Source: Octopus sinensis (taxonomy: Eukaryota). From it: a stretch of 64,000 nucleotides of DNA. The translations under genes and the position numbers were made by a program. Position 1 is the stretch's first letter. The number at the start of each line of letters is the position of its first letter. The DNA lies in contig NC_043002.1 in assembly GCF_006345805.1 (NCBI RefSeq), positions 106,020,001 through 106,084,000 on the forward strand, given 5' to 3'. Below the pieces are notes generated by a model. The model was given only the letters and a program-made list of their open reading frames with translations. It did no database searches and had not been told where the DNA came from. This document shows positions 1-64,000 of the stretch, piece by piece.

Positions 1-257
1 TATGCTTTGACACAAAGCATACAGACTTATTTTTGCTGAGAGGGTAGTAACCTTTCTTCACCATATAATTGCTACTACTCTAGGCATCTTGGAATAGGAC
101 ACAATTAATTGTCCATAAAGTTTGAATGGATTGGAAGAATATTACAGCTATTTATTCCTGCTGTCAGTTCATTCTCTTGTCAGCAGCCAATCTATTAGGA
201 CAGACACCAATAATGATGATGTCTTGATAGTAATATTAATGCCTTTATTATAATAAT

Positions 258-520
258 AATCCTTTCTACTAAAGGCACAAGGCCTGAAGTTTTGGGGGAA
301 GGGAGTAGTTGATTACATCGACTCCAGAGTTTCATTGGTACTTATTTAATCAACTCTGAAAGTATGAACGGCAAAGTCGACCTCAGCGGAATTTGAACTT
401 AGAATGTAAAGATGGACAAAATGCCACGGCAAAGTCGACCTCAGCGGAATTTGAACTTAGAATGTAAAGATGGACAAAATGCCACAAGGCATTTCATCTG
501 GTGAGCTCACTGCCTTTAAA
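258..520 (-). mobile_element. tRNA-derived SINE (family 3), reverse orientation, with an internal 58-bp tandem duplication
   Basis: Reverse complement has a B-box-like AAGTTCAAATTCC followed by a body (GAGGTCGACTTTGCC...AAGTACCAATG...GTCGATGTAATC) that recurs in + orientation at ~37715-37850 and ~61640-61820. The unit at 370-427 is repeated at 428-485. Confidence 0.7.
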
Positions 521-537
521 AAGTGTGTGTGTCTGAG

Positions 538-649
538 ATGCTTACAGCACCAAGGTTTCCTAAGCAGTCACCCATCTAAGAACTAACTAGACTCAACATT
601 ATAACTTCAGTGAATCAATGAGAACTGGTGCATTCAATGTGATATGGCC
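538..649 (-). pseudogene. 5S rRNA pseudogene (first ~6 nt missing, CpG-decayed)
   Basis: Reverse complement reads GGCCATATCACATTGAATGCACCAGTTCTCATTGATTCACTGAAGTTATAATGTTGAGTCTAGTTAGTTCTTAGATGGGTGACTGCTTAGGAAACCTTGGTGCTGTAAGCAT. This is colinear with the metazoan 5S consensus as recalled (GGCCATACCACGTTGAA...GTTAGTACTTGGATGGGTGACCGCCTGGGAA...GGTGCTGTAGGC). Many differences are CpG>TpG/CpA, plus a small deletion. Confidence 0.85.
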
Positions 650-3196
650 AAATTTGGATAAGTACCAAAGATTTGGGTAGAGGCAGGGCTGCAGTCAATT
701 TAACCAATGCCAGTATGTGACCAATATTTATTTTATCACACACCACTCCCCCACTTTGGAAGGATGCATATCAAAAGTTGACTTGAGTTGGATTTGAACT
801 CAGAATGTAAAAGACAATTTTTTTAAATGTCCATTGTTCTCCCATTTCTACTAATTGCTTCTAATAGGAGCACAAGGCCACAAATATGAGAATAGCATAT
901 AGCCAATTGAATCCAAGCCCCATTAGGCATATCTTTTACCATAGCTACACATTGACCAATCCCTTGAGTGGAATTTGATAGATAGAAACTGTGCAGAAGC
1001 CTGTCATATGTGTCTATCATTATAGGTTCACACAGATGCAAATTGCAATGAAGTGAAGAAAGTACTCAATATCATTAGGTAGAGTGGAATAACATACACA
1101 TCTGTCTGTATGTGTGAATGTTTGCAACTTCTTTTCACATAGCATGATGGTAGTAAATGAGTGTCACTATCATACAAGGCCCTAGAAAGAGTCCTGAGCA
1201 TTGTCTTCTCCTAAGTGATTAAAAAAAAAGTCTCCCAAAAGGATTATAGCTCAAAATAATAATTATTTTATAGTATAGCTGGTTAGGTTAGATTTAATGC
1301 AAGCAGCCATGGCTGTGTGGTTAAGAAACTAACTTTGAATCTACAGAGTTTTGAGTTCAATCCCACTGCAGTACACGTTTGGCCCATATCTCTGGGTTGA
1401 CCAAAGCCTTATAAGTAAAAATTACATGGATAACAAATGTATGGAAACCTTTAACATTACCTTTCCTGTTTTGAGACCAGACTTGATCTACCACCTGGTT
1501 TAACACCACCACATGGCCCTTAGGAAACTTTAGCAGAGTCCACATTGTTACAAGTACTCAGACCTGGTGTGCAGTCTAAGAATCGTTTACTTTCATTCTC
1601 CTACCAGTCTCAGAGGTTTTGCAAAGGGTCATAGGCACTTCCCTACATCCCATATCTTAAGTCTGTTGTAAACATAAAGGCTCATTAGGCCAGAGCTGAT
1701 CTCAGTTTCCAAATCAACAGAGTACAATAGTCTCACTTATAATGGGACACCAGTCAGCCATGAGATTAACACTCAGCTGAATAGACTGAAGTGTTTTGCT
1801 CAAGACCACAATATATTGCCCAGTCTTTATGATGAGTCAAACACCCTAACAACAAGAGGCCTTTCCTCTGAGTAAGCCACAGGTGAAAAACTGATCCTAA
1901 AGCAAAATCGACTTCAGTGAGAATCAAACAAAAATTTCTTATAATAGTGGGAGTAAGTAATGTTTGTGGAAAGGTGGGAATGGAACTCTGTTGGTTTTGA
2001 TGATGTTCACTTCAGTCAAATGAACACTTCCCTTATTTAATTAGCATATAAGTGGTTGAGTATGCCACAGGCATGTGCATGTACACTTAATGTGGTCCTC
2101 AAGTGGGCTTTTGAAATATAAATATAATCCATTTTCCATACAGTTTCTATCAATACATTTTCAATCACAAGATTTGAATTAAGAGGTTGTGGTAAAATGT
2201 ATTTGCACAAGATATTATTACAAGTCAAAGCCATCAGGAAGCGTTGATGCTAGGGCTAAACAGCGGTTATGTAATCCCCTACTGTCATGTTAAATTGACA
2301 GTATACCACCATTCTATAGCCCCACCACCGCACATGTCTCTATGAGATATTTAGAAATTTAATACCTCACTTTATGTTTGTAAGAAAGTGGATAATTGAA
2401 TCAATACATATGTAGATTACTGGTATTTATATAAAACAAAGGAACTCAGTACATTCAATAAAATAGCAGCCAAGCCTTTTTTTAATCATAATGATCTGAG
2501 GGACATTTGGCTGCTGTTTCTTGCAGGTTGAACAGGTATGTAGAGACTGATAGTGTATGATAGCTAGTGTTGTTATTTAACCCTATATCAACTATGATGT
2601 AACAGGTCCATTCAAATCATGAACATTCCAATTTTCTTTTAGGTAATACTCTTGAGGATCTTGTCTTTTTTAAATAGTTGGGTGAGGTTTGAAAGAAATT
2701 TGACTGCTATTTTCAGCAGGTGCAAAGACTACATACAGAGGCTCCCTTGATAGCTGCTCCTATGTCTTATATGTTGAATTAGAAAGAAGGGTGTTGTAGG
2801 TGTAGTACTTTTTTTTTACTTAGCTGAAGATCAACTCTGAGTAGTGATTAGTTAGACTTCTAAACCCTGACCATCCGATCTGATTTGAAAATATACAACA
2901 TTATCTCAGCTGTCTTTTTTTTTCTTCTTCAATTCACTAGTGTGTGAACCAAGATAGATTTAGTTGCTTTTTCTAGCTAGCTGATGCCCACACTGGCTCC
3001 TGTGTATGAGTGTGTAGTGTACACAGAATATATCTCTAGGGTATCATAGTAACCCTGTTTGGATGACCTTATTTCTGGACTGACCCAGATCATATGGCTG
3101 TTCACTAGTTGGTTGGTTGGTTAGCGAAGGGGAAGGGGCAGAGTGAAAGAGATAGAACAGTTGTGGAGAAATGGAAGTAAAGATAGTGCTTGTGTA

Positions 3197-3234
<38 letters not shown>

Positions 3235-3854
3235 CCTCATTATGTGTACTTCTTAATAGGTGTATGTGTGTTTAGGTGTGCTTCTTAATCAGGGTGTGTG
3301 TGTGTGCTTGTCTACATGCTGAGAAAAGGAAATGTGAAAAGAAAAGCTTACATTCCTTATTGCTTGACCTTTCACTGACCCAGCTGATGGGAAAGGGAGG
3401 GAGAGAAAGAGTGGTAGCAGGAGGAGGGAAAGACATTTTCAACTATTCTCTAAATGCACTTACTAACTGCCTTGGTGATGGTAGTGATGATGATCTTGTC
3501 CTGTTTACAAAGCAGTTTTACACACACACACACACATATATACCCCTTCTACTCATTAACACAGCTTCAAATATTTTGGCTGTTGGTTTGTGATGGCCTT
3601 ACCCAGCTTTAATTCCACAGTAGAATACCTACCTATATATACTCAATGCTAATACACACACATATATATATCTCAAGGGTTGAACAGAAAGAACCCAAAG
3701 AGAAAAAGTCAGACGAAAACCGGATGTTTCCATCTCAAGCACAGATGTTGGATTTTTTTCCATGTCAAGCACAAATTTTTTTAATTAATTTTTTTTTAAC
3801 TAAACACTTTGAAACTTCAGATACTGGTTGAATGTGTCATGTAGAACAGGATTT

Positions 3855-4530
3855 GGATCTTTTCGTTTTGAATAGCAGTTTTTAACATAATTTCTAGGTA
3901 ACTAAAATATTTTAAACTTCGTATACTAGTAGAATGTGTTTATAAAACATCTTTTTCTCTTGGCTTTATTGAGAAAATTCTATAGTTTGTAACATATTTG
4001 GTCTTTAATTTCTTGCATTTCAGCAATTTCAACCATTGAGGTGAAAACATTCTGTGCCGTATGAATATGTCCTTCGTTTAAGAAACACATTGGGTTTACT
4101 TACATTTGTGAAGAAAAAAAGATAACCCCACCCCCTAAATCTAAAATAGATTGAAATGCAATAGATCGATACTAGGGTCATAATTATAGGTGTCATGAAA
4201 TTGTCACCCATAATTATGACCCTAGAATCGATCTATTGCATTTCAATCTATTTTAGATTTAGGGGTGGGGGGAAGGGTATCTTTTTTTCTTCACAAATGT
4301 AAGTAAACCCAATGTGTTTCTTAAACGAGGGACATATTCATACGGCACAGAATGCTTTTTAACTCAATAGATGTTAGTGATTGGTTGAAATTGAAGAAAT
4401 TAAAGACCAAATGTGTTACAAACTATAGGATTTTCTCAATAAAGCCAAGAGAAAAAGATGTTTTATAAACACATTCTACTAGTATACGAAGTTTAAAATA
4501 TTTTAGTTAGCTAGAATTTCGAAAAGATCC
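3855..4530. mobile_element. Fold-back / MITE-like near-perfect palindrome (~310-340-bp arms, ~6-nt loop)
   Basis: The left arm (GGATCTTTTCG...TAGGGTCATAATTATAGGTG) is the reverse complement of the right arm (CACCCATAATTATGACCCTA...CGAAAAGATCC). The apex is at ~4196-4201, with two asymmetric indel patches. Confidence 0.85.
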
Positions 4531-4646
4531 CTTAAGGTTTTTGACAAAATTTTGTATTTTAGAAATTATTTCATGTTAAAGTTGTCATATTGATGGAACA
4601 GATCCCGAAAGTATATATCACACTCATGGGAGTGCATGGGACAAGG

Positions 4647-4683
<37 letters not shown>

Positions 4684-4725
4684 CACACATATATATACAC
4701 ATATATACATACATGTAAATATATA

Positions 4726-6233
4726 CGAGGGGCGTTCAATAAGTAATGCCCCTGACCCACTTCCCATAGCAGTAGAGCAACGAAACTTGGCACAGTTATT
4801 AGTCTTTTTCTACATAGAAACCACCCAGAGTTACGCATTTCTACCATCATTTGATGCAGCTCTGGAGACCGTTTTTGTAGAAGACTCCAGCTTGGTCCTC
4901 CAACCACGACGTGACGTCAGAAATCAAGGCCGCATTCTGTGCCGTATGAATATGTCCTTCGTTTAAGAAACACATTGGGTTTACTTACATTTGTGAAGAA
5001 AAAAAGATAACCCCACCCCCTAAATCTAAAATAGATTGAAATGCAATAGATCGATACTAGGGTCATAATTATAGGTGTCATGAAATTGTCACCCATAATT
5101 ATGACCCTAGAATCGATCTATTGCATTTCAATCTATTTTAGATTTAGGCCGCATCATCTGGGAAACGCTTTCCTTTCAAAAACAACTTCATGGCTGGGAA
5201 GAGGTGAAAATCCGAGGGTGCAAGGTCAAGAGAGTAGGGGCATGGGGGAGGAGTTCATAGCCGCACACCTGTGCTTCTGATCTGGCGACCATCGAGTTGT
5301 GGAACGGAGCGTTGTCCTGCAGGAGGAGGATGCCTTTGCTGATCTTGCCCCGCCTCTTGATTTTGATAGCTTCTCTTAATTTCATCAAAAGTGAAGCATA
5401 ATAGGCTCCTGTAATTGTGGTACCCTTTGCCAGGAAATCTGTCATCACTACTCCGTCCTGGTCCCAGAAGACTATGAGCATGACCTTGCTAGTGGAGGGC
5501 TGCACCCTTGCCTTCTTTGGAGGAGGTGAGTCACAGTGCTTCCACTGCACTGACTGGGCTTTTGTCTCTGGATCATAGTAATGGACCCAGGTTTCATCCT
5601 GTGTAATCAATCTTTTGAAAAATGTTGACTCATCTTGGCACATCTCCAAATTCATCCTCGAGCACTCGACGCATTCTTGCTTCCGGAAAGGTGTGAGCAA
5701 CCTGGAAATCCATCTGGCAGACACCTTTTGCATATGCAAATGGTCATGAATGATTGGTTTCTACAGACCCGGTACTAATCTTGACCTCATGGGCTATTTG
5801 CTGAATAGTTATGCGTCGATCTTCCAAAATGGCAGCCTCAACTTGATGGACAGATGCCTCATCAATAGCAGTAGGGGGCGACCAGATCTGGGAGCTGTTT
5901 CCACAGAGTTCCGACCATGTTTGAATTCACAATGCCAGCGTTTTACAAGGTCATATGATGGGGCATTATCACCATAAGTTACTTTCATTTCATCAAAAGT
6001 CTCCCGTGGTGTGCGTCCTTTCAAATATAAAAAGCGGATCACTGCCCGACACTCAACAGGCTCCATTTCACACTTGACTCAGTTCAAACACCTGTAAATC
6101 AGAAACCACAATTAGTTCAGAGCTGTAATTTACCACTTAATCTATAGAGATATAGATAATTGCACATGCAAAATTTCAGCTAGATCAAACAACTGCAAGT
6201 GGGTCAGAGGCATTACTTATTGAACGCCCCTCG
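4726..6233 (-). mobile_element. Full-length defective mariner (Tc1/mariner, DD34D-type) DNA transposon
   Basis: 37-bp TIRs with 1 mismatch (CGAGGGGCGTTCAATAAGTAATGCC[C/T]CTGACCCACTT at 4726-4762 and 6197-6233), flanked by TA on both sides, enclosing a transposase remnant. Confidence 0.95.
4799..6066 (-). pseudogene. Mariner transposase pseudogene
   Basis: N-terminal HTH region (MEPVECRAVIRFL...RSGRP), WISRLLT (WVPHEL-like motif), catalytic ITQDETW and LLQDNAP, and a frameshifted PYSLDLAPSDF motif. C-terminus ...FYVEKD*. At least three frameshifts, two internal stops near the C-terminus and a 216-bp insertion at 4933-5148. Confidence 0.92.
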
Positions 6234-9093
6234 TATATACATATATACATGCAGATATATATTTATATACACACACACAGATATATATTTACACACACAC
6301 ACATCTCCAGTCACTATATGGATTTAAAATATTAATCCTATTAACCTGCTCAACACACACACACAATAGATAACCTGTATATGCAAACCCCGAATTTTTA
6401 ATACTGCGTGTGTGTATATACTCTCCAAATTTCAATTGGACTTTGTGCAAATGGATGTAACACACACATATGCCTGTGGGGGTACTGTCTGTGTATGTTT
6501 AGTCTAGAGTCTGCTGTGGCATGGCTGTAAACTATAGTTTCAAATAGTTCTAGTACATGTTTACTGATGCAAATGAGCTTTCAACTTATACAACTACGCC
6601 TAATTCTCTCTCTCTCCCCCCCCCACACCTACCACTATTTACCTGGAGCTATTTGTGGGAGCTTCTATGTTTCAATCCACTTGCTAGAAACAGTAGTAAA
6701 TAGCCCACACTCCACCATCTCTAAAGTAGGAACAACACATCAGATAATGTAGTTTGAGATAGATTGTCTGAATAAATGACAGATTTGTTAAGACTGGCCT
6801 TAGTCAATAACAGCCACTAAATAGTTTCTAAGACATGTACATTCATTGCAAAACACTCCAACACCACCAGACTAATACACTATACTCCAGGTATTCAATC
6901 TGTTATATGTAGCAACCAAAAATTCTTTTCAAACCATACTTTCCACAACCTTTCCACAAACATTACTATATTTATTTTAAAAAAAACAGCTAAATCCATT
7001 CCAATCTACTTGATATATATAATCCAAATATTTCAATCAATCGCTCTTATTGGAGTCATCTGCCTTGCTTGTTTTTTAGGTTTTAGACACACTTTGATGA
7101 AGTTTTTATTTACTAATTGCTTGAATAATCTCAGTTGATGGAAGTTTTTCAGTTGACAGTATTACATATGTATTATATAATTCTGACAATATTACATAAT
7201 ACAATTTCCATGTGGCTCTGAGTGAATATTTTTGGATCTAAAAAATAATCAACAGATTATATCATGCATGATATTGCCAGAACACAATTATTAAAAGGCA
7301 AAACTTACTATCTTTGGTGGACACGCAAGTAGTCAATTGGCACTTCCAGAATATATGCCCCATAGCCTCATACTGACTAATGCTTTGTAAGTGGATTTTA
7401 GTAAAATCACACACACACGAGGATAGGTACCTCAGACACTGATATTGCCATGTTTTTCTGTTTGAGGTCATCAGATATCATTACATGTTAATATAAATGC
7501 ATGTGTGTGAGCAGTGTCAATGTCTGAGTTATCCTTATATCAATGTCTACTTTTGTTTCATACCTTACAAGTATGATGAAACAATATAAGACAAAATACT
7601 TGGGTAAATGTAAAACAACTGAAGGTAATGACCTCACATGGCTACAGTCCAATAACTTTGAACCAGCAAAAGCAGATGTAATTAAATAACCACAAGACAT
7701 TTTGTCAGGTGCTCTAAGTCTACTCATTAACCAACCAACTTTAATAATAAAATAAATTGTTTTTAGCAAAAGTACAAAACCAGAAATTTAGGGAAAGTAA
7801 TAATTGATTATAATGACATAATTTCTTAACTAATACTTTGAGATCCAGAAGAATAAAAGAAAAAGGTGACTTTAATAAAATTTGAACTCAGAACATAAAA
7901 AGCTCAAGCAAACACTACAAGACATTTTGTCAACATTCTAACTACAGATATAGCTACAAGGCCAGAAATTTTGAGGGAGGGAGCATTCAGTTAAAAATGA
8001 CAACTTAATTGGTAATTATTGCACTGATCCCCATAGAGATAAAAGGCAAAGTTGTGACTGTCAGCTTAAGAAGCTGCTGTGTAATCATGTGATTCTGGTT
8101 CAATCCCCTTCCATAGCACTCTACTTTGCTGCCTCATCTTATTCCACAAGCACTATTTTGCTAATTTCTACACCTCTTCTCCCACGTCAATACCCCAATG
8201 ATTGTTTTCTTTATCAAGTTTTTTTTATTTCTCCATCTCACTCAAATTCATTTTTTGTACTTGCCCTCTCTTCTGCTTCTGAACAAATGGAGCCCCTTCT
8301 GTCTTGCAGGGCACAAGGCAACTTCAGAGTGCTGGTGCCATGATAAAATATATCTAGTACACTTAGTAAACTGATTGGCAAATAAACAGAAACAGAATAG
8401 AATTGAGAGGGGATCCTAAGTCTCAGCTTGTCTTGTAGACATGACAGTCTCTTGAGAGCTAGTACCATCAAAAAAGCACTCAGTACACTAACTGATAATA
8501 GGAAAAGAATCCAGCAATAGAAAAACAAGACCCAGGAAAGCACTAACTTTGGAATTGCCTTGAAACATGATAACCTGTTCAACCCATGTCAGTAGTTATA
8601 AAATTGTAATGGGTAAGTGTGTGTGAGTCTTTTTGGTGATGCATACTGACAAGACACCAAAATAATCTGAACAATTCTTTGTAGAGTGAACAGGTGATTG
8701 ATTTGTTGGGAACTTGTAACCAAGGACACTATTGTTCATCAATTGCAATATAATATGAGTACTCTCTACCCATCCCCATAGGAATTAAAATTACAATGAA
8801 AAAGGTTGTAAGAAAATACTGAGCATCAATTTGTCCATCTGATGAGCTACTGATTCTGCTTGCCACCTACCAGCCTAAATGACAATGTTGATGATGTTGC
8901 TAATATATTTCCTTAAAATAGAGAAATATTTTCCTTGTATAACTATAACTCTCCCCCACCATATGCATAGAGTTTGATGTAGGTGTGTGTGAGTGTAAGT
9001 TTCTCTTGTAAACTTGTGCAGCAATGAGAGGCAGGGGTGGTGGTGCTAAGGTACTCAATGCACACAGTGTATTCATCTATTCAAAGATGAGAC

Positions 9094-9097
<4 letters not shown>

Positions 9098-9138
<41 letters not shown>
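9098..9138. repeat. (CA)n microsatellite; representative of dozens of (TA)n, (CA/GT)n and (CAT/GAT)n tracts in the window
   Basis: Pure dinucleotide run. Similar tracts at 12606-12642 (TA), 13201-13244 (GT), 22912-22964 (TA) and 55816-55843 (AAT). Confidence 0.95.
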
Positions 9139-9140
<2 letters not shown>

Positions 9141-9840
9141 TTGTTTGTTTGCCATTGTCTTTTGAATTGTAGTTTTTGTTATTTCTATTTATTGTTGTTG
9201 TCATTGTTTTATTGTTATTGTTATTATCATTATTGTTACAAGTGACATTTTAGTCTGTTAACAACCCAATTGTGTGAGGTTGTTTAGATTGAAAAGGTTA
9301 TAGTGTCTGTCTCTGCTACACAAAGGGGAAATTACTATTTTGTTGACCTCTATAAGGAAACCCACCAATCACAGAGTGGAGATGTTGTACAGTTGAGGCC
9401 TAAGTGTGTAGTGGTTGGTGAGTATATATGCTATGTATAGTGGCTGGTGTTTGTATGCATATAGTGTGCAGTGGATAGTAAGTATATAGTATTGTGTGTG
9501 TATTGGGGTGTGTAGTTGTATACTGTTTAAGGGATAAGGACAGTTGCAATGAATGAGAAAGAGGAAACGAAGAAGAGAGTGAGTGAGCTGTGTCAGGTGT
9601 GTACAAATTACTAGTGTTTCAAAGTTAATTACCTGGAATCATATATCTGACCTGCCACTTGAGTTGAACTGTAACAATGACCCTTTCTTATCCTTTCTAT
9701 AAAAACAAGATCATCATCATCATCACTATTTTATAATAGATTCATACATAGTAGTGATAATGATTGTTGTTGAGATTTAGCCTTGGGTCAGTCAATGAGA
9801 GCAGGCCTGTAATCAAAAGTGTTCCATGATATCTTCATCT

Positions 9841-10063
9841 TTAACCCTTTAGTATTCTAACCAGCCTTATCAGACCCAAATATTCTACCTGGTTTATGGT
9901 CAAACTAACCAGATTGGGCCTCTCACACCTATGCTACTATGTCATTCTAAAAGTAAACAATCATGTCATTGAAATTTTATAGCTGCATGATAATGCATGA
10001 TTAATTTAAAACAGGTCAAATAAATAAGCGTTATATTTGGTTATCAGAATGCTAAAAGCTTAA
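9841..10063. mobile_element. TTAA-flanked MITE (piggyBac-like), family A
   Basis: Ends TTAACCCTTTAGTATTCT and AGAATGCTAAAAGCTTAA are imperfect inverted repeats with TTAA at both ends. A homologous copy lies in opposite orientation at 51265-51492. Confidence 0.65.
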
Positions 10064-10814
10064 TACTTAAGGTACTTCCTTCAGTATTCAAATGTGATGT
10101 CACTGTGGAGCCCAAGGTCAACACTAATCATTTGAGCTATGATCAGAGGTATTCCAGCCATGACCACACAACGTGATATGTTTCAGGCAATATCTCAAGA
10201 GCTTATCAAACCATTCTACCCACACCAGCATGGAAAACAGATATTAAATAATGATGACAATTTGTATATCAGAAATGTGTGTGTGTGTAAATCTGGAACC
10301 ATGTGGTAGAGAAGTGAATTTCTTAACCATTTTATATGCCTACATATGAATGAGGACACACACTAAAGTGAACACATATTCTTACAACCCGATACTGAAT
10401 GGACCAATCGAGTAATGACTATGCATTCAGGCAACCTACAAGAAACAGCAGCCATATCTTCCATATCATGCTACCACATATATAAAGAAGCATTTATTGG
10501 ACAGTGTAGTCTATGATATACAAAAAGATGGGATAACAACTGGAATACTATGCATATTTTTTTAAACAAAAGTCAGCTGGCTCAGTGCTAATCTGGGACT
10601 AAACAATATTACATATTGAATTTTGTTAACATGTACAAACAAGATAACCATATAAAATATACATGGACCATTATAGTCATTTTTACTTTATTTTATGATA
10701 ATAATTCTATAAAATATGAAAGTCTTTCATCAGTCACTTAAAACCTGGTCACTGATACTCTCTTCCACTCACGCAGCAACGCATGTCCAGCCCTGTTAAG
10801 AGTACCCCTGATGC

Positions 10815-11157
10815 ATCAGGCAATATGAGAAGACCTGTTGAGTCAAGTAAAACCAATATCATAACTCTGGCCAGCCGATCGTGGCTGATGCCAGTGACCC
10901 CTGATTCGCTCGTGCCAGTGACATGTAAAAAGCACCATCTGAACATGATCGATGTCAGGCTCGCTTGACTGTCTCCCGTGCCAGTGGCACATAAAAAGCA
11001 CCCACTACACTCTCGGTGTGGTTGGCATTAGGAAGGGCATCCAGCTGTAGAAATATGGCCAGATCAAATTGGAGCCTGGTGCAGCTGCTGGCTCTCCAGA
11101 CCTCAGTCAAACCATCCAGCTCATGCCAGGATGGAAAACGGACATTAAATGATGATG
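10815..11157 (+). mobile_element. SINE-like repeat (family 2) ending in a (GAT)n tail
   Basis: Shares the core GTGGTTGGCATTAGGAAGGGCATCCAGCTGTAGAAA and the tail CATTAAATGATGATG with about 10 other copies in the window. Confidence 0.75.
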
Positions 11158-12006
11158 GAAAGAATGGAAGGTAAAGTTGCTGTTAATTGGATTTGATCTC
11201 ACACTGTAAAGAGCCAGAGTAAATACTGTAAAGGATATTTTGTCTGACTTTCTAATGATTCTGCCAATCCCTTCATATATAAGTAATATTAATGGATTGA
11301 GAAAATACTTTCAGTATAGGAAAAATTCTGAGCGTTTAAAATCTAAAAGCAAGAGAGAACTGGGCAAGCGAGTGGCAGTCAATCTTTATAATGGAAACAC
11401 AGTTCTCTCAGTTTCACTGTTTTGTTTAGTTAGTTTTTAAATAGCTGATACTATCTGGTTGTCATAACACCTGGCAAAAATGTTGCTGTTTTTTGGTGAC
11501 AGGACAGCATTTTAACTTAGAATATACAGGGCTGGAATAGATACTCTGTCTGACAATCCCAGTAATTTACTGCTCAGGAGTGGTACTTGTTTTATCAACT
11601 CCCAAAAGATGGAAAGCAAAGTTGATCTTTGCAGGACTTGACCTCGGAGCACAGAGTATACATAACAGCATTTCACAACCTTATCACACTTGGGGCAATA
11701 TTTCAAATTCATTTTATGTTTCAAGGAACTCTTACATAAAAATTATTATATATTGGTGTAAATATTCTTCTGTCAAAGTTAAATTTCATGATTGATTGAA
11801 CAAATCATAAAACTGGCTTTGAATGGTTTGACAGTGATAATTCTATCAAACATCACAAAGAACATCTTTCTTAGATGTTCTTTCTGATGTTTGATGTCTG
11901 AACCAAGATCTTGTTTTGAGCTAATTCCTCCACAATTACCGATTAAAAGGTTATTTTTCAGCTGTTGTCCCCTTAATACTAACAGATGCTTGCACTTTGA
12001 ATATAA

Positions 12007-12148
12007 CATCATCATCATCATCATCGTTTAGCGTCCGTTTTCCATGCTAGCATGGGTTGGACGGTTCTACTGGGGTCTGTGAAGCCAGAAGGCTTCATCA
12101 GGCCCAGTCAAATCTGGCAGTGTTTCTACGGCTGGATGCCCTTCCTAA
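12007..12148 (-). mobile_element. Family 2 SINE 3' fragment, reverse orientation
   Basis: (CAT)n followed by CGTTTAGCGTCCGTTTTCCATGCTAGCATGGGTTGGACGG...GCTGGATGCCCTTCCTAA, the reverse complement of the family 2 3' end. Confidence 0.8.
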
Positions 12149-12603
12149 ACTATATAAAATTAAACACAAAAATGACTTTAAAATATATTTACATATAACT
12201 ATCACTATTTCTCCCAGAAGCTCTTGTGACTGTTGATAAAGCCCAACGGTTCTGGGGAAATCTTAGTTGGAAACACTGATAGAGAAGGGTGCAACTATTT
12301 ATTAACTGTTCATTTGTGCAGATCGTGAAATCTAGATATTTCTTATTTATCCAACTTGATGTAGCATCAAGTGAAATCTGATAATCATCATTGTGAACTG
12401 AGATGAGGTTTTAAAACTTCATCTAAACATGTTAGGTGTTATATGAATGTTAACTTTAAAGCTATTAATTTTCATTAGTGTGTTTCTACACCATCTACAT
12501 AGTGCTAGCCAGAATATATTTGTATTCACATATATATATATTTAAAAATTTTTCTTCATTCTTTGACTATTGAGGAATTTTTATGAAAAAAAAAATATAA
12601 ATA

Positions 12604-12648
<45 letters not shown>

Positions 12649-13198
12649 CACACTTGTGCATATGTGCTTGTAAATTTGCTTGTGTGTACACACATACACA
12701 CACATTTACAAACAAGTATGTATGTGTGTGTATATATATATATATACAAAATACACACACATATGCATGAATATGTGTGTGTATGGCTTTTTAATCTACT
12801 TGAAATCAAGACAACTTCTTTAGTGCTGGTGTCATGAAATATGTAACCAGTAAACTCTGTAAAGTGGTGAGTGGAAGGAAGGACAGCCAACTGTGGAAAT
12901 CATGCCAAATGAAAATGGATGAAATGGTATGCTCTCTTGCCCGAACCTAGGAGGGCACAAACCTCAAGCAAGAACTCACTCAAACTGATAACCTGTCCAA
13001 CTCATGCCACCACAGAAAATGAAACTAAAAATGATCACACACACACACACACACATAAAAGCAAGGTTGCATGTTTAGTTAAGTTTCATTCACAACCATG
13101 CAGTTCCAGTTTCAAACCAATTGCATAGCATCTGGAAAGCTTCTACCTCAAGTTGTCCAATACCTTGAGTAGAAGTTTTCGTTATCAGAACTGTACCA

Positions 13199-13248
<50 letters not shown>

Positions 13249-13489
13249 CAGTGTTTTATATTGTTTACAAAATGTTTTTTATGTTCTATAACTTAGTGGT
13301 TCAAATAGGTGCTAATAAAATAAGCATCAGGCTGAAATAAATACCAGTTAATACAATCAACTAAATCTTTTAAAAGCAATGTCTCAAAACAGCTGCAGAG
13401 CAGTCTGACACCAGTAAAAGAATACAGGTATATATTTACTACTGTCACATAACCACCATCACTTTTTTATCATTCATATATATATTTAT

Positions 13490-13900
13490 ATAGATAAAAA
13501 TGGTAAACCGTCGTGGACTCTTATACCCACTAAAGACACGGTTTCGACAAAGAAATATGTAGGCCTTACTGAGGGTAATTTCAAGGCCAGGTTCAATAAT
13601 CACACCTTGAGCTTTAGGCACTGGGATAAAAGGAAAACGACCAAATTATCCAGTCATATATGGTCATTAAAAGATAAAGGTGTCAGTTACAACATCCATT
13701 GGAAGATTTTAGCCAAGTGTAAGCCCTACACCAATGGCAGTGGAAAGTGCGGTCTATGTGATATGGAAAGATGGCTCATCTGGAAAAGAGGCTTAGACCC
13801 TGCTACATGTCTGAATTCAAGGACTGAACTTTTCGGATCATGCCCACATATGGCCAAATATTTGTTACGTTTTTGGTGCCCCCCCCCCAAGACTACAGAC
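13490..13900 (+). pseudogene. GIY-YIG endonuclease coding fragment of the Penelope-like element
   Basis: YVG (YIG-like) motif, the conserved R and E, a CxxC (CGLC) and the LN-R-E...C-H end motif. The RT domain and GIY motif are absent (5' truncation). Confidence 0.8.
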
Positions 13901-14662
13901 AGAACTTGCTTTCTATATTGTGTCCACGCACAAGCTTTTTATCTCTTTATACCTTTTACTTATATTTCTTACATATTTATAGAGATTTTGGTTTATAGGT
14001 TTATTGCTTATATATTTTTTACACATAATTTTTTCTGTATTCTACCTTCCACCCTGCATTTTTCCCTGTGCGTATACAGACATGTATATGGATTCTTTTG
14101 TGCGCACATGTGAATGTGTGCGGGTATGTGTGTATATTGATGTGTGTGAGTGTGAGTACATGCATATATAGATGTATTTTACTCAGTGTTTTTACACATT
14201 TTCCTGTATTTTTGCCCTTAGCCCTGTTTTTTCTTGTGTTAGACGTATGTTTAATCCTTTTTGTGCGTGTATGTGTGTGTGTGTGTGTGTGTGTGCATAA
14301 GGGTATGTGCATATATAGACGTAGTTTACTCTTTGTGTACTCCCTTATGCCTTTTTTCTGTATTGTTACCCATAACCGTTTTTTTTTGTGCTTGTGCGTA
14401 TGTAGACGTGTGTATGAACCTTTATGGTGCGCGCGCGTGTGGGGGTTCTATATGCATATACATTTGGCGAAGGATTGGAGTGAGGGTGGATAAATGTATA
14501 GCTTTAGGCGCACACACGTGGGTGTGCGGGCGCACATGTGTAGGCATGAACTTACTTTACTCCATTACTTAGCGGTCATTCGAATAGCTCTTTTGTCTTA
14601 ATAACGGTCAATCACAGTAATTTCCCTTTGTATAACAGTCATTTTTGATAGCATTTTTCCAA

Positions 14663-14736
14663 TGGCCGAATAACTGAAGAGATGGGGGCGTGGATTTCCA
14701 CCTCAGCATCCGAAACTCGGAGTTTTATCATGGCTA
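14663..14736 (+). ncRNA. Putative type I (minimal, dimer-type) hammerhead ribozyme
   Basis: CTGAAGA core at 14674-14680, stem II (GATG/CATC with inner GTGG/CCAC), GAAA at 14712-14715, short stem III ACT-CGG-AGT, cleavage triplet GUU at 14722-14724, and stem I ATAA/TTAT extended by TGGCCG/TGGCTA. Confidence 0.7.
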
Positions 14737-15799
14737 CCGACTATATATATATATTACATTTACATGTATATATATATAATTTCTATTCCAAACTAATTTA
14801 AGTCAGTTTTTCACACTTAATAACCCAAACATGTTCTATCAATTTCTCTGGTCTCCTAACACCTTACTTGTCTTTACAAGTACATACCTCACTCCTTTAT
14901 AATACTCCCTTCATCACCACTAATTACTGCATCATATTCAACATCATTGCCAATACTACCATAACCACTTTCAGTATCACATTCAGCATCATCATCATTT
15001 TCATCTTTGAAATGATCATCACTATCATCTCCTCCACCACAACCATCCTTTAGATCATCACCATCATAAGCCTTTTCTTCATCTTGATGATCTCTCACAG
15101 TTTCAGAGTGCTTTACTGTAAAAGTAAGGCTGAGAAAAAATACAAAAAAAAAATCTGTACAGAGACCCAATGAAACAATTTTACAGAAGCTATGTATCAT
15201 TCTCAACACATTTCTTAGATTTGGCTGAAGTAAAGAATTATTTATATAGCATCTCTATAGATGCTATATATGTAATTCTTAGGAAGAAAATGAGGAATAT
15301 CTCAACATTCAGGTGTGTAAACAAATATGGACATGATCAAAGTGAAGATTTGTAAAATATGCTCACTCACATACACATTCATGTGTGTGAGAAATACATA
15401 TATAATAATCATCATCACTTTAAACACCAACTTTTCCATGCTCACTTTGGTCAAATAGGATTTGCTGAGGCAGATTTTCTACTGCCAGATGCATTTCTAG
15501 TTGCCAACCCTCTTCCCCATGCCCAAACATGTTTTCGCAGAAATTGAAAATGAATGACTGCTTGTATGATGGTAACACTCATTAACTATCATTTGATGTC
15601 AAGATAAGGACATGTGCACGCGCACCACACACTCTCACACACAATGGGCTTCTTTCAGTATCTGTCATCCAAATCCACTCACAAGGCCTGCCCAAGGTAC
15701 CATGCAATACCTTCATGCACAAACCATGTGACTGGCAGGCAAGGTTCTTAACCACACAGCTGCACCTGACTATACACATATATAGATATGCACAGTATC

Positions 15800-16330
15800 C
15801 TGAGATCAGTTTTCACCACTTTTAATCATCTTACTAAATTTTTCTCTCCTGTAAGTTCCTTCCATTTAAGTATAACCTGGTACTTGTTTCCCAAAATGTT
15901 TTCTTCTATAGATTTCATGCTTATGTACCAGTAGTCTTTGCAGACTAAAATCCGATTTGTCTTGTATCCAGTTTTTCTTTCAGCCATACTTGCAGGCTAA
16001 CATTACACAGGTCATGTTCATTTTACTCCTTTCCAGCCTCCAGATTTATCTGGCTTTGCTCATGGGTATCATGCAATTTACTCTTTGCTCAAAGTTAGAA
16101 CTTGTTTGTTACGAACAGTCAACAGCACCCTGTCCTTCTCCACAGTAAATAGGTCATCTAGGTAACAAAAACTTTCAACTGTTTTTATGGAACCTTCCAA
16201 TCATTTGCCAATTTATTTCACTACCACTCTCGTGCTAAACTACTTTTGTGTTCTTACCACTTCTTATTCTTTCCATGTCTGCCTCTAATTCAGTTACAAT
16301 GCTTGTACAGCGAAGGTTTGCACTGGGTAC
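15800..16330 (-). mobile_element. Degenerate RTE-type LINE reverse transcriptase fragment
   Basis: Minus strand translates to IKTVESFCYLDDL (~16150-16190; RT thumb motif V-SF-YLG) and further on LKEKLDTRQI. Many stops and frameshifts. Confidence 0.55.
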
Positions 16331-19300
16331 ACAACATAGAATTTCTGTCCTTTTTCTGCATATCAAGCACAACCATTTCCCTGATGGTAATAGAGTCCTG
16401 TCTTCTTTTTAGCTGGCTAAAACTTATTTTTGTTAGATTTACTTCAAGAATTTATGATTCTAGGCTTTGTTTCTGCATTTCAAATTTTTTTCTAAATTTC
16501 TGGTAAATCAAGTGATGAGAACTAGGTCAATAGCATTCAGGAGTTTGTATGTACAACCAGCCTTAAACTTCTATTAAGGCTGAGAGAACCACAACAAACT
16601 GTTAAAAGAAAATTTAGTTTAAGGAAGTAAGAGAATCTCAAAGACACCCTGCAACTACCATTAAGGTGTGAAATATTTGTTTAACCATTAAATAAGTCTC
16701 TTTTATATGGCAATGCTCCAACATGATGTTCGCCATGCTTAAAAAAGAGTAATTAATGAACACCAAGCTTTAGTTTTTCAGTCTTTTGTTATCTTTTTTA
16801 TATATTCTATCAAAGTCAAGTCCATGCAGCAAGCAATACCACCTTAACAGTTGCCTATTCTGTATTTTTAGTTGTCTTCCTGCATATCTAGTCATTTTGC
16901 TGGGTTTGCAGAGTATTCCTAGTTGATCGATTAATGAATTGATCGAGGCAGCTCTACTTTGGGTGTAGCATTTTGGTTATTCCTGTTATGTTAGAAATAT
17001 ACTTAAATATTTTATCAAAAATTCTTGGTCAACTTTAGGCCTGTTTAATAAACTTCACAGGTGAAAGTGGTACAATTCTCTGTGTATCTAGGCCCTCAAT
17101 TCTTGATGGAGTCATATGGTACTGTCATGACAAATGGCATGTCTGGGAACATATTGAGAACTACCAGAGATCATCTTTTACCAGGTCTGAATATAGCTGA
17201 ATTTTTTTCCAGTAAGAGATAGAGGAATGATACTTTATCAATCTGAAAAGCAAAGTAGACTCACAGTGCAGAGAGTCAAAACATATAATGCTAGGCAATG
17301 TATATACTGTTTTAAAGACTTGGCCAATTCACCACCTTAATTGTACAATTACAGAACTTAAAATATTGAATTGTTGCCACCCTGATACAAGAGTTTAAGA
17401 AAGCAAGTGTTGAGATATGACTGATACTCCCAATCCTCTTATGTTTTTCTGCCTCCTATGCCAAAGTTTGTAACAGGAATTTTCAAAAGATAAGAGACAT
17501 AATGGTCTGAATTGTTTTAAGTAGCTGTGTAGCTTGTAGCCATGATTACCATCATCTATACAACTGCACTGCAGATATTAAGGGATAATTATGATGATGA
17601 TACTAGTAACAAAGGTCTGTGTGTGTGTGTACATATGCACATCTGTGTTTGTTGAGGCCCAGAGTATCTGAGGTGTGTACATCTGCTTGGAAAAATGATT
17701 CCTGGAACGATGATGATGATGTGAATTCAGTACATTCTTGAAGTTATATACACACATACTAACTCACACCACACGCAAAACACTCTCTAAAAATGTTTTG
17801 GTTGTTTCTGATTTCATAAATATCATCCTTTTACTTTGTAGGTGAGTGTATGTGTCTCGTTTATGTGTATACATGAAATATCAGTATATGTATAGTATTT
17901 GGAAATGTGTGTATCTTTATATATGTGAGATACACATACATACGAGTGTCTGTGTTGCAGGTGTGTGTATTTATGTGTATTTACTTCTGTTTATACTAGG
18001 AAAATCAGAAGGCTTCTACACATATGTCTGCCTGTGTGTATATACCAGGCTGCTTTGTTATGCATGCACAGGCCAACTACATGCATACTCACATACATTC
18101 ACACACTCTCTCATTCACTCACTTACTCACACATACACACCTACACACAAGAGTCTGTGTGCAAATATGCGTATACAAATTATAATGTATGTGTGCGTAC
18201 ATTCAGGTGAGCCTCTGTTTGTATTTGCTCCAATGTGTTGTGTTCCCCACCCCAAATCAACAGCTCACCAATTCCTTATATGGCAATATGACAGATCTGA
18301 ATAGATTTCCGACATGTTAGGTTGTCTGGAACACACTTTGGCATCCATCATTGCTCTGTTGATGTTGTATATACATTAAGATATATATATATACACCAAT
18401 ATGTGAGTATCTCATATTTTACATGAGATGGGTGTATAGTTGGTAAAATCTATACTACAATAAGCATCCGTTTTTGGTATGTAGTATAAATGTGTGTGTG
18501 TGTGTAGAAATTTCCTCTGAATTTTTGTGATGTGGAATTATTACTTTACACTAATATATTCAGGTTAATGTCAACTTGATTCTTATAATCACAGTGTTTT
18601 GGCCACTGCATTCTCTGGCCTTGTTTAGATGCCACCCATATTCAGTAATATTCTTGGAATTTGAAACTAAACTTTTATTTAGCTCACTGGAGAAGATTGT
18701 TCTCATTCTGTTGTCCATACCAGGGGTATTGTCTAATGCACTTGTGTGGCAGCTAGTTCATTATTCTTGAACCAGGGTGTATGTAAATTGACTGACCAAA
18801 GGATCAAACTCACACCTACTAGCTAACATAAACCAATAAAAGTTTTTAACTGTAGTATAGTGATTAGACAAGAGTTCCATCCCTGGATTGTTTACACTAT
18901 ATATACTCTGACTGAAGCCTACATTGCCACTTCAGTAGTTATCTTGCTTGTAATGTACTGAGAATATTTACCATAGGTGCAGATAGTCATAACTCTCTGG
19001 GGACCCACATAGCTGTATTCTCTGGTGGAGTCTTGGTTCTGCCATGCTGATGTATGGTTGATTAGCATGAGAGTTGATCTTTAAAAAGGGGACACAAAAG
19101 GTGATAGTATTTGATGTGTCATAAATAGATATACAGATAAACATTACCAACATATGATTTACCGTTGTGTATTTATAAAATATGTGAGTTTATGTGTCTA
19201 CATATGTATGCATATTTGTACATGCACGTGATTGTAAGTATATAAATGTTTGTGTGTCATTCCTTGGGCAAGTGTCTTCTTGAGCTCATACCAACACTGT

Positions 19301-19614
19301 TTGAGCAAAATTAGTGATGCTTGTATATGTCTCCTGTAGACAATACATAATATAGTGCAGCAGTTTTGTTGGTTTCAATATTTGAAGACCAAAAAACGAA
19401 ACCTCCTTACTTGAAAAATGAATAAGAGTTGGCAACTGGAACAATATCTGTAAAGTACTTCCACACAAGATATTATAACTGAATTCAGGAAAAGCACATA
19501 AAAAGAATGTTGAATGCATGGATGGGTGTATGTATGGATTCATGGCTAGATGTGTGTGTCTATATGTATGAATGTATATTTTTCTGTGATTGTGTGTGTA
19601 TGCATGAGTGCATA

Positions 19615-19662
<48 letters not shown>

Positions 19663-20199
19663 CATATTTAAGTGAATGGATGTGTGTATGTAGTATGTAC
19701 ATGTAACATGTATATGTAGTATGTTCTCACACACACACACAACACACACACATAAATATGTGTATGTATGTATGTGTGTGTATATATATTGTTGCATTTA
19801 GGAATGGTCACCCCGCCAGTTCAGCCAACAAAAACACACGCACCACACACCTGGTGCTACCCCACCTCAGTGCTACTTATCCCTCACATCAATCTCAATC
19901 CCACCTCGGCCAGAGTTCCCCCGCCATACCCCCACGACCGCACCAGCAGTCCCCCGCCTTCCTCCCTCCCACCTGTGTGTCTCTCCCCACCAACGGTCAG
20001 CCATTTTGCACCTTGCACCTCTACTGCATATCTCCACATGCACACGCGCACATCTCCATGCATGTCCACGCCTAGCCGGTGTGTGTGTCTGTGTGTGTGT
20101 GGGTGGGGGGGGGGCAAGCCTGCAACACTTGCACCTCCTGCCCATACATGTTCGTGCAATTTGTCTTTTGTTTCTTTCTTGCTTTTGTTTCATTATTAT

Positions 20200-20470
20200 G
20201 GTTTAATATCCACTTTCCATGCCGGCATGGGTTGGGCAGCTTGACTGAGAACTGGTAAACTGGGAGGCTGCACTAGGCTCCAGCCTGATTGGGTAAGGTT
20301 TCTACAGCTGGATGCCCTTCCTAACGACAACCACTCCAAGAGTGTAGTGGGTGCTTTCTACCAACCACTGGCATGGGTGCCAGTCAAGTGGCTCTGGCAT
20401 TGGCCACACTCAAATGGTACTTTTTATGTGCCACCAGCATGAGTGCCATTTAGATGGTACTGGCATCAGC
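20200..20470 (-). mobile_element. Family 2 SINE, reverse orientation
   Basis: CATGCCGGCATGGGTTGG...TTTCTACAGCTGGATGCCCTTCCTAACGACAACCACTCC matches the reverse complement of the family 2 core. Confidence 0.75.
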
Positions 20471-20546
20471 CATGCCCATATGTATATGCGTGTAACATCT
20501 ATGTGTATATATATATATATACATACATAAATAGATACACACACAC

Positions 20547-20581
<35 letters not shown>

Positions 20582-20782
20582 CAAAAGGCTGTTATACTAT
20601 TCCATATATACAAAAACAGCCATACCAACAATCCAACATACCTCCATCATCAGCTGCCTCATATATACATATTTATGTATATTTAAATATGTGCATACAT
20701 GTGTATGTACATATGTATGCCTATACGTGTTATGTGCAAGAATATGTATATACATGTGTATGCAAACATAATGGGCACACAT

Positions 20783-20815
<33 letters not shown>

Positions 20816-21069
20816 GTGGTTAGGTTGAAAAGTTCCTAATTTTAAGTGTACTACAAAAGGCCTGGTTAGAAGCCCAACCCTCATTTCTTTTACAGAGTGC
20901 AGAAAAACTGAAGGACTGCTGCACTAAGTGTGTGAATCTGAAAGGAGAGAGAATATGTTAAATAAGAAAGGAGAATATGTTACGTGATACACACAGACCT
21001 GTGTGTATTACGTAAGGCTAGAGATTGGAACAATGATTTCCCTTTACAAATACTGATCAGTCACAGACA

Positions 21070-21212
21070 GTGTCGTTAGCCAGCTGGAGATGTCTTCCAG
21101 GGGCTATAAACAACAGTAGCATTGTCCCATATGGGTCAGCCACATTTAGGTGGCAAATATACTTCACAATGTCATGCTGCTACTGTTTACATCTTACTCA
21201 GAAATTTATTAT

Positions 21213-21274
<62 letters not shown>

Positions 21275-21595
21275 AATTTCTGAGTAAGATGTAAACAGTA
21301 GCAGCATGACATTGTGAAGTATATTTGCCACCTAAATGTGGCTGACCCATATGGACAATGCTACTGTTGTTTATAGCCCCTGGAAGACATCTCCTCCAGC
21401 TGGCTAACGACACATATATATATTATATATATATATATAATATATATATATATATATAATAATTTCTGAGTAAGATGTAAACAGTAGCAGCATGACATTG
21501 TGAAGTATATTTGCCACCTAAATGTGGCTGACCCATATGGACAATGCTACTGTTGTTTATAGCCCCTGGAAGACATCTCCTCCAGCTGGCTAACG

Positions 21596-21599
<4 letters not shown>
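21070..21599. repeat. Three copies of a ~142-bp unit (1 forward, 2 inverted) separated by (TA)n
   Basis: Copy 1 at 21070-21210; inverted copies at 21271-21413 and 21458-21599. Copies 2 and 3 share a 3-bp insertion (CTCCTCCAGC) and a 1-bp deletion relative to copy 1. Confidence 0.95.
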
Positions 21600-21640
<41 letters not shown>

Positions 21641-22910
21641 CATGTATATATACATATGTTGGTGTGTTTGTGTTACATATATCATCATTATTTAATGTTT
21701 TCCAAGCTGGCATGAGTGGGACAGCTTGACAGGAGCTGGTAAGGCTAGGGTCTGCACCAGGTGCCATTGTCTATTCTGGCATGGTTTCTGAGTGGATGTC
21801 CTTAACAGCTACCGTTATTATTACAGAGTGTACTGGGTGCTTATTACGTGGCATCAGCACCAGTATTATATATATAATACACACACACACAGAGGCATAC
21901 ATATTATGTAATAGGTATAAATGTATGTTTGTGCATATGTAATATGAATGTACATACACAAATAGTTTACACCTGTCCCAGTCTTTCAATCCTCTAATCT
22001 GGGTAATACTTTATATGAACTGTGTATTCCTATGCACACATACATAGAAGCACACACTTCAAAAAGAGACGTGCATACATTGACACATCACATGTAGAAA
22101 TACACTCACATACACAAACACAGGTACATACACACAAACACAAATACACTCACACAAACAGACACATGCATACATAAGTATGAACGTGTGTGTGTGTGTG
22201 TGTCTTTATATGTATCTACTGATGTTTATTTTTCTAATGGTAACTGTGTTGTTGCTGCTACCAACACCACCGACTTCATCTCTTCACATGCCACCCTGTT
22301 GTTTTTGTTGTTGCTACTGCTATCCTACCCCATCCTACACTGCACTGCTGCCACCCTGTTCCTTTGACTTCACTTATTCTATATATCCCATCCACTGTTC
22401 TCTTAACAAGCTATTGATTGGGTTTCTCTGTAATAGAGGGCAGAAGTGGGGTGGAGGAGAGATAGTACTGTAACTCAGGGTGGAGAAAAGAGTGAGAGAC
22501 AGTGAGAGTGTGTATATGTGTGTGAAGCTCTGAGTGTAAGAGATCGTGTGTAGAGTATAAGACTGAAATATGGAAGGGATTCTGTATGTAACTCAGGGTA
22601 GATGGATGTGTATGTTGGGGAGGTTAGTGTGAGCATGTGTGTGTCTGTGTAGCTCCAAGTTCACACATAGAGAAAATGAAGTATGTTGCAGGAGAGGCTG
22701 TGTACAGTATGGGTTCTGTGTATGTGTAAAGCACGAGATGTTATATGAGTGTGTGTAGTCATGAGAAGCAGTGTGTGTGTGTGCAGTATGGGTGGAAAAT
22801 ATGGTTTTCTTCACTTTAAAAATTATGTAATATAGTGGAGAGAGACAGAGAGAATGTATATGTACATATGTCACTAACCCATGCGCCAGTATGGAAGGCA
22901 GACGTTAATG

Positions 22911-22969
<59 letters not shown>

Positions 22970-24010
22970 TTATTTATTTATTTATTTATATATATGTGTG
23001 TGTATAATGTAGTATATATGTGTTGTGAACAAGAGGTTAGAATGTATGTATAGCACAATTGGGAAAGTGTGGATGAGTATACATATATGGATGCATGCAT
23101 CTGTGACACTGAGTGTATGTGTGTATATGTGACGAGTGTGTGTGTGTTAACTAACACAGCACAATTGTGTACAGTACTCCATACAAGGTTAGTTAGTGCA
23201 GCATCATATATTCCAGTGCAACAGACCTGCATTGGTTAGAAGTAGAGACAATAATATTGGGGAGTGGGTGCAGAGGTTGTCTCTATCCCCATCTTACCTG
23301 CAAACCCCCTCCCACTGTCTACACCTACCTTCTATCCCACTCTATTTCCTCCCTATCTTCTCTCAACTGATCACTCAAACACACACACAACCACCACCAC
23401 CCACATGTCACTACTCTTATTCTCTCTAACCTCTGTACTTCCCCCTCTATTCACATCCAACTCCATCCCACCACAGCACCATCTCTATTAATATTCCCCA
23501 CCATCCACCTGTACATAACAAACTGTTCGTTAGGTAAGACTGAAATCAATAACAGTGAAACTTGTGTTCTTGATGTGGGTTCCTCTCTGCTAGCATGGGG
23601 TTGGAGGAGAGGATGATGGTAGATGATGTTGGTTATGATAATGGTGGTGGTAATGATGATGGTAATGATCATAGTGATATTCATGGTAATCATGCTTATC
23701 ATCACTATCATCATTGTAGTCATCTTCACCATAACTATCATCATAATCAATCATCTCCATTAATACCTCCACCACCACCATCAACACAACTATTGCCAAC
23801 TTCGACACCACTTTCATTAGCACCATCATCAGTTTTACTACTAAAAGATAAAACTCTCCAGAGGAGGGCTAGGAAAAAAGCGAAAACATTTTTTGCAAAG
23901 AATGCGGTAAAAACTAATACAAATTCTAAAGACCCAGTGTTCAGCAACACTGGTAGTGTTAATAATTAATTCTGAGGTCAACAACACTACATAATATATA
24001 CATACATTGA

Positions 24011-24053
<43 letters not shown>

Positions 24054-27000
24054 GTGTGAGTTTCCTATCTCAACCACGTAGTTTCAGGTTCAATCTCATT
24101 GTACAGTACTTGAACAAGTGTCTTCTACCATATTTTTAGGTTGACCAGAGGCTGTGTCCTTGCATAGCCATAGTCAAGTCACTAAAACCTGCAAAATACA
24201 CACACACGTACACATATAATGGTTATATATGTTTGTGTGGGAGTGCACATACACAAATGTATGTACATATTTACACTGACATAATCTGTACATATGCACA
24301 AAAGTATGTATGCATGCCATCATACACATGTACACCTCCACATACAGAATAGTACAAGTATGTTGTGTACAGTTTAGCAATACAAATATTGAACAGATGT
24401 TAGTACTACACTGTTGCATCCCCAGCTGCACACACATGCATGCAAACATAGCAAACACAAAGGCCAATGGCAACATCTTTAAATAACAGAAATAGCAGCT
24501 AACTCTCCCTCAACAACAAAAAAATAAATTGTTTATATAATGTCTGAAAAAAGTGTGGTCATGGTTGGATTGCATTTGATAGTTCTGCTGGAACAAAGTT
24601 CACCTAGGGCCAAACAAGTACAACAAGCATGTAAGATTATGCTATTTAGTATTGTATTGTTGCATCACCTGTTTGTAATCACTTGATCAGCAAGAGATAG
24701 CAACAAAATTGCTGACATCATTCTCTGATGCCTTAGAAAAGGAAGAGCACATTATCTTATGTGCCACTGGCACATAAAACACACCCAGCACGTTCTGTAA
24801 AGTGGTTTGCATTAGGAAGGACATCCAGCCATAGAAACCATGCCAAAACAGACAATTGTAGTCCGGACAGCTCTCTGGCTTGCCAGCTCCTGTCAAATGT
24901 TCAACCCTTGCCAGCATAGAAAATAGACTTTAAACAATGTTGATGATGTGCATGCTGAAAAAAAAAAAATGTGATGGCCATGGTTGAAATGTCTTTGAGC
25001 ATAGATATGCTCAATTAGTACACAACTTGGGCTAAATAACAACACAGACCTTTAATACTATATGTATATAGTACTATGCAGTACAACCATCACAGTACAT
25101 ATACACACAGACAATACTATGGATGCATAGTATTGTACTGTACTATCACCATCAGCTGATTCTCTCTTTCTCTGATACACATATTGTTATGGTTATTTGA
25201 GACAAATGAAGGAGCCTACAGAGTTATTCAATCTGCTGAAAATAGCAGTCAAATATTTCAAGTCACATATTTCTTAAGGAAAGATTCTTGGATAATGTGA
25301 TCCTAAGCTCTCTGCACACAGGAAAAAGATAGGAGGGTTACCGCTATAATGTCTTTGGTCTGCATGATTAAAATTACCCAGGCACTAAACAATGACTACT
25401 CTAGGTATTTAATGCGAGCTCCACATAGGCACTTCTGATTAATTCTTCCTCTTCTTTCCATACGATGTTACGCTCCCAATGCCAGGTCCTAAAACAGCTT
25501 TCTCCTGTCTATTGTTACTGGAACATCTCCCTCCCAGTCCATGTTTTTCATCAATCTTCGCAGTCTTCAAACTTTGATAGCCATAGCCACAACACCTAAT
25601 TCATATATTTATTATATTGCAGTAAATGAACAACTGTGTTGTTGGATACAGGTTTTCAATGAATCATTAGTTCACTGCATTGGATAATGGCAAGAGTGTT
25701 CAAGAGAGTACCTGTACCTTAGTCTAGAACAACCATAGCAAGAGACTTCATTTCATAGAACACCAGTTTTGCATTATCCTTCAAGAATAAACATAGGCAA
25801 AAATTACTTATCACACACATACATACACAAAAGTTTTCCATGCAGTTTTTGCCTACCAATTTCTCCCAGAAGGCATTGGTCATCCAAGGGCTATACAGTA
25901 GAAGTCATTTGCCTAAGAAGCCATCGTGCTGTGGTACCTTACACACACAGTTCTCAGCTTCCATTTACTGAATTCCCCTTACAAGATGTTTGTAAATCCT
26001 AATCTATAGAAGAAGCCACTTGTCCAAACTTCCAAGATATTGCACAATGGGATCAATGGGATTGAACCTGAAATATGACAAACTGTAAAGCAAACTACTT
26101 AACTGCTCAGCTATGTTGGCATCTAGGCAAACTATTTCATAAAAAACAAAAAAAATGTTTACTTGGTGCAAGATATCTGTGCATGTGTTATGAATTTAGT
26201 TTTGACTGTAGTTTTAATTTTGAGCACTGTTTATTAGTAAATATTCTAACCTTACAATCCCTTTCAAATAACTCCAAAATTCACACACACAGAAATAGAT
26301 ATGTAAGAGATAGACAAGGGATAATGTATTATTCAGGATTGAGTATGAGCATATGTACATTATACCCAGGTGTGTCTGTGTAGATGCTTCGTGTGTACCT
26401 GTTTGTATGTGTACCCAACAACATCCTTTTTCAATAAACAAATACCCTACTACTCTGTTAAGTCTGCCTTTCCTTCCCTTCCCACACCACTCCACTCTAA
26501 TAAATTTATTGTTCCAGCGCTTCCTGTAACCATAAGGTTTCTTTTGCTTTCCTATCCTATGCCTCTCTGCTATTTTGTTTTCCTGCTGTTCTTGTTCAGT
26601 AGACTGCCCCATCACTTCTACCTGAGTGAACGTATCTCTGATGTTGTATATAGGTTAATGGGATTTGATATATGTTACTGTCAGGTGATGTAGTGTTTTG
26701 TTGCTTGTCTGTTTGTCCTTGGTCAGCCAAAATTCCAGCCATGTGTGTTTATTTAGATATAGTATACCTAGGGGTATGTAATATGAAGAAGGCTGCCCCT
26801 TTTGGCTTGTAGTGCACTATGATTATGGCTTAAAAATTTTTTTTGCTGTTTAGCTCTAGGTCAATCATGATACAGTGGGTTTATGACCAAATTGTTTTTC
26901 CAGCCGAGACCATCTCTTCATTTATTTAGATAGTGAATCTTGGATCACCTTATACAATGTTTTCTTTTATAGTGTGGGTTAAGGGAGATTCAGCTGTTAT

Positions 27001-29495
27001 TTTTAGCATGTCAAGCAACCATGTACAACTTCCCTCAGACATTTAGTTTTGAATCTTAATGGTAACTCACATTTTTATTGCTGTTGAGACTGGCATGACC
27101 ATCACATGTATCAATGCCTTATATATTATGGGGACTCCTCAGCTTTATTCAGCATTTAATACTCTTAAGAGAGCCTGGCAAATCAAGCCATGGTGGCATC
27201 TTAATATTCCTTCGAAATTATTTCAATGATATTCCTGTTTGATGTTATCTCCCTTATTCTCTCTCCATTGTGTATCTTTAAACCAATGATTGACTTCTAC
27301 ATGGATGAAACAGCAGCAAAATCACTTTCAAATAATGTGTTTTAAGTATGGAAAAGGCACATTAGATGGTCATAGCTGGAATGCATTTGAGCATAAAGTT
27401 TGCTGAATCTAGCTAAATAGTAACAATAAAAGATACATTGAACCATATAGTCCTTGAAACATTATGACTAAACAACGAGATGGTCATAGCAAGGACTTTG
27501 ATAATAAGGCTCCTTAATGAGAGCTGGGATTATACAACAGCATGTGTTTCTGAATCATTGAGATATCATGTTCCACTCTTTCTACATTAGGTTGGAACAT
27601 AATATAATTTCTCTATACAATAGGGAAGTTAGAATTTAGTGATCATTCAGTTGATTGCATCTATGTGGGTAGTGTGTGTATACATACATGTATTTAACTT
27701 CTATATAGATGTTATTTTCATGCCAATTACAAAATTCATAACAATTTTTGGAAAAATTAACTATAAAAATGTTACAAACTTTCAAAGGACATTAAAAAAA
27801 AATTCAACCACAAATGGCTACTCCCTTTGTTTCTACCATGAGTATTTCAGTTAAGCTACCTACTTATTGGATTATAATGGAAGTGGCTTAGTATTCCACA
27901 TGTATATCCATTATGGAATCCACAGTAGAATCAGCAAGGCTGACTATCTGAATTACACATGCAGTCCATTTATCAGGTTTCCAAAAAGTTTCCACCTCAC
28001 TTTTATGCAGTTTTGGTCAATCCATGGTATGTTAGAAGTTACATGTGCATGAAGTCACATGGGGAACTCAAGGACTTCTTTAAAATACTTGATTATGCCA
28101 CAATAGACAATCATTGTTTCAATATCTACTTTTTTTTAATGCTTGCATGAGCCCCACAGAAATTATGATCTTGAATAGAGAAGGGCTCTCTCTGATAAGT
28201 TTAAACCCCACAAGACATATTCATGAATCTGTCTCCATGATTGCACCAGGAGTTAAAGAGCAAAACGAAAGAAGGATGAATAAATTATATAAACACAGCA
28301 TACACACTCATAGACACTGATATGTTGAGGGTGTTTACCCCTTAGATAATATTTCTTTAAAATTTAGATTTACTTATCTGTAATTGTAAACGTTACTTTT
28401 AACTACCATTGCCATAATGACTACCATCAGCCCACTCAATAACAACATAAACACCTACTTATTACTCTAACCTTGTAATCACCCACACCTGCTATTTCTC
28501 TCTCTTATTTCCTGTTTCTTCAGACACACACACACACACACATTTACCTGTCCTGTCAGCTACGACACCATGACCAGTGTCAATGTCCTAAGCAGTTCAG
28601 CTATTCTGTTATTGACAATCAGTTACCATCACCATCATCACTATTAACACAGTCAACGCAAATAGATCATCCATAACTACCATCTTGATCCACTCCTCAC
28701 TATTACAACTACCAGTAGTGGTTAGAATACTACTACTAGACACAAGGACAGCATCCCTACGTGGTCGTTTGACTTGCTATATATAGCAGCCATATCTGCA
28801 GCAAATCACTCTTTATACTTTTAAACAAGGATATATTGAACAATGCATTCCTTAGTATATAAAAAGAATGTGATTTAAAAAAAATTTTAATGGTTTCAGT
28901 CGTGGAACTGCGGTCATGTTAGAGCACCGCTATTCTGAGATTTCTTTGACCATATATTTGTTCATTCAAGGTTGACTTAGGGCATGCCAACGAAGTAATC
29001 TTGTTAGTAATAGCAAGTACGACTATCTCAAAGTGCACCGAACTCTTTCATGAAAAGAGTACATGGCATAATGTAGAGTGAATGAAAAAGGATGGATGGT
29101 CATAACTAGAATGCCTTTGACCATAGGCTTACTTGTTCAGGATTAACTTGCAGTTAAATATTCACAGCAATTACAATTACTACCATAAACAAGCACTACT
29201 ATTTTGTTCGTACGTATTACTACGACTACTACCACTATCATCACAACAACCAGAACTTGAAAACAAAAATATTTTCAAGGAGTGTTAATGGGGCTGTTTT
29301 CTAATCTCCCTAACCGACATGCTGACCACTGGTCGTCTCTTCTCCACCCCTAATACACCCCAGCCACTATTCATCTCTGCTACCGCCAAGACTGACCCCA
29401 CCCCAGCCCAAAGCTATTCTAACCACATCTATTCTACAAAAACAATTTATTCATCTTTCACCCCTCACTACAATACCATTCAGTCCAGTTTTTGA

Positions 29496-29500
29496 CCAAT
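29496..29500 (+). promoter_or_regulatory. CCAAT box in a putative internal promoter region upstream of the candidate alternative first exon
   Basis: GACCAATAG lies ~325 bp upstream of ATG 29824 in locally CpG-retaining, non-repetitive sequence. A single short motif is weak evidence. Confidence 0.2.
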
Positions 29501-29823
29501 AGAATTAAAGGTCCAGTTGGCTGATTAGGAATAATCTTACTTATATTTTTAGGTGTGGCCCCTTCCCTTTCCCCCATATATCACATGGTACAATCCCGTA
29601 GCCTTTTCATTCCGTCCAAATACTTCTACCTAGTTGCTTTATCCATCCAACTATTTTGTTCTTTTTTTTCCTCTTTTTCTCTCCATATATTTTGTAGAAA
29701 ACGCGAAGATTTATATACATATATTTTTTAAGTTGAAACTAAAATATCGAGAACTGAGAAGGCTTTCAAACATTCTGATATTATCGACAATTCGGTATCC
29801 TGTGATAAAAAAAAGTCAGGTTG

Positions 29824-30612
29824 ATGGAAACTATTAATAAGGAACCAAACCACCACACGAGTGCTGAAGCTACTTCTAGTGGAACCCAGACTTTCCCACA
29901 AGGTGTGGGCCACCCGGCTTTACCAACACTCAGACATAACACTCAAGAAGTAACAAGGGATAGAATGCCAGATTCTTTCCCATTCAGAGTCCGAGATGAG
30001 AAGAATAATTCGCAACCAATTGTTGTTGTTACACAGGTACAATCCCAGTTACCATTAAATACCATGCTAGGGTATCATGAACCAAGGCCAAGTGGTTACA
30101 CGTCTAACGTAATGCTACCTCCTCCGCCACCTCCACTTCCATCACAGTCACCCCAAACAACAACGACTCCATCAGCAAGTGCTGTTCCTCTTCCACTTCC
30201 CGTTAGCATGGATAGCAACGTTTTACCCATGAGAACTGACCCTACGAGACGAGTTAACTTCCATCAGAACCCTCTGTTCGTAACTCCTAATTGCGAAACT
30301 ACATATGGAGCCATCCCAGCACCAGTTTCACTCTACCCTCGGTTACCAATCTCGGACGATAACGCAGGGATGACTTTCGGATTTCCCCGACCCGTTCAGA
30401 TGATGCAACCGCCTCCTCTGATGTTGGGCAACGACTATGCTCTCCCAAGCCCTCTCATCGACAATAAGCCCTATCTCGTTCCTACTCCGATGCCGGAACT
30501 ACCCCACCAACTCCACCCTACTGCTAGTGGCGGCGCTATTCTATCCAGTCCTATACTGAGCTTACCCTCTAACCCCTCCTCTATTGCCACATCTCCATTA
30601 CATCAACATGCT
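29824..30612 (+). CDS. Candidate alternative first coding exon of the Musashi gene (263 codons, Pro/Ser/Thr-rich)
   Basis: Longest ORF in the window and not microsatellite-derived (METINKEPNHH...MLPPPPPPLPSQSP...SPLHQHA). An in-frame TAA lies upstream (29806-29808). The ORF ends at GCT|GTAAGT, a perfect donor in phase 0, matching the phase-0 acceptor of exon 41504. It has 29 CpGs in 789 bp. Confidence 0.65.
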
Positions 30613-30977
30613 GTAAGTTGAAAGTTTACCTGTCTTTCTAACAGATTATATTAATATTTGCTACTCATAATTTTTTTTAAAAATTTTTCTTTTCTTCATA
30701 ACCCTTTTGCATGGGTTGATCCCGTTGTATCCAGCTTCTTATTAATTAACCCACTTCTTGTTGATTTTATTTTAAGACTGAATGAATAATGAGGCCAATG
30801 CTAAATCTCAAATTTGGCATATGTCTGTATGTATGAAGCGTATGTGTTCGTCTCTATTTCGTTTGGAAAATTTTACCAGCATTTCTGTCGACCAGTTTTT
30901 TTTTCAACTATTTTTATTGTTCACGGCAAATCAACGCCAGACTTTCTTACACACACACACACACACTATATATATAT

Positions 30978-31015
<38 letters not shown>

Positions 31016-32680
31016 ATGTACTTGCGTTCGTTCTTGAAGTGTATTTAATTCAAACAGCCATGTGTGACAACATATATGCAATATATTTATACTCCACTGA
31101 CAAAAAATCGGGAAGCATGAAACAATAGAAGCAAGGAGAATCTCGGTTTAAACAAATATATCACATGTAATATTATCTTACACTCTCGCTTACAAACTTG
31201 TACATACATACACAAACACATAATATATAACGTGCACTCACACATGTGTATTCACATGGAATATATATGCCGTGTGTTTACTCGTGCGGATAATGTTATC
31301 AATACCCTCTAGTTAAGTCGTCAATTACAATTTTCCACTAATTAATAGTTTTTACCTCATTGATTATCACAACCTTACCATATATGGCAGTACTATTAAT
31401 TGCACCACCACCACTACTACTACTCCAACCACCATACATATCTGATTATATACACCAAGCTTCCCTCTCCAACAACAATCTATGGCTTATTTAAATTCTT
31501 TCTTCTCAGATCTAGTTCCAGTGTGTTTTATAGTTTTTAATCAATAAACAAATTTGGCATATTATTTTTATTGCTGTTATCATTGAAATCATTATTATTG
31601 ATGTTAGAAATCATTATTATGGTAATTATTATTGTCATTATTATCATTACTATTAATAGTAGTAGTATATTGATCATCAGCTGTTATACCCAGTGGAACA
31701 AAAATCAGATTAAAAAGAAATGCACACTTTAATGTGTGTTATTGATTTCTAAGTTAGATATAAGGCTGTAGATTTTAGGGAAAGGTAACAGTCACTTATA
31801 TAATAGTAAACTATTAGGTACATGACTTGTACATTTTTACTTCTCTCAAATGGCATTTTTTTTTTTTTTACAAAACTGTGCCTCTCACCACCTGATTTTA
31901 CTTCTCTATAAACTTTATAAAATACGTATTTTCCAGTGAAATTTCTTTGCAATACATTTTAGATAATGTAGATAACAATTATATGAAGGAAAAAAAATTG
32001 AAAACTTTTTTTAAATATCCCCACTCCGACTTTCCATCCTTCGTTAAATGCATATTTCTTATTGATTTTTCCGAGATACGTTTTTGGGGGTGTAGATTAT
32101 GATTATCCTGGTACTACTAGCGCAAGCTAGTCGTAAGTAGTCGATCCTACAACGACTTGCTCGTATGTTTGTATTTCAAGGCTGAATACATATCAAAGAA
32201 AATGAAATAATATTTTTTGAGCAAAGTAAATAATTTTTTAACCTAAGTAAATAAATTATTTTTAAAATTTGGGTGGGGGACATGGAATTTCGAATAGTTT
32301 CATCCCCAACTACCCGGAAAGGAAGAAACATTCATTGCTTGTGCTGTAACTTGAATCACTCACCACCTTTTTGTTTTTGCTCAGAGAAATTCACTGAAAT
32401 AAATTTTTGTGCAATGCTAAACAATTTCATTATTCAATACATATTACATAATTATGCTGGCAAAGTTTTCCGTAAAAAATACAGTGATTGAAGCCGGGAG
32501 GAATTATCCGAAGCGCCTCCAAAACAGAAACTTTATTTTTCGAACTTCGTCAAGGATGTACCTATATCTTTTTTTAAAAAATAACATGCATTTTACAGAA
32601 AGATGAGGAAATAGACCAACAGTGGATAGGCTTCAGTAATTATACCCTTCTCAAAATTACTAATACCCGACGCCACGGCT

Positions 32681-32827
32681 TCACGAAGGAATAATGTCGC
32701 CATTGAAGCTTAGACCTTCATCTCCAAATTTAAAGCGCAAGGCAGTATTAGGAAGATTCTTTTTAATCTCAACTGAAGTGTTACTGTCTGAAGAAACCGA
32801 AGAGACGGCACCAGTATCAATCAATTG
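32681..32827 (-). pseudogene. Possible retropepsin (retrotransposon aspartic protease) fragment
   Basis: 48-codon stop-to-stop frame QLIDTGAVSSV...LRFKFGDEGLSFNGDIIP, with a DTGA active-site-like motif and an FKFGD flap-like motif. Confidence 0.35.
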
Positions 32828-33014
32828 TTAGAATTATTAAGTAATTATGAAAACAAAATAACGGAAGCGGTTCATATAAGCTGAACTCCTCAGTTTTTTC
32901 CTCGTGCACCAAAAAGCAGACGACACATTTGCAGTAACAAAGAATACAACAAATACTTGTGTTTAATGTCTCAGCTAATCTTACTTATCAGTTAATTGCT
33001 AGAATTATTAAGTA

Positions 33015-33252
33015 ACTAGCAGTATAGCCCAGCATTGCTCGGGCTTGTTTTCTTTTCGACCCTTTAGAATTGGAATTTTTGAAAAGTAAAAATTTTGTAT
33101 TTATGTAGCTTGTTATTCTCTTTTCTGGTTGAAATACACCGAAAAATGGCGAAACAGCAGTCAAAAAATCGTAAAAAAATAGGGATTTTCATAGAAAAAA
33201 AAGCACCTTTTTGTTGTAAATAATTTTTGGTGTTAACATGGTCCGATTTGAA
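33015..33252 (-). mobile_element. Helitron-type 3' end fragment, reverse orientation
   Basis: Reverse complement ends ...GCCCGAGCAATGCTGGGCTATACTGCTAGT (subterminal hairpin plus CTAG). The inverted homologue is at 34249-34454. Confidence 0.7.
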
Positions 33253-33285
33253 TACTGTCTATTTATCCCTATCCGTTTATTCATA

Positions 33286-34454
33286 TCTATCTATATCTCT
33301 ATATCTGAAGCAGGGTAAAATTTGAAAAATTTAAAATTTGGGAGAAGGGGATGTTGAGGTGGGGGATTTTAAATTTGGAAAAGGTGTTTTTTAAAAAAAT
33401 TCCGAAAAATTCCACCGGGCGGGGGTGGATTTTAAAAAGTGATTTTTTTTTTTGCATATTCGTAATCTCCAACATCTAAAACGTAGAAATCATAAAAAAA
33501 TTCTTTAAAAAAAAAAAAAAATATGCATTTTTCAAGGAGAGGTGCGATTCTGCATTAGTCCCCAAAGTAGTCCTACATATCACCAAAAAAGACTGAATGG
33601 TGCCGGCTGTAATGCCTTTGATTATAAATCTGCGAATCTGTGCCGTCATGGGCGCCCCAGAACGAAATGTCACTGTGTGTGTGTGTGTGTGTATAAAACA
33701 TTTTATCGAATTCGAGAAAAAAATGTCACAAGAATATTTCAATAACTGGCTTAATGTTTTTTGGATGGAATTTTGGAAGAGCTGTTACCACAGAGGATGG
33801 GAGCAAAATGTAAAAATAAATTTTTTTCAGAATCGTAATTACCGCTATAAAAAATGGCGTGGGGAAGAGAAATCACTCAATTCCTTGGCTCCGTTTGCAT
33901 TCTCATTTAAAGATATTGAATAAAATGGTAGTTATTTTAATATATATATTGTTGTAAAGTTTTCAGTTAAGTGATGTAATATTATTCAATTAAATAATAT
34001 TACATTTCTTTATTTGTAGTAATTAAATGAAACAAGATAACGAAAACTGTGACCGTTTTCCATTCACTATTTTATTATTTATTCATGGTACGTCTCCTGT
34101 TAAAGAGCCATGACCTATTTATTATATCGATCATGTTTGGTAGCCTTCAACTAACAAACACTATCTCCTTCGAGACCCTGAGGCGCAAGTTGACCAAAAT
34201 TGAGAGTATGATAGAAGAAGGCTTGCTCTTCCTCTCGCAGAAGAAAAAATTCAAATCGGACCATGTTAACACCAAAAATTTTCTATGAAAATCCCTATTT
34301 TTTACGATTTTTTGACTGCTGTTTCGCCATTTTTCGGTGTATTTCAACCAGAAAAGAGAATAACAAGCTACATGATGCAAAATTTTTACTTTTCAAAAAT
34401 TCCAATTCTAAAGGGTTCGAAACAAACCCGAGCAACGCCGGGCGATACTGCTCG
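33286..34454 (+). mobile_element. Probable non-autonomous Helitron (~1.17 kb)
   Basis: Begins in TCTATCTATATC-like sequence and ends with the hairpin CCCGAGCAACGCCGGG followed by CGATACTGCTCG (CTAG variant). Its first ~850 bp recur inverted at 35191-35985. Confidence 0.55.
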
Positions 34455-35190
34455 TTATTAAGTAATTATGAAGAAAATAACAGAAACGGTTCATAGAAGC
34501 TGAGCCCCTCAGTTTTTCTTCGAGCCCCAAGAAGCAGACGACACGTTTGCAGTGACAAAGAATACAATAAATACTTGTGTTTAATGTCTCAGATAATCTT
34601 ACTTTTGAACAGAATATGCACATTCTCCAATTATTAAGAAATAATTAATTAAGAAACAAAAATTTCCATCGACTAACCTTATTTAAATTAATCTTCCTTG
34701 CTTTTAGTTTAGATTCAATCGATCCATTACTAACCTCAGCGAAGCTCGGATTAGGCACTGCACCCCACACACCTCATGGGAAATCTTTTACATTTAAAAA
34801 ATTCTTTTTATTTATTATCACTGATATTATTTTTTATAGTATTCCTGTTTCAGATAACGGAAATTACAATCGATTCTGAAAGCAAATTCTCTTTCAAAAT
34901 TTCAATTTTTTTTTTCTATTTACCCCCTTCCTTCCTCCTTTACTCCTGTAACTTTTTCATTTCCTATGAGGTATGAGGCATCTTCATCCAAAACACAGAC
35001 CATGGCTTCTTAATTTTATTTATTTATTGTTTTCGATCTCAGAAGTATGAAAGTTTAAGTGGACATCGGCGACACGAAGATTCATGCATTACAACTAAAT
35101 ACTACATGAAATTTTGTCCCTTCTCTTATCATTCATAATTTCATCAAATTGGTACGATTATATCCCCCAATACGTTTCTATCAGCCTCTT

Positions 35191-35990
35191 AAACATGATC
35201 GATATAATAAATAAGTCATGGCTTTTTAACAGGAGACGTACCATGAATAAATAATAAAATAGTGGATGGAAACGGTCACAGTTTTCGTTATCTTGTTTCA
35301 TTTAATTACTACAAATAAAGAAATGTAATATTATTTAATTGGATAATATTACATCACTTAACTGAAAATTTTACAACAATATATATTAAAATAACTACCA
35401 TTTTATTCAATATCTTTAAATGAGAATGCAAACGGAGCCAAGGAATTGAGTGATTTCTCTTCCCCACGCCATTTTTTATTTTTACATTTTGCTCCCATCC
35501 TCTTCCAAAATTCCATCCAAAACACTTAAAGCCAGTTATTGAAATATTCTTGTGACATTTTTTTTCTCGAATTCGATAAAATGTTTTATACACACACACA
35601 CAGTGACATTTCGTCCTGGGGCGCCCATGACGGCACAGACTCGCAGATTTATAATCAAAGGCATTACAGCCGGCACCATTCAGTCTTTTTTGGTGATATG
35701 TAGGACTAATTTGGGGACTAATACAGAATCGCACCTCTCCTTAAAAAATGCATATTTTTTTTTTTAAAGAAATTTTTTATGATTTCTATGTTTTAGATGT
35801 TGGAGATTACGAATATGCAAAAAAAAAATCACTTTTTGAAATCCGCCCCCGCCCGATTTAAGATTTTGGACTTTTTCGAAACTTTTTAAAAAAAACACCT
35901 TTTCCAAATTTAAAATCCCCCACCTCAACATCCCCTTCTCCCAAATTTTAAATTTTTCAAATTTCACCTTGCTTCAGATACAGTGATATA
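35191..35990 (-). mobile_element. Inverted copy of the 5' ~800 bp of the 33286-34454 element
   Basis: Colinear reverse-complement match, e.g. AAACATGATCGATA...GGAGACGTACCATG at 35191 versus CATGGTACGTCTCC...TCGATCATGTTT at ~34085-34138. Small indels; roughly 90% identical by eye. Confidence 0.85.
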
Positions 35991-35991
35991 T

Positions 35992-36374
35992 ATATTTATA
36001 TATAAAAGTCAAGTTGTGTGTCTGTCTCCTACGATTTAGATTCCTAACTACTCCCACATTTTGCGGTGCAGTTTAACCAAAACCGGGTATCTTATAGTCG
36101 TGATTCATATCGAGCCCTTCTGGGTATTAGCGTGAGTCTACGATTTAAAAAAAATTTACCATCATTTTTTCCATTTTAATGCATTTTTTCGCTATTATAT
36201 AAGGGAAGTAACTCTCTAAAAATGTCTACGATGAGTCAACGATTTAAAAAAAATTTACCATAATTTTTTTCCCATTTTTAATGCATTTTTGCTATTATTT
36301 GGCTATAACTCTCTAAAAATGCTTATATAGTTATTTCCCTTACAAACCCGAGCAACGCCGGGCGATACTGCTAG
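35992..36374 (+). mobile_element. Non-autonomous Helitron, family B (copy 1)
   Basis: 5' TATATATAAAAGTCAAGTTG, 3' hairpin CCCGAGCAACGCCGGG (36347-36362) then ...CTAG|T. Contains an internal duplicated CTACGA...TTTAAAAAAAATTTACC unit. Confidence 0.8.
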
Positions 36375-37315
36375 TATATATATATATAATAATATATATG
36401 AATAAACGGATAGGGATAAATATACAAATAAATAAATGGCTGATAAAGTTCAAAATGTAAAATTGGGGGAGTGGGTTGATATTTACTAAACTTTACGTAG
36501 GAATCGGAAAAATTTGTTTCCAAAAATGCATTTTTCAAGAAGTGCAATTCTGCATTAGCTCCTACATTGTCCAGACAAATGTAAAGAATGTGGACCGCCC
36601 CCTCCCTTTTTTTTTTTTTTTTTACAGAATCCCCCATTTTCGAATACGGAGATTCTGATTCTGCAAAAAAAAAACAAAAAAAACGGCATTTTAAAATTTT
36701 GATACCCCTACCCCAATTCTTCAATTTTCACTCTTTTTAAATTTAAATTTTACAAAATTTTTTTTTTTTTTCAGAAAAAAATTTGCTGAAAAAAGTGAAA
36801 ATTGGGGGAGGGGGAGTTTAAATTTTTAAATGACGATTTTTTTTTGCAGAATCCGAATCTCTGTACTAGAAAATGGTGGATTCTGTAAAAAAAAAAAAGC
36901 AAAACGTCTGCCCATGGTCCAATCAGTTAAACTTTTACTTAAAAAACCCTAATAGCGTGATTTGGTTGTTATTTCTAAAAGGTTGTTGAATTTCGATCAT
37001 CAAACTTTCTGAATGACACGCCAGAGAAAAAAAGGTAGGTCTGTCTGCTCCATCAAAGCTAACCTGGAAGAACATAATTTACAATAAACACGGTTCTTGA
37101 ACATGGCCTTGGCGGTGATGACGAAAGTAAACAAAAGAATTTATATAAAATAATAAAAAAAAAAAAAAAGCTACTAAGGTGATAATGTCAAATTTCCTAC
37201 AGATAATTAAACTTTTACTTGTGCCAACTTGTTGACGATGGCCATGCTGTGACATTGCCAATGGGAAGAAACATGTAATTGATAAATTCGGAAGTTTTTT
37301 TAGTAATTTTTTGCG

Positions 37316-37690
37316 TACCAACCACATGGTTCCGAGTTCAGTCCCACTGCGTGGCACCTTGGGCAAGTGTCTTCTACTATAGCCTCAGGCCGACCAAAGC
37401 CTTGTGAGTGGATTTGGTTGACGGAAACTGAAAAGAAGCCCGTCGTATATATGTATATATATATATGCGTGTGTGTGTCTGTGTTTGTCCCCCTAGCATT
37501 GCTTGACAACCGATGCTGGTGTGTTTACGTCGCCACCTAGCGGTTCGGCAAAAAAGACCGATAGAATAAGTACTGGGCTTACAAAAAATAAGTCCCGGGG
37601 TCGATTTGATCGACTAAAGGCGGTGCTCCAACATTGCCGCAGTCAAATGACTGAAACAAGTAAAAGAGTAAAAGAGAGAGTAAAAGAGTA
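37316..37690 (+). mobile_element. tRNA-derived SINE (family 1), 5'-truncated young copy
   Basis: Near-identical to the copies at 43258, 43939 and 52833. Has a GTTCAGTCCC B-box-like motif, an internal (TA/TG)n linker and an (AAAAGAGT)n tail. Confidence 0.9.
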
Positions 37691-38160
37691 TACATTTTTT
37701 AACAAATTTATATTCTGGTGAGGTCGCCTTTGCTTTTCATTCCCTCGGGGTCAATAAAATAAGTACCAGATGAACACTGGAGTCGATCTAATCGACTTAC
37801 CCACTGTTCCGAAATTGCTGGCCTTGTGTCAAAATCTAAAATCAATATTAATCAATAACCCCCCCCCCATATGTATGTTTGGTTTATCATTCTTTACTGC
37901 CTTAATACCGGGTATCTTTCAGTTTCGCATCTTGTCAACGTCAGTTTGCGCGAAACATTTTTACACAAAGGACGTCGGTTTATTTGGCGGGCGAAAAAAA
38001 TGTAATGTCTTACTTCATTAAATGGTTTTAACAAAATATATTAAGACCAACGTTGTTTAGTGATTCATCTGCATTGCTTTTCTATTACACTGACATTCTG
38101 CAGTGCTTCAAGCACACTACATCACTAAAGTGCGTGTATATGTGTGTTTGTTATATTAAG

Positions 38161-38488
38161 TATATAAAAGTCAAGTTGTGTGTCTGTCTTCTACGATTTA
38201 GATTCCTAACTACTCCCACATTTTGCGGTGCAGTTTAACCAAAACCGGGTATCTTATAGTCGTGATTCATATCGAGCCCTTCTGTTTTAATGCATTTTTT
38301 CGCTATTATATAAGGGAAGTAACTCTCTGAAAATGTCTACGATGAGTCAACGATTTAAAAAAAAATTTACCATAATTTTTTTTCCATTTTTAATGCATTT
38401 TTTTGCTACTTTTTGGCTATAACTCTCTAAAAATGCTTATATAGTTATTTCCCTTACAAACCCGAGCAACGCCGGGCGATACTGTTAG
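38161..38488 (+). mobile_element. Non-autonomous Helitron, family B (copy 2, internal deletion)
   Basis: Near-identical to 35992-36374 but lacks ~55 bp after GAGCCCTTCTG. Same 3' hairpin; ends TTAG|T. Confidence 0.8.
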
Positions 38489-39229
38489 TTAAGTATATAA
38501 AACTGTGTGTGACTTTGTTACAAACAAGGGCAGCATCAACGTTCCAAAGTGGAATAAAAAAGATTTATTGAGGAAGAGGAATAATTTAATGGCCTGGATA
38601 GAATCCTTCATCAGAAGGAAGGGAGTGATGGTGCCTAATGGCTGGCTTTCTACTTGTTTCCACTAACTACTCACAGACTATCGCTAGTTCCCTCGTAAAA
38701 AATAATAGCCCATGAGAAGAAAGAAAGAAAAAAATTAATATGTTGCCAAGTTAAATACTTTTAACTTGCATATTTGTGTGAATTCGTGTAGATATTTGTA
38801 AATGTGTTTTCGTATTTGTATAATTGTATGCGTCTAAATGTGTTTTTGTACGTTTGCTGGTATTTATTTCTATGATCTTGCTCACGTATTTATGTCTTTA
38901 TATTTGTACATTTGTACAAATATTTGTACATTTGTACAAATATTTGTACATTATTTTCTAATTATTATCGATTTAATCTCATTAATTACTAAATAATAAA
39001 ACCCAACTTAGTTTAGGTGACAGTTATATAACCTCTCAGGTTAATTATTCCTTAATCTGTTTATACTGATAAACCTAACCAGATTATTAATGCAGTACAC
39101 TTAAACACGATATCTATACATGTTTGTGTTCATATCAGTAATTTACACCTATAGGAGTTTAACATGTGATTTACTTATTTACATGGATAATTACATCCGT
39201 TTGTATTTACATTGGTTATTGGGAATGTT

Positions 39230-39486
39230 GGCAATCTTTCGTCTCTAGTAGACCTTTCCGTCGATTTCCGAAAAAAAATTTTTTTTTACATATGGGCTTG
39301 CGGGAACTTTTGAAGTAATGAGAGCGAAAGAGACTAAGAGAAAGCGATTGTATGACGAGGGAAGTTCTTTTGAAGTTACCGTGCATGGGAGCATTGATGT
39401 ACATGTGTGTGTGTTTGATGGGGTGTGGGAGACAGACAGTATGTTGTGTAATCGACGGAAAGGTCTACTAGAGACGAAAGATCGCC
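39230..39486. mobile_element. 257-bp MITE with 37-bp TIRs and 8-bp TSD (Merlin-like)
   Basis: TIRs GGC[A/G]ATCTTTCGTCTCTAGTAGACCTTTCCGTCGATT (39230-39266 and 39450-39486, 1 mismatch), flanked by GGAATGTT at 39222-39229 and 39487-39494. Confidence 0.85.
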
Positions 39487-40094
39487 GGAATGTTTGTATT
39501 TACATTGTTAATTTACACGTTTACAATGCGTTTAGGTTCATTTACACCTTCATGTGTTTACATCTACGAGTGCTTGTGTTCTCTTTGTTATGTATTTTGT
39601 GTATACCTCGGTCGCCATTTTCATGTCTTCTTATTTTACTTTATAACGTAGCAATCTGTTTATCTTTGCTTATTCACTATATATATTTCATTTTTGTAGG
39701 CCAGTAGTTTATTTTAAAAGTACTAATATTAAGTGATAGGAGAAAAACCCAAACTAGACTCAGGTACGCTCCATCAATTTATGTCTCTCCATGTGACTGG
39801 AAAGGTTTGGATCAAACCGTAATTGTCGTAGAAAACATTTGCTCAATGAGCTGTAGAGTGGGATTGAACTCAAGACCTTTCAAGAGGATGTTGAAGCAAT
39901 CTTCTTAACCACTTTACCATATCTTGTACTTTTATGTGCCCATGCCAGGGCACTGCTATGAAGCGTTTAATTACACAAATAGACCCATGTACTTGAAAAT
40001 TAAGCGTGATACTTAACGGTGTCTTTTGTTGGACTGCTAAGTTAAGGGGACGTAACTCAGACAATCCAACACTGCCCAGTTACAATTGGGGACA

Positions 40095-40248
40095 AACACA
40101 TACACACATTGCGGGTTTCCACATAGTCTCTGTCTACCAAACTCACTCACAAGTCCTTGGCTGTCAAGAAGACACTTCCCTAAGGTGCTGCACAGTGGGG
40201 ACCCGAAACCACTTGATTGCAAAGTGAGCCTTTTAACCACACAGCAAT
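40095..40248 (-). mobile_element. Family 1 SINE head, degenerate, reverse orientation
   Basis: GTCTACCAAACTCACTCACAAG...AAGACACTTCCCTAAGGTGCTGCACAGTGGG...TTAACCACACAGC is the reverse complement of the family 1 5' half. Confidence 0.7.
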
Positions 40249-41503
40249 GTTTGCACATATAAGGCTCATAGCAGACACGTCAAGCCAAGTGAAACATAGA
40301 AGGCACCCGTGCTGGTGACCCATAAGAGGCACCCACTACAGTTTTGCAGTGGTTGGCATTAGGGAGAGCATCCAGCTGTAGAAATCCCAAATCAGCCTGG
40401 AGCCTGGTACAGTTATCTGGTTTACCAGTTCCAGTCAAACTGTCTAATCCATGCCAGCATGGAAAACAGATGTTAAATGACAATGATGGTATATGGATAT
40501 CCTACCTATCACTCACTCAGCACAAACTTTGTACATTTGATAATACCACCAGCACTAGAATGTTTGACTGGCTGAAAGCTAAATAGTTCTCTATTCAGTA
40601 TCTGTATTTTTTCATTTTTTTTTTTAAGAATTACTTCTCTTGATAGATCGCTTGCACTGTGGCTTGTGGAATACACATCTAAATCATAAGTTTATGTTGT
40701 AGGTATTTAGTCTTGCCATACCAATGCATCCCATAGTTAAGTCGTAGTACTCTTACTACAGAATGAACCAAAGAACAGCTTGAGTAGTTTCACTTGGTCG
40801 TTCATTATCAGCTCATACATCAGTTTTTGTTTGTTCTCCAGAGAAACAGACTGAGAGAGTGAGGAGCTTACAACTGCTCATGAAAAATGCTTATTTATGA
40901 GTAACAAGTATATCCGTAAATAGTTGTAAGCTGCTCTCTCATAATTATGATTGATTTGCCGGTAATGATTTGTGAAACTTGTCAAGTTATTCTTCATTTA
41001 ATTCTGCCAAGAGAAACATGCCATTTACTAACAGCAAGGCTAAGTCTATGTTAAAGATAAGTAAACAGATCTCTGATTTATTCCATGTGCACTGTCTCAG
41101 TATAAATAATAAGGATTAATGACAAGGGTATCCGACTGTAAAACAATGCCTCAATGGTATCTCCAATCCATGCAAGTATGGAAAAACAGATTTAGAACCA
41201 AATGTGTGCGTGACAAATGTACATTTTATTTATTACATATATATAAAAGCAATGAAAGGAATAATGATAGTGGTATCACATTTATTAATCAGTTAATTAT
41301 TTTAATAACCAGTGGGATTACTATAGCAATCAACATGTTGGAGCTTATACAAAAAATATGCAAGTCTATGCAATACTAAAAGAAAATCCCACCAGTAATC
41401 TTATCAAAATTGTTAAAATATTACCATGCTTTTTACTATACACACACACACACACACACACACACAAATGCATTTTATAATAATGTTTGTCTTCTTTTTT
41501 CAG

Positions 41504-41596
41504 ATGGTGACCCGTACAAAGAAAATATTTGTTGGTGGATTATCAGCATCTACTACTGTTGATGATGTCAGAAATTACTTTAACCAATATGGCAAG
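41504..41596 (+). CDS. msi: Musashi-family RNA-binding protein, exon encoding the start of RRM2 (RNP2)
   Basis: TTTTTCAG|ATG...GGCAAG|GTAAGC; 93 bp, phase 0-0; [31 protein letters not shown]. Matches in sequence and exon boundaries the vertebrate MSI1/2 exon [31 protein letters not shown] as recalled. Confidence 0.97.
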
Positions 41597-42759
41597 GTAA
41601 GCCGATTTTCTTGTAAGTCTTGAAGAAGTCTGTGTGGTGGGATTGTGATGTAGTTGCTTACAAGTGTATTATTACTACTACTACTACTAACTTCTACATA
41701 CCTTACTGATTTTATTGCCTCTTACATTTACTAACGTGAGCCAATGTGAAGCCCTTACATAGTCGATCAATTTGCTAGAAATAGCAACTATATCTTATCA
41801 TACCCTGCTGGGCTGAATACAGAAAAGACACATTAGACAGTGTTGTGGCTTGAATACCTTCTTTGATCAATATGTCTGCTTAATCAGAGCTGGCTCCAGG
41901 CTAAACCACTATAACTAACCATGCAAATATATTTGATATACACACAAGTATATTTACTATCACTGCCATTGCAGCTCACCTCTACACCAACTAGTAACAC
42001 TACTGCTACTGTCATCACCACCACCACCACCACCTATCACTGCTGTTATGATTAACATCTGCTAGTAGTAGTAGTAGGAGTGGTAGTGAATCTAGTTAAA
42101 GTTGATAGTGAATATGTTGGTATTGTTTAGCCTTAGGTCAGACTTCAATGAGCAGACCTATCTTTAATCAAAAATATTTCAGCAGAGACCTTCCTTTTTG
42201 TTTTTGAGGCAATAAACCTTGTTATACAATATGCTTTCACCTTTGTAAGAATAGGGCCCACACAAGATGAGGGACAGCCAGTACATTGGTTAGAGGTCTG
42301 TGAATATGACAAAAAAAAAAAAAAACCCTCCATAAAAATTAGAATAAACCATGCTCCCCAGTTTAAAAAATAGTCTTGTTTCACTTTGCAAAAGTTTTCT
42401 TTAAGGCCCTGTGTAAGATAATAGTGTGTAATTTGAGATTTAGTTGCTACTTCTTGCAAGTCAATTAACTCTATTGAGTAGATTCTGCCAACCGTTGTGT
42501 CATGGATTTTTTAGGTCACCGTCAATTTTAATGTCCATTTTCCTTTGCTGGCATGGGTCAGACTAAATTTGTTTAGGTAGAGTTTAGATGCCCTTCCTGT
42601 CACCACCCCTCACCTAATGCCAAACAAAGTAATATTTCCCCATGGCTAGACATGTTTTTCAGAGCATTAGGCCTCATACAGGCAAAGAGGCTGATGCCAT
42701 TGGCATGTGAAAAACTCCTTTCAAGTGTTGGGCCTTACAGAGGTAATGACCAAGACCTT

Positions 42760-43018
42760 TGGCATTATGCCATGCTTGAGAAGACCTATCAAGCCAAGTA
42801 AAATCTCAGTTGTGACAGATACCAGTGTCACGCAAATGGCACGTAAAAGCTCCCATTATACTTTCAGAATGGTTGGTCTTAGGAAGGGCATCCAGCCATC
42901 GAAACAATGCCAAATCAGATTGGAGTCTGGTGAAGCCTTCCAGCTTGCCAACCCTGGTCAAAATGTCCAACCCATGCCAGCATGTTTGACAGACGCTAAA
43001 TGATGATGATGATGATGA
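42760..43018 (+). mobile_element. Family 2 SINE
   Basis: Core TTAGGAAGGGCATCCAGCC and tail GACGCTAAATGATGATGATGATGATG. Confidence 0.8.
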
Positions 43019-43257
43019 CTGGGAACAAATGACATCATGTATCATGGTGACACTCGTTTAAAACACTCATGATTTCAAGACATGAGGAAACATGCATATA
43101 CACACACACATGCATACATACAGCATTTTTTACCTATACCCTATGAGCAAAATTTGGCAAGCAGAAACTGCAGAAGTCCTGTCATGTGTGCATGTATGTG
43201 TATTTGTTTAATGGTTTCCTGTTGACTTTTTTTTTTTATGCTAGCATAATTTAGATA

Positions 43258-43641
43258 GGCGCAGGAGTGGCTGTGTGGTAAGTAGCTTGCTTACCAACCA
43301 CATGGTTCCGGGTTCAGTCCCATTGCGTGGTACCTAGGGCAAGTGTCTTTTACTACAGCCTCAGGCCGACCAAAGCCCTGTGAGTGGATTTGGTAGACGG
43401 AAACTGAAAGAAGCCCGCCGTATTTATGTATATATGCGTATGTGTTTGTCCCCCCCAACATCGCTTGACAACCGATGCTGGTGTGTTTACGTCCCCGTAA
43501 CTTAGTGATTCGGCAAAAGAGACCGATAGAATAAGTACTAGGCTTACAAAGAATAAGTCCTGGGGGTCGATTTCCTTGACTAAAGGCGGTGCTCCAGCAT
43601 GGCCGCAGTCAAATGACTGAAATAAGTAAAAGAGTAAAGAG
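43258..43641 (+). mobile_element. tRNA-derived SINE (family 1), full-length young copy
   Basis: GGCGCAGGAGTGGCTGTGTGGTAAG (A-box-like) ... GGGTTCAGTCCC (B-box-like) ... GTAAAAGAGTAAAGA tail. Confidence 0.92.
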
Positions 43642-43648
43642 ATACACT

Positions 43649-43877
43649 TTAACTTTTTTTGTGAACCATATTTTCCTTGAAATACACCTTTGTTTCAGTG
43701 GATTTCAGAAATAATGAAGAATATAGTGAAATGACTCTGTCATTATTAACAAATGTTCAGAACATAAATTAACATGAAATTTTAATAGAAAACTTTAATT
43801 TATATTACTTAAAAATCAGGAAGTTTGTACCAGAGAACCAGAGTTAATTTTGGAGAGATTAGTATCAAAAGGGTTAA
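43649..43877. mobile_element. TTAA-flanked MITE, family B (copy 1)
   Basis: TTAACTTTTTTTGTGAACC ... GTATCAAAAGGGTTAA. Internal homology to 47643-47856. Confidence 0.6.
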
Positions 43878-43938
43878 GTCAGAATTTTAAGGATGGATGC
43901 AATTTTCACATACACGTGTATATATATATATATATATA

Positions 43939-44100
43939 GGCGCAGGAGTGTCTGTGTGGTAAGTAGCTTGCTAACCAACCACATGGTTCCGGGTTCAGTC
44001 CCACTGCGTGGCATCTTGGGCAAGTGTCTTCTGCTATAGCCCCGGGACGACCAATGCCTTGTGAGTGAATTTGATAGACGGAAACTGAAAGAAGCCTGTC

Positions 44101-44148
<48 letters not shown>

Positions 44149-44340
44149 CTGTGTTTGTCCCCCTAGCATTGCTTGACAACTGATGCTGGTGTGTTTACGT
44201 CCCCGTCACTTAGCGGTTCGGCAAAAGAGACCGATAGAATAAGTACTGGGCTTACAAAGAATAAGTCCTGGGGTCGATTTGCCCGACTAAAGGCGGTGCT
44301 CCAGCATGGCCGCAGTCAAATGACTGAAACAAGTAAGAGT
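43939..44340 (+). mobile_element. tRNA-derived SINE (family 1), full-length young copy
   Basis: Same consensus as 43258; inserted directly after a (TA)n tract and followed by (TA)n. Confidence 0.92.
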
Positions 44341-44357
44341 ATATATATATATATCAA

Positions 44358-44710
44358 CATCATCATCATTTAACGTCCGTTTTCCATGCTGGTATGGGTT
44401 GGGCGGTTTGACTGAGGTCTGGAGAGCCAGTGGCTGCCCCAGGCTCCAATCTAATCTGGCAATGTTTCTACAGCTGGATGCCCTTCCTAACACAAATCAC
44501 TCTGAGAGTGTAGTGGGTGCTTTTTGCATGCCACCAGCACAGGAGCCAGTCAGGCGGGCCTGGCATCGATCACATTCAGATAGTGCTTTTTACGTTCCAC
44601 TGGCACAGGGAGCCAGTCACGGGTTACTGTTATCGGCCACGTTCAGATGATGCATTTTACGTGTCACTGTAACCGGAGCCAGTCAGGGGGCACTGGCCAC
44701 AGCTACGATT
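44358..44710 (-). mobile_element. Family 2 SINE, reverse orientation
   Basis: (CAT)n-TTTAACGTCCGTTTTCCATGC...CAGCTGGATGCCCTTCCTAA plus internal GGAGCCAGTC repeats. Confidence 0.85.
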
Positions 44711-46084
44711 TTGTATGTGTATATATATACCCACACACATGTATGGGCAAGCTTTTATCAACACCACCTTCATATGTTTTCTTGTATTGGCTTGGGTTGG
44801 AAACATCTACTTTTCTTTTTAAGGCTTACCATATGTCCAGACATGCCCACATTAGCATACATACCTGTTTACTACCTACACACACACTCTTTCTCTCTTT
44901 CTTCTTTAACTCCTCTCTCTTTATATCCTCTCTTTCTCTTTATTATCCTCTCTTTCTCTATCCTCTCTCACTCTCTCCTCTCTCACTCTCTCTCTCTCTC
45001 TCTCACATGCATGCACATGGAATTTAATAGCACCCAGAAATGTGAAGAACTTTCCCTACATGTCTGATTGCCTTACACCAAAGAAAACACGTGCAGTGTT
45101 GTCTATTCTGCAGATATGTGTACACAATTACATGTGGAGCTCTGGTGAACGAACTCATTTGCCGACACAGCAGTTGAACAGTGACCTAGTTTCTCAAAGA
45201 TGCATGTAAAAGATGCAATGACCTAGTTTTGCCCACATATATGAACACATGCACACACTAGACGTGTAATGCATATAGTTGTTAAATGTATAAACAACAT
45301 AAGCACATACATATGAGCCAACTAGTGATTCTTCTATGTAGTTGTTCAATTTACTAGAAATAGCAGCCAGATTCCTGCAAAATGTATCTTACTGTTTAAA
45401 AGAGGAATGAAATAAAATAAATTAGGACACATTTGATCATATATTAGCTTAATAAGATCTGACTTTGGGCTAAACAGAAACAGACAATATAATCTAACAT
45501 GGTTTAGAGCAATTTTTTTCTCTGTTTAGTTGTAGTTTCTGTGTGTGTAGTCAAACATGATCACAGTTGTTGATGCTATTACAAGTGCATGCATGCATAC
45601 ACATACATGTTTCTATAGCAACACAATAACCTAGTTTCCTGCATGTGGCATATATCGACAACTACATATGCATGTGGCATAGGCATTGACCAAATTTATA
45701 GTACCCATTCACACATAAACACATACATGCAAGTAGATGCACTTTGGGACTTGATTTATAGATATACATTAGGGATTGTGTGTATGCAATCAGACATGCA
45801 CACAGTTAACTGAAGGAGGGGAAGCTCTGTGATTGTCCACTTACTAAGAAATATCAGTTACATCTCAATTACAAAACCTACCAGTGGACATCAGCTAATA
45901 GTATCCATGCTATGGAACAAAACCACATGGTCCTAAAGTAAACTTTACAGCCATGAATGTGTGTGTATTAGGTGCAGGCGTGGCTGTGTGGCAAGAAGCT
46001 TACTTCCCAATCACATGATTCTGGGTTCGATCCCACTGTATACCAACTTGGCTGTCTTCTACTATAGTCCCAGACTATATTAGA

Positions 46085-46510
46085 GCCTCAGGGGAAAAGA
46101 TAACAAAGGACCAGGACAATTGCTAATTTGCTGTGTTTTAGAAGACCCATCCAGATAATATTGAGGCCATGAAGACATCCTTTATGTCCATGCCTCCCAT
46201 CATCCCACTTTTCCAATCCATAATCACCGCCCTGTATTCCTCTTCCTTCTCTGATACTCCCTCACAGACCTACTTCACACATGTTCCTGTCAAATCTCTT
46301 CCCCACAATATATCTTCCTAATAGCCCCTACCTCTACCCAGTCACTATATTTTCCCTTCCATCTCCTATTCTCCTTTGGTGATCTCATAAGCTAACCGAC
46401 CATTTCCAATCTCTTGTCCACTTCACTATATACACCTCACTGTTGCTTGGGTGTTCACCCTGTCACATCTTCACCATCTTATCTCTCACTTCACTTTCTC
46501 TCTCTCCAGC
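46085..46510 (-). mobile_element. Highly degenerate LINE-like (RTE 3' region?) remnant
   Basis: Purine-rich minus strand with a GRGRG-like stretch resembling the RTE C-terminal GRGRP motif. No intact ORF. Confidence 0.25.
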
Positions 46511-47148
46511 TGATGTAATCCTGTTTCTTCTGTACTGCAGGACACATTTTTGTTCCGCTATACTACCCTCCCCCACTCAGTTGAGAGGTCTTGTCTTGCA
46601 AATTACTTGGTGACAACCTCACCAGTTCTGGTGCCACATAAAAAGCACCCAGTACACTTCATAAAAGGGTTGACATTAGGAAGGGCATCCAGCTGCCAAA
46701 TAGCCTGTAGAACTTGGCACAGTCTTCCGATTTGCCAGCCCCTTTCAAATTTTCCAACGCTTACCAGCATGCAAAATAGATGGTAAATAATGAGGATATA
46801 TACTGCTATGTATGTACTATGCAATATCAAGCATTGTACAACACTCTCTTTTTGTACATAAAAATTTTGTAATATATTTTATCTTTTTTAAGTTTTAAGT
46901 ATAATGCTACCCACAATTTTAGTTGCTCAAGTTTTGTATTAAATTTCTTGCACTAGTAAAACATACTATATACATCTCAACACAAACATATAAATACATG
47001 CACACATACACACACACATGTAGTGCATGTTTTTATATGTATTGCCTGTAAACAATCTCATGTGATTGTATTTCTAAAATTCATCTGTGCATGATAGATT
47101 TTCATTGTTTAAAGTGATGTCTCAGATTACTTGTGTGTGTGTGTGTGT

Positions 47149-47185
<37 letters not shown>

Positions 47186-47188
<3 letters not shown>

Positions 47189-47234
47189 GGAGTGTCTGGT
47201 TCTATCTCTCATCTGATGATGCTAGGTGTGTGTG

Positions 47235-47276
<42 letters not shown>

Positions 47277-47327
47277 GGAGTGTCTGGTTCTATCTATCAT
47301 CTGATGATGCTAGGTGTGTGTGGCGTC
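47186..47327. repeat. Tandem duplication of a 54-bp unit bounded by (TA)n
   Basis: GTTGGAGTGTCTGG...GTGTGG[T/C]GTC at 47186-47239 and 47274-47327, with 2 substitutions. Confidence 0.95.
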
Positions 47328-47642
47328 TATATATACATATATATATATATATATATACTTTCAGTCAAATATATTTCTGCACTGATGGTTAACTTCATGG
47401 TTGAATGGCTGAGAAATGTTCCACTTCACATTCTTAGTGGATTGGGGAAGAAAACATCAAAATAAGAAACATGTCACTCGCTGTAACTTGTTTTTGTATA
47501 AAACTGCAAATTTATGCCATAAATGTATCTTGGAAGGGAAAATAGTGCCAAGATTTTAAGGTTGTTTATAGATCCCACTCAGTTCTTAATGGCAGTTCAG
47601 TCATTGGTTAGTATCTGTCTGTCTGTCTGCTGAGAAAAACAC

Positions 47643-47856
47643 TTAACTCTTTTGTTATCATATTTCTGTTGAAATACACTACCCTTCTTTCAATTAATTT
47701 TGTACATAATGAAGAATTTAGTAAAATAATTCATTATTAAGCCGGTATGAATTAACATGAAATTTTGAAAGGGTTTAATTTAGATCACTTTAAAATAAGA
47801 AGTTTGTGCCCAGCACAAGGGGGCCATCTCAGGTGAGTCAGTAACAAATGGGTTAA
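47643..47856. mobile_element. TTAA-flanked MITE, family B (copy 2)
   Basis: TTAACTCTTTTGTTATC ... GTAACAAATGGGTTAA; shares GAAATACAC, ATAATGAAGAAT and ATTAACATGAAATTTT blocks with 43649-43877. Confidence 0.6.
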
Positions 47857-48447
47857 GAGAGAGAGAGAGAGATATGTCTAAAACTGCCACCTATGAAACT
47901 GGAGCCATGTAACAAAATAAATGCATCTATACAATACCAAACCATGAGCCAATGGTTGACCTACAAGAAACAGCAGTTAAAGTTTCAAATGACATAACAC
48001 CCTACAGCTTGGATGGTTTGACATCTGCTTGATCAGAGTTGAATAGGGGCTATACTACTGCTACTATCTAAAATAATCATTATTTCATAATATCAAATGA
48101 GATGTCTATGATGGTTTTTATTTTTATCATCACTCCACCTTTTTTTCCCACCATTATCTACAAGGAATTATATAATCTAAAGTCTTTCTTCACTCCTTTT
48201 TCTATTTCGCTAAGATAGTAGTTTGTAATTTGAGAAAGATTTCGGAGTTATTTCTAGCTGTCTGAATGACAGCATAGAGGCTTCTTTCTTTAGATTGTGT
48301 GGGACTATCTTCAGGAACTAGTAAAGGAGTCTAGAAGGTTAATAAGGCTGAGGTATATATAATATAATATAATATATATAGATAGATAGATACACATACA
48401 CACTCACATATATACATATACACACACACTCACACATAGATATATAA

Positions 48448-48480
<33 letters not shown>

Positions 48481-49060
48481 AACTCATAAAACAGGGAACT
48501 AGCAGTGAATTTATTTACTGAAGAAGAAACTGAACCAATAAGGAAGTCAGGGAGAAAATAGTAAAAAGAGGAAAGACACTCCCCTAACACATACTCAATA
48601 AAATACACACAATTGTTCTTTGTTAAGAATGTCTGACCCCTAAGGGACCAGCCACTCTCCCATCTATCTACCCCCTTACAAAACTACTGTTGTACTCAGC
48701 AGTAGTCTCCTTCCTTCTCCTGCTGCTGTGGTCTCTGTATATCTGTTCAGTGTTTGTTTGTAAAGACAATAGGCCAGGCAAGAAGACATGAATGAATATT
48801 GGAAGAAGAGTGCAAGGAGCTGAGGGAATAAAAGAATAGGTTAAAAAGAAGATTGGTATGAAAGAATCCCTACAAAAAAAAAAAAAAGGAAAAGAGTGGC
48901 AGGAGTTGTGGTGGGAGAGACAGTTATATTACACTTAAATCTCCTGTCTCTTCTTCCTTCCCTAGCTTCAGGGCTAGATGTGTGTGTGTATTTGTTTTAT
49001 GTCAGTGGGAGGTTTCTGTATGTGTCAAATGTACACACCTGTCTTGTGTATACTTGGTGG

Positions 49061-49101
<41 letters not shown>

Positions 49102-50582
49102 AATATATACATGCAAACACACAGGCATATATGTGTGTATATCCATGTTTGAGGTTTGTGTGTAACAGGGTTTGTCAGCCTGTATGTGTGTAGTGAGGAT
49201 ATATCTGGTTTCTGTTACTCTGTGTGTGTGTGTGTATTATTGGTTTCCTGTAGACTACATCAGTCTTAATTGTTCTAGAAAGTCCTGTGGCTTGTTTAAC
49301 AATCCTTCCTGCCTCCACCACTTCTTACTCATTTTCTGCCTTCCTGTCTGCTTCTTCCTTTACCTCTTCTCTTTCTTCCTTCCACAGTTCACCCCACCCC
49401 TCTCTCTCTCTTTCTTCCCCACCTCACTCCCACACTAACAGCATCACTTCTTATCCTCATATTCTCTTCACCTTTTCTCTGCCTCACCCACTCCACTTTC
49501 TCTTTTATTCTCCCTCTTCCTTACCTCTGCAGTGTGCTCTATGGTTCCCATTATAATAATGGCGCATGCAGTGGATATCTAGTTCATTACTGTTGCCTGG
49601 CCTTCTTCTCTCCTCTTTATTGACCAGAAAGGGCGGGTAGTGTCCCTTCACCTCTTAGCTCTACAGTGGACAAGGCTGGAAGGACTAACCCCAGCGTAGG
49701 CATAGGCATGGTTGCGTGGTTAAGAATCTCGCTTTGCTACCTCATGCTTTGGGGTTCAGCTCCACTGCAAGGCACTTTGAACAAGAATCTTTTTTAGCTC
49801 TGACCAATCAATGCCTTGAAAGTGAATTTTGTAGATGAAAACTGCATACAAGCACATTGTGTGCATGTGTGCCTTTGTGCACAAGTCCCCACTCCACCAA
49901 CTGACAACCAGCGTTGATTTATTTCCCTATAACTTATAGAATAATTATGTGGCTTGCATTGGGGTCTATTTATCTAACTTATAACAAGGCAGCACCTCAG
50001 CATTGTCGCAGTCCAGTAACAGAAGTAAGTAAAAGATAAAATATAAAATTAAAACTAGTGTTTTGAACATAACTTCCAAAAGTTGTGATATAAAATTTGA
50101 AAGGAAAATTTCAAGTTAAATAAGTTTGTCCTGATCAAGCCAACTTATGCTCAAAAGATGTTCCAGCAATAACCATCTTTTTTTTTTTTTTTTACATCTG
50201 AGACTGCATTTGCATTATTCAATATGTCCTGTTTTAAGACAGAATGTGATGGCTATTTAGGGACTATGGAGAGTCTCATTCATTGGCTATGTTAACAGAA
50301 GTGGTCTCCTGTAGATTAGCATTGAAAGGTTAGACTTCAGTGTAAAAACTTGACTAATTAACTTTCACCATTTGGTCCCTACCAGTGGCAAGGCTGTCAG
50401 CCTTACTAATGTTCATTAAAAAAATTCTAAAGCATCTGCATGGAATAAAAAGTTTATTTCAGCCAGTTTATTCTTTCACCTTTATACAACCCACAATCAT
50501 GCATTCTCTTTGCCTTATGTTCAACATGTCATCTGATCTTTATCATCATATTAAATACCATTTCCCTATCTATTCCTCTCAG

Positions 50583-50631
50583 GTTGAAGATGCTATGCTT
50601 ATGTTTGATAAAACTACAAACAGACATCGAG
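50583..50631 (+). CDS. msi: Musashi-family RNA-binding protein, RRM2 internal exon
   Basis: CCTCTCAG|GTTGAA...CATCGAG|GTATGT; 49 bp, phase 0-1; VEDAMLMFDKTTNRHR(G). Near-identical to MSI1/2 VDDAMLMFDKTTNRHRG, with the same exon size as recalled. Confidence 0.97.
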
Positions 50632-51264
50632 GTATGTAGGACTTCTTGCATTTTCATTTTAGATTTCTTTCTTGTTTGTTTGTTTGCTTCTATTTTTGTG
50701 TGTCAAAACCTTATATTTTCTTAAAAAGATAAAAAATATTTGTTGTGTTGTCGTGAATGTTCAAAAAGAATCTATTTAATATGACCGTTGGTAGTAAGAG
50801 CTCAAGGATTTTTAAGAATTTGATTAGAGCGTTTGCAATGAGCGGCTGTATTAATCTATGACAGCTGGCGATTTTGTAGTATGGAATGTAAACGTCATAC
50901 TTTTGGTAATAAGAAATGATAGGTAACAGTTGCATATGAACATACCAAGTGAGAGTTATCAACACTGGGTCTGTCTCATTACTGAAGACCAGGTGTTTGG
51001 ATTTTTTATGCCCTGTTCTTCCTAGGGTACCACCAATATACTAAGTTTGCCTTTGAGAGCATTTAGATCTTTTCATAGGAAAATAAGTTAATTTCCATCA
51101 AATATGAAGCACTGCTATAGATAGATTATCTTAAATGACAGACATTTTGCAATGCTTCCACTGACATCACTCTCATAAACTGAAGTCAGTTCTGCCACTC
51201 TCACTAGTTGTGTAGTTACTTTCTTTGTATTGTTGTCAGCTGGGTTAAAAAATCTTTAATTACA

Positions 51265-51492
51265 TTAACCCATTAGCATTCACATTATTCTGTCAAATGT
51301 AATACTTATTTATTTACATTGTTTTGAATTAACCATGCATTAACTCATAGCTTCTAAATTTCAATGATGGTATTGTTTATTTTTGGAATGACATTTTTGA
51401 GTTGGTATAAGAAGCCAGATCTGACTGGCTTGAGCATAAAACATATAGAATATTTGGGTCGGGTTTAGCTTGTTTAAATGCTAGAGGATTAA
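51265..51492. mobile_element. TTAA-flanked MITE, family A (copy 2)
   Basis: TTAACCCATTAGCATT ... AATGCTAGAGGATTAA; reverse-oriented homologue of 9841-10063. Confidence 0.65.
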
Positions 51493-52832
51493 TCACAGAT
51501 GATTTACCTGAGAGAACAATTTTCTCATCCGTTTATCACTAGAAAAACCATAATCAAGTACTCGTTACTCATATGGGAGAGCATGAGTCACAGGAGAAGA
51601 GAGTTTGAAAGGGAGTTAAAAAATTAATTTTGTTGCTTTTGTAAGATAATCTATGTCAAGAATAATAATGGTTTCAAATTTTGGCCCAAGGCCAGCAATT
51701 TGAAGGTAAGGGATTAATCAATACCATTGACCCTTAGTATTTTATTTTATCAACCTTGAAGAGGTGAAGGGTAAATCTGACTTCAGTGTAATTTGAACCA
51801 AGAAGTGTCAAGAACTAGAAGCAACACTACAAAATATTTTTAACATATTTTTCTGACTTTCTAACAAATCTGCCAGCTCGCTACTTCAACCACCCTCGTA
51901 GTTAATAATAATAACTGATACATACACAAGGCCTCACTGATGGGGTCTGGTTGTCAACTATATTAATCTCTGTATTTGATTCTATTTATCAGCTTTGGGA
52001 GAATTTTTTGATATTTTAAAGTATTTTTGCATCATTTGTTCAGAGGGGGAAAGGCAGACCCTATGGCTCTTTTTAGGGTCCCTGACACTGGTTGTAGGAA
52101 AGGAGTAAGTTGTTTTCACATCAGAGACCAATCCTAAATCATTGCAATGAAGTGGACATTGTTAGAAGTACCCAGGATCCAGGTGATCTTGTTAAACCAG
52201 GCATCAGAGTAAATCTACCACCCAGAACCAGAACTTCTTTCAACAGGCTTTCACAGTTTCCATTTAACAAATTTCACTTACAAAATTTTGGTTAAGCTGT
52301 GATGTGAGACACTCAAGGTGCAACATGCTGAGGATTGAACCCAAAATTATGTAGTTATGAAGCATGTTTTTTTACTCACACTACTACACCCGTCCACCAC
52401 TTAGTAAAACCAAGTGGAATTTGAATTCTGAACATATAGACATAACTAAACACAAAGTATTTAAAAGAATTACTCTTTAAAATGAAAAAGGTACTTGAAA
52501 TAATGTCATAATTTAGGGCCATAATGTGCCTTAATAAGACATGACTCTTGTAGATGAATGCCTCTAATCAAGGTTTATTGTCTGTAATAGTGCTGCCAAC
52601 TTGGAGTAGTACTCTACTAGTGATTTCTAACAAGAGCACACAAGAAACAGCAAAGTTTGGTGGGATGTACATTAGATTTAATTGTCCCAAATACTTCAGT
52701 GATATTCTATTTCATCAATCCCTGAAGGATGAAAGACAGTCCACCTCAGCAGGATTTGAACTAAGAATGTAAAGGAATATAAATACTAACTAAACATTTC
52801 TTCCAATTTTACCTGATATATATATATATATA

Positions 52833-53227
52833 GGCGCAAGAGTGGCTGTGTGGTAAGTAGCTTGTTTACCAACCACATGGTTCCGGGTTCAGTCCCACTG
52901 CGTGGCACCTTGGGCAAGTGTCTTCTACTATAGCCTCGGGCCGACCAAAGCCTTGTGAGTGGATTTGGTAGACGGAAACTGAAAGAAGCCCGTCGTATAT
53001 ATGTATATATATATATGCGTTTGTGTGTCTGTGTTTGCCCCCCCCCCCAGCATTGCTTGACAACCGATGCTGGTGTGTTTATGTCCCCGTTACTTAGCGG
53101 TTCGGCAAAAGAGACCGATAGAATAAGTACTGGGCTTACAAAAGAATAAGTCCCGGGGTCGAGTTGCTCAATTAAAGGCGGTGCTCCAGCATGGCCGCAG
53201 TCAAATGACTGAAACAAGTAAAAGAGT
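52833..53227 (+). mobile_element. tRNA-derived SINE (family 1), full-length young copy
   Basis: Same consensus as 43258 and 43939; preceded by (TA)n. Confidence 0.92.
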
Positions 53228-53569
53228 ATATACACACACACACACACACACAGTGTTATAATGAGGATTAACAAGAAATACTATTGGAAGCTTTATTTGC
53301 TATTCTTTGCATATCATGTGACCATATAGCTGTTCTCTCATTGGTTTGATCACCCCTCTCCTTTTGTCCTAAATGGAAGATGGTCGAGTCTTATTTTTTT
53401 CTAACTGTGCTTTATGAATTTATTAAAACATTGCATGGTTTGTCTATCTGTGTGTGTGTGCGTGTGTCTTTGTGTTTGGATTAGCCAGGTGTGTCTGGTA
53501 ATGTCTGTATTCTATGTTAACTGCAGATAAATGAGCAATGGCTCCAGCTGACGTCAGTACAATGTATCA

Positions 53570-53760
53570 GTTGTTATTTAATCCCAGGTCAAATTTGACC
53601 CAGCAGATGTTTGATGAAGGGTGTCCCAGATGTGACCATCCTGCCTGTTTAAAATACAGTGCACTCATCATTGAATTATCTGGAACACACATGTAGCCTT
53701 CCCTTTCTAAAATGATAGGGTGAGATTTAGAGTGAGATCTGGCTGTTATATTTAGCTGGC
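53570..53760. repeat. Old dispersed repeat (family 4), exemplar copy
   Basis: TTGTTATTTA..CCCAGGTCA...GACCATCC and GATTTGGCTGYTATTT blocks recur at ~2570-2760, ~26840-27030, ~42125-42170 and elsewhere. Class unresolved. Confidence 0.55.
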
Positions 53761-55810
53761 TTTGGGCACCTTGTGGTCATGGACAGAGTGTATGTCATTA
53801 ACGCCAATACCCTAAGCCAAATGTATACACATTTTCACACATAATTTATGTATATATTTGCAACTATTTTACTATTGCGTGTGTACATGCTTGCATTTTG
53901 TCTGTTCATGTTCTCCAATTATAAGGTGTGTATTGCAGGAGTGAAGAATGGGTTCTCTGCCACTAGCTATATATGTGTAGCAGGGGTATAGGATGGGTTC
54001 CCTGCTTCTTGCCATATGAAAGCTAGTGTTTCAACAAAAGCGGTGTTTAAAGCATATCTGGCTGCAACACATGCATCATCGTCATTATTTTCACTACTGC
54101 CATGGTAACCCCACAACGCTCTTCCTTTACCCTTGGCCTGTGTGTGTAACAGTGGTAATTACCACTACTCATGGCTGACCAATCTCCTACTGCAACCAGT
54201 TCAACTGCCACCTCTTGGGACAACAAACCTTCACACTATTGGGTTACTACAACATATTACCACTAAACTACTACCACTACTCCTACCATCACCATTACAA
54301 CTACTATAACAATTACAATTATAACCATGAACAATACTACTACTGTTACAGCACAGCCACCACCATCTTCACACGACTCCCAACATAAATTATGATCCAA
54401 TGGTTTAATTCTATGTGCCTATAATATTCTTACAGGCTCATAAAAAAGACAGGATGCTCACAAATGGGTTGCCTTTGATCATCAGTCAGTTCAAAGATGT
54501 GTGTGTGTGTGTGGTGTTTATGTCTCCTTGACAATGCATGGTTATTGTAAATGAATGTTATTCGTTCTCATTATCCATGTCTAGCCATGGAGAAATATCA
54601 CCTTTCTTGGAAACAGCTAAGGGTTGGTGACAGAGAGGGCATCCAGCTGAAGAAAATCTGCCTCAATAAATTCCATCTGATACATGCAAGTATGAAAAAA
54701 GTGGGTGTTAAAATGATAAGTTTAGTTATATAAATATACCAGAAAATATATATATATTCACTAGAACATTTGTACAAGGTCAGACCTACGACCAAAAATA
54801 TTCCACCCATGACCTTTTCTTTCTTTTTTTTTTTTTTTTGATACAACTTGGGTCTATGTTATTTATGTGTCTCATTTTCTAAGATTGTAGAGTAAGATTT
54901 CAAGAAGATTATGACAACTGCTTCGAGGGGAAATCAAAGGAAATCGAATGACTGTTTGGAGGCTCCCTTGATACCCTGAGTTAATGTAGTAAACATTAGA
55001 GATGTGGTGGGGAGGGGTGCATTGAATGGATGGTGATGATGATAGTGGTTTATTGATGGTAGTGAGATATTGTGGTGGTAGTGACTTATAGTTTTATGAT
55101 AGTGATGATGGTGCTTAGATAGTGCAGTAACATTGTGATGATGATAATGGTGGTGGAATATTGTGGTGATGATGATGATGATGAGGATGGTGGTAGTGAT
55201 GATGATGATGGTAACAATTTCCTAATATCACTGTAGCTGAATCAATAAGGTATCCAATCAGACTTCCTTGTAGACAGGAAGAAGCTGGTTCAAGTTCACC
55301 TCACAGTAGGGGTTTCTTTTCAATGAGTTAGCAGAAAGTATGGAAGATGGGGTGAACAGGAGGTGCTTGTGCATGTGGTTTAGTGTAAGGGTTGGGTTTT
55401 GGCTGACATCATTATAGTCTCTCCTCACAAACATGTTTGTCTCTACTCTCCTCCCATCCCTAACTATCTGGATACATACACATGCGTGTGTTTATGCAGA
55501 CATGATTAGTCAATAACATACATTACATCAATATGTGCAAGCGTATTTTTGCAGACATACATTAATGCAGGTCTTTCTGTCTTCAAATTTACTTTCCATT
55601 CACACATACACACACTTACTCACTATTACCTGTTCTATATAGATGGAGAAAATTAATTTGAAGAGAAAGTCTCATTTTGTGCTTTAATTTAATATTCAAG
55701 TGACACATCACATTAACACAATTTCAATGATTTTCCTTTTACATATAAATATATGTTTTTCAAGTATGTCTTATGAACAAATATGCATGCACATCTATCT
55801 ATTGATATAT

Positions 55811-55844
<34 letters not shown>

Positions 55845-56567
55845 TGACAACAAAAGAATGAGACCTTGATATTAGGTAAATAGAGGATATTTATATATAT
55901 GTAGAGCTTAAGACAATCAGTAAGTTGTCATAATAGTACTGAGTTTCAAATGCCGGAGCTAAAGAGCTACGATGCATTCTCATCGGCTATTAATGGCATT
56001 AGATGCATATATGTTTGTATGTTTATGGACATGTACATATACATGTTTGTGTGAGTGTGTACGTTATGAACACAGAAGGTGTTGTGAGAATATGGTTGTG
56101 TGTATTTTTTATCTTTTATATTTTTCCTACCTATTAGAGTAACTTCCCTTTTATAGCGTCTATTGCCATTAATAGCCAATGAGAAGGCATCGTAGCTCTT
56201 AGCTCCAGCATTTGAAATGCTGAGTACTGTTATGACAACTTACTGATTGTCCTAAACTATACATATATACATATACACAACATTCGAGCGCGGTCGAGTG
56301 CAGGTTGCACGTAAAAAACACCTTTTGAGCGTGGTCGTTGCCAGAACAGCCTGACTGGCCCTTGTGCCGGTGGCACGTAAAAGCACCCACTACACTCTCA
56401 GAGTGGTTGGCATTAGGAATGGCATCCAGCTGTAGAAATTTTGCCAGATCAGATTGAGCTTTTAGTCTGCCTTTTCTTTTTTCTTTATTCTCCCACTGAG
56501 TCTTTTTCTCTCTCCCTTGTCAATTTTCTTTATTACCCTCTAACTCCCCTCCACCATTCAGCTGGAC

Positions 56568-56599
<32 letters not shown>

Positions 56600-57132
56600 A
56601 ATAGACTCTTTCTTATTCTGTTTACATTAGTAGACCTTCAAAGATAGACAACTGGCACACCATCAGTTACTACAATAAGGGTTCTAGTTGATCCAATCAA
56701 TGAAACAGCCTGCTTGTTGTGAAATTACCATGCAAGTGGCTGAGCACTCCACAGGCATGCATACCCTTAATGTAGTTTTTGGAAGTTTCAGCTTGACACA
56801 AAGTGACAAGGCTGACCCTTTGAAATACTGGTACGACTTGCTTTTGCCAGCTTAGTAGACTGGAGTGATGTAAAACAAAATGTCTTGCTCAATACTACCA
56901 GGTATTGAACTCATGGCCTTATCGTCAACTGAATACCCAGAACCGGAAAAGGACAAAAATATCCCCCACTTTTATCTGTATTGCTTTAAAATTTTTGGAT
57001 GATTAATTTTTAATTGTGGATGCAAATAAAAACTATTCAAACATATACTTCTACTAAATGATAACATGCACAAGTTTATTCTTTGTAATTTTCCTTAATG
57101 CATACATTGTAGTACAAGGAATTTTGAGGAAA

Positions 57133-58102
57133 GTGGTGAGACTTGTTTAGAAAGAACGAATTCAGTATATTTGGCAATAATTTACATGATGAACCTACAA
57201 AACTAAAGGAAAATGCTAAAAACAGGGTTTATGAATTTTTTACCATAAAATCTATGTTGATTTTTGTCAAGTTCACAGAAATAGATTACTTAAGCCAAAA
57301 TATAATTAAGGCCTGCAACACCTGCTACAAAACTAATAATAATGATAATAAAATAAATATAAAGCTACAGAATTCCAAGTGTGGTGGGAATCAGCAATGA
57401 ATAAAGTTTACTTTGCATCAGTTGGTGATATAAAATATGCACAATTTCACGATTATTTATGACTTTTACTGAAACCATCTCTTTTCAGTGTGCTTTTTTT
57501 CTTTTACCTCTTATGGTGTATGTGTGTGTATATATTGTATGCATGTATGTGACATAAATTAATGTTTAGTGAGACGTATCTTTAGTTTTAAATGAAACCT
57601 GTCTACTTTGATGGAAGATATCACTTTGTATGGAGCAGTAAATTCTAAAATGTATTAAAAATTAATATTTACTAAGTATTATGAAGCAAACACTTGAGGT
57701 TTATAAGGTATTGGTTTTTGGGTTCTATTGACTTTTCGTAGTTTTAATTTCTTTTCTGTTATTCAGTCTCATTATTGGAAATATCACTGCTGAGAACTCT
57801 TTTGTTTCATGATTTCAACAACATTTTTACATTTTTTTGAATTTATTTGCTACATTACTGAATAACTTTGAATTTTTATTTGACTTTTTTGAAGTTAGGA
57901 GTAATATATTAAATGGAATTCCTACATGCCATATATAGCCTCATCAAATTACACCAATCAACCAGCATTTTTATAGATATCATCCCTCTCACATGACTAT
58001 TAAAAAGTCTGTTCTTAGTCTCAAGCAATTTATATGAATTTATGTGGTGAGACTTGTTTAGAAAGAACGAATTCAGTATATTTGGCAATAATTTACATGA
58101 TG
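57133..58102. repeat. Perfect 59-bp direct repeat, copies 911 bp apart
   Basis: GTGGTGAGACTTGTTTAGAAAGAACGAATTCAGTATATTTGGCAATAATTTACATGATG at 57133-57191 and 58044-58102. Confidence 0.95.
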
Positions 58103-60229
58103 TTAATATATGGAAGTCTGCTTAATACTTTTTGTAATAAAAGCTTTTGAAATTATTGGTATATTACAAAATGGTAACATTCTATATTTCCAATAATGAA
58201 ACACAAAAAGAAAGAAAGTTTAGGACTGCAGAAATTCAGTAGCTTTAATGAAAGTATACTATGTTAACAGACTTAAAGCTTTATTGTAATGAAAGTAATG
58301 TGTATGCAATAATAATACACTTTGATCTTTTGACAAAAGGCCAAGATGTGATGTGTGTTTGTATACAATGATAAAAATATTAGTGCTGTTTCATTATGAT
58401 CATCATCAACAGCCATCTTCCATACTGGAACATGCACTAAAGGAAAATAAGGTAATGTGGATTTAATCACATGCCCTGGGTGCACCTGCACACAATAGTT
58501 GAGGTGCTGTTTAGCCCTTGGTTAGCTCTAGTTAAGTGACCTGTGGTGTGACTTAACCATCCTGCAGTTTCCTATCCTGTGTGTCATTCTTTTATTTATG
58601 ATTTGAGTGAGATTTAATTGCTGTTGTAGATCACATAACTGCATAGAAGCTAACTTTATTGGTTGGTTGCAGTTTAGGTAGTAGTGCTGTTAATATACCT
58701 GATAATTGGTAGTGGTAAGTTGGGATACAACTGGGATTGGGGCAGTAGTGGTGGTAGGAACTGTGGTAGTACAGGTGGCTGTCGTGTAGTGTAGCTGGAA
58801 ATAATGCTTGTATGTGTTGTAGTATAACAGTAAGAGCAAAATAAATTGGGAGAAATGAGTTGCTTGACAAAAAGTGGTGGTGGTGGTGGAGATGGACCCA
58901 GGGACAGGGAGAAGGCAGAACAATGATTCCAGCCCACTGAACACACACACACATATCCATGACTTCCATCATCATCACCACCTTTAGTATTGTGGGCAGC
59001 AGCACTATTGCCACCATTACTTCCAGCACCAGCATTATCCACACCACACCATCACCAGCCACCCCCCCCCGGCTTCATCAACATTACCACCACCACCACT
59101 GCTACAAACAGCACCATCATCATGACTGTCATCACTACTACTACTACCACCACCATCACCACCACCATCTTTCCCATCATCCAAGGAAGGATTTGTGTAT
59201 GGTTGGTAGGCAGGAACTAATGGCAATGAAGATCAAGGAGATTGCTGCCTTTTCCCAGCACATTCCACTCCTGTTAATGTCTTATCTTCTCATATTGAGA
59301 TTGATTATGGTGGTGATCATGATTGTGGAAAGGATGGTAGCGAGGGTGATGTGGTGATGGTGGCAATAGTAATAGAGATGAATGTGATAATGAGTTAACC
59401 TAGTTTTGCCTTCTTTTCCGCCATCTTTCCCAATTTTGTTATCCCTTACAAGAACTAATATTAAACTACCTTCAAGCAGCAAGTTTGTCAGAGCAAAATT
59501 GCTACAGCACCAGACATGATGCCTGAGGCCAATGAATTATCTCTCCCTCCACCTCCTGTATGTGTGCTTGTGCATTTGTGTATCTTTCTTTTTCCCCTTC
59601 AACCAATCTCTCTCTCTACCCCCTTTTTCTTACTCTCTCTCCCCACCATCTACTTATTGTTCCCATGGCCTTGTGGTTAAGAGGTTTGCTATCCAACCAT
59701 ACGGTTTCGGATTCAGTCCCACTGCATAGCATTTGGGTCAAGTATTCTCTATTATAGCCCCCAGTCAAACAAGGCCTTGCAAGTGGATTTGGTGGGCAAA
59801 ACTTGAAAGAAGTGTGTGTGTGTTTGTCTTTGTCTTAAAACTACATGATAATTGTAAAGAGCGTTACTTCAGTGTTATTTGTTTCCGACCTTTCATGAAA
59901 ATATGTCTGTCCATGACGAAATATTACCTTGCTTGAAAACAGATAAAGGTTAGCAACAGGAAGTACATCCAGCTGTAGAAAATGCACTCCAGTGAATTCT
60001 GTCTGACCCTTGTAAGCATGGAAAAGAGAATATTAAAATGGAGTACTTATACTAGGTGGATAAGGGGATCAGTTCAATAATTTGCCCATAACATCTTTGA
60101 CCCAATAAGAATTAACTTTATAGCAAGTCAAGACAAAACACCCTGACTACCTTTTTATCACTTCCTGACCGAAACTTCGAAGTTACTGTCAACAACATTC
60201 TTGTTTAAGAAGGTGGCACATGACCTGCT

Positions 60230-60564
60230 ATGCTTGAGGAGACCTATTGAGTCAAGTACATCAACATCAAAATAAATATCAAATGGAAATTGTAGTTGTG
60301 ATACCCGTGCCGGTGGCACGTAGAAACGCACCACCCGAACGTGGCCGTTGCCAGCGCCGCCATGACTGGCTTCTGTGCCAGTGGCATGTAAAAAGCACCT
60401 ACTACACTTGCGGAGTGGTTGGCGTTAGAAAGGGCATCCAGCTGTAGAAACACTGCCAGATCAGACTAGAGCCTTGTGCAGCCTCCTGGCTTCCCAGAAC
60501 CCGGTCGAAGCGTCCAATCCGCGTTGGCATGGAAAATGGATGTTAAACGATGATGATGATGATG
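60230..60564 (+). mobile_element. Family 2 SINE, relatively young copy
   Basis: GTGCCGGTGGCACGTA...GGAGTGGTTGGCGTTAGAAAGGGCATCCAGCTGTAGAAA...GTTAAACGATGATGATG with CpGs intact. Confidence 0.85.
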
Positions 60565-63500
60565 TCTGTATTTAAAGATTAAAACCGTGCAATAGAATAA
60601 CTAAGTTTCACCTTTACTCTACCATCTCTAGAAAAAACAAAAAAATTTACTTCACATCTATGCTTCCATGTTCAATCCCAGCGCATGGCAGTTTGTGCAA
60701 ATGGAAGCCTGTTGGGTGGCCTACACCTGTTTTTGGTTGATCAACTCAATCCATGATTTGGTTCTTGGATAACTTCAGCAGAGTTCACTTTTGTTGTATG
60801 TATCAAGGTCAGCTTGTTGTGATGGTAATTTGCATCCCTGCTGCCAGTCTCAAATGCCCTATGGCATGTTTACTGCCCTTGTCATATGACAAAGCCATAA
60901 TATATATAAGCAGATGTATGCATACACATATGCATGTGTACATGTGCTTTTGTGTGTCTGTGAGTGTGTATAATAGTGTTTTTATCTGTGTACTTGTATG
61001 CAAATATTTCTGCATCACACAAGATGCCTAAAGGCATTGTATAATCTTTCTCTTTCCCTCCCTCTATATTCATACTCCTTCTCTTTATTTACTCCCTCTC
61101 TACTTTTCTCTCTTTCCCCACCCCACTTTCTTTATCTTCTTCCCCTTACAACAAGTTCTAGTATTTTCCAGTTTAATTTTTTTTATATGTCTTTTTGAAA
61201 TTCTGAAAAAATATACATGTTCTTAAAATATAGAAGTTACAAATATACATCTTTAAAGATATTTTGTCAGTTGGTGTGTGTGTGTGTGTATGTGTGTGCA
61301 CGCAGACACACACGGGAGTTTGGCTCTTTATATCTTTAAATACAGTAACTGGCTGAATGAGAAGAGTATTGATTGAAATGCCATGTGGTATTTAGTTATG
61401 TTTCTGTACGTCCTCAATTCATATCCCATCAAGGCTGACTTTTCATATTTAATCTTTCCAAGGATTATATACCATTCAAGTGTAGGATTTGATAAGATTG
61501 ACCATCACCCTCCCTTAAAAATACATGGCTTTATGCCAAAGCTAAAAATAATCCTTATCAAAATCATTATCATTATAACAGAAATCATTATTGCAATGGC
61601 AATAGACTGGCAAAATTGGTAGAGCACCCCAAAAATGCTTTGTGGTATTTGCTTCATCACTTTACTTTCTGGATTCAATTCTCAAGTTCAACATTGTTTT
61701 CATCCCTCTTGGGTCAATAAAACAAAGTACCAGGTTAATACTGAGGTCAATGTAATCAACTAACAGCCCCTTCTACTGAAAATTGCTGGCTTTTATACCC
61801 TAAATTAGAAACAATCATTACTGCATAGGGTTTCTGGATCTTTGCAGTGTGATTTCAAATCACACCAAGGTCAACTTTGTCTTTCATTCATCTAGAGTCA
61901 ATATGATAAAGTAGCAGTGAAGTACTAAAGTCCATCAAATAGACTGACTCTTCTTATATTGACAGGATCACTAGAGCATCAGCTAGAGGTGATTAGTTTC
62001 ATACCACAGTATCTGAGTTCAAATTACATTGCAGTCAATTTGCTGTTTCATCCATCAAGGTTTAATGAAACGAAGTACCTGTTAATTATTTGTTTAAATG
62101 CTTTCTGAAAAAACCAAAAACTTTATGACCATGTTAGAAATTATTAATGCATAAAATTCAATAACTGAAACTGTTGAATATATTCTGCTTAAAGCTATGC
62201 GTGTTCAAATCCCAGCAGACCCTATCATTTCATATGGATGCCCTCTTTCACTTTTATAACAAATCCACTTCTACAATAACTTAACCCATTCTCTCTTCTT
62301 TTGGCTTATTTTTGTTGCTAATGTTTTTGTTGTTGTAGTTTTAAGCTATTTTTTGTATTTGGTTTTTATTTTTGATTTGTCATTTTAATTCATTTGTGTT
62401 TTTTTATACTTTCTCAAACCGGAAAGATAAACTTGGAAAAAAATAATCATCCTGTATATATTATTTTACATATAGATTGTATAAATAGATTATATCATAT
62501 TGTGTGTTATATACACATGTTTTACATATATAATGTAGCATACAGTATGATGACTATATATTATGTAATATATATATAGTATGTATATATATATATATTA
62601 TATATCATCATATAATGTATGTGTATGTTTTATATGTACATATATTATACAATGCTATATATCATACATATGTATATATTGTGTGTGTATATTTATATAT
62701 GTGTGTGTGTGTATATGTGTGTGTGTGTAAATATAGAATCTCTGATTTTAATTTTTTGAAATTTCTTTTGCTGTTTGATATTTGCTTTTTATTTTATATT
62801 GTAATATATCTATACCATTATATATACATAACCTTTTTATTCCATATTCATATCTATATCTATTAAGGAGTGTATATAGTATTTAGATGTTAGAAATCAA
62901 CAAAGGAAAGATAAGAAATACAAACAAATTGAATTGATTAATCATAAACTGGTGAGTGCATAAAATAAGACACTGTTTACTAGTACTACTACTGTTATTA
63001 TTATTATTATTATTACCTGTACTAGTAGTAGTTGTAGCACTAGTGATAATTGTACTAGCTTAATATTTGAATGTTCTTAATAAACTAGTTCAAGACTCTT
63101 ATCGCGGCTTTATGTATTATCCTAGTTTGTGACAGTTTTGTACTATAGTTGTTTTGGATGTCTGAAAGAGATTTACCTGCTAATTATAGTAGAACAAGCA
63201 GTCCAGTCACAAGGTCCTTCAAGGGCTTCTTTTGAGTACTTTCTTTAAAGCGTTGTGGGTTTTCTAGTTACACTTGTTTCTATTGGAAACACTGCTGGTC
63301 AGAGATTTCATGGTATCAAGCAGATGAGCTATAATATATTAGACATTTTAGTTACTAGTTATATTATACTCACATATTATACTCCATTATGTGATAGTAA
63401 ACTACACTACTAACCTTAGTACTGAGCAGAAAGTTCCACAACTTTTGCATAAGAGTAGTTACCAAAATCCAGATGTGGGAATTCGAACCAATGACTGTGT

Positions 63501-64000
63501 GACTATGTGGCCATCTATACAGAATGAATCGTCTGGTAATTTATGCTGTAGGAAAAATATCTCATTCTCCATTGAGAATTAGCTACTCTTGGTATAGGCA
63601 GAAGCAAAGTTGTGTGATTAAGCAGTTTGCTATTCAGCTAAGTCGTTTCAGGTTCAATCTCACCATGCAACACCTTGTTCAAATGTCTCCTTCCAACCAA
63701 GTTTTATGAGTGAAATTTGGTGTACCAAAACCATGTAGAAAGTGCTGAAGGGACCATTTTCACTGGATACTGAGTTTAGCACCACTACCTGGTCCATGGG
63801 TGTCTACTCTCTTGTAAACATTGTGGCCAGGTGTCTGACATGAGAGTAACCTCTTGCCACAAGTCTAGAAAACTCAGAAGTGGGGTCAAAGACACATTTT
63901 CTTGTAATATAAAAAGAAATAAATGTCTAGATCTGTTTCTTACTCATTGGTCCCCTTTTCCCATAGATTCTGCCAGACACCTAGTTTCATGGAAACAGGT

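What the first reader, a model, noticed from the sequence alone, without database searches (positions are those of the whole stretch)
29824..30612. Candidate alternative first exon giving a Musashi isoform with RRM1 replaced by a 263-aa proline-rich leader
Seen: a non-repetitive 263-codon ORF with an in-frame stop upstream. It ends exactly at a perfect GT AAGT donor in phase 0, and the next recognisable exon (41504) starts in phase 0. Splicing would give ...PLHQHA|[14 protein letters not shown].... The ORF has 29 CpGs in 789 bp, versus about 5 in a similar-length intronic stretch (17401-18180). Known: Musashi proteins have two RRMs, with RRM1 the main determinant of UAG-motif binding, and this intron position separates RRM1 from RRM2. 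Inferred: an internal promoter makes a single-RRM Musashi with a disordered N-terminus carrying PPPPPPLP/PxxP motifs (possible SH3/WW/EVH1/profilin ligands). It could act as a competitor or altered-specificity isoform, perhaps lineage-specific.
Basis: partly seen in the sequence, partly recalled or inferred. Interest (0 to 1): 0.8.

Follow-up and report, generated by a model that had tools for sequence, protein, structure and literature searches.

The report
Conserved orphan coding exon, Musashi intron
A 789-base reading frame upstream of the second RNA-binding-domain exon of an octopus Musashi gene is kept open and in frame in a second octopus species, so it looks like real, fast-evolving coding sequence with no relatives elsewhere, but whether it is spliced onto Musashi as proposed could not be tested here.

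Summary
There is a unique 263-codon ORF at 29824-30612 with an in-frame TAA 18 nt upstream. It ends at GCT|GTAAGT in phase 0, and the Musashi RRM2 exon at 41504 starts in phase 0.

New evidence shows the ORF is probably coding. A related octopus contig keeps it intact at 78% amino-acid identity. All five indels in the ORF are 3 nt, against 11 of 39 in the flanks. pN/pS is 0.52 against a neutral mean of 0.85, and the simulated chance of staying stop-free is 0.046.

The ORF has no other homologue among 15 billion proteins, no Pfam domain and no predicted fold.

The splice to Musashi is untested. No usable transcript data exist here, and no database protein joins the leader to an RRM.

- The CpG excess is not specific to the ORF. 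It belongs to an 11-kb CpG-undepleted domain.
- No RRM1 exon lies in the window.
- Most PxxP motifs are not conserved.
- A conserved acceptor-like site (31510) and AATAAA (31543) allow a self-contained gene instead.

Verdict: a lineage-restricted coding exon. The Musashi alternative 5' exon is the leading model (about 0.45) and is unproven.

The parts
29255..29605 (+). Conserved non-coding block upstream of the ORF. It is a candidate promoter or 5' leader and holds a CCAAT at 29496-29500.
   Evidence: About 90-91% identity to the relative, with no indel in 29400-29599. Identical runs of 47, 39 and 33 nt. Function is inferred, not shown.
29733..29823 (+). Untranslated leader directly upstream of the ATG. 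An acceptor-like (Y)n-AG ends at 29732 in both species, and the in-frame TAA is at 29806-29808.
   Evidence: The 2-nt and 1-nt indels relative to L001 lie here, so no reading frame is conserved upstream of the ATG. 239 nt are ATG-free in the window.
29824..30612 (+). 263-codon ORF encoding a Pro/Ser/Thr-rich protein with no predicted fold. The constrained core is residues 37-200.
   Evidence: It is intact in the relative, has five 3-nt indels, pN/pS 0.52, and no homologues or domains.
30613..30641 (+). Donor GTAAGT (30613-18) and stop TGA (30619-21), followed by identical downstream sequence.
   Evidence: A 35-nt run identical between species spans 30607-30641, while the last 60 codons of the ORF are diverged.
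31496..31570 (+). Rival 3' end: acceptor-like TTCTTTCTTCTCAG|ATCTAG (exon would start at 31510 and read Ile-stop in phase 0), then the first AATAAA after the ORF (31543) with a T/GT-rich tail.
   Evidence: It lies in a 100%-identical 100-nt run inside the conserved block 31270-31860. Use as a splice or poly(A) site is not shown.
28500..40000 (.). CpG-undepleted (presumably germline-unmethylated) domain that contains the ORF at its 5' edge.
   Evidence: CpG o/e is 0.5 rising to 0.8-1.3, against 0.03-0.3 on both sides, with a sharp edge at 40.0 kb. The same holds in the relative's contig. Methylation itself is inferred.
41504..41596 (+). Musashi exon (start of RRM2, MVTRTKK...NQYGK), phase 0 at both ends, with a strong acceptor.
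   Evidence: 100% identical to O. vulgaris CAI9723882.1.
50583..50631 (+). Next Musashi exon (VEDAMLMFDKTTNRHR+G).

Best explanation
The ORF is a genuine, octopod-restricted protein-coding exon upstream of the first RRM2 exon of an Octopus Musashi (Msi/Rbp6) gene, in the long intron that by homology follows RRM1.

Most likely mechanism:
1. Transcription starts, or an upstream non-coding exon splices in, within the conserved and unmethylated block at about 29.2-29.8 kb.
2. Translation starts at ATG 29824.
3. The GCT|GTAAGT donor at 30612/30613 is joined in phase 0 to the constitutive acceptor at 41504.
4. The product carries a 263-aa disordered leader in place of RRM1, followed by RRM2 and the Musashi C-terminal region.

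With a single RRM, such a protein should bind UAG-type sites with shorter residence time and lower specificity than the tandem-RRM form. It would therefore act as a modulating or re-targeted isoform.

Shown: ORF, donor, phase, conservation of the frame, orphan status, CpG domain.
Inferred: the promoter, the splice itself, translation and function.
For: Coding constraint:
- The relative's ORF (P0001, 260 aa, 78% identity) is intact over full length.
- Five of five indels in the ORF are 3 nt, against 11 of 39 multiples of three in the flanks, which gives 0.28^5 = 0.002.
- In a neutral simulation with the flank substitution spectrum, the chance of no stop is 0.046, and pN/pS <= observed (0.52) occurs in 2.2% of runs.
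- Synonymous against non-synonymous changes: Fisher p = 0.0017.
- The core, residues 37-200, has pN/pS 0.28-0.5.
- Indels of 1 and 2 nt occur in the 92 nt just upstream of the ATG, which marks where coding starts.

Donor:
- GTAAGT occurs at 0.28 per kb, yet sits exactly at the last codons of the ORF.
- It lies inside a 35-nt identical run, while the adjacent coding end is diverged.

Fit to Musashi:
- The phase matches the next exon, a 1-in-3 chance otherwise.
- The last 63 codons evolve almost neutrally (pN/pS 0.76) but keep the frame through two 3-nt indels, as a linker to a downstream domain must.
- The same intron hosts alternative coding exons in oyster, vertebrates and a squid-like transcript.

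Promoter-like setting:
- The ORF is at the 5' edge of a conserved CpG-undepleted domain.
- Octopus genes with methylated bodies lack methylation at the TSS or in the first part of the gene (PMC9476566).

Single-RRM consequence:
- Tandem MSI1 RRMs give longer residence time and specificity than either RRM alone (PMC11542179).
Against: - There is no transcript evidence of any kind.
- The only related sequence reads straight through the donor. It is colinear with 6.5 kb of the window, begins in an (AT)n microsatellite and has no poly(A). Its contig numbers run to 2.7 million. It is probably genomic DNA, so it says nothing on splicing.
- No protein among 5.8 billion clusters joins the leader to an RRM, and no annotated Octopus vulgaris protein contains the leader.
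- None of the about 40 Musashi isoforms read in full, out of the 120 best hits, lacks RRM1.
- Twelve crude acceptor-like sites lie between the donor and 41504. The first (31510) is perfectly conserved and followed by AATAAA.
- Exon positions -3 to -1 of the donor (GCT) are non-consensus.
- Position -3 of the start codon is T.
- Constraint is only moderate, and only one comparison species was available.
Confidence: 0.45

Rival explanations
1. A self-contained, lineage-restricted (orphan) gene nested in the Musashi intron on the same strand. It would be either unspliced (protein ends ...HQHAVS, 3' UTR about 930 nt) or two-exon (30612^31510, protein ends ...HQHA-I). Polyadenylation would follow the AATAAA at 31543. 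It would encode a 264-265-aa disordered protein unrelated to Musashi.
For: - The same coding-constraint evidence applies.
- The ORF closes 2 codons after the donor in both species.
- The first strong acceptor-like site (31510) and the first AATAAA (31543), with a T/GT-rich downstream element, lie in a 100-nt run that is 100% identical between species.
- No homologue or domain links it to Musashi.
Against: - For the unspliced version, a perfect GTAAGT in the last three codons would be a coincidence of order 1e-3.
- The phase match to the RRM2 exon would be a 1-in-3 coincidence.
- AATAAA is expected about once per kb in this AT-rich DNA: 57 on the + strand in 64 kb, and 18 between the ORF and 41504.
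- About 20% of the 1.2 kb downstream lies in identical runs of 30 nt or more, so the co-location of AATAAA with a conserved run is weak evidence.
- Conservation continues 300 nt past the putative cleavage site.
- Same-strand nested genes are the rarer arrangement (general knowledge).
Confidence: 0.35
2. Not a functional protein. On this reading the ORF is a chance-open frame inside a cluster of conserved non-coding (regulatory) elements of the Musashi intron. It would be preserved in the relative because overall divergence is low.
For: - Substitution identity in the ORF (89.5%) equals that of the flanks (89.2% and 87.6%).
- Long identical runs are found throughout 29.2-31.9 kb.
- Only one relative is available.
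- The protein has no fold, no domain and no homologue.
- Each single test is only p = 0.02-0.05, apart from the indel test.
Against: - The three signals point the same way: no stop (0.046), pN/pS (0.022) and 5/5 in-frame indels (0.002).
- Frame-breaking indels begin immediately outside the ORF on both sides.
- The other five frames have 9-21 stops.
- dS (0.19) exceeds dN (0.093).
Confidence: 0.15
3. An internal cassette or 'poison' exon of the canonical Musashi transcript. It would enter through the acceptor-like AG at 29731-29732 and leave at 30612, truncating the protein after RRM1 or triggering decay.
For: - A polypyrimidine tract plus AG lies upstream of the ATG in both species.
- This intron carries cassette exons in other animals.
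Against: - Read from the RRM1 exon in phase 0, the exon hits a stop after 34 codons, so nothing would select for 263 open codons downstream.
- The frame upstream of the ATG is not conserved.
- An 880-nt internal exon would be unusual.
Confidence: 0.05

Closest known systems
N-terminally distinct isoforms of multi-RRM proteins that lose RRM1, e.g. PTBP3 (PMC4477659)
   Same: [quoted passage not shown] The shortened forms differ in RNA binding and localisation.
   Different: PTBP3 forms arise by exon skipping and downstream AUG use, and they simply lack sequence. Here RRM1 would be replaced by a 263-aa novel disordered leader encoded by its own exon, and the isoform is not demonstrated.
Alternative exons in the Musashi RRM1/RRM2 intron and the alternative MSI2 N-terminus
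   Same: The same junction, KAQPK|MVTRTKK, accepts extra coding exons: Ostrea edulis LTDLVQ...KRK, camel EYGIFDVIDEQ, and a squid-like transcript DSDSYDQTQVTLE. Vertebrate MSI2 also has an alternative first coding exon, MADLTSVLTSVMFSPSSK.
   Different: Those cassettes are 11-23 aa inserts that keep both RRMs. The MSI2 alternative N-terminus joins upstream of RRM1 and keeps it. None resembles the octopus leader.
Taxonomically restricted (orphan or de novo) genes nested in introns
   Same: No homologue outside a narrow lineage, disordered product, fast evolution (pN/pS about 0.5), single exon, location in a host intron.
   Different: The ORF ends on a perfect, conserved donor in phase with the host's next exon, which a free-standing orphan gene does not need.

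Membership tests
Musashi (Msi/Rbp6) RNA-binding protein isoform | Contains the Musashi RRM2 and downstream region encoded by this locus | tested here: met
   Exons 41504-41596 and 50583-50631 are 100% identical in protein to O. vulgaris Musashi homolog 2-like CAI9723882.1. This shows the locus is Musashi. It does not show that the leader is attached.
Musashi (Msi/Rbp6) RNA-binding protein isoform | Two tandem RRMs (RRM1 + RRM2) | tested here: not met
   The proposed product has no RRM1. The leader has no Pfam domain and no similarity to Musashi. None of the about 40 Musashi isoforms read in full keeps this architecture.
Musashi (Msi/Rbp6) RNA-binding protein isoform | Leader and RRM2 exon joined in one mRNA | not testable with these tools
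   No RNA-seq is accessible. No database protein spans the junction, and the database lacks octopus RNA-derived Musashi.
Alternative first (5') coding exon | Start codon with closed frame upstream, and a functional donor in phase with the next constitutive exon | tested here: met
   TAA at 29806. GCT|GTAAGT conserved in the relative. Phase 0 on both sides. That the donor is actually used is not shown.
Alternative first (5') coding exon | Own transcription start site or promoter | tested here: inconclusive
   There is a conserved upstream block with CCAAT, and the start of a CpG-undepleted domain. However, the TATA-like motif is not conserved, and a conserved acceptor-like AG at 29732 would make it an internal exon.
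Taxonomically restricted (orphan) protein-coding gene or exon | No detectable homologue outside a narrow lineage | tested here: met
   One hit only (P0001) in the word-indexed search of 5.8 billion clusters and in a full HMM scan of 1.84 billion representatives. The two other hits are bacterial repeat proteins. PDB and Pfam are empty.
Taxonomically restricted (orphan) protein-coding gene or exon | Reading frame maintained by selection in related species | tested here: met
   One relative only: intact frame, 3-nt indels only, pN/pS 0.52 against a neutral 0.85.
Taxonomically restricted (orphan) protein-coding gene or exon | Transcribed and translated | not testable with these tools
   No expression, ribosome-profiling or peptide data are available.
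Transposable element or repeat-encoded ORF | Multiple copies, or a match to a TE protein family | tested here: not met
   No second copy in the window. One cluster with a single sequence from one locus in the database. No Pfam hit.

The most novel reading that the evidence does not exclude
Octopods have evolved, from sequence with no detectable ancestry, a 263-residue disordered N-terminal module. An internal promoter in an unmethylated island of the Musashi gene fuses this module to RRM2. The result would be a single-RRM Musashi paralogue-by-isoform with new partners; a conserved LPPPP motif fits EVH1-type ligands. It would be a clear case of de novo exon birth re-wiring a deeply conserved stem-cell and neural RNA-binding protein.
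Probability: 0.4. Interest if true: 0.6.

Novelty: new member of a known kind. Interest (0 to 1): 0.4.

Why it matters
Musashi proteins are conserved translational regulators of neural and germline progenitors, and their two-RRM architecture is almost invariant. If the junction is real, a cephalopod-specific isoform swaps RRM1 for a newly evolved disordered domain. That would be a concrete, testable example of lineage-specific protein innovation in an animal group noted for unusual RNA biology, and it would bear on how single RRMs work outside the tandem context.

If instead it is a free-standing orphan gene, it is one more fast-evolving taxon-restricted gene. That is useful for annotation, because it does not appear in any annotated octopus protein held in the database, but it is not surprising.

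Either way, the ORF marks a conserved unmethylated regulatory island inside the Musashi gene.

Tried and rejected
1. Pfam on the ORF and on P0001: nothing.
2. Profile search of PDB sequences: one hit at E = 0.42, treated as noise.
3. AlphaFold2 on the 2-sequence alignment: pLDDT 45 and no secondary structure. This fits disorder, but the alignment is very shallow. No fold search was run, because the model is meaningless for that purpose.
4. HMM scan of 1.84 billion representatives: apart from P0001, only two bacterial repeat proteins (E = 4.5e-6 and 5e-4, repeated short stretches). Rejected as compositional matches.
5. Chimeric leader+RRM2 query to catch a spliced product: none found. The 132-bit Takifugu hit is an annotation artefact with a duplicated RRM2 exon.
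6. Exact-sequence look-ups of the window's own 265-aa product and of the O. vulgaris isoform: not on record.
7. Using the Logan contigs as transcript evidence: rejected. The four contigs are identical to each other and colinear with non-coding DNA, they start in a microsatellite, and they carry no poly(A). Their SRR accessions are cited in no searchable paper.
8. Similarity of the leader to Musashi's own C-terminal low-complexity region: none.
9. Search for RRM1 or cassette exons in the window, by tblastn with human, O. vulgaris and squid-like Musashi and by motif scans: none.
10. tRNA and Rfam scans as an explanation of the CpG-rich block: only a 5S-like element far away.
11. ORFs of 70 aa or more in 31.2-41.4 kb as further exons: they look like junk and repeats, and the three tested had no Pfam hit.
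12. The bacterial promoter/terminator scanner was not used, as it does not apply to an animal genome.
13. The third large protein search was left unused, because no remaining question depended on it.

Full report
**What is in the sequence**

The ORF is exactly as described.
- It starts at ATG 29824 and runs 263 codons to 30612. GTAAGT follows at 30613-30618 and TGA at 30619-30621.
- An in-frame TAA lies at 29806-29808.
- It is the longest ORF in the 64-kb window. The next longest is a 183-aa mariner transposase remnant.
- The other five frames of the same stretch contain 9-21 stops. With the local base composition, 263 open codons have a chance of about 2e-5.
- It is not repetitive and has no second copy in the window.

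**The host gene**

Only two Musashi exons lie in the window.
- 41504-41596 reads [31 protein letters not shown] and is phase 0 at both ends.
- 50583-50631 reads VEDAMLMFDKTTNRHR plus one base of the next codon.
- Their protein is 100% identical to Octopus vulgaris 'Musashi homolog 2-like isoform X4' (CAI9723882.1). That entry was found as a member of a 90% cluster.

The window is therefore from Octopus vulgaris or a close relative.

No RRM1 exon lies in the 29.8 kb upstream of the ORF. 'RRM1 replaced' is thus an inference from the conserved exon junction KAQPK|MVTRTKK. Cassette exons inserted at exactly that point in oyster, camel and a squid-like transcript confirm that it is an exon boundary.

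**Is the ORF coding?**

A search of 5.8 billion protein clusters gave one hit, P0001. It is 260 aa, 78% identical over full length, and comes from Logan assemblies of runs SRR11869384, SRR11869385, SRR11869390 and SRR11869391. Its contigs are colinear with window 28855-35400.

Substitution identity is about the same in the ORF (89.5%) and in its flanks (89.2% and 87.6%). Plain conservation therefore proves nothing. The pattern of change is that of a coding frame:

| Test | Result |
|---|---|
| Indels inside the ORF | All five are exactly 3 nt; 11 of 39 flank indels are multiples of three (0.28^5 = 0.002) |
| Indels just outside | 1- and 2-nt indels start within 92 nt upstream of the ATG and within 32 nt after the stop |
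| Nei-Gojobori | dN 0.093, dS 0.193, ratio 0.48 |
| Simulation: 81 substitutions with the flank spectrum | 4.6% of runs stay stop-free; mean pN/pS 0.85; 2.2% reach the observed 0.52 |
| Constraint by segment | pN/pS 0.28-0.5 in residues 37-200; 0.68 for the first 36 residues; 0.76 for the last 63 |

I put the probability that this is selected coding sequence at about 0.85. The main caveat is that there is only one comparison species.

**What kind of protein?**

- Pfam finds no family.
- No PDB relative turned up.
- A full HMM scan of 1.84 billion representatives found nothing beyond P0001 and two spurious bacterial repeat proteins.
- The composition is 18% Pro, 9.5% Ser and 9% Thr.
- AlphaFold2 gives pLDDT 45 and no secondary structure. 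With so shallow an alignment, this is only consistent with disorder.
- Of the eight PxxP motifs, only the PPPP run (as M-L-PPPP) and PSNP are kept in the relative. The SH3/WW ligand idea is therefore weak. A conserved LPPPP resembles EVH1 class I ligands, which is a resemblance from memory and not a test.
- The leader does not resemble Musashi itself.

**Is it spliced to Musashi?**

This could not be tested.

In favour:
- GTAAGT occurs only 18 times on this strand in 64 kb, yet it occupies the last codons of the ORF.
- It lies in a 35-nt run identical between species, while the adjacent coding end is diverged.
- The phase matches the next constitutive exon.
- The nearly neutral C-terminal third still keeps its frame through two 3-nt indels, as a linker to a downstream domain must.

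Against, or neutral:
- The relative's contigs read through the donor. They are almost certainly genomic: the four contigs are identical to one another, they start in an (AT)n microsatellite, they have no poly(A), and contig numbers run to 2.7 million.
- A chimeric leader+RRM2 query found no joined protein. The database holds no octopus RNA-derived Musashi at all, so this absence is uninformative.
- No annotated O. vulgaris protein in the database contains the leader.
- None of the about 40 Musashi isoforms read in full, out of the 120 best hits, lacks RRM1.

**A rival gene structure**

Between the donor and 41504 there are 12 crude acceptor-like sites.

The first is TTCTTTCTTCTCAG|ATCTAG, where an exon would start at 31510. 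In phase 0 it reads Ile-stop. The first AATAAA after the ORF follows 33 nt later at 31543, with a T/GT-rich tail. All of this lies inside a 100-nt run that is 100% identical between the species.

A self-contained one- or two-exon orphan gene is therefore a serious alternative. Its support is weak statistically. AATAAA is expected about once per kb here, about 20% of that region lies in long identical runs, and conservation continues past the putative cleavage site.

An acceptor-like AG conserved at 29731-29732 also means the ORF exon may be internal rather than first. Read from RRM1, such an exon would hit a stop after 34 codons, so a simple cassette reading does not explain the conserved ORF.

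**The CpG signal**

The excess is not ORF-specific.
- CpG o/e rises from below 0.15 before 28.5 kb to about 0.5 at 28.5-30 kb. It then stays at 0.8-1.3 until a sharp drop at 40.0 kb, through AT-rich non-coding DNA and young inverted and direct repeats.
- The relative shows the same pattern downstream of its ORF.

A conserved unmethylated island inside an otherwise CpG-depleted gene body therefore fits an internal promoter or regulatory domain. This is inference.

**Comparison with known things**

- Functionally, the proposal resembles N-terminally altered RRM-protein isoforms that lose RRM1, such as PTBP3 (PMC4477659).
- Tandem Musashi RRMs bind with longer residence time and higher specificity than either RRM alone (PMC11542179). 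A single-RRM form would therefore be a weaker or re-targeted binder.
- As a sequence, the leader is a taxonomically restricted orphan.
- It is not a member of the Musashi family architecture, because the two-RRM requirement is not met, and it is not a transposon ORF.

**Verdict**

| Model | Probability |
|---|---|
| Alternative 5' exon of Musashi | about 0.45 |
| Self-contained orphan gene | about 0.35 |
| Non-functional ORF within conserved regulatory DNA | about 0.15 |
| Cassette or poison exon | about 0.05 |

Interest is moderate at 0.4. It is a neat candidate that public octopus RNA-seq could settle in an afternoon, and it is not yet a discovery.

Noticed in passing
window 28500-40000 (also L001 1500-5000): An 11-kb block with CpG o/e 0.8-1.3, embedded in sequence with o/e 0.03-0.3. 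It has a sharp 3' edge at 40.0 kb and is conserved in the relative. Presumably it is a germline-unmethylated island inside a methylated gene body.
   Followed up: partly
window 31270-31860: Highly conserved non-coding block with identical runs of 41, 34, 40, 39 and 100 nt between species. It contains an acceptor-like site (31510) and AATAAA (31543). It could be an intronic enhancer or the 3' end of the ORF's transcript.
   Followed up: partly
window 33043-36006: Large near-perfect inverted repeat, with arms of about 33.0-34.1 kb and 35.2-36.0 kb that are 91-100% complementary. The relative's contig has a simpler, single-copy arrangement there, so this is a recent inverted duplication or foldback element.
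   Followed up: partly
window 35999-36375 and 38161-38489: Direct repeats of about 330 nt (87-99% identity) 2.1 kb apart, and a 99-nt tandem duplication at 36133-36321.
   Followed up: no
window 539-655 (-): Full-length match to 5S rRNA (Rfam RF00001, 56 bits, E = 4e-9) with a decayed sequence. It is likely a 5S pseudogene or the head of a 5S-derived SINE.
   Followed up: no
window 5188-5739 (-): Mariner-type transposase remnant (Pfam Transposase_1, E = 5e-23) in a locally CpG-richer patch (4-6 kb).
   Followed up: partly
window 37079-37366 (-), 43874-44179 (-), 52786-53274 (-): The same pseudo-peptide (...PRSGTEPGTMWLV..KLLTTQ...) recurs in three places next to TA microsatellites, which points to a dispersed short repeat family.
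   Followed up: no
P0002 (Takifugu flavidus 'RNA-binding protein'): A database Musashi entry carries the first RRM2 exon twice in tandem (LVTRTKK...FGK LVTRTKK...FGK). This is probably an annotation or assembly artefact.
   Followed up: no
P0003/P0016/P0067 (Ostrea edulis), P0055 (camel), P0125 (squid-like, JGI): Unrelated short cassette exons are inserted at exactly the KAQPK|MVTRTKK junction in three distant lineages. The RRM1-RRM2 linker intron seems to be a recurrent site of exon gain.
   Followed up: partly
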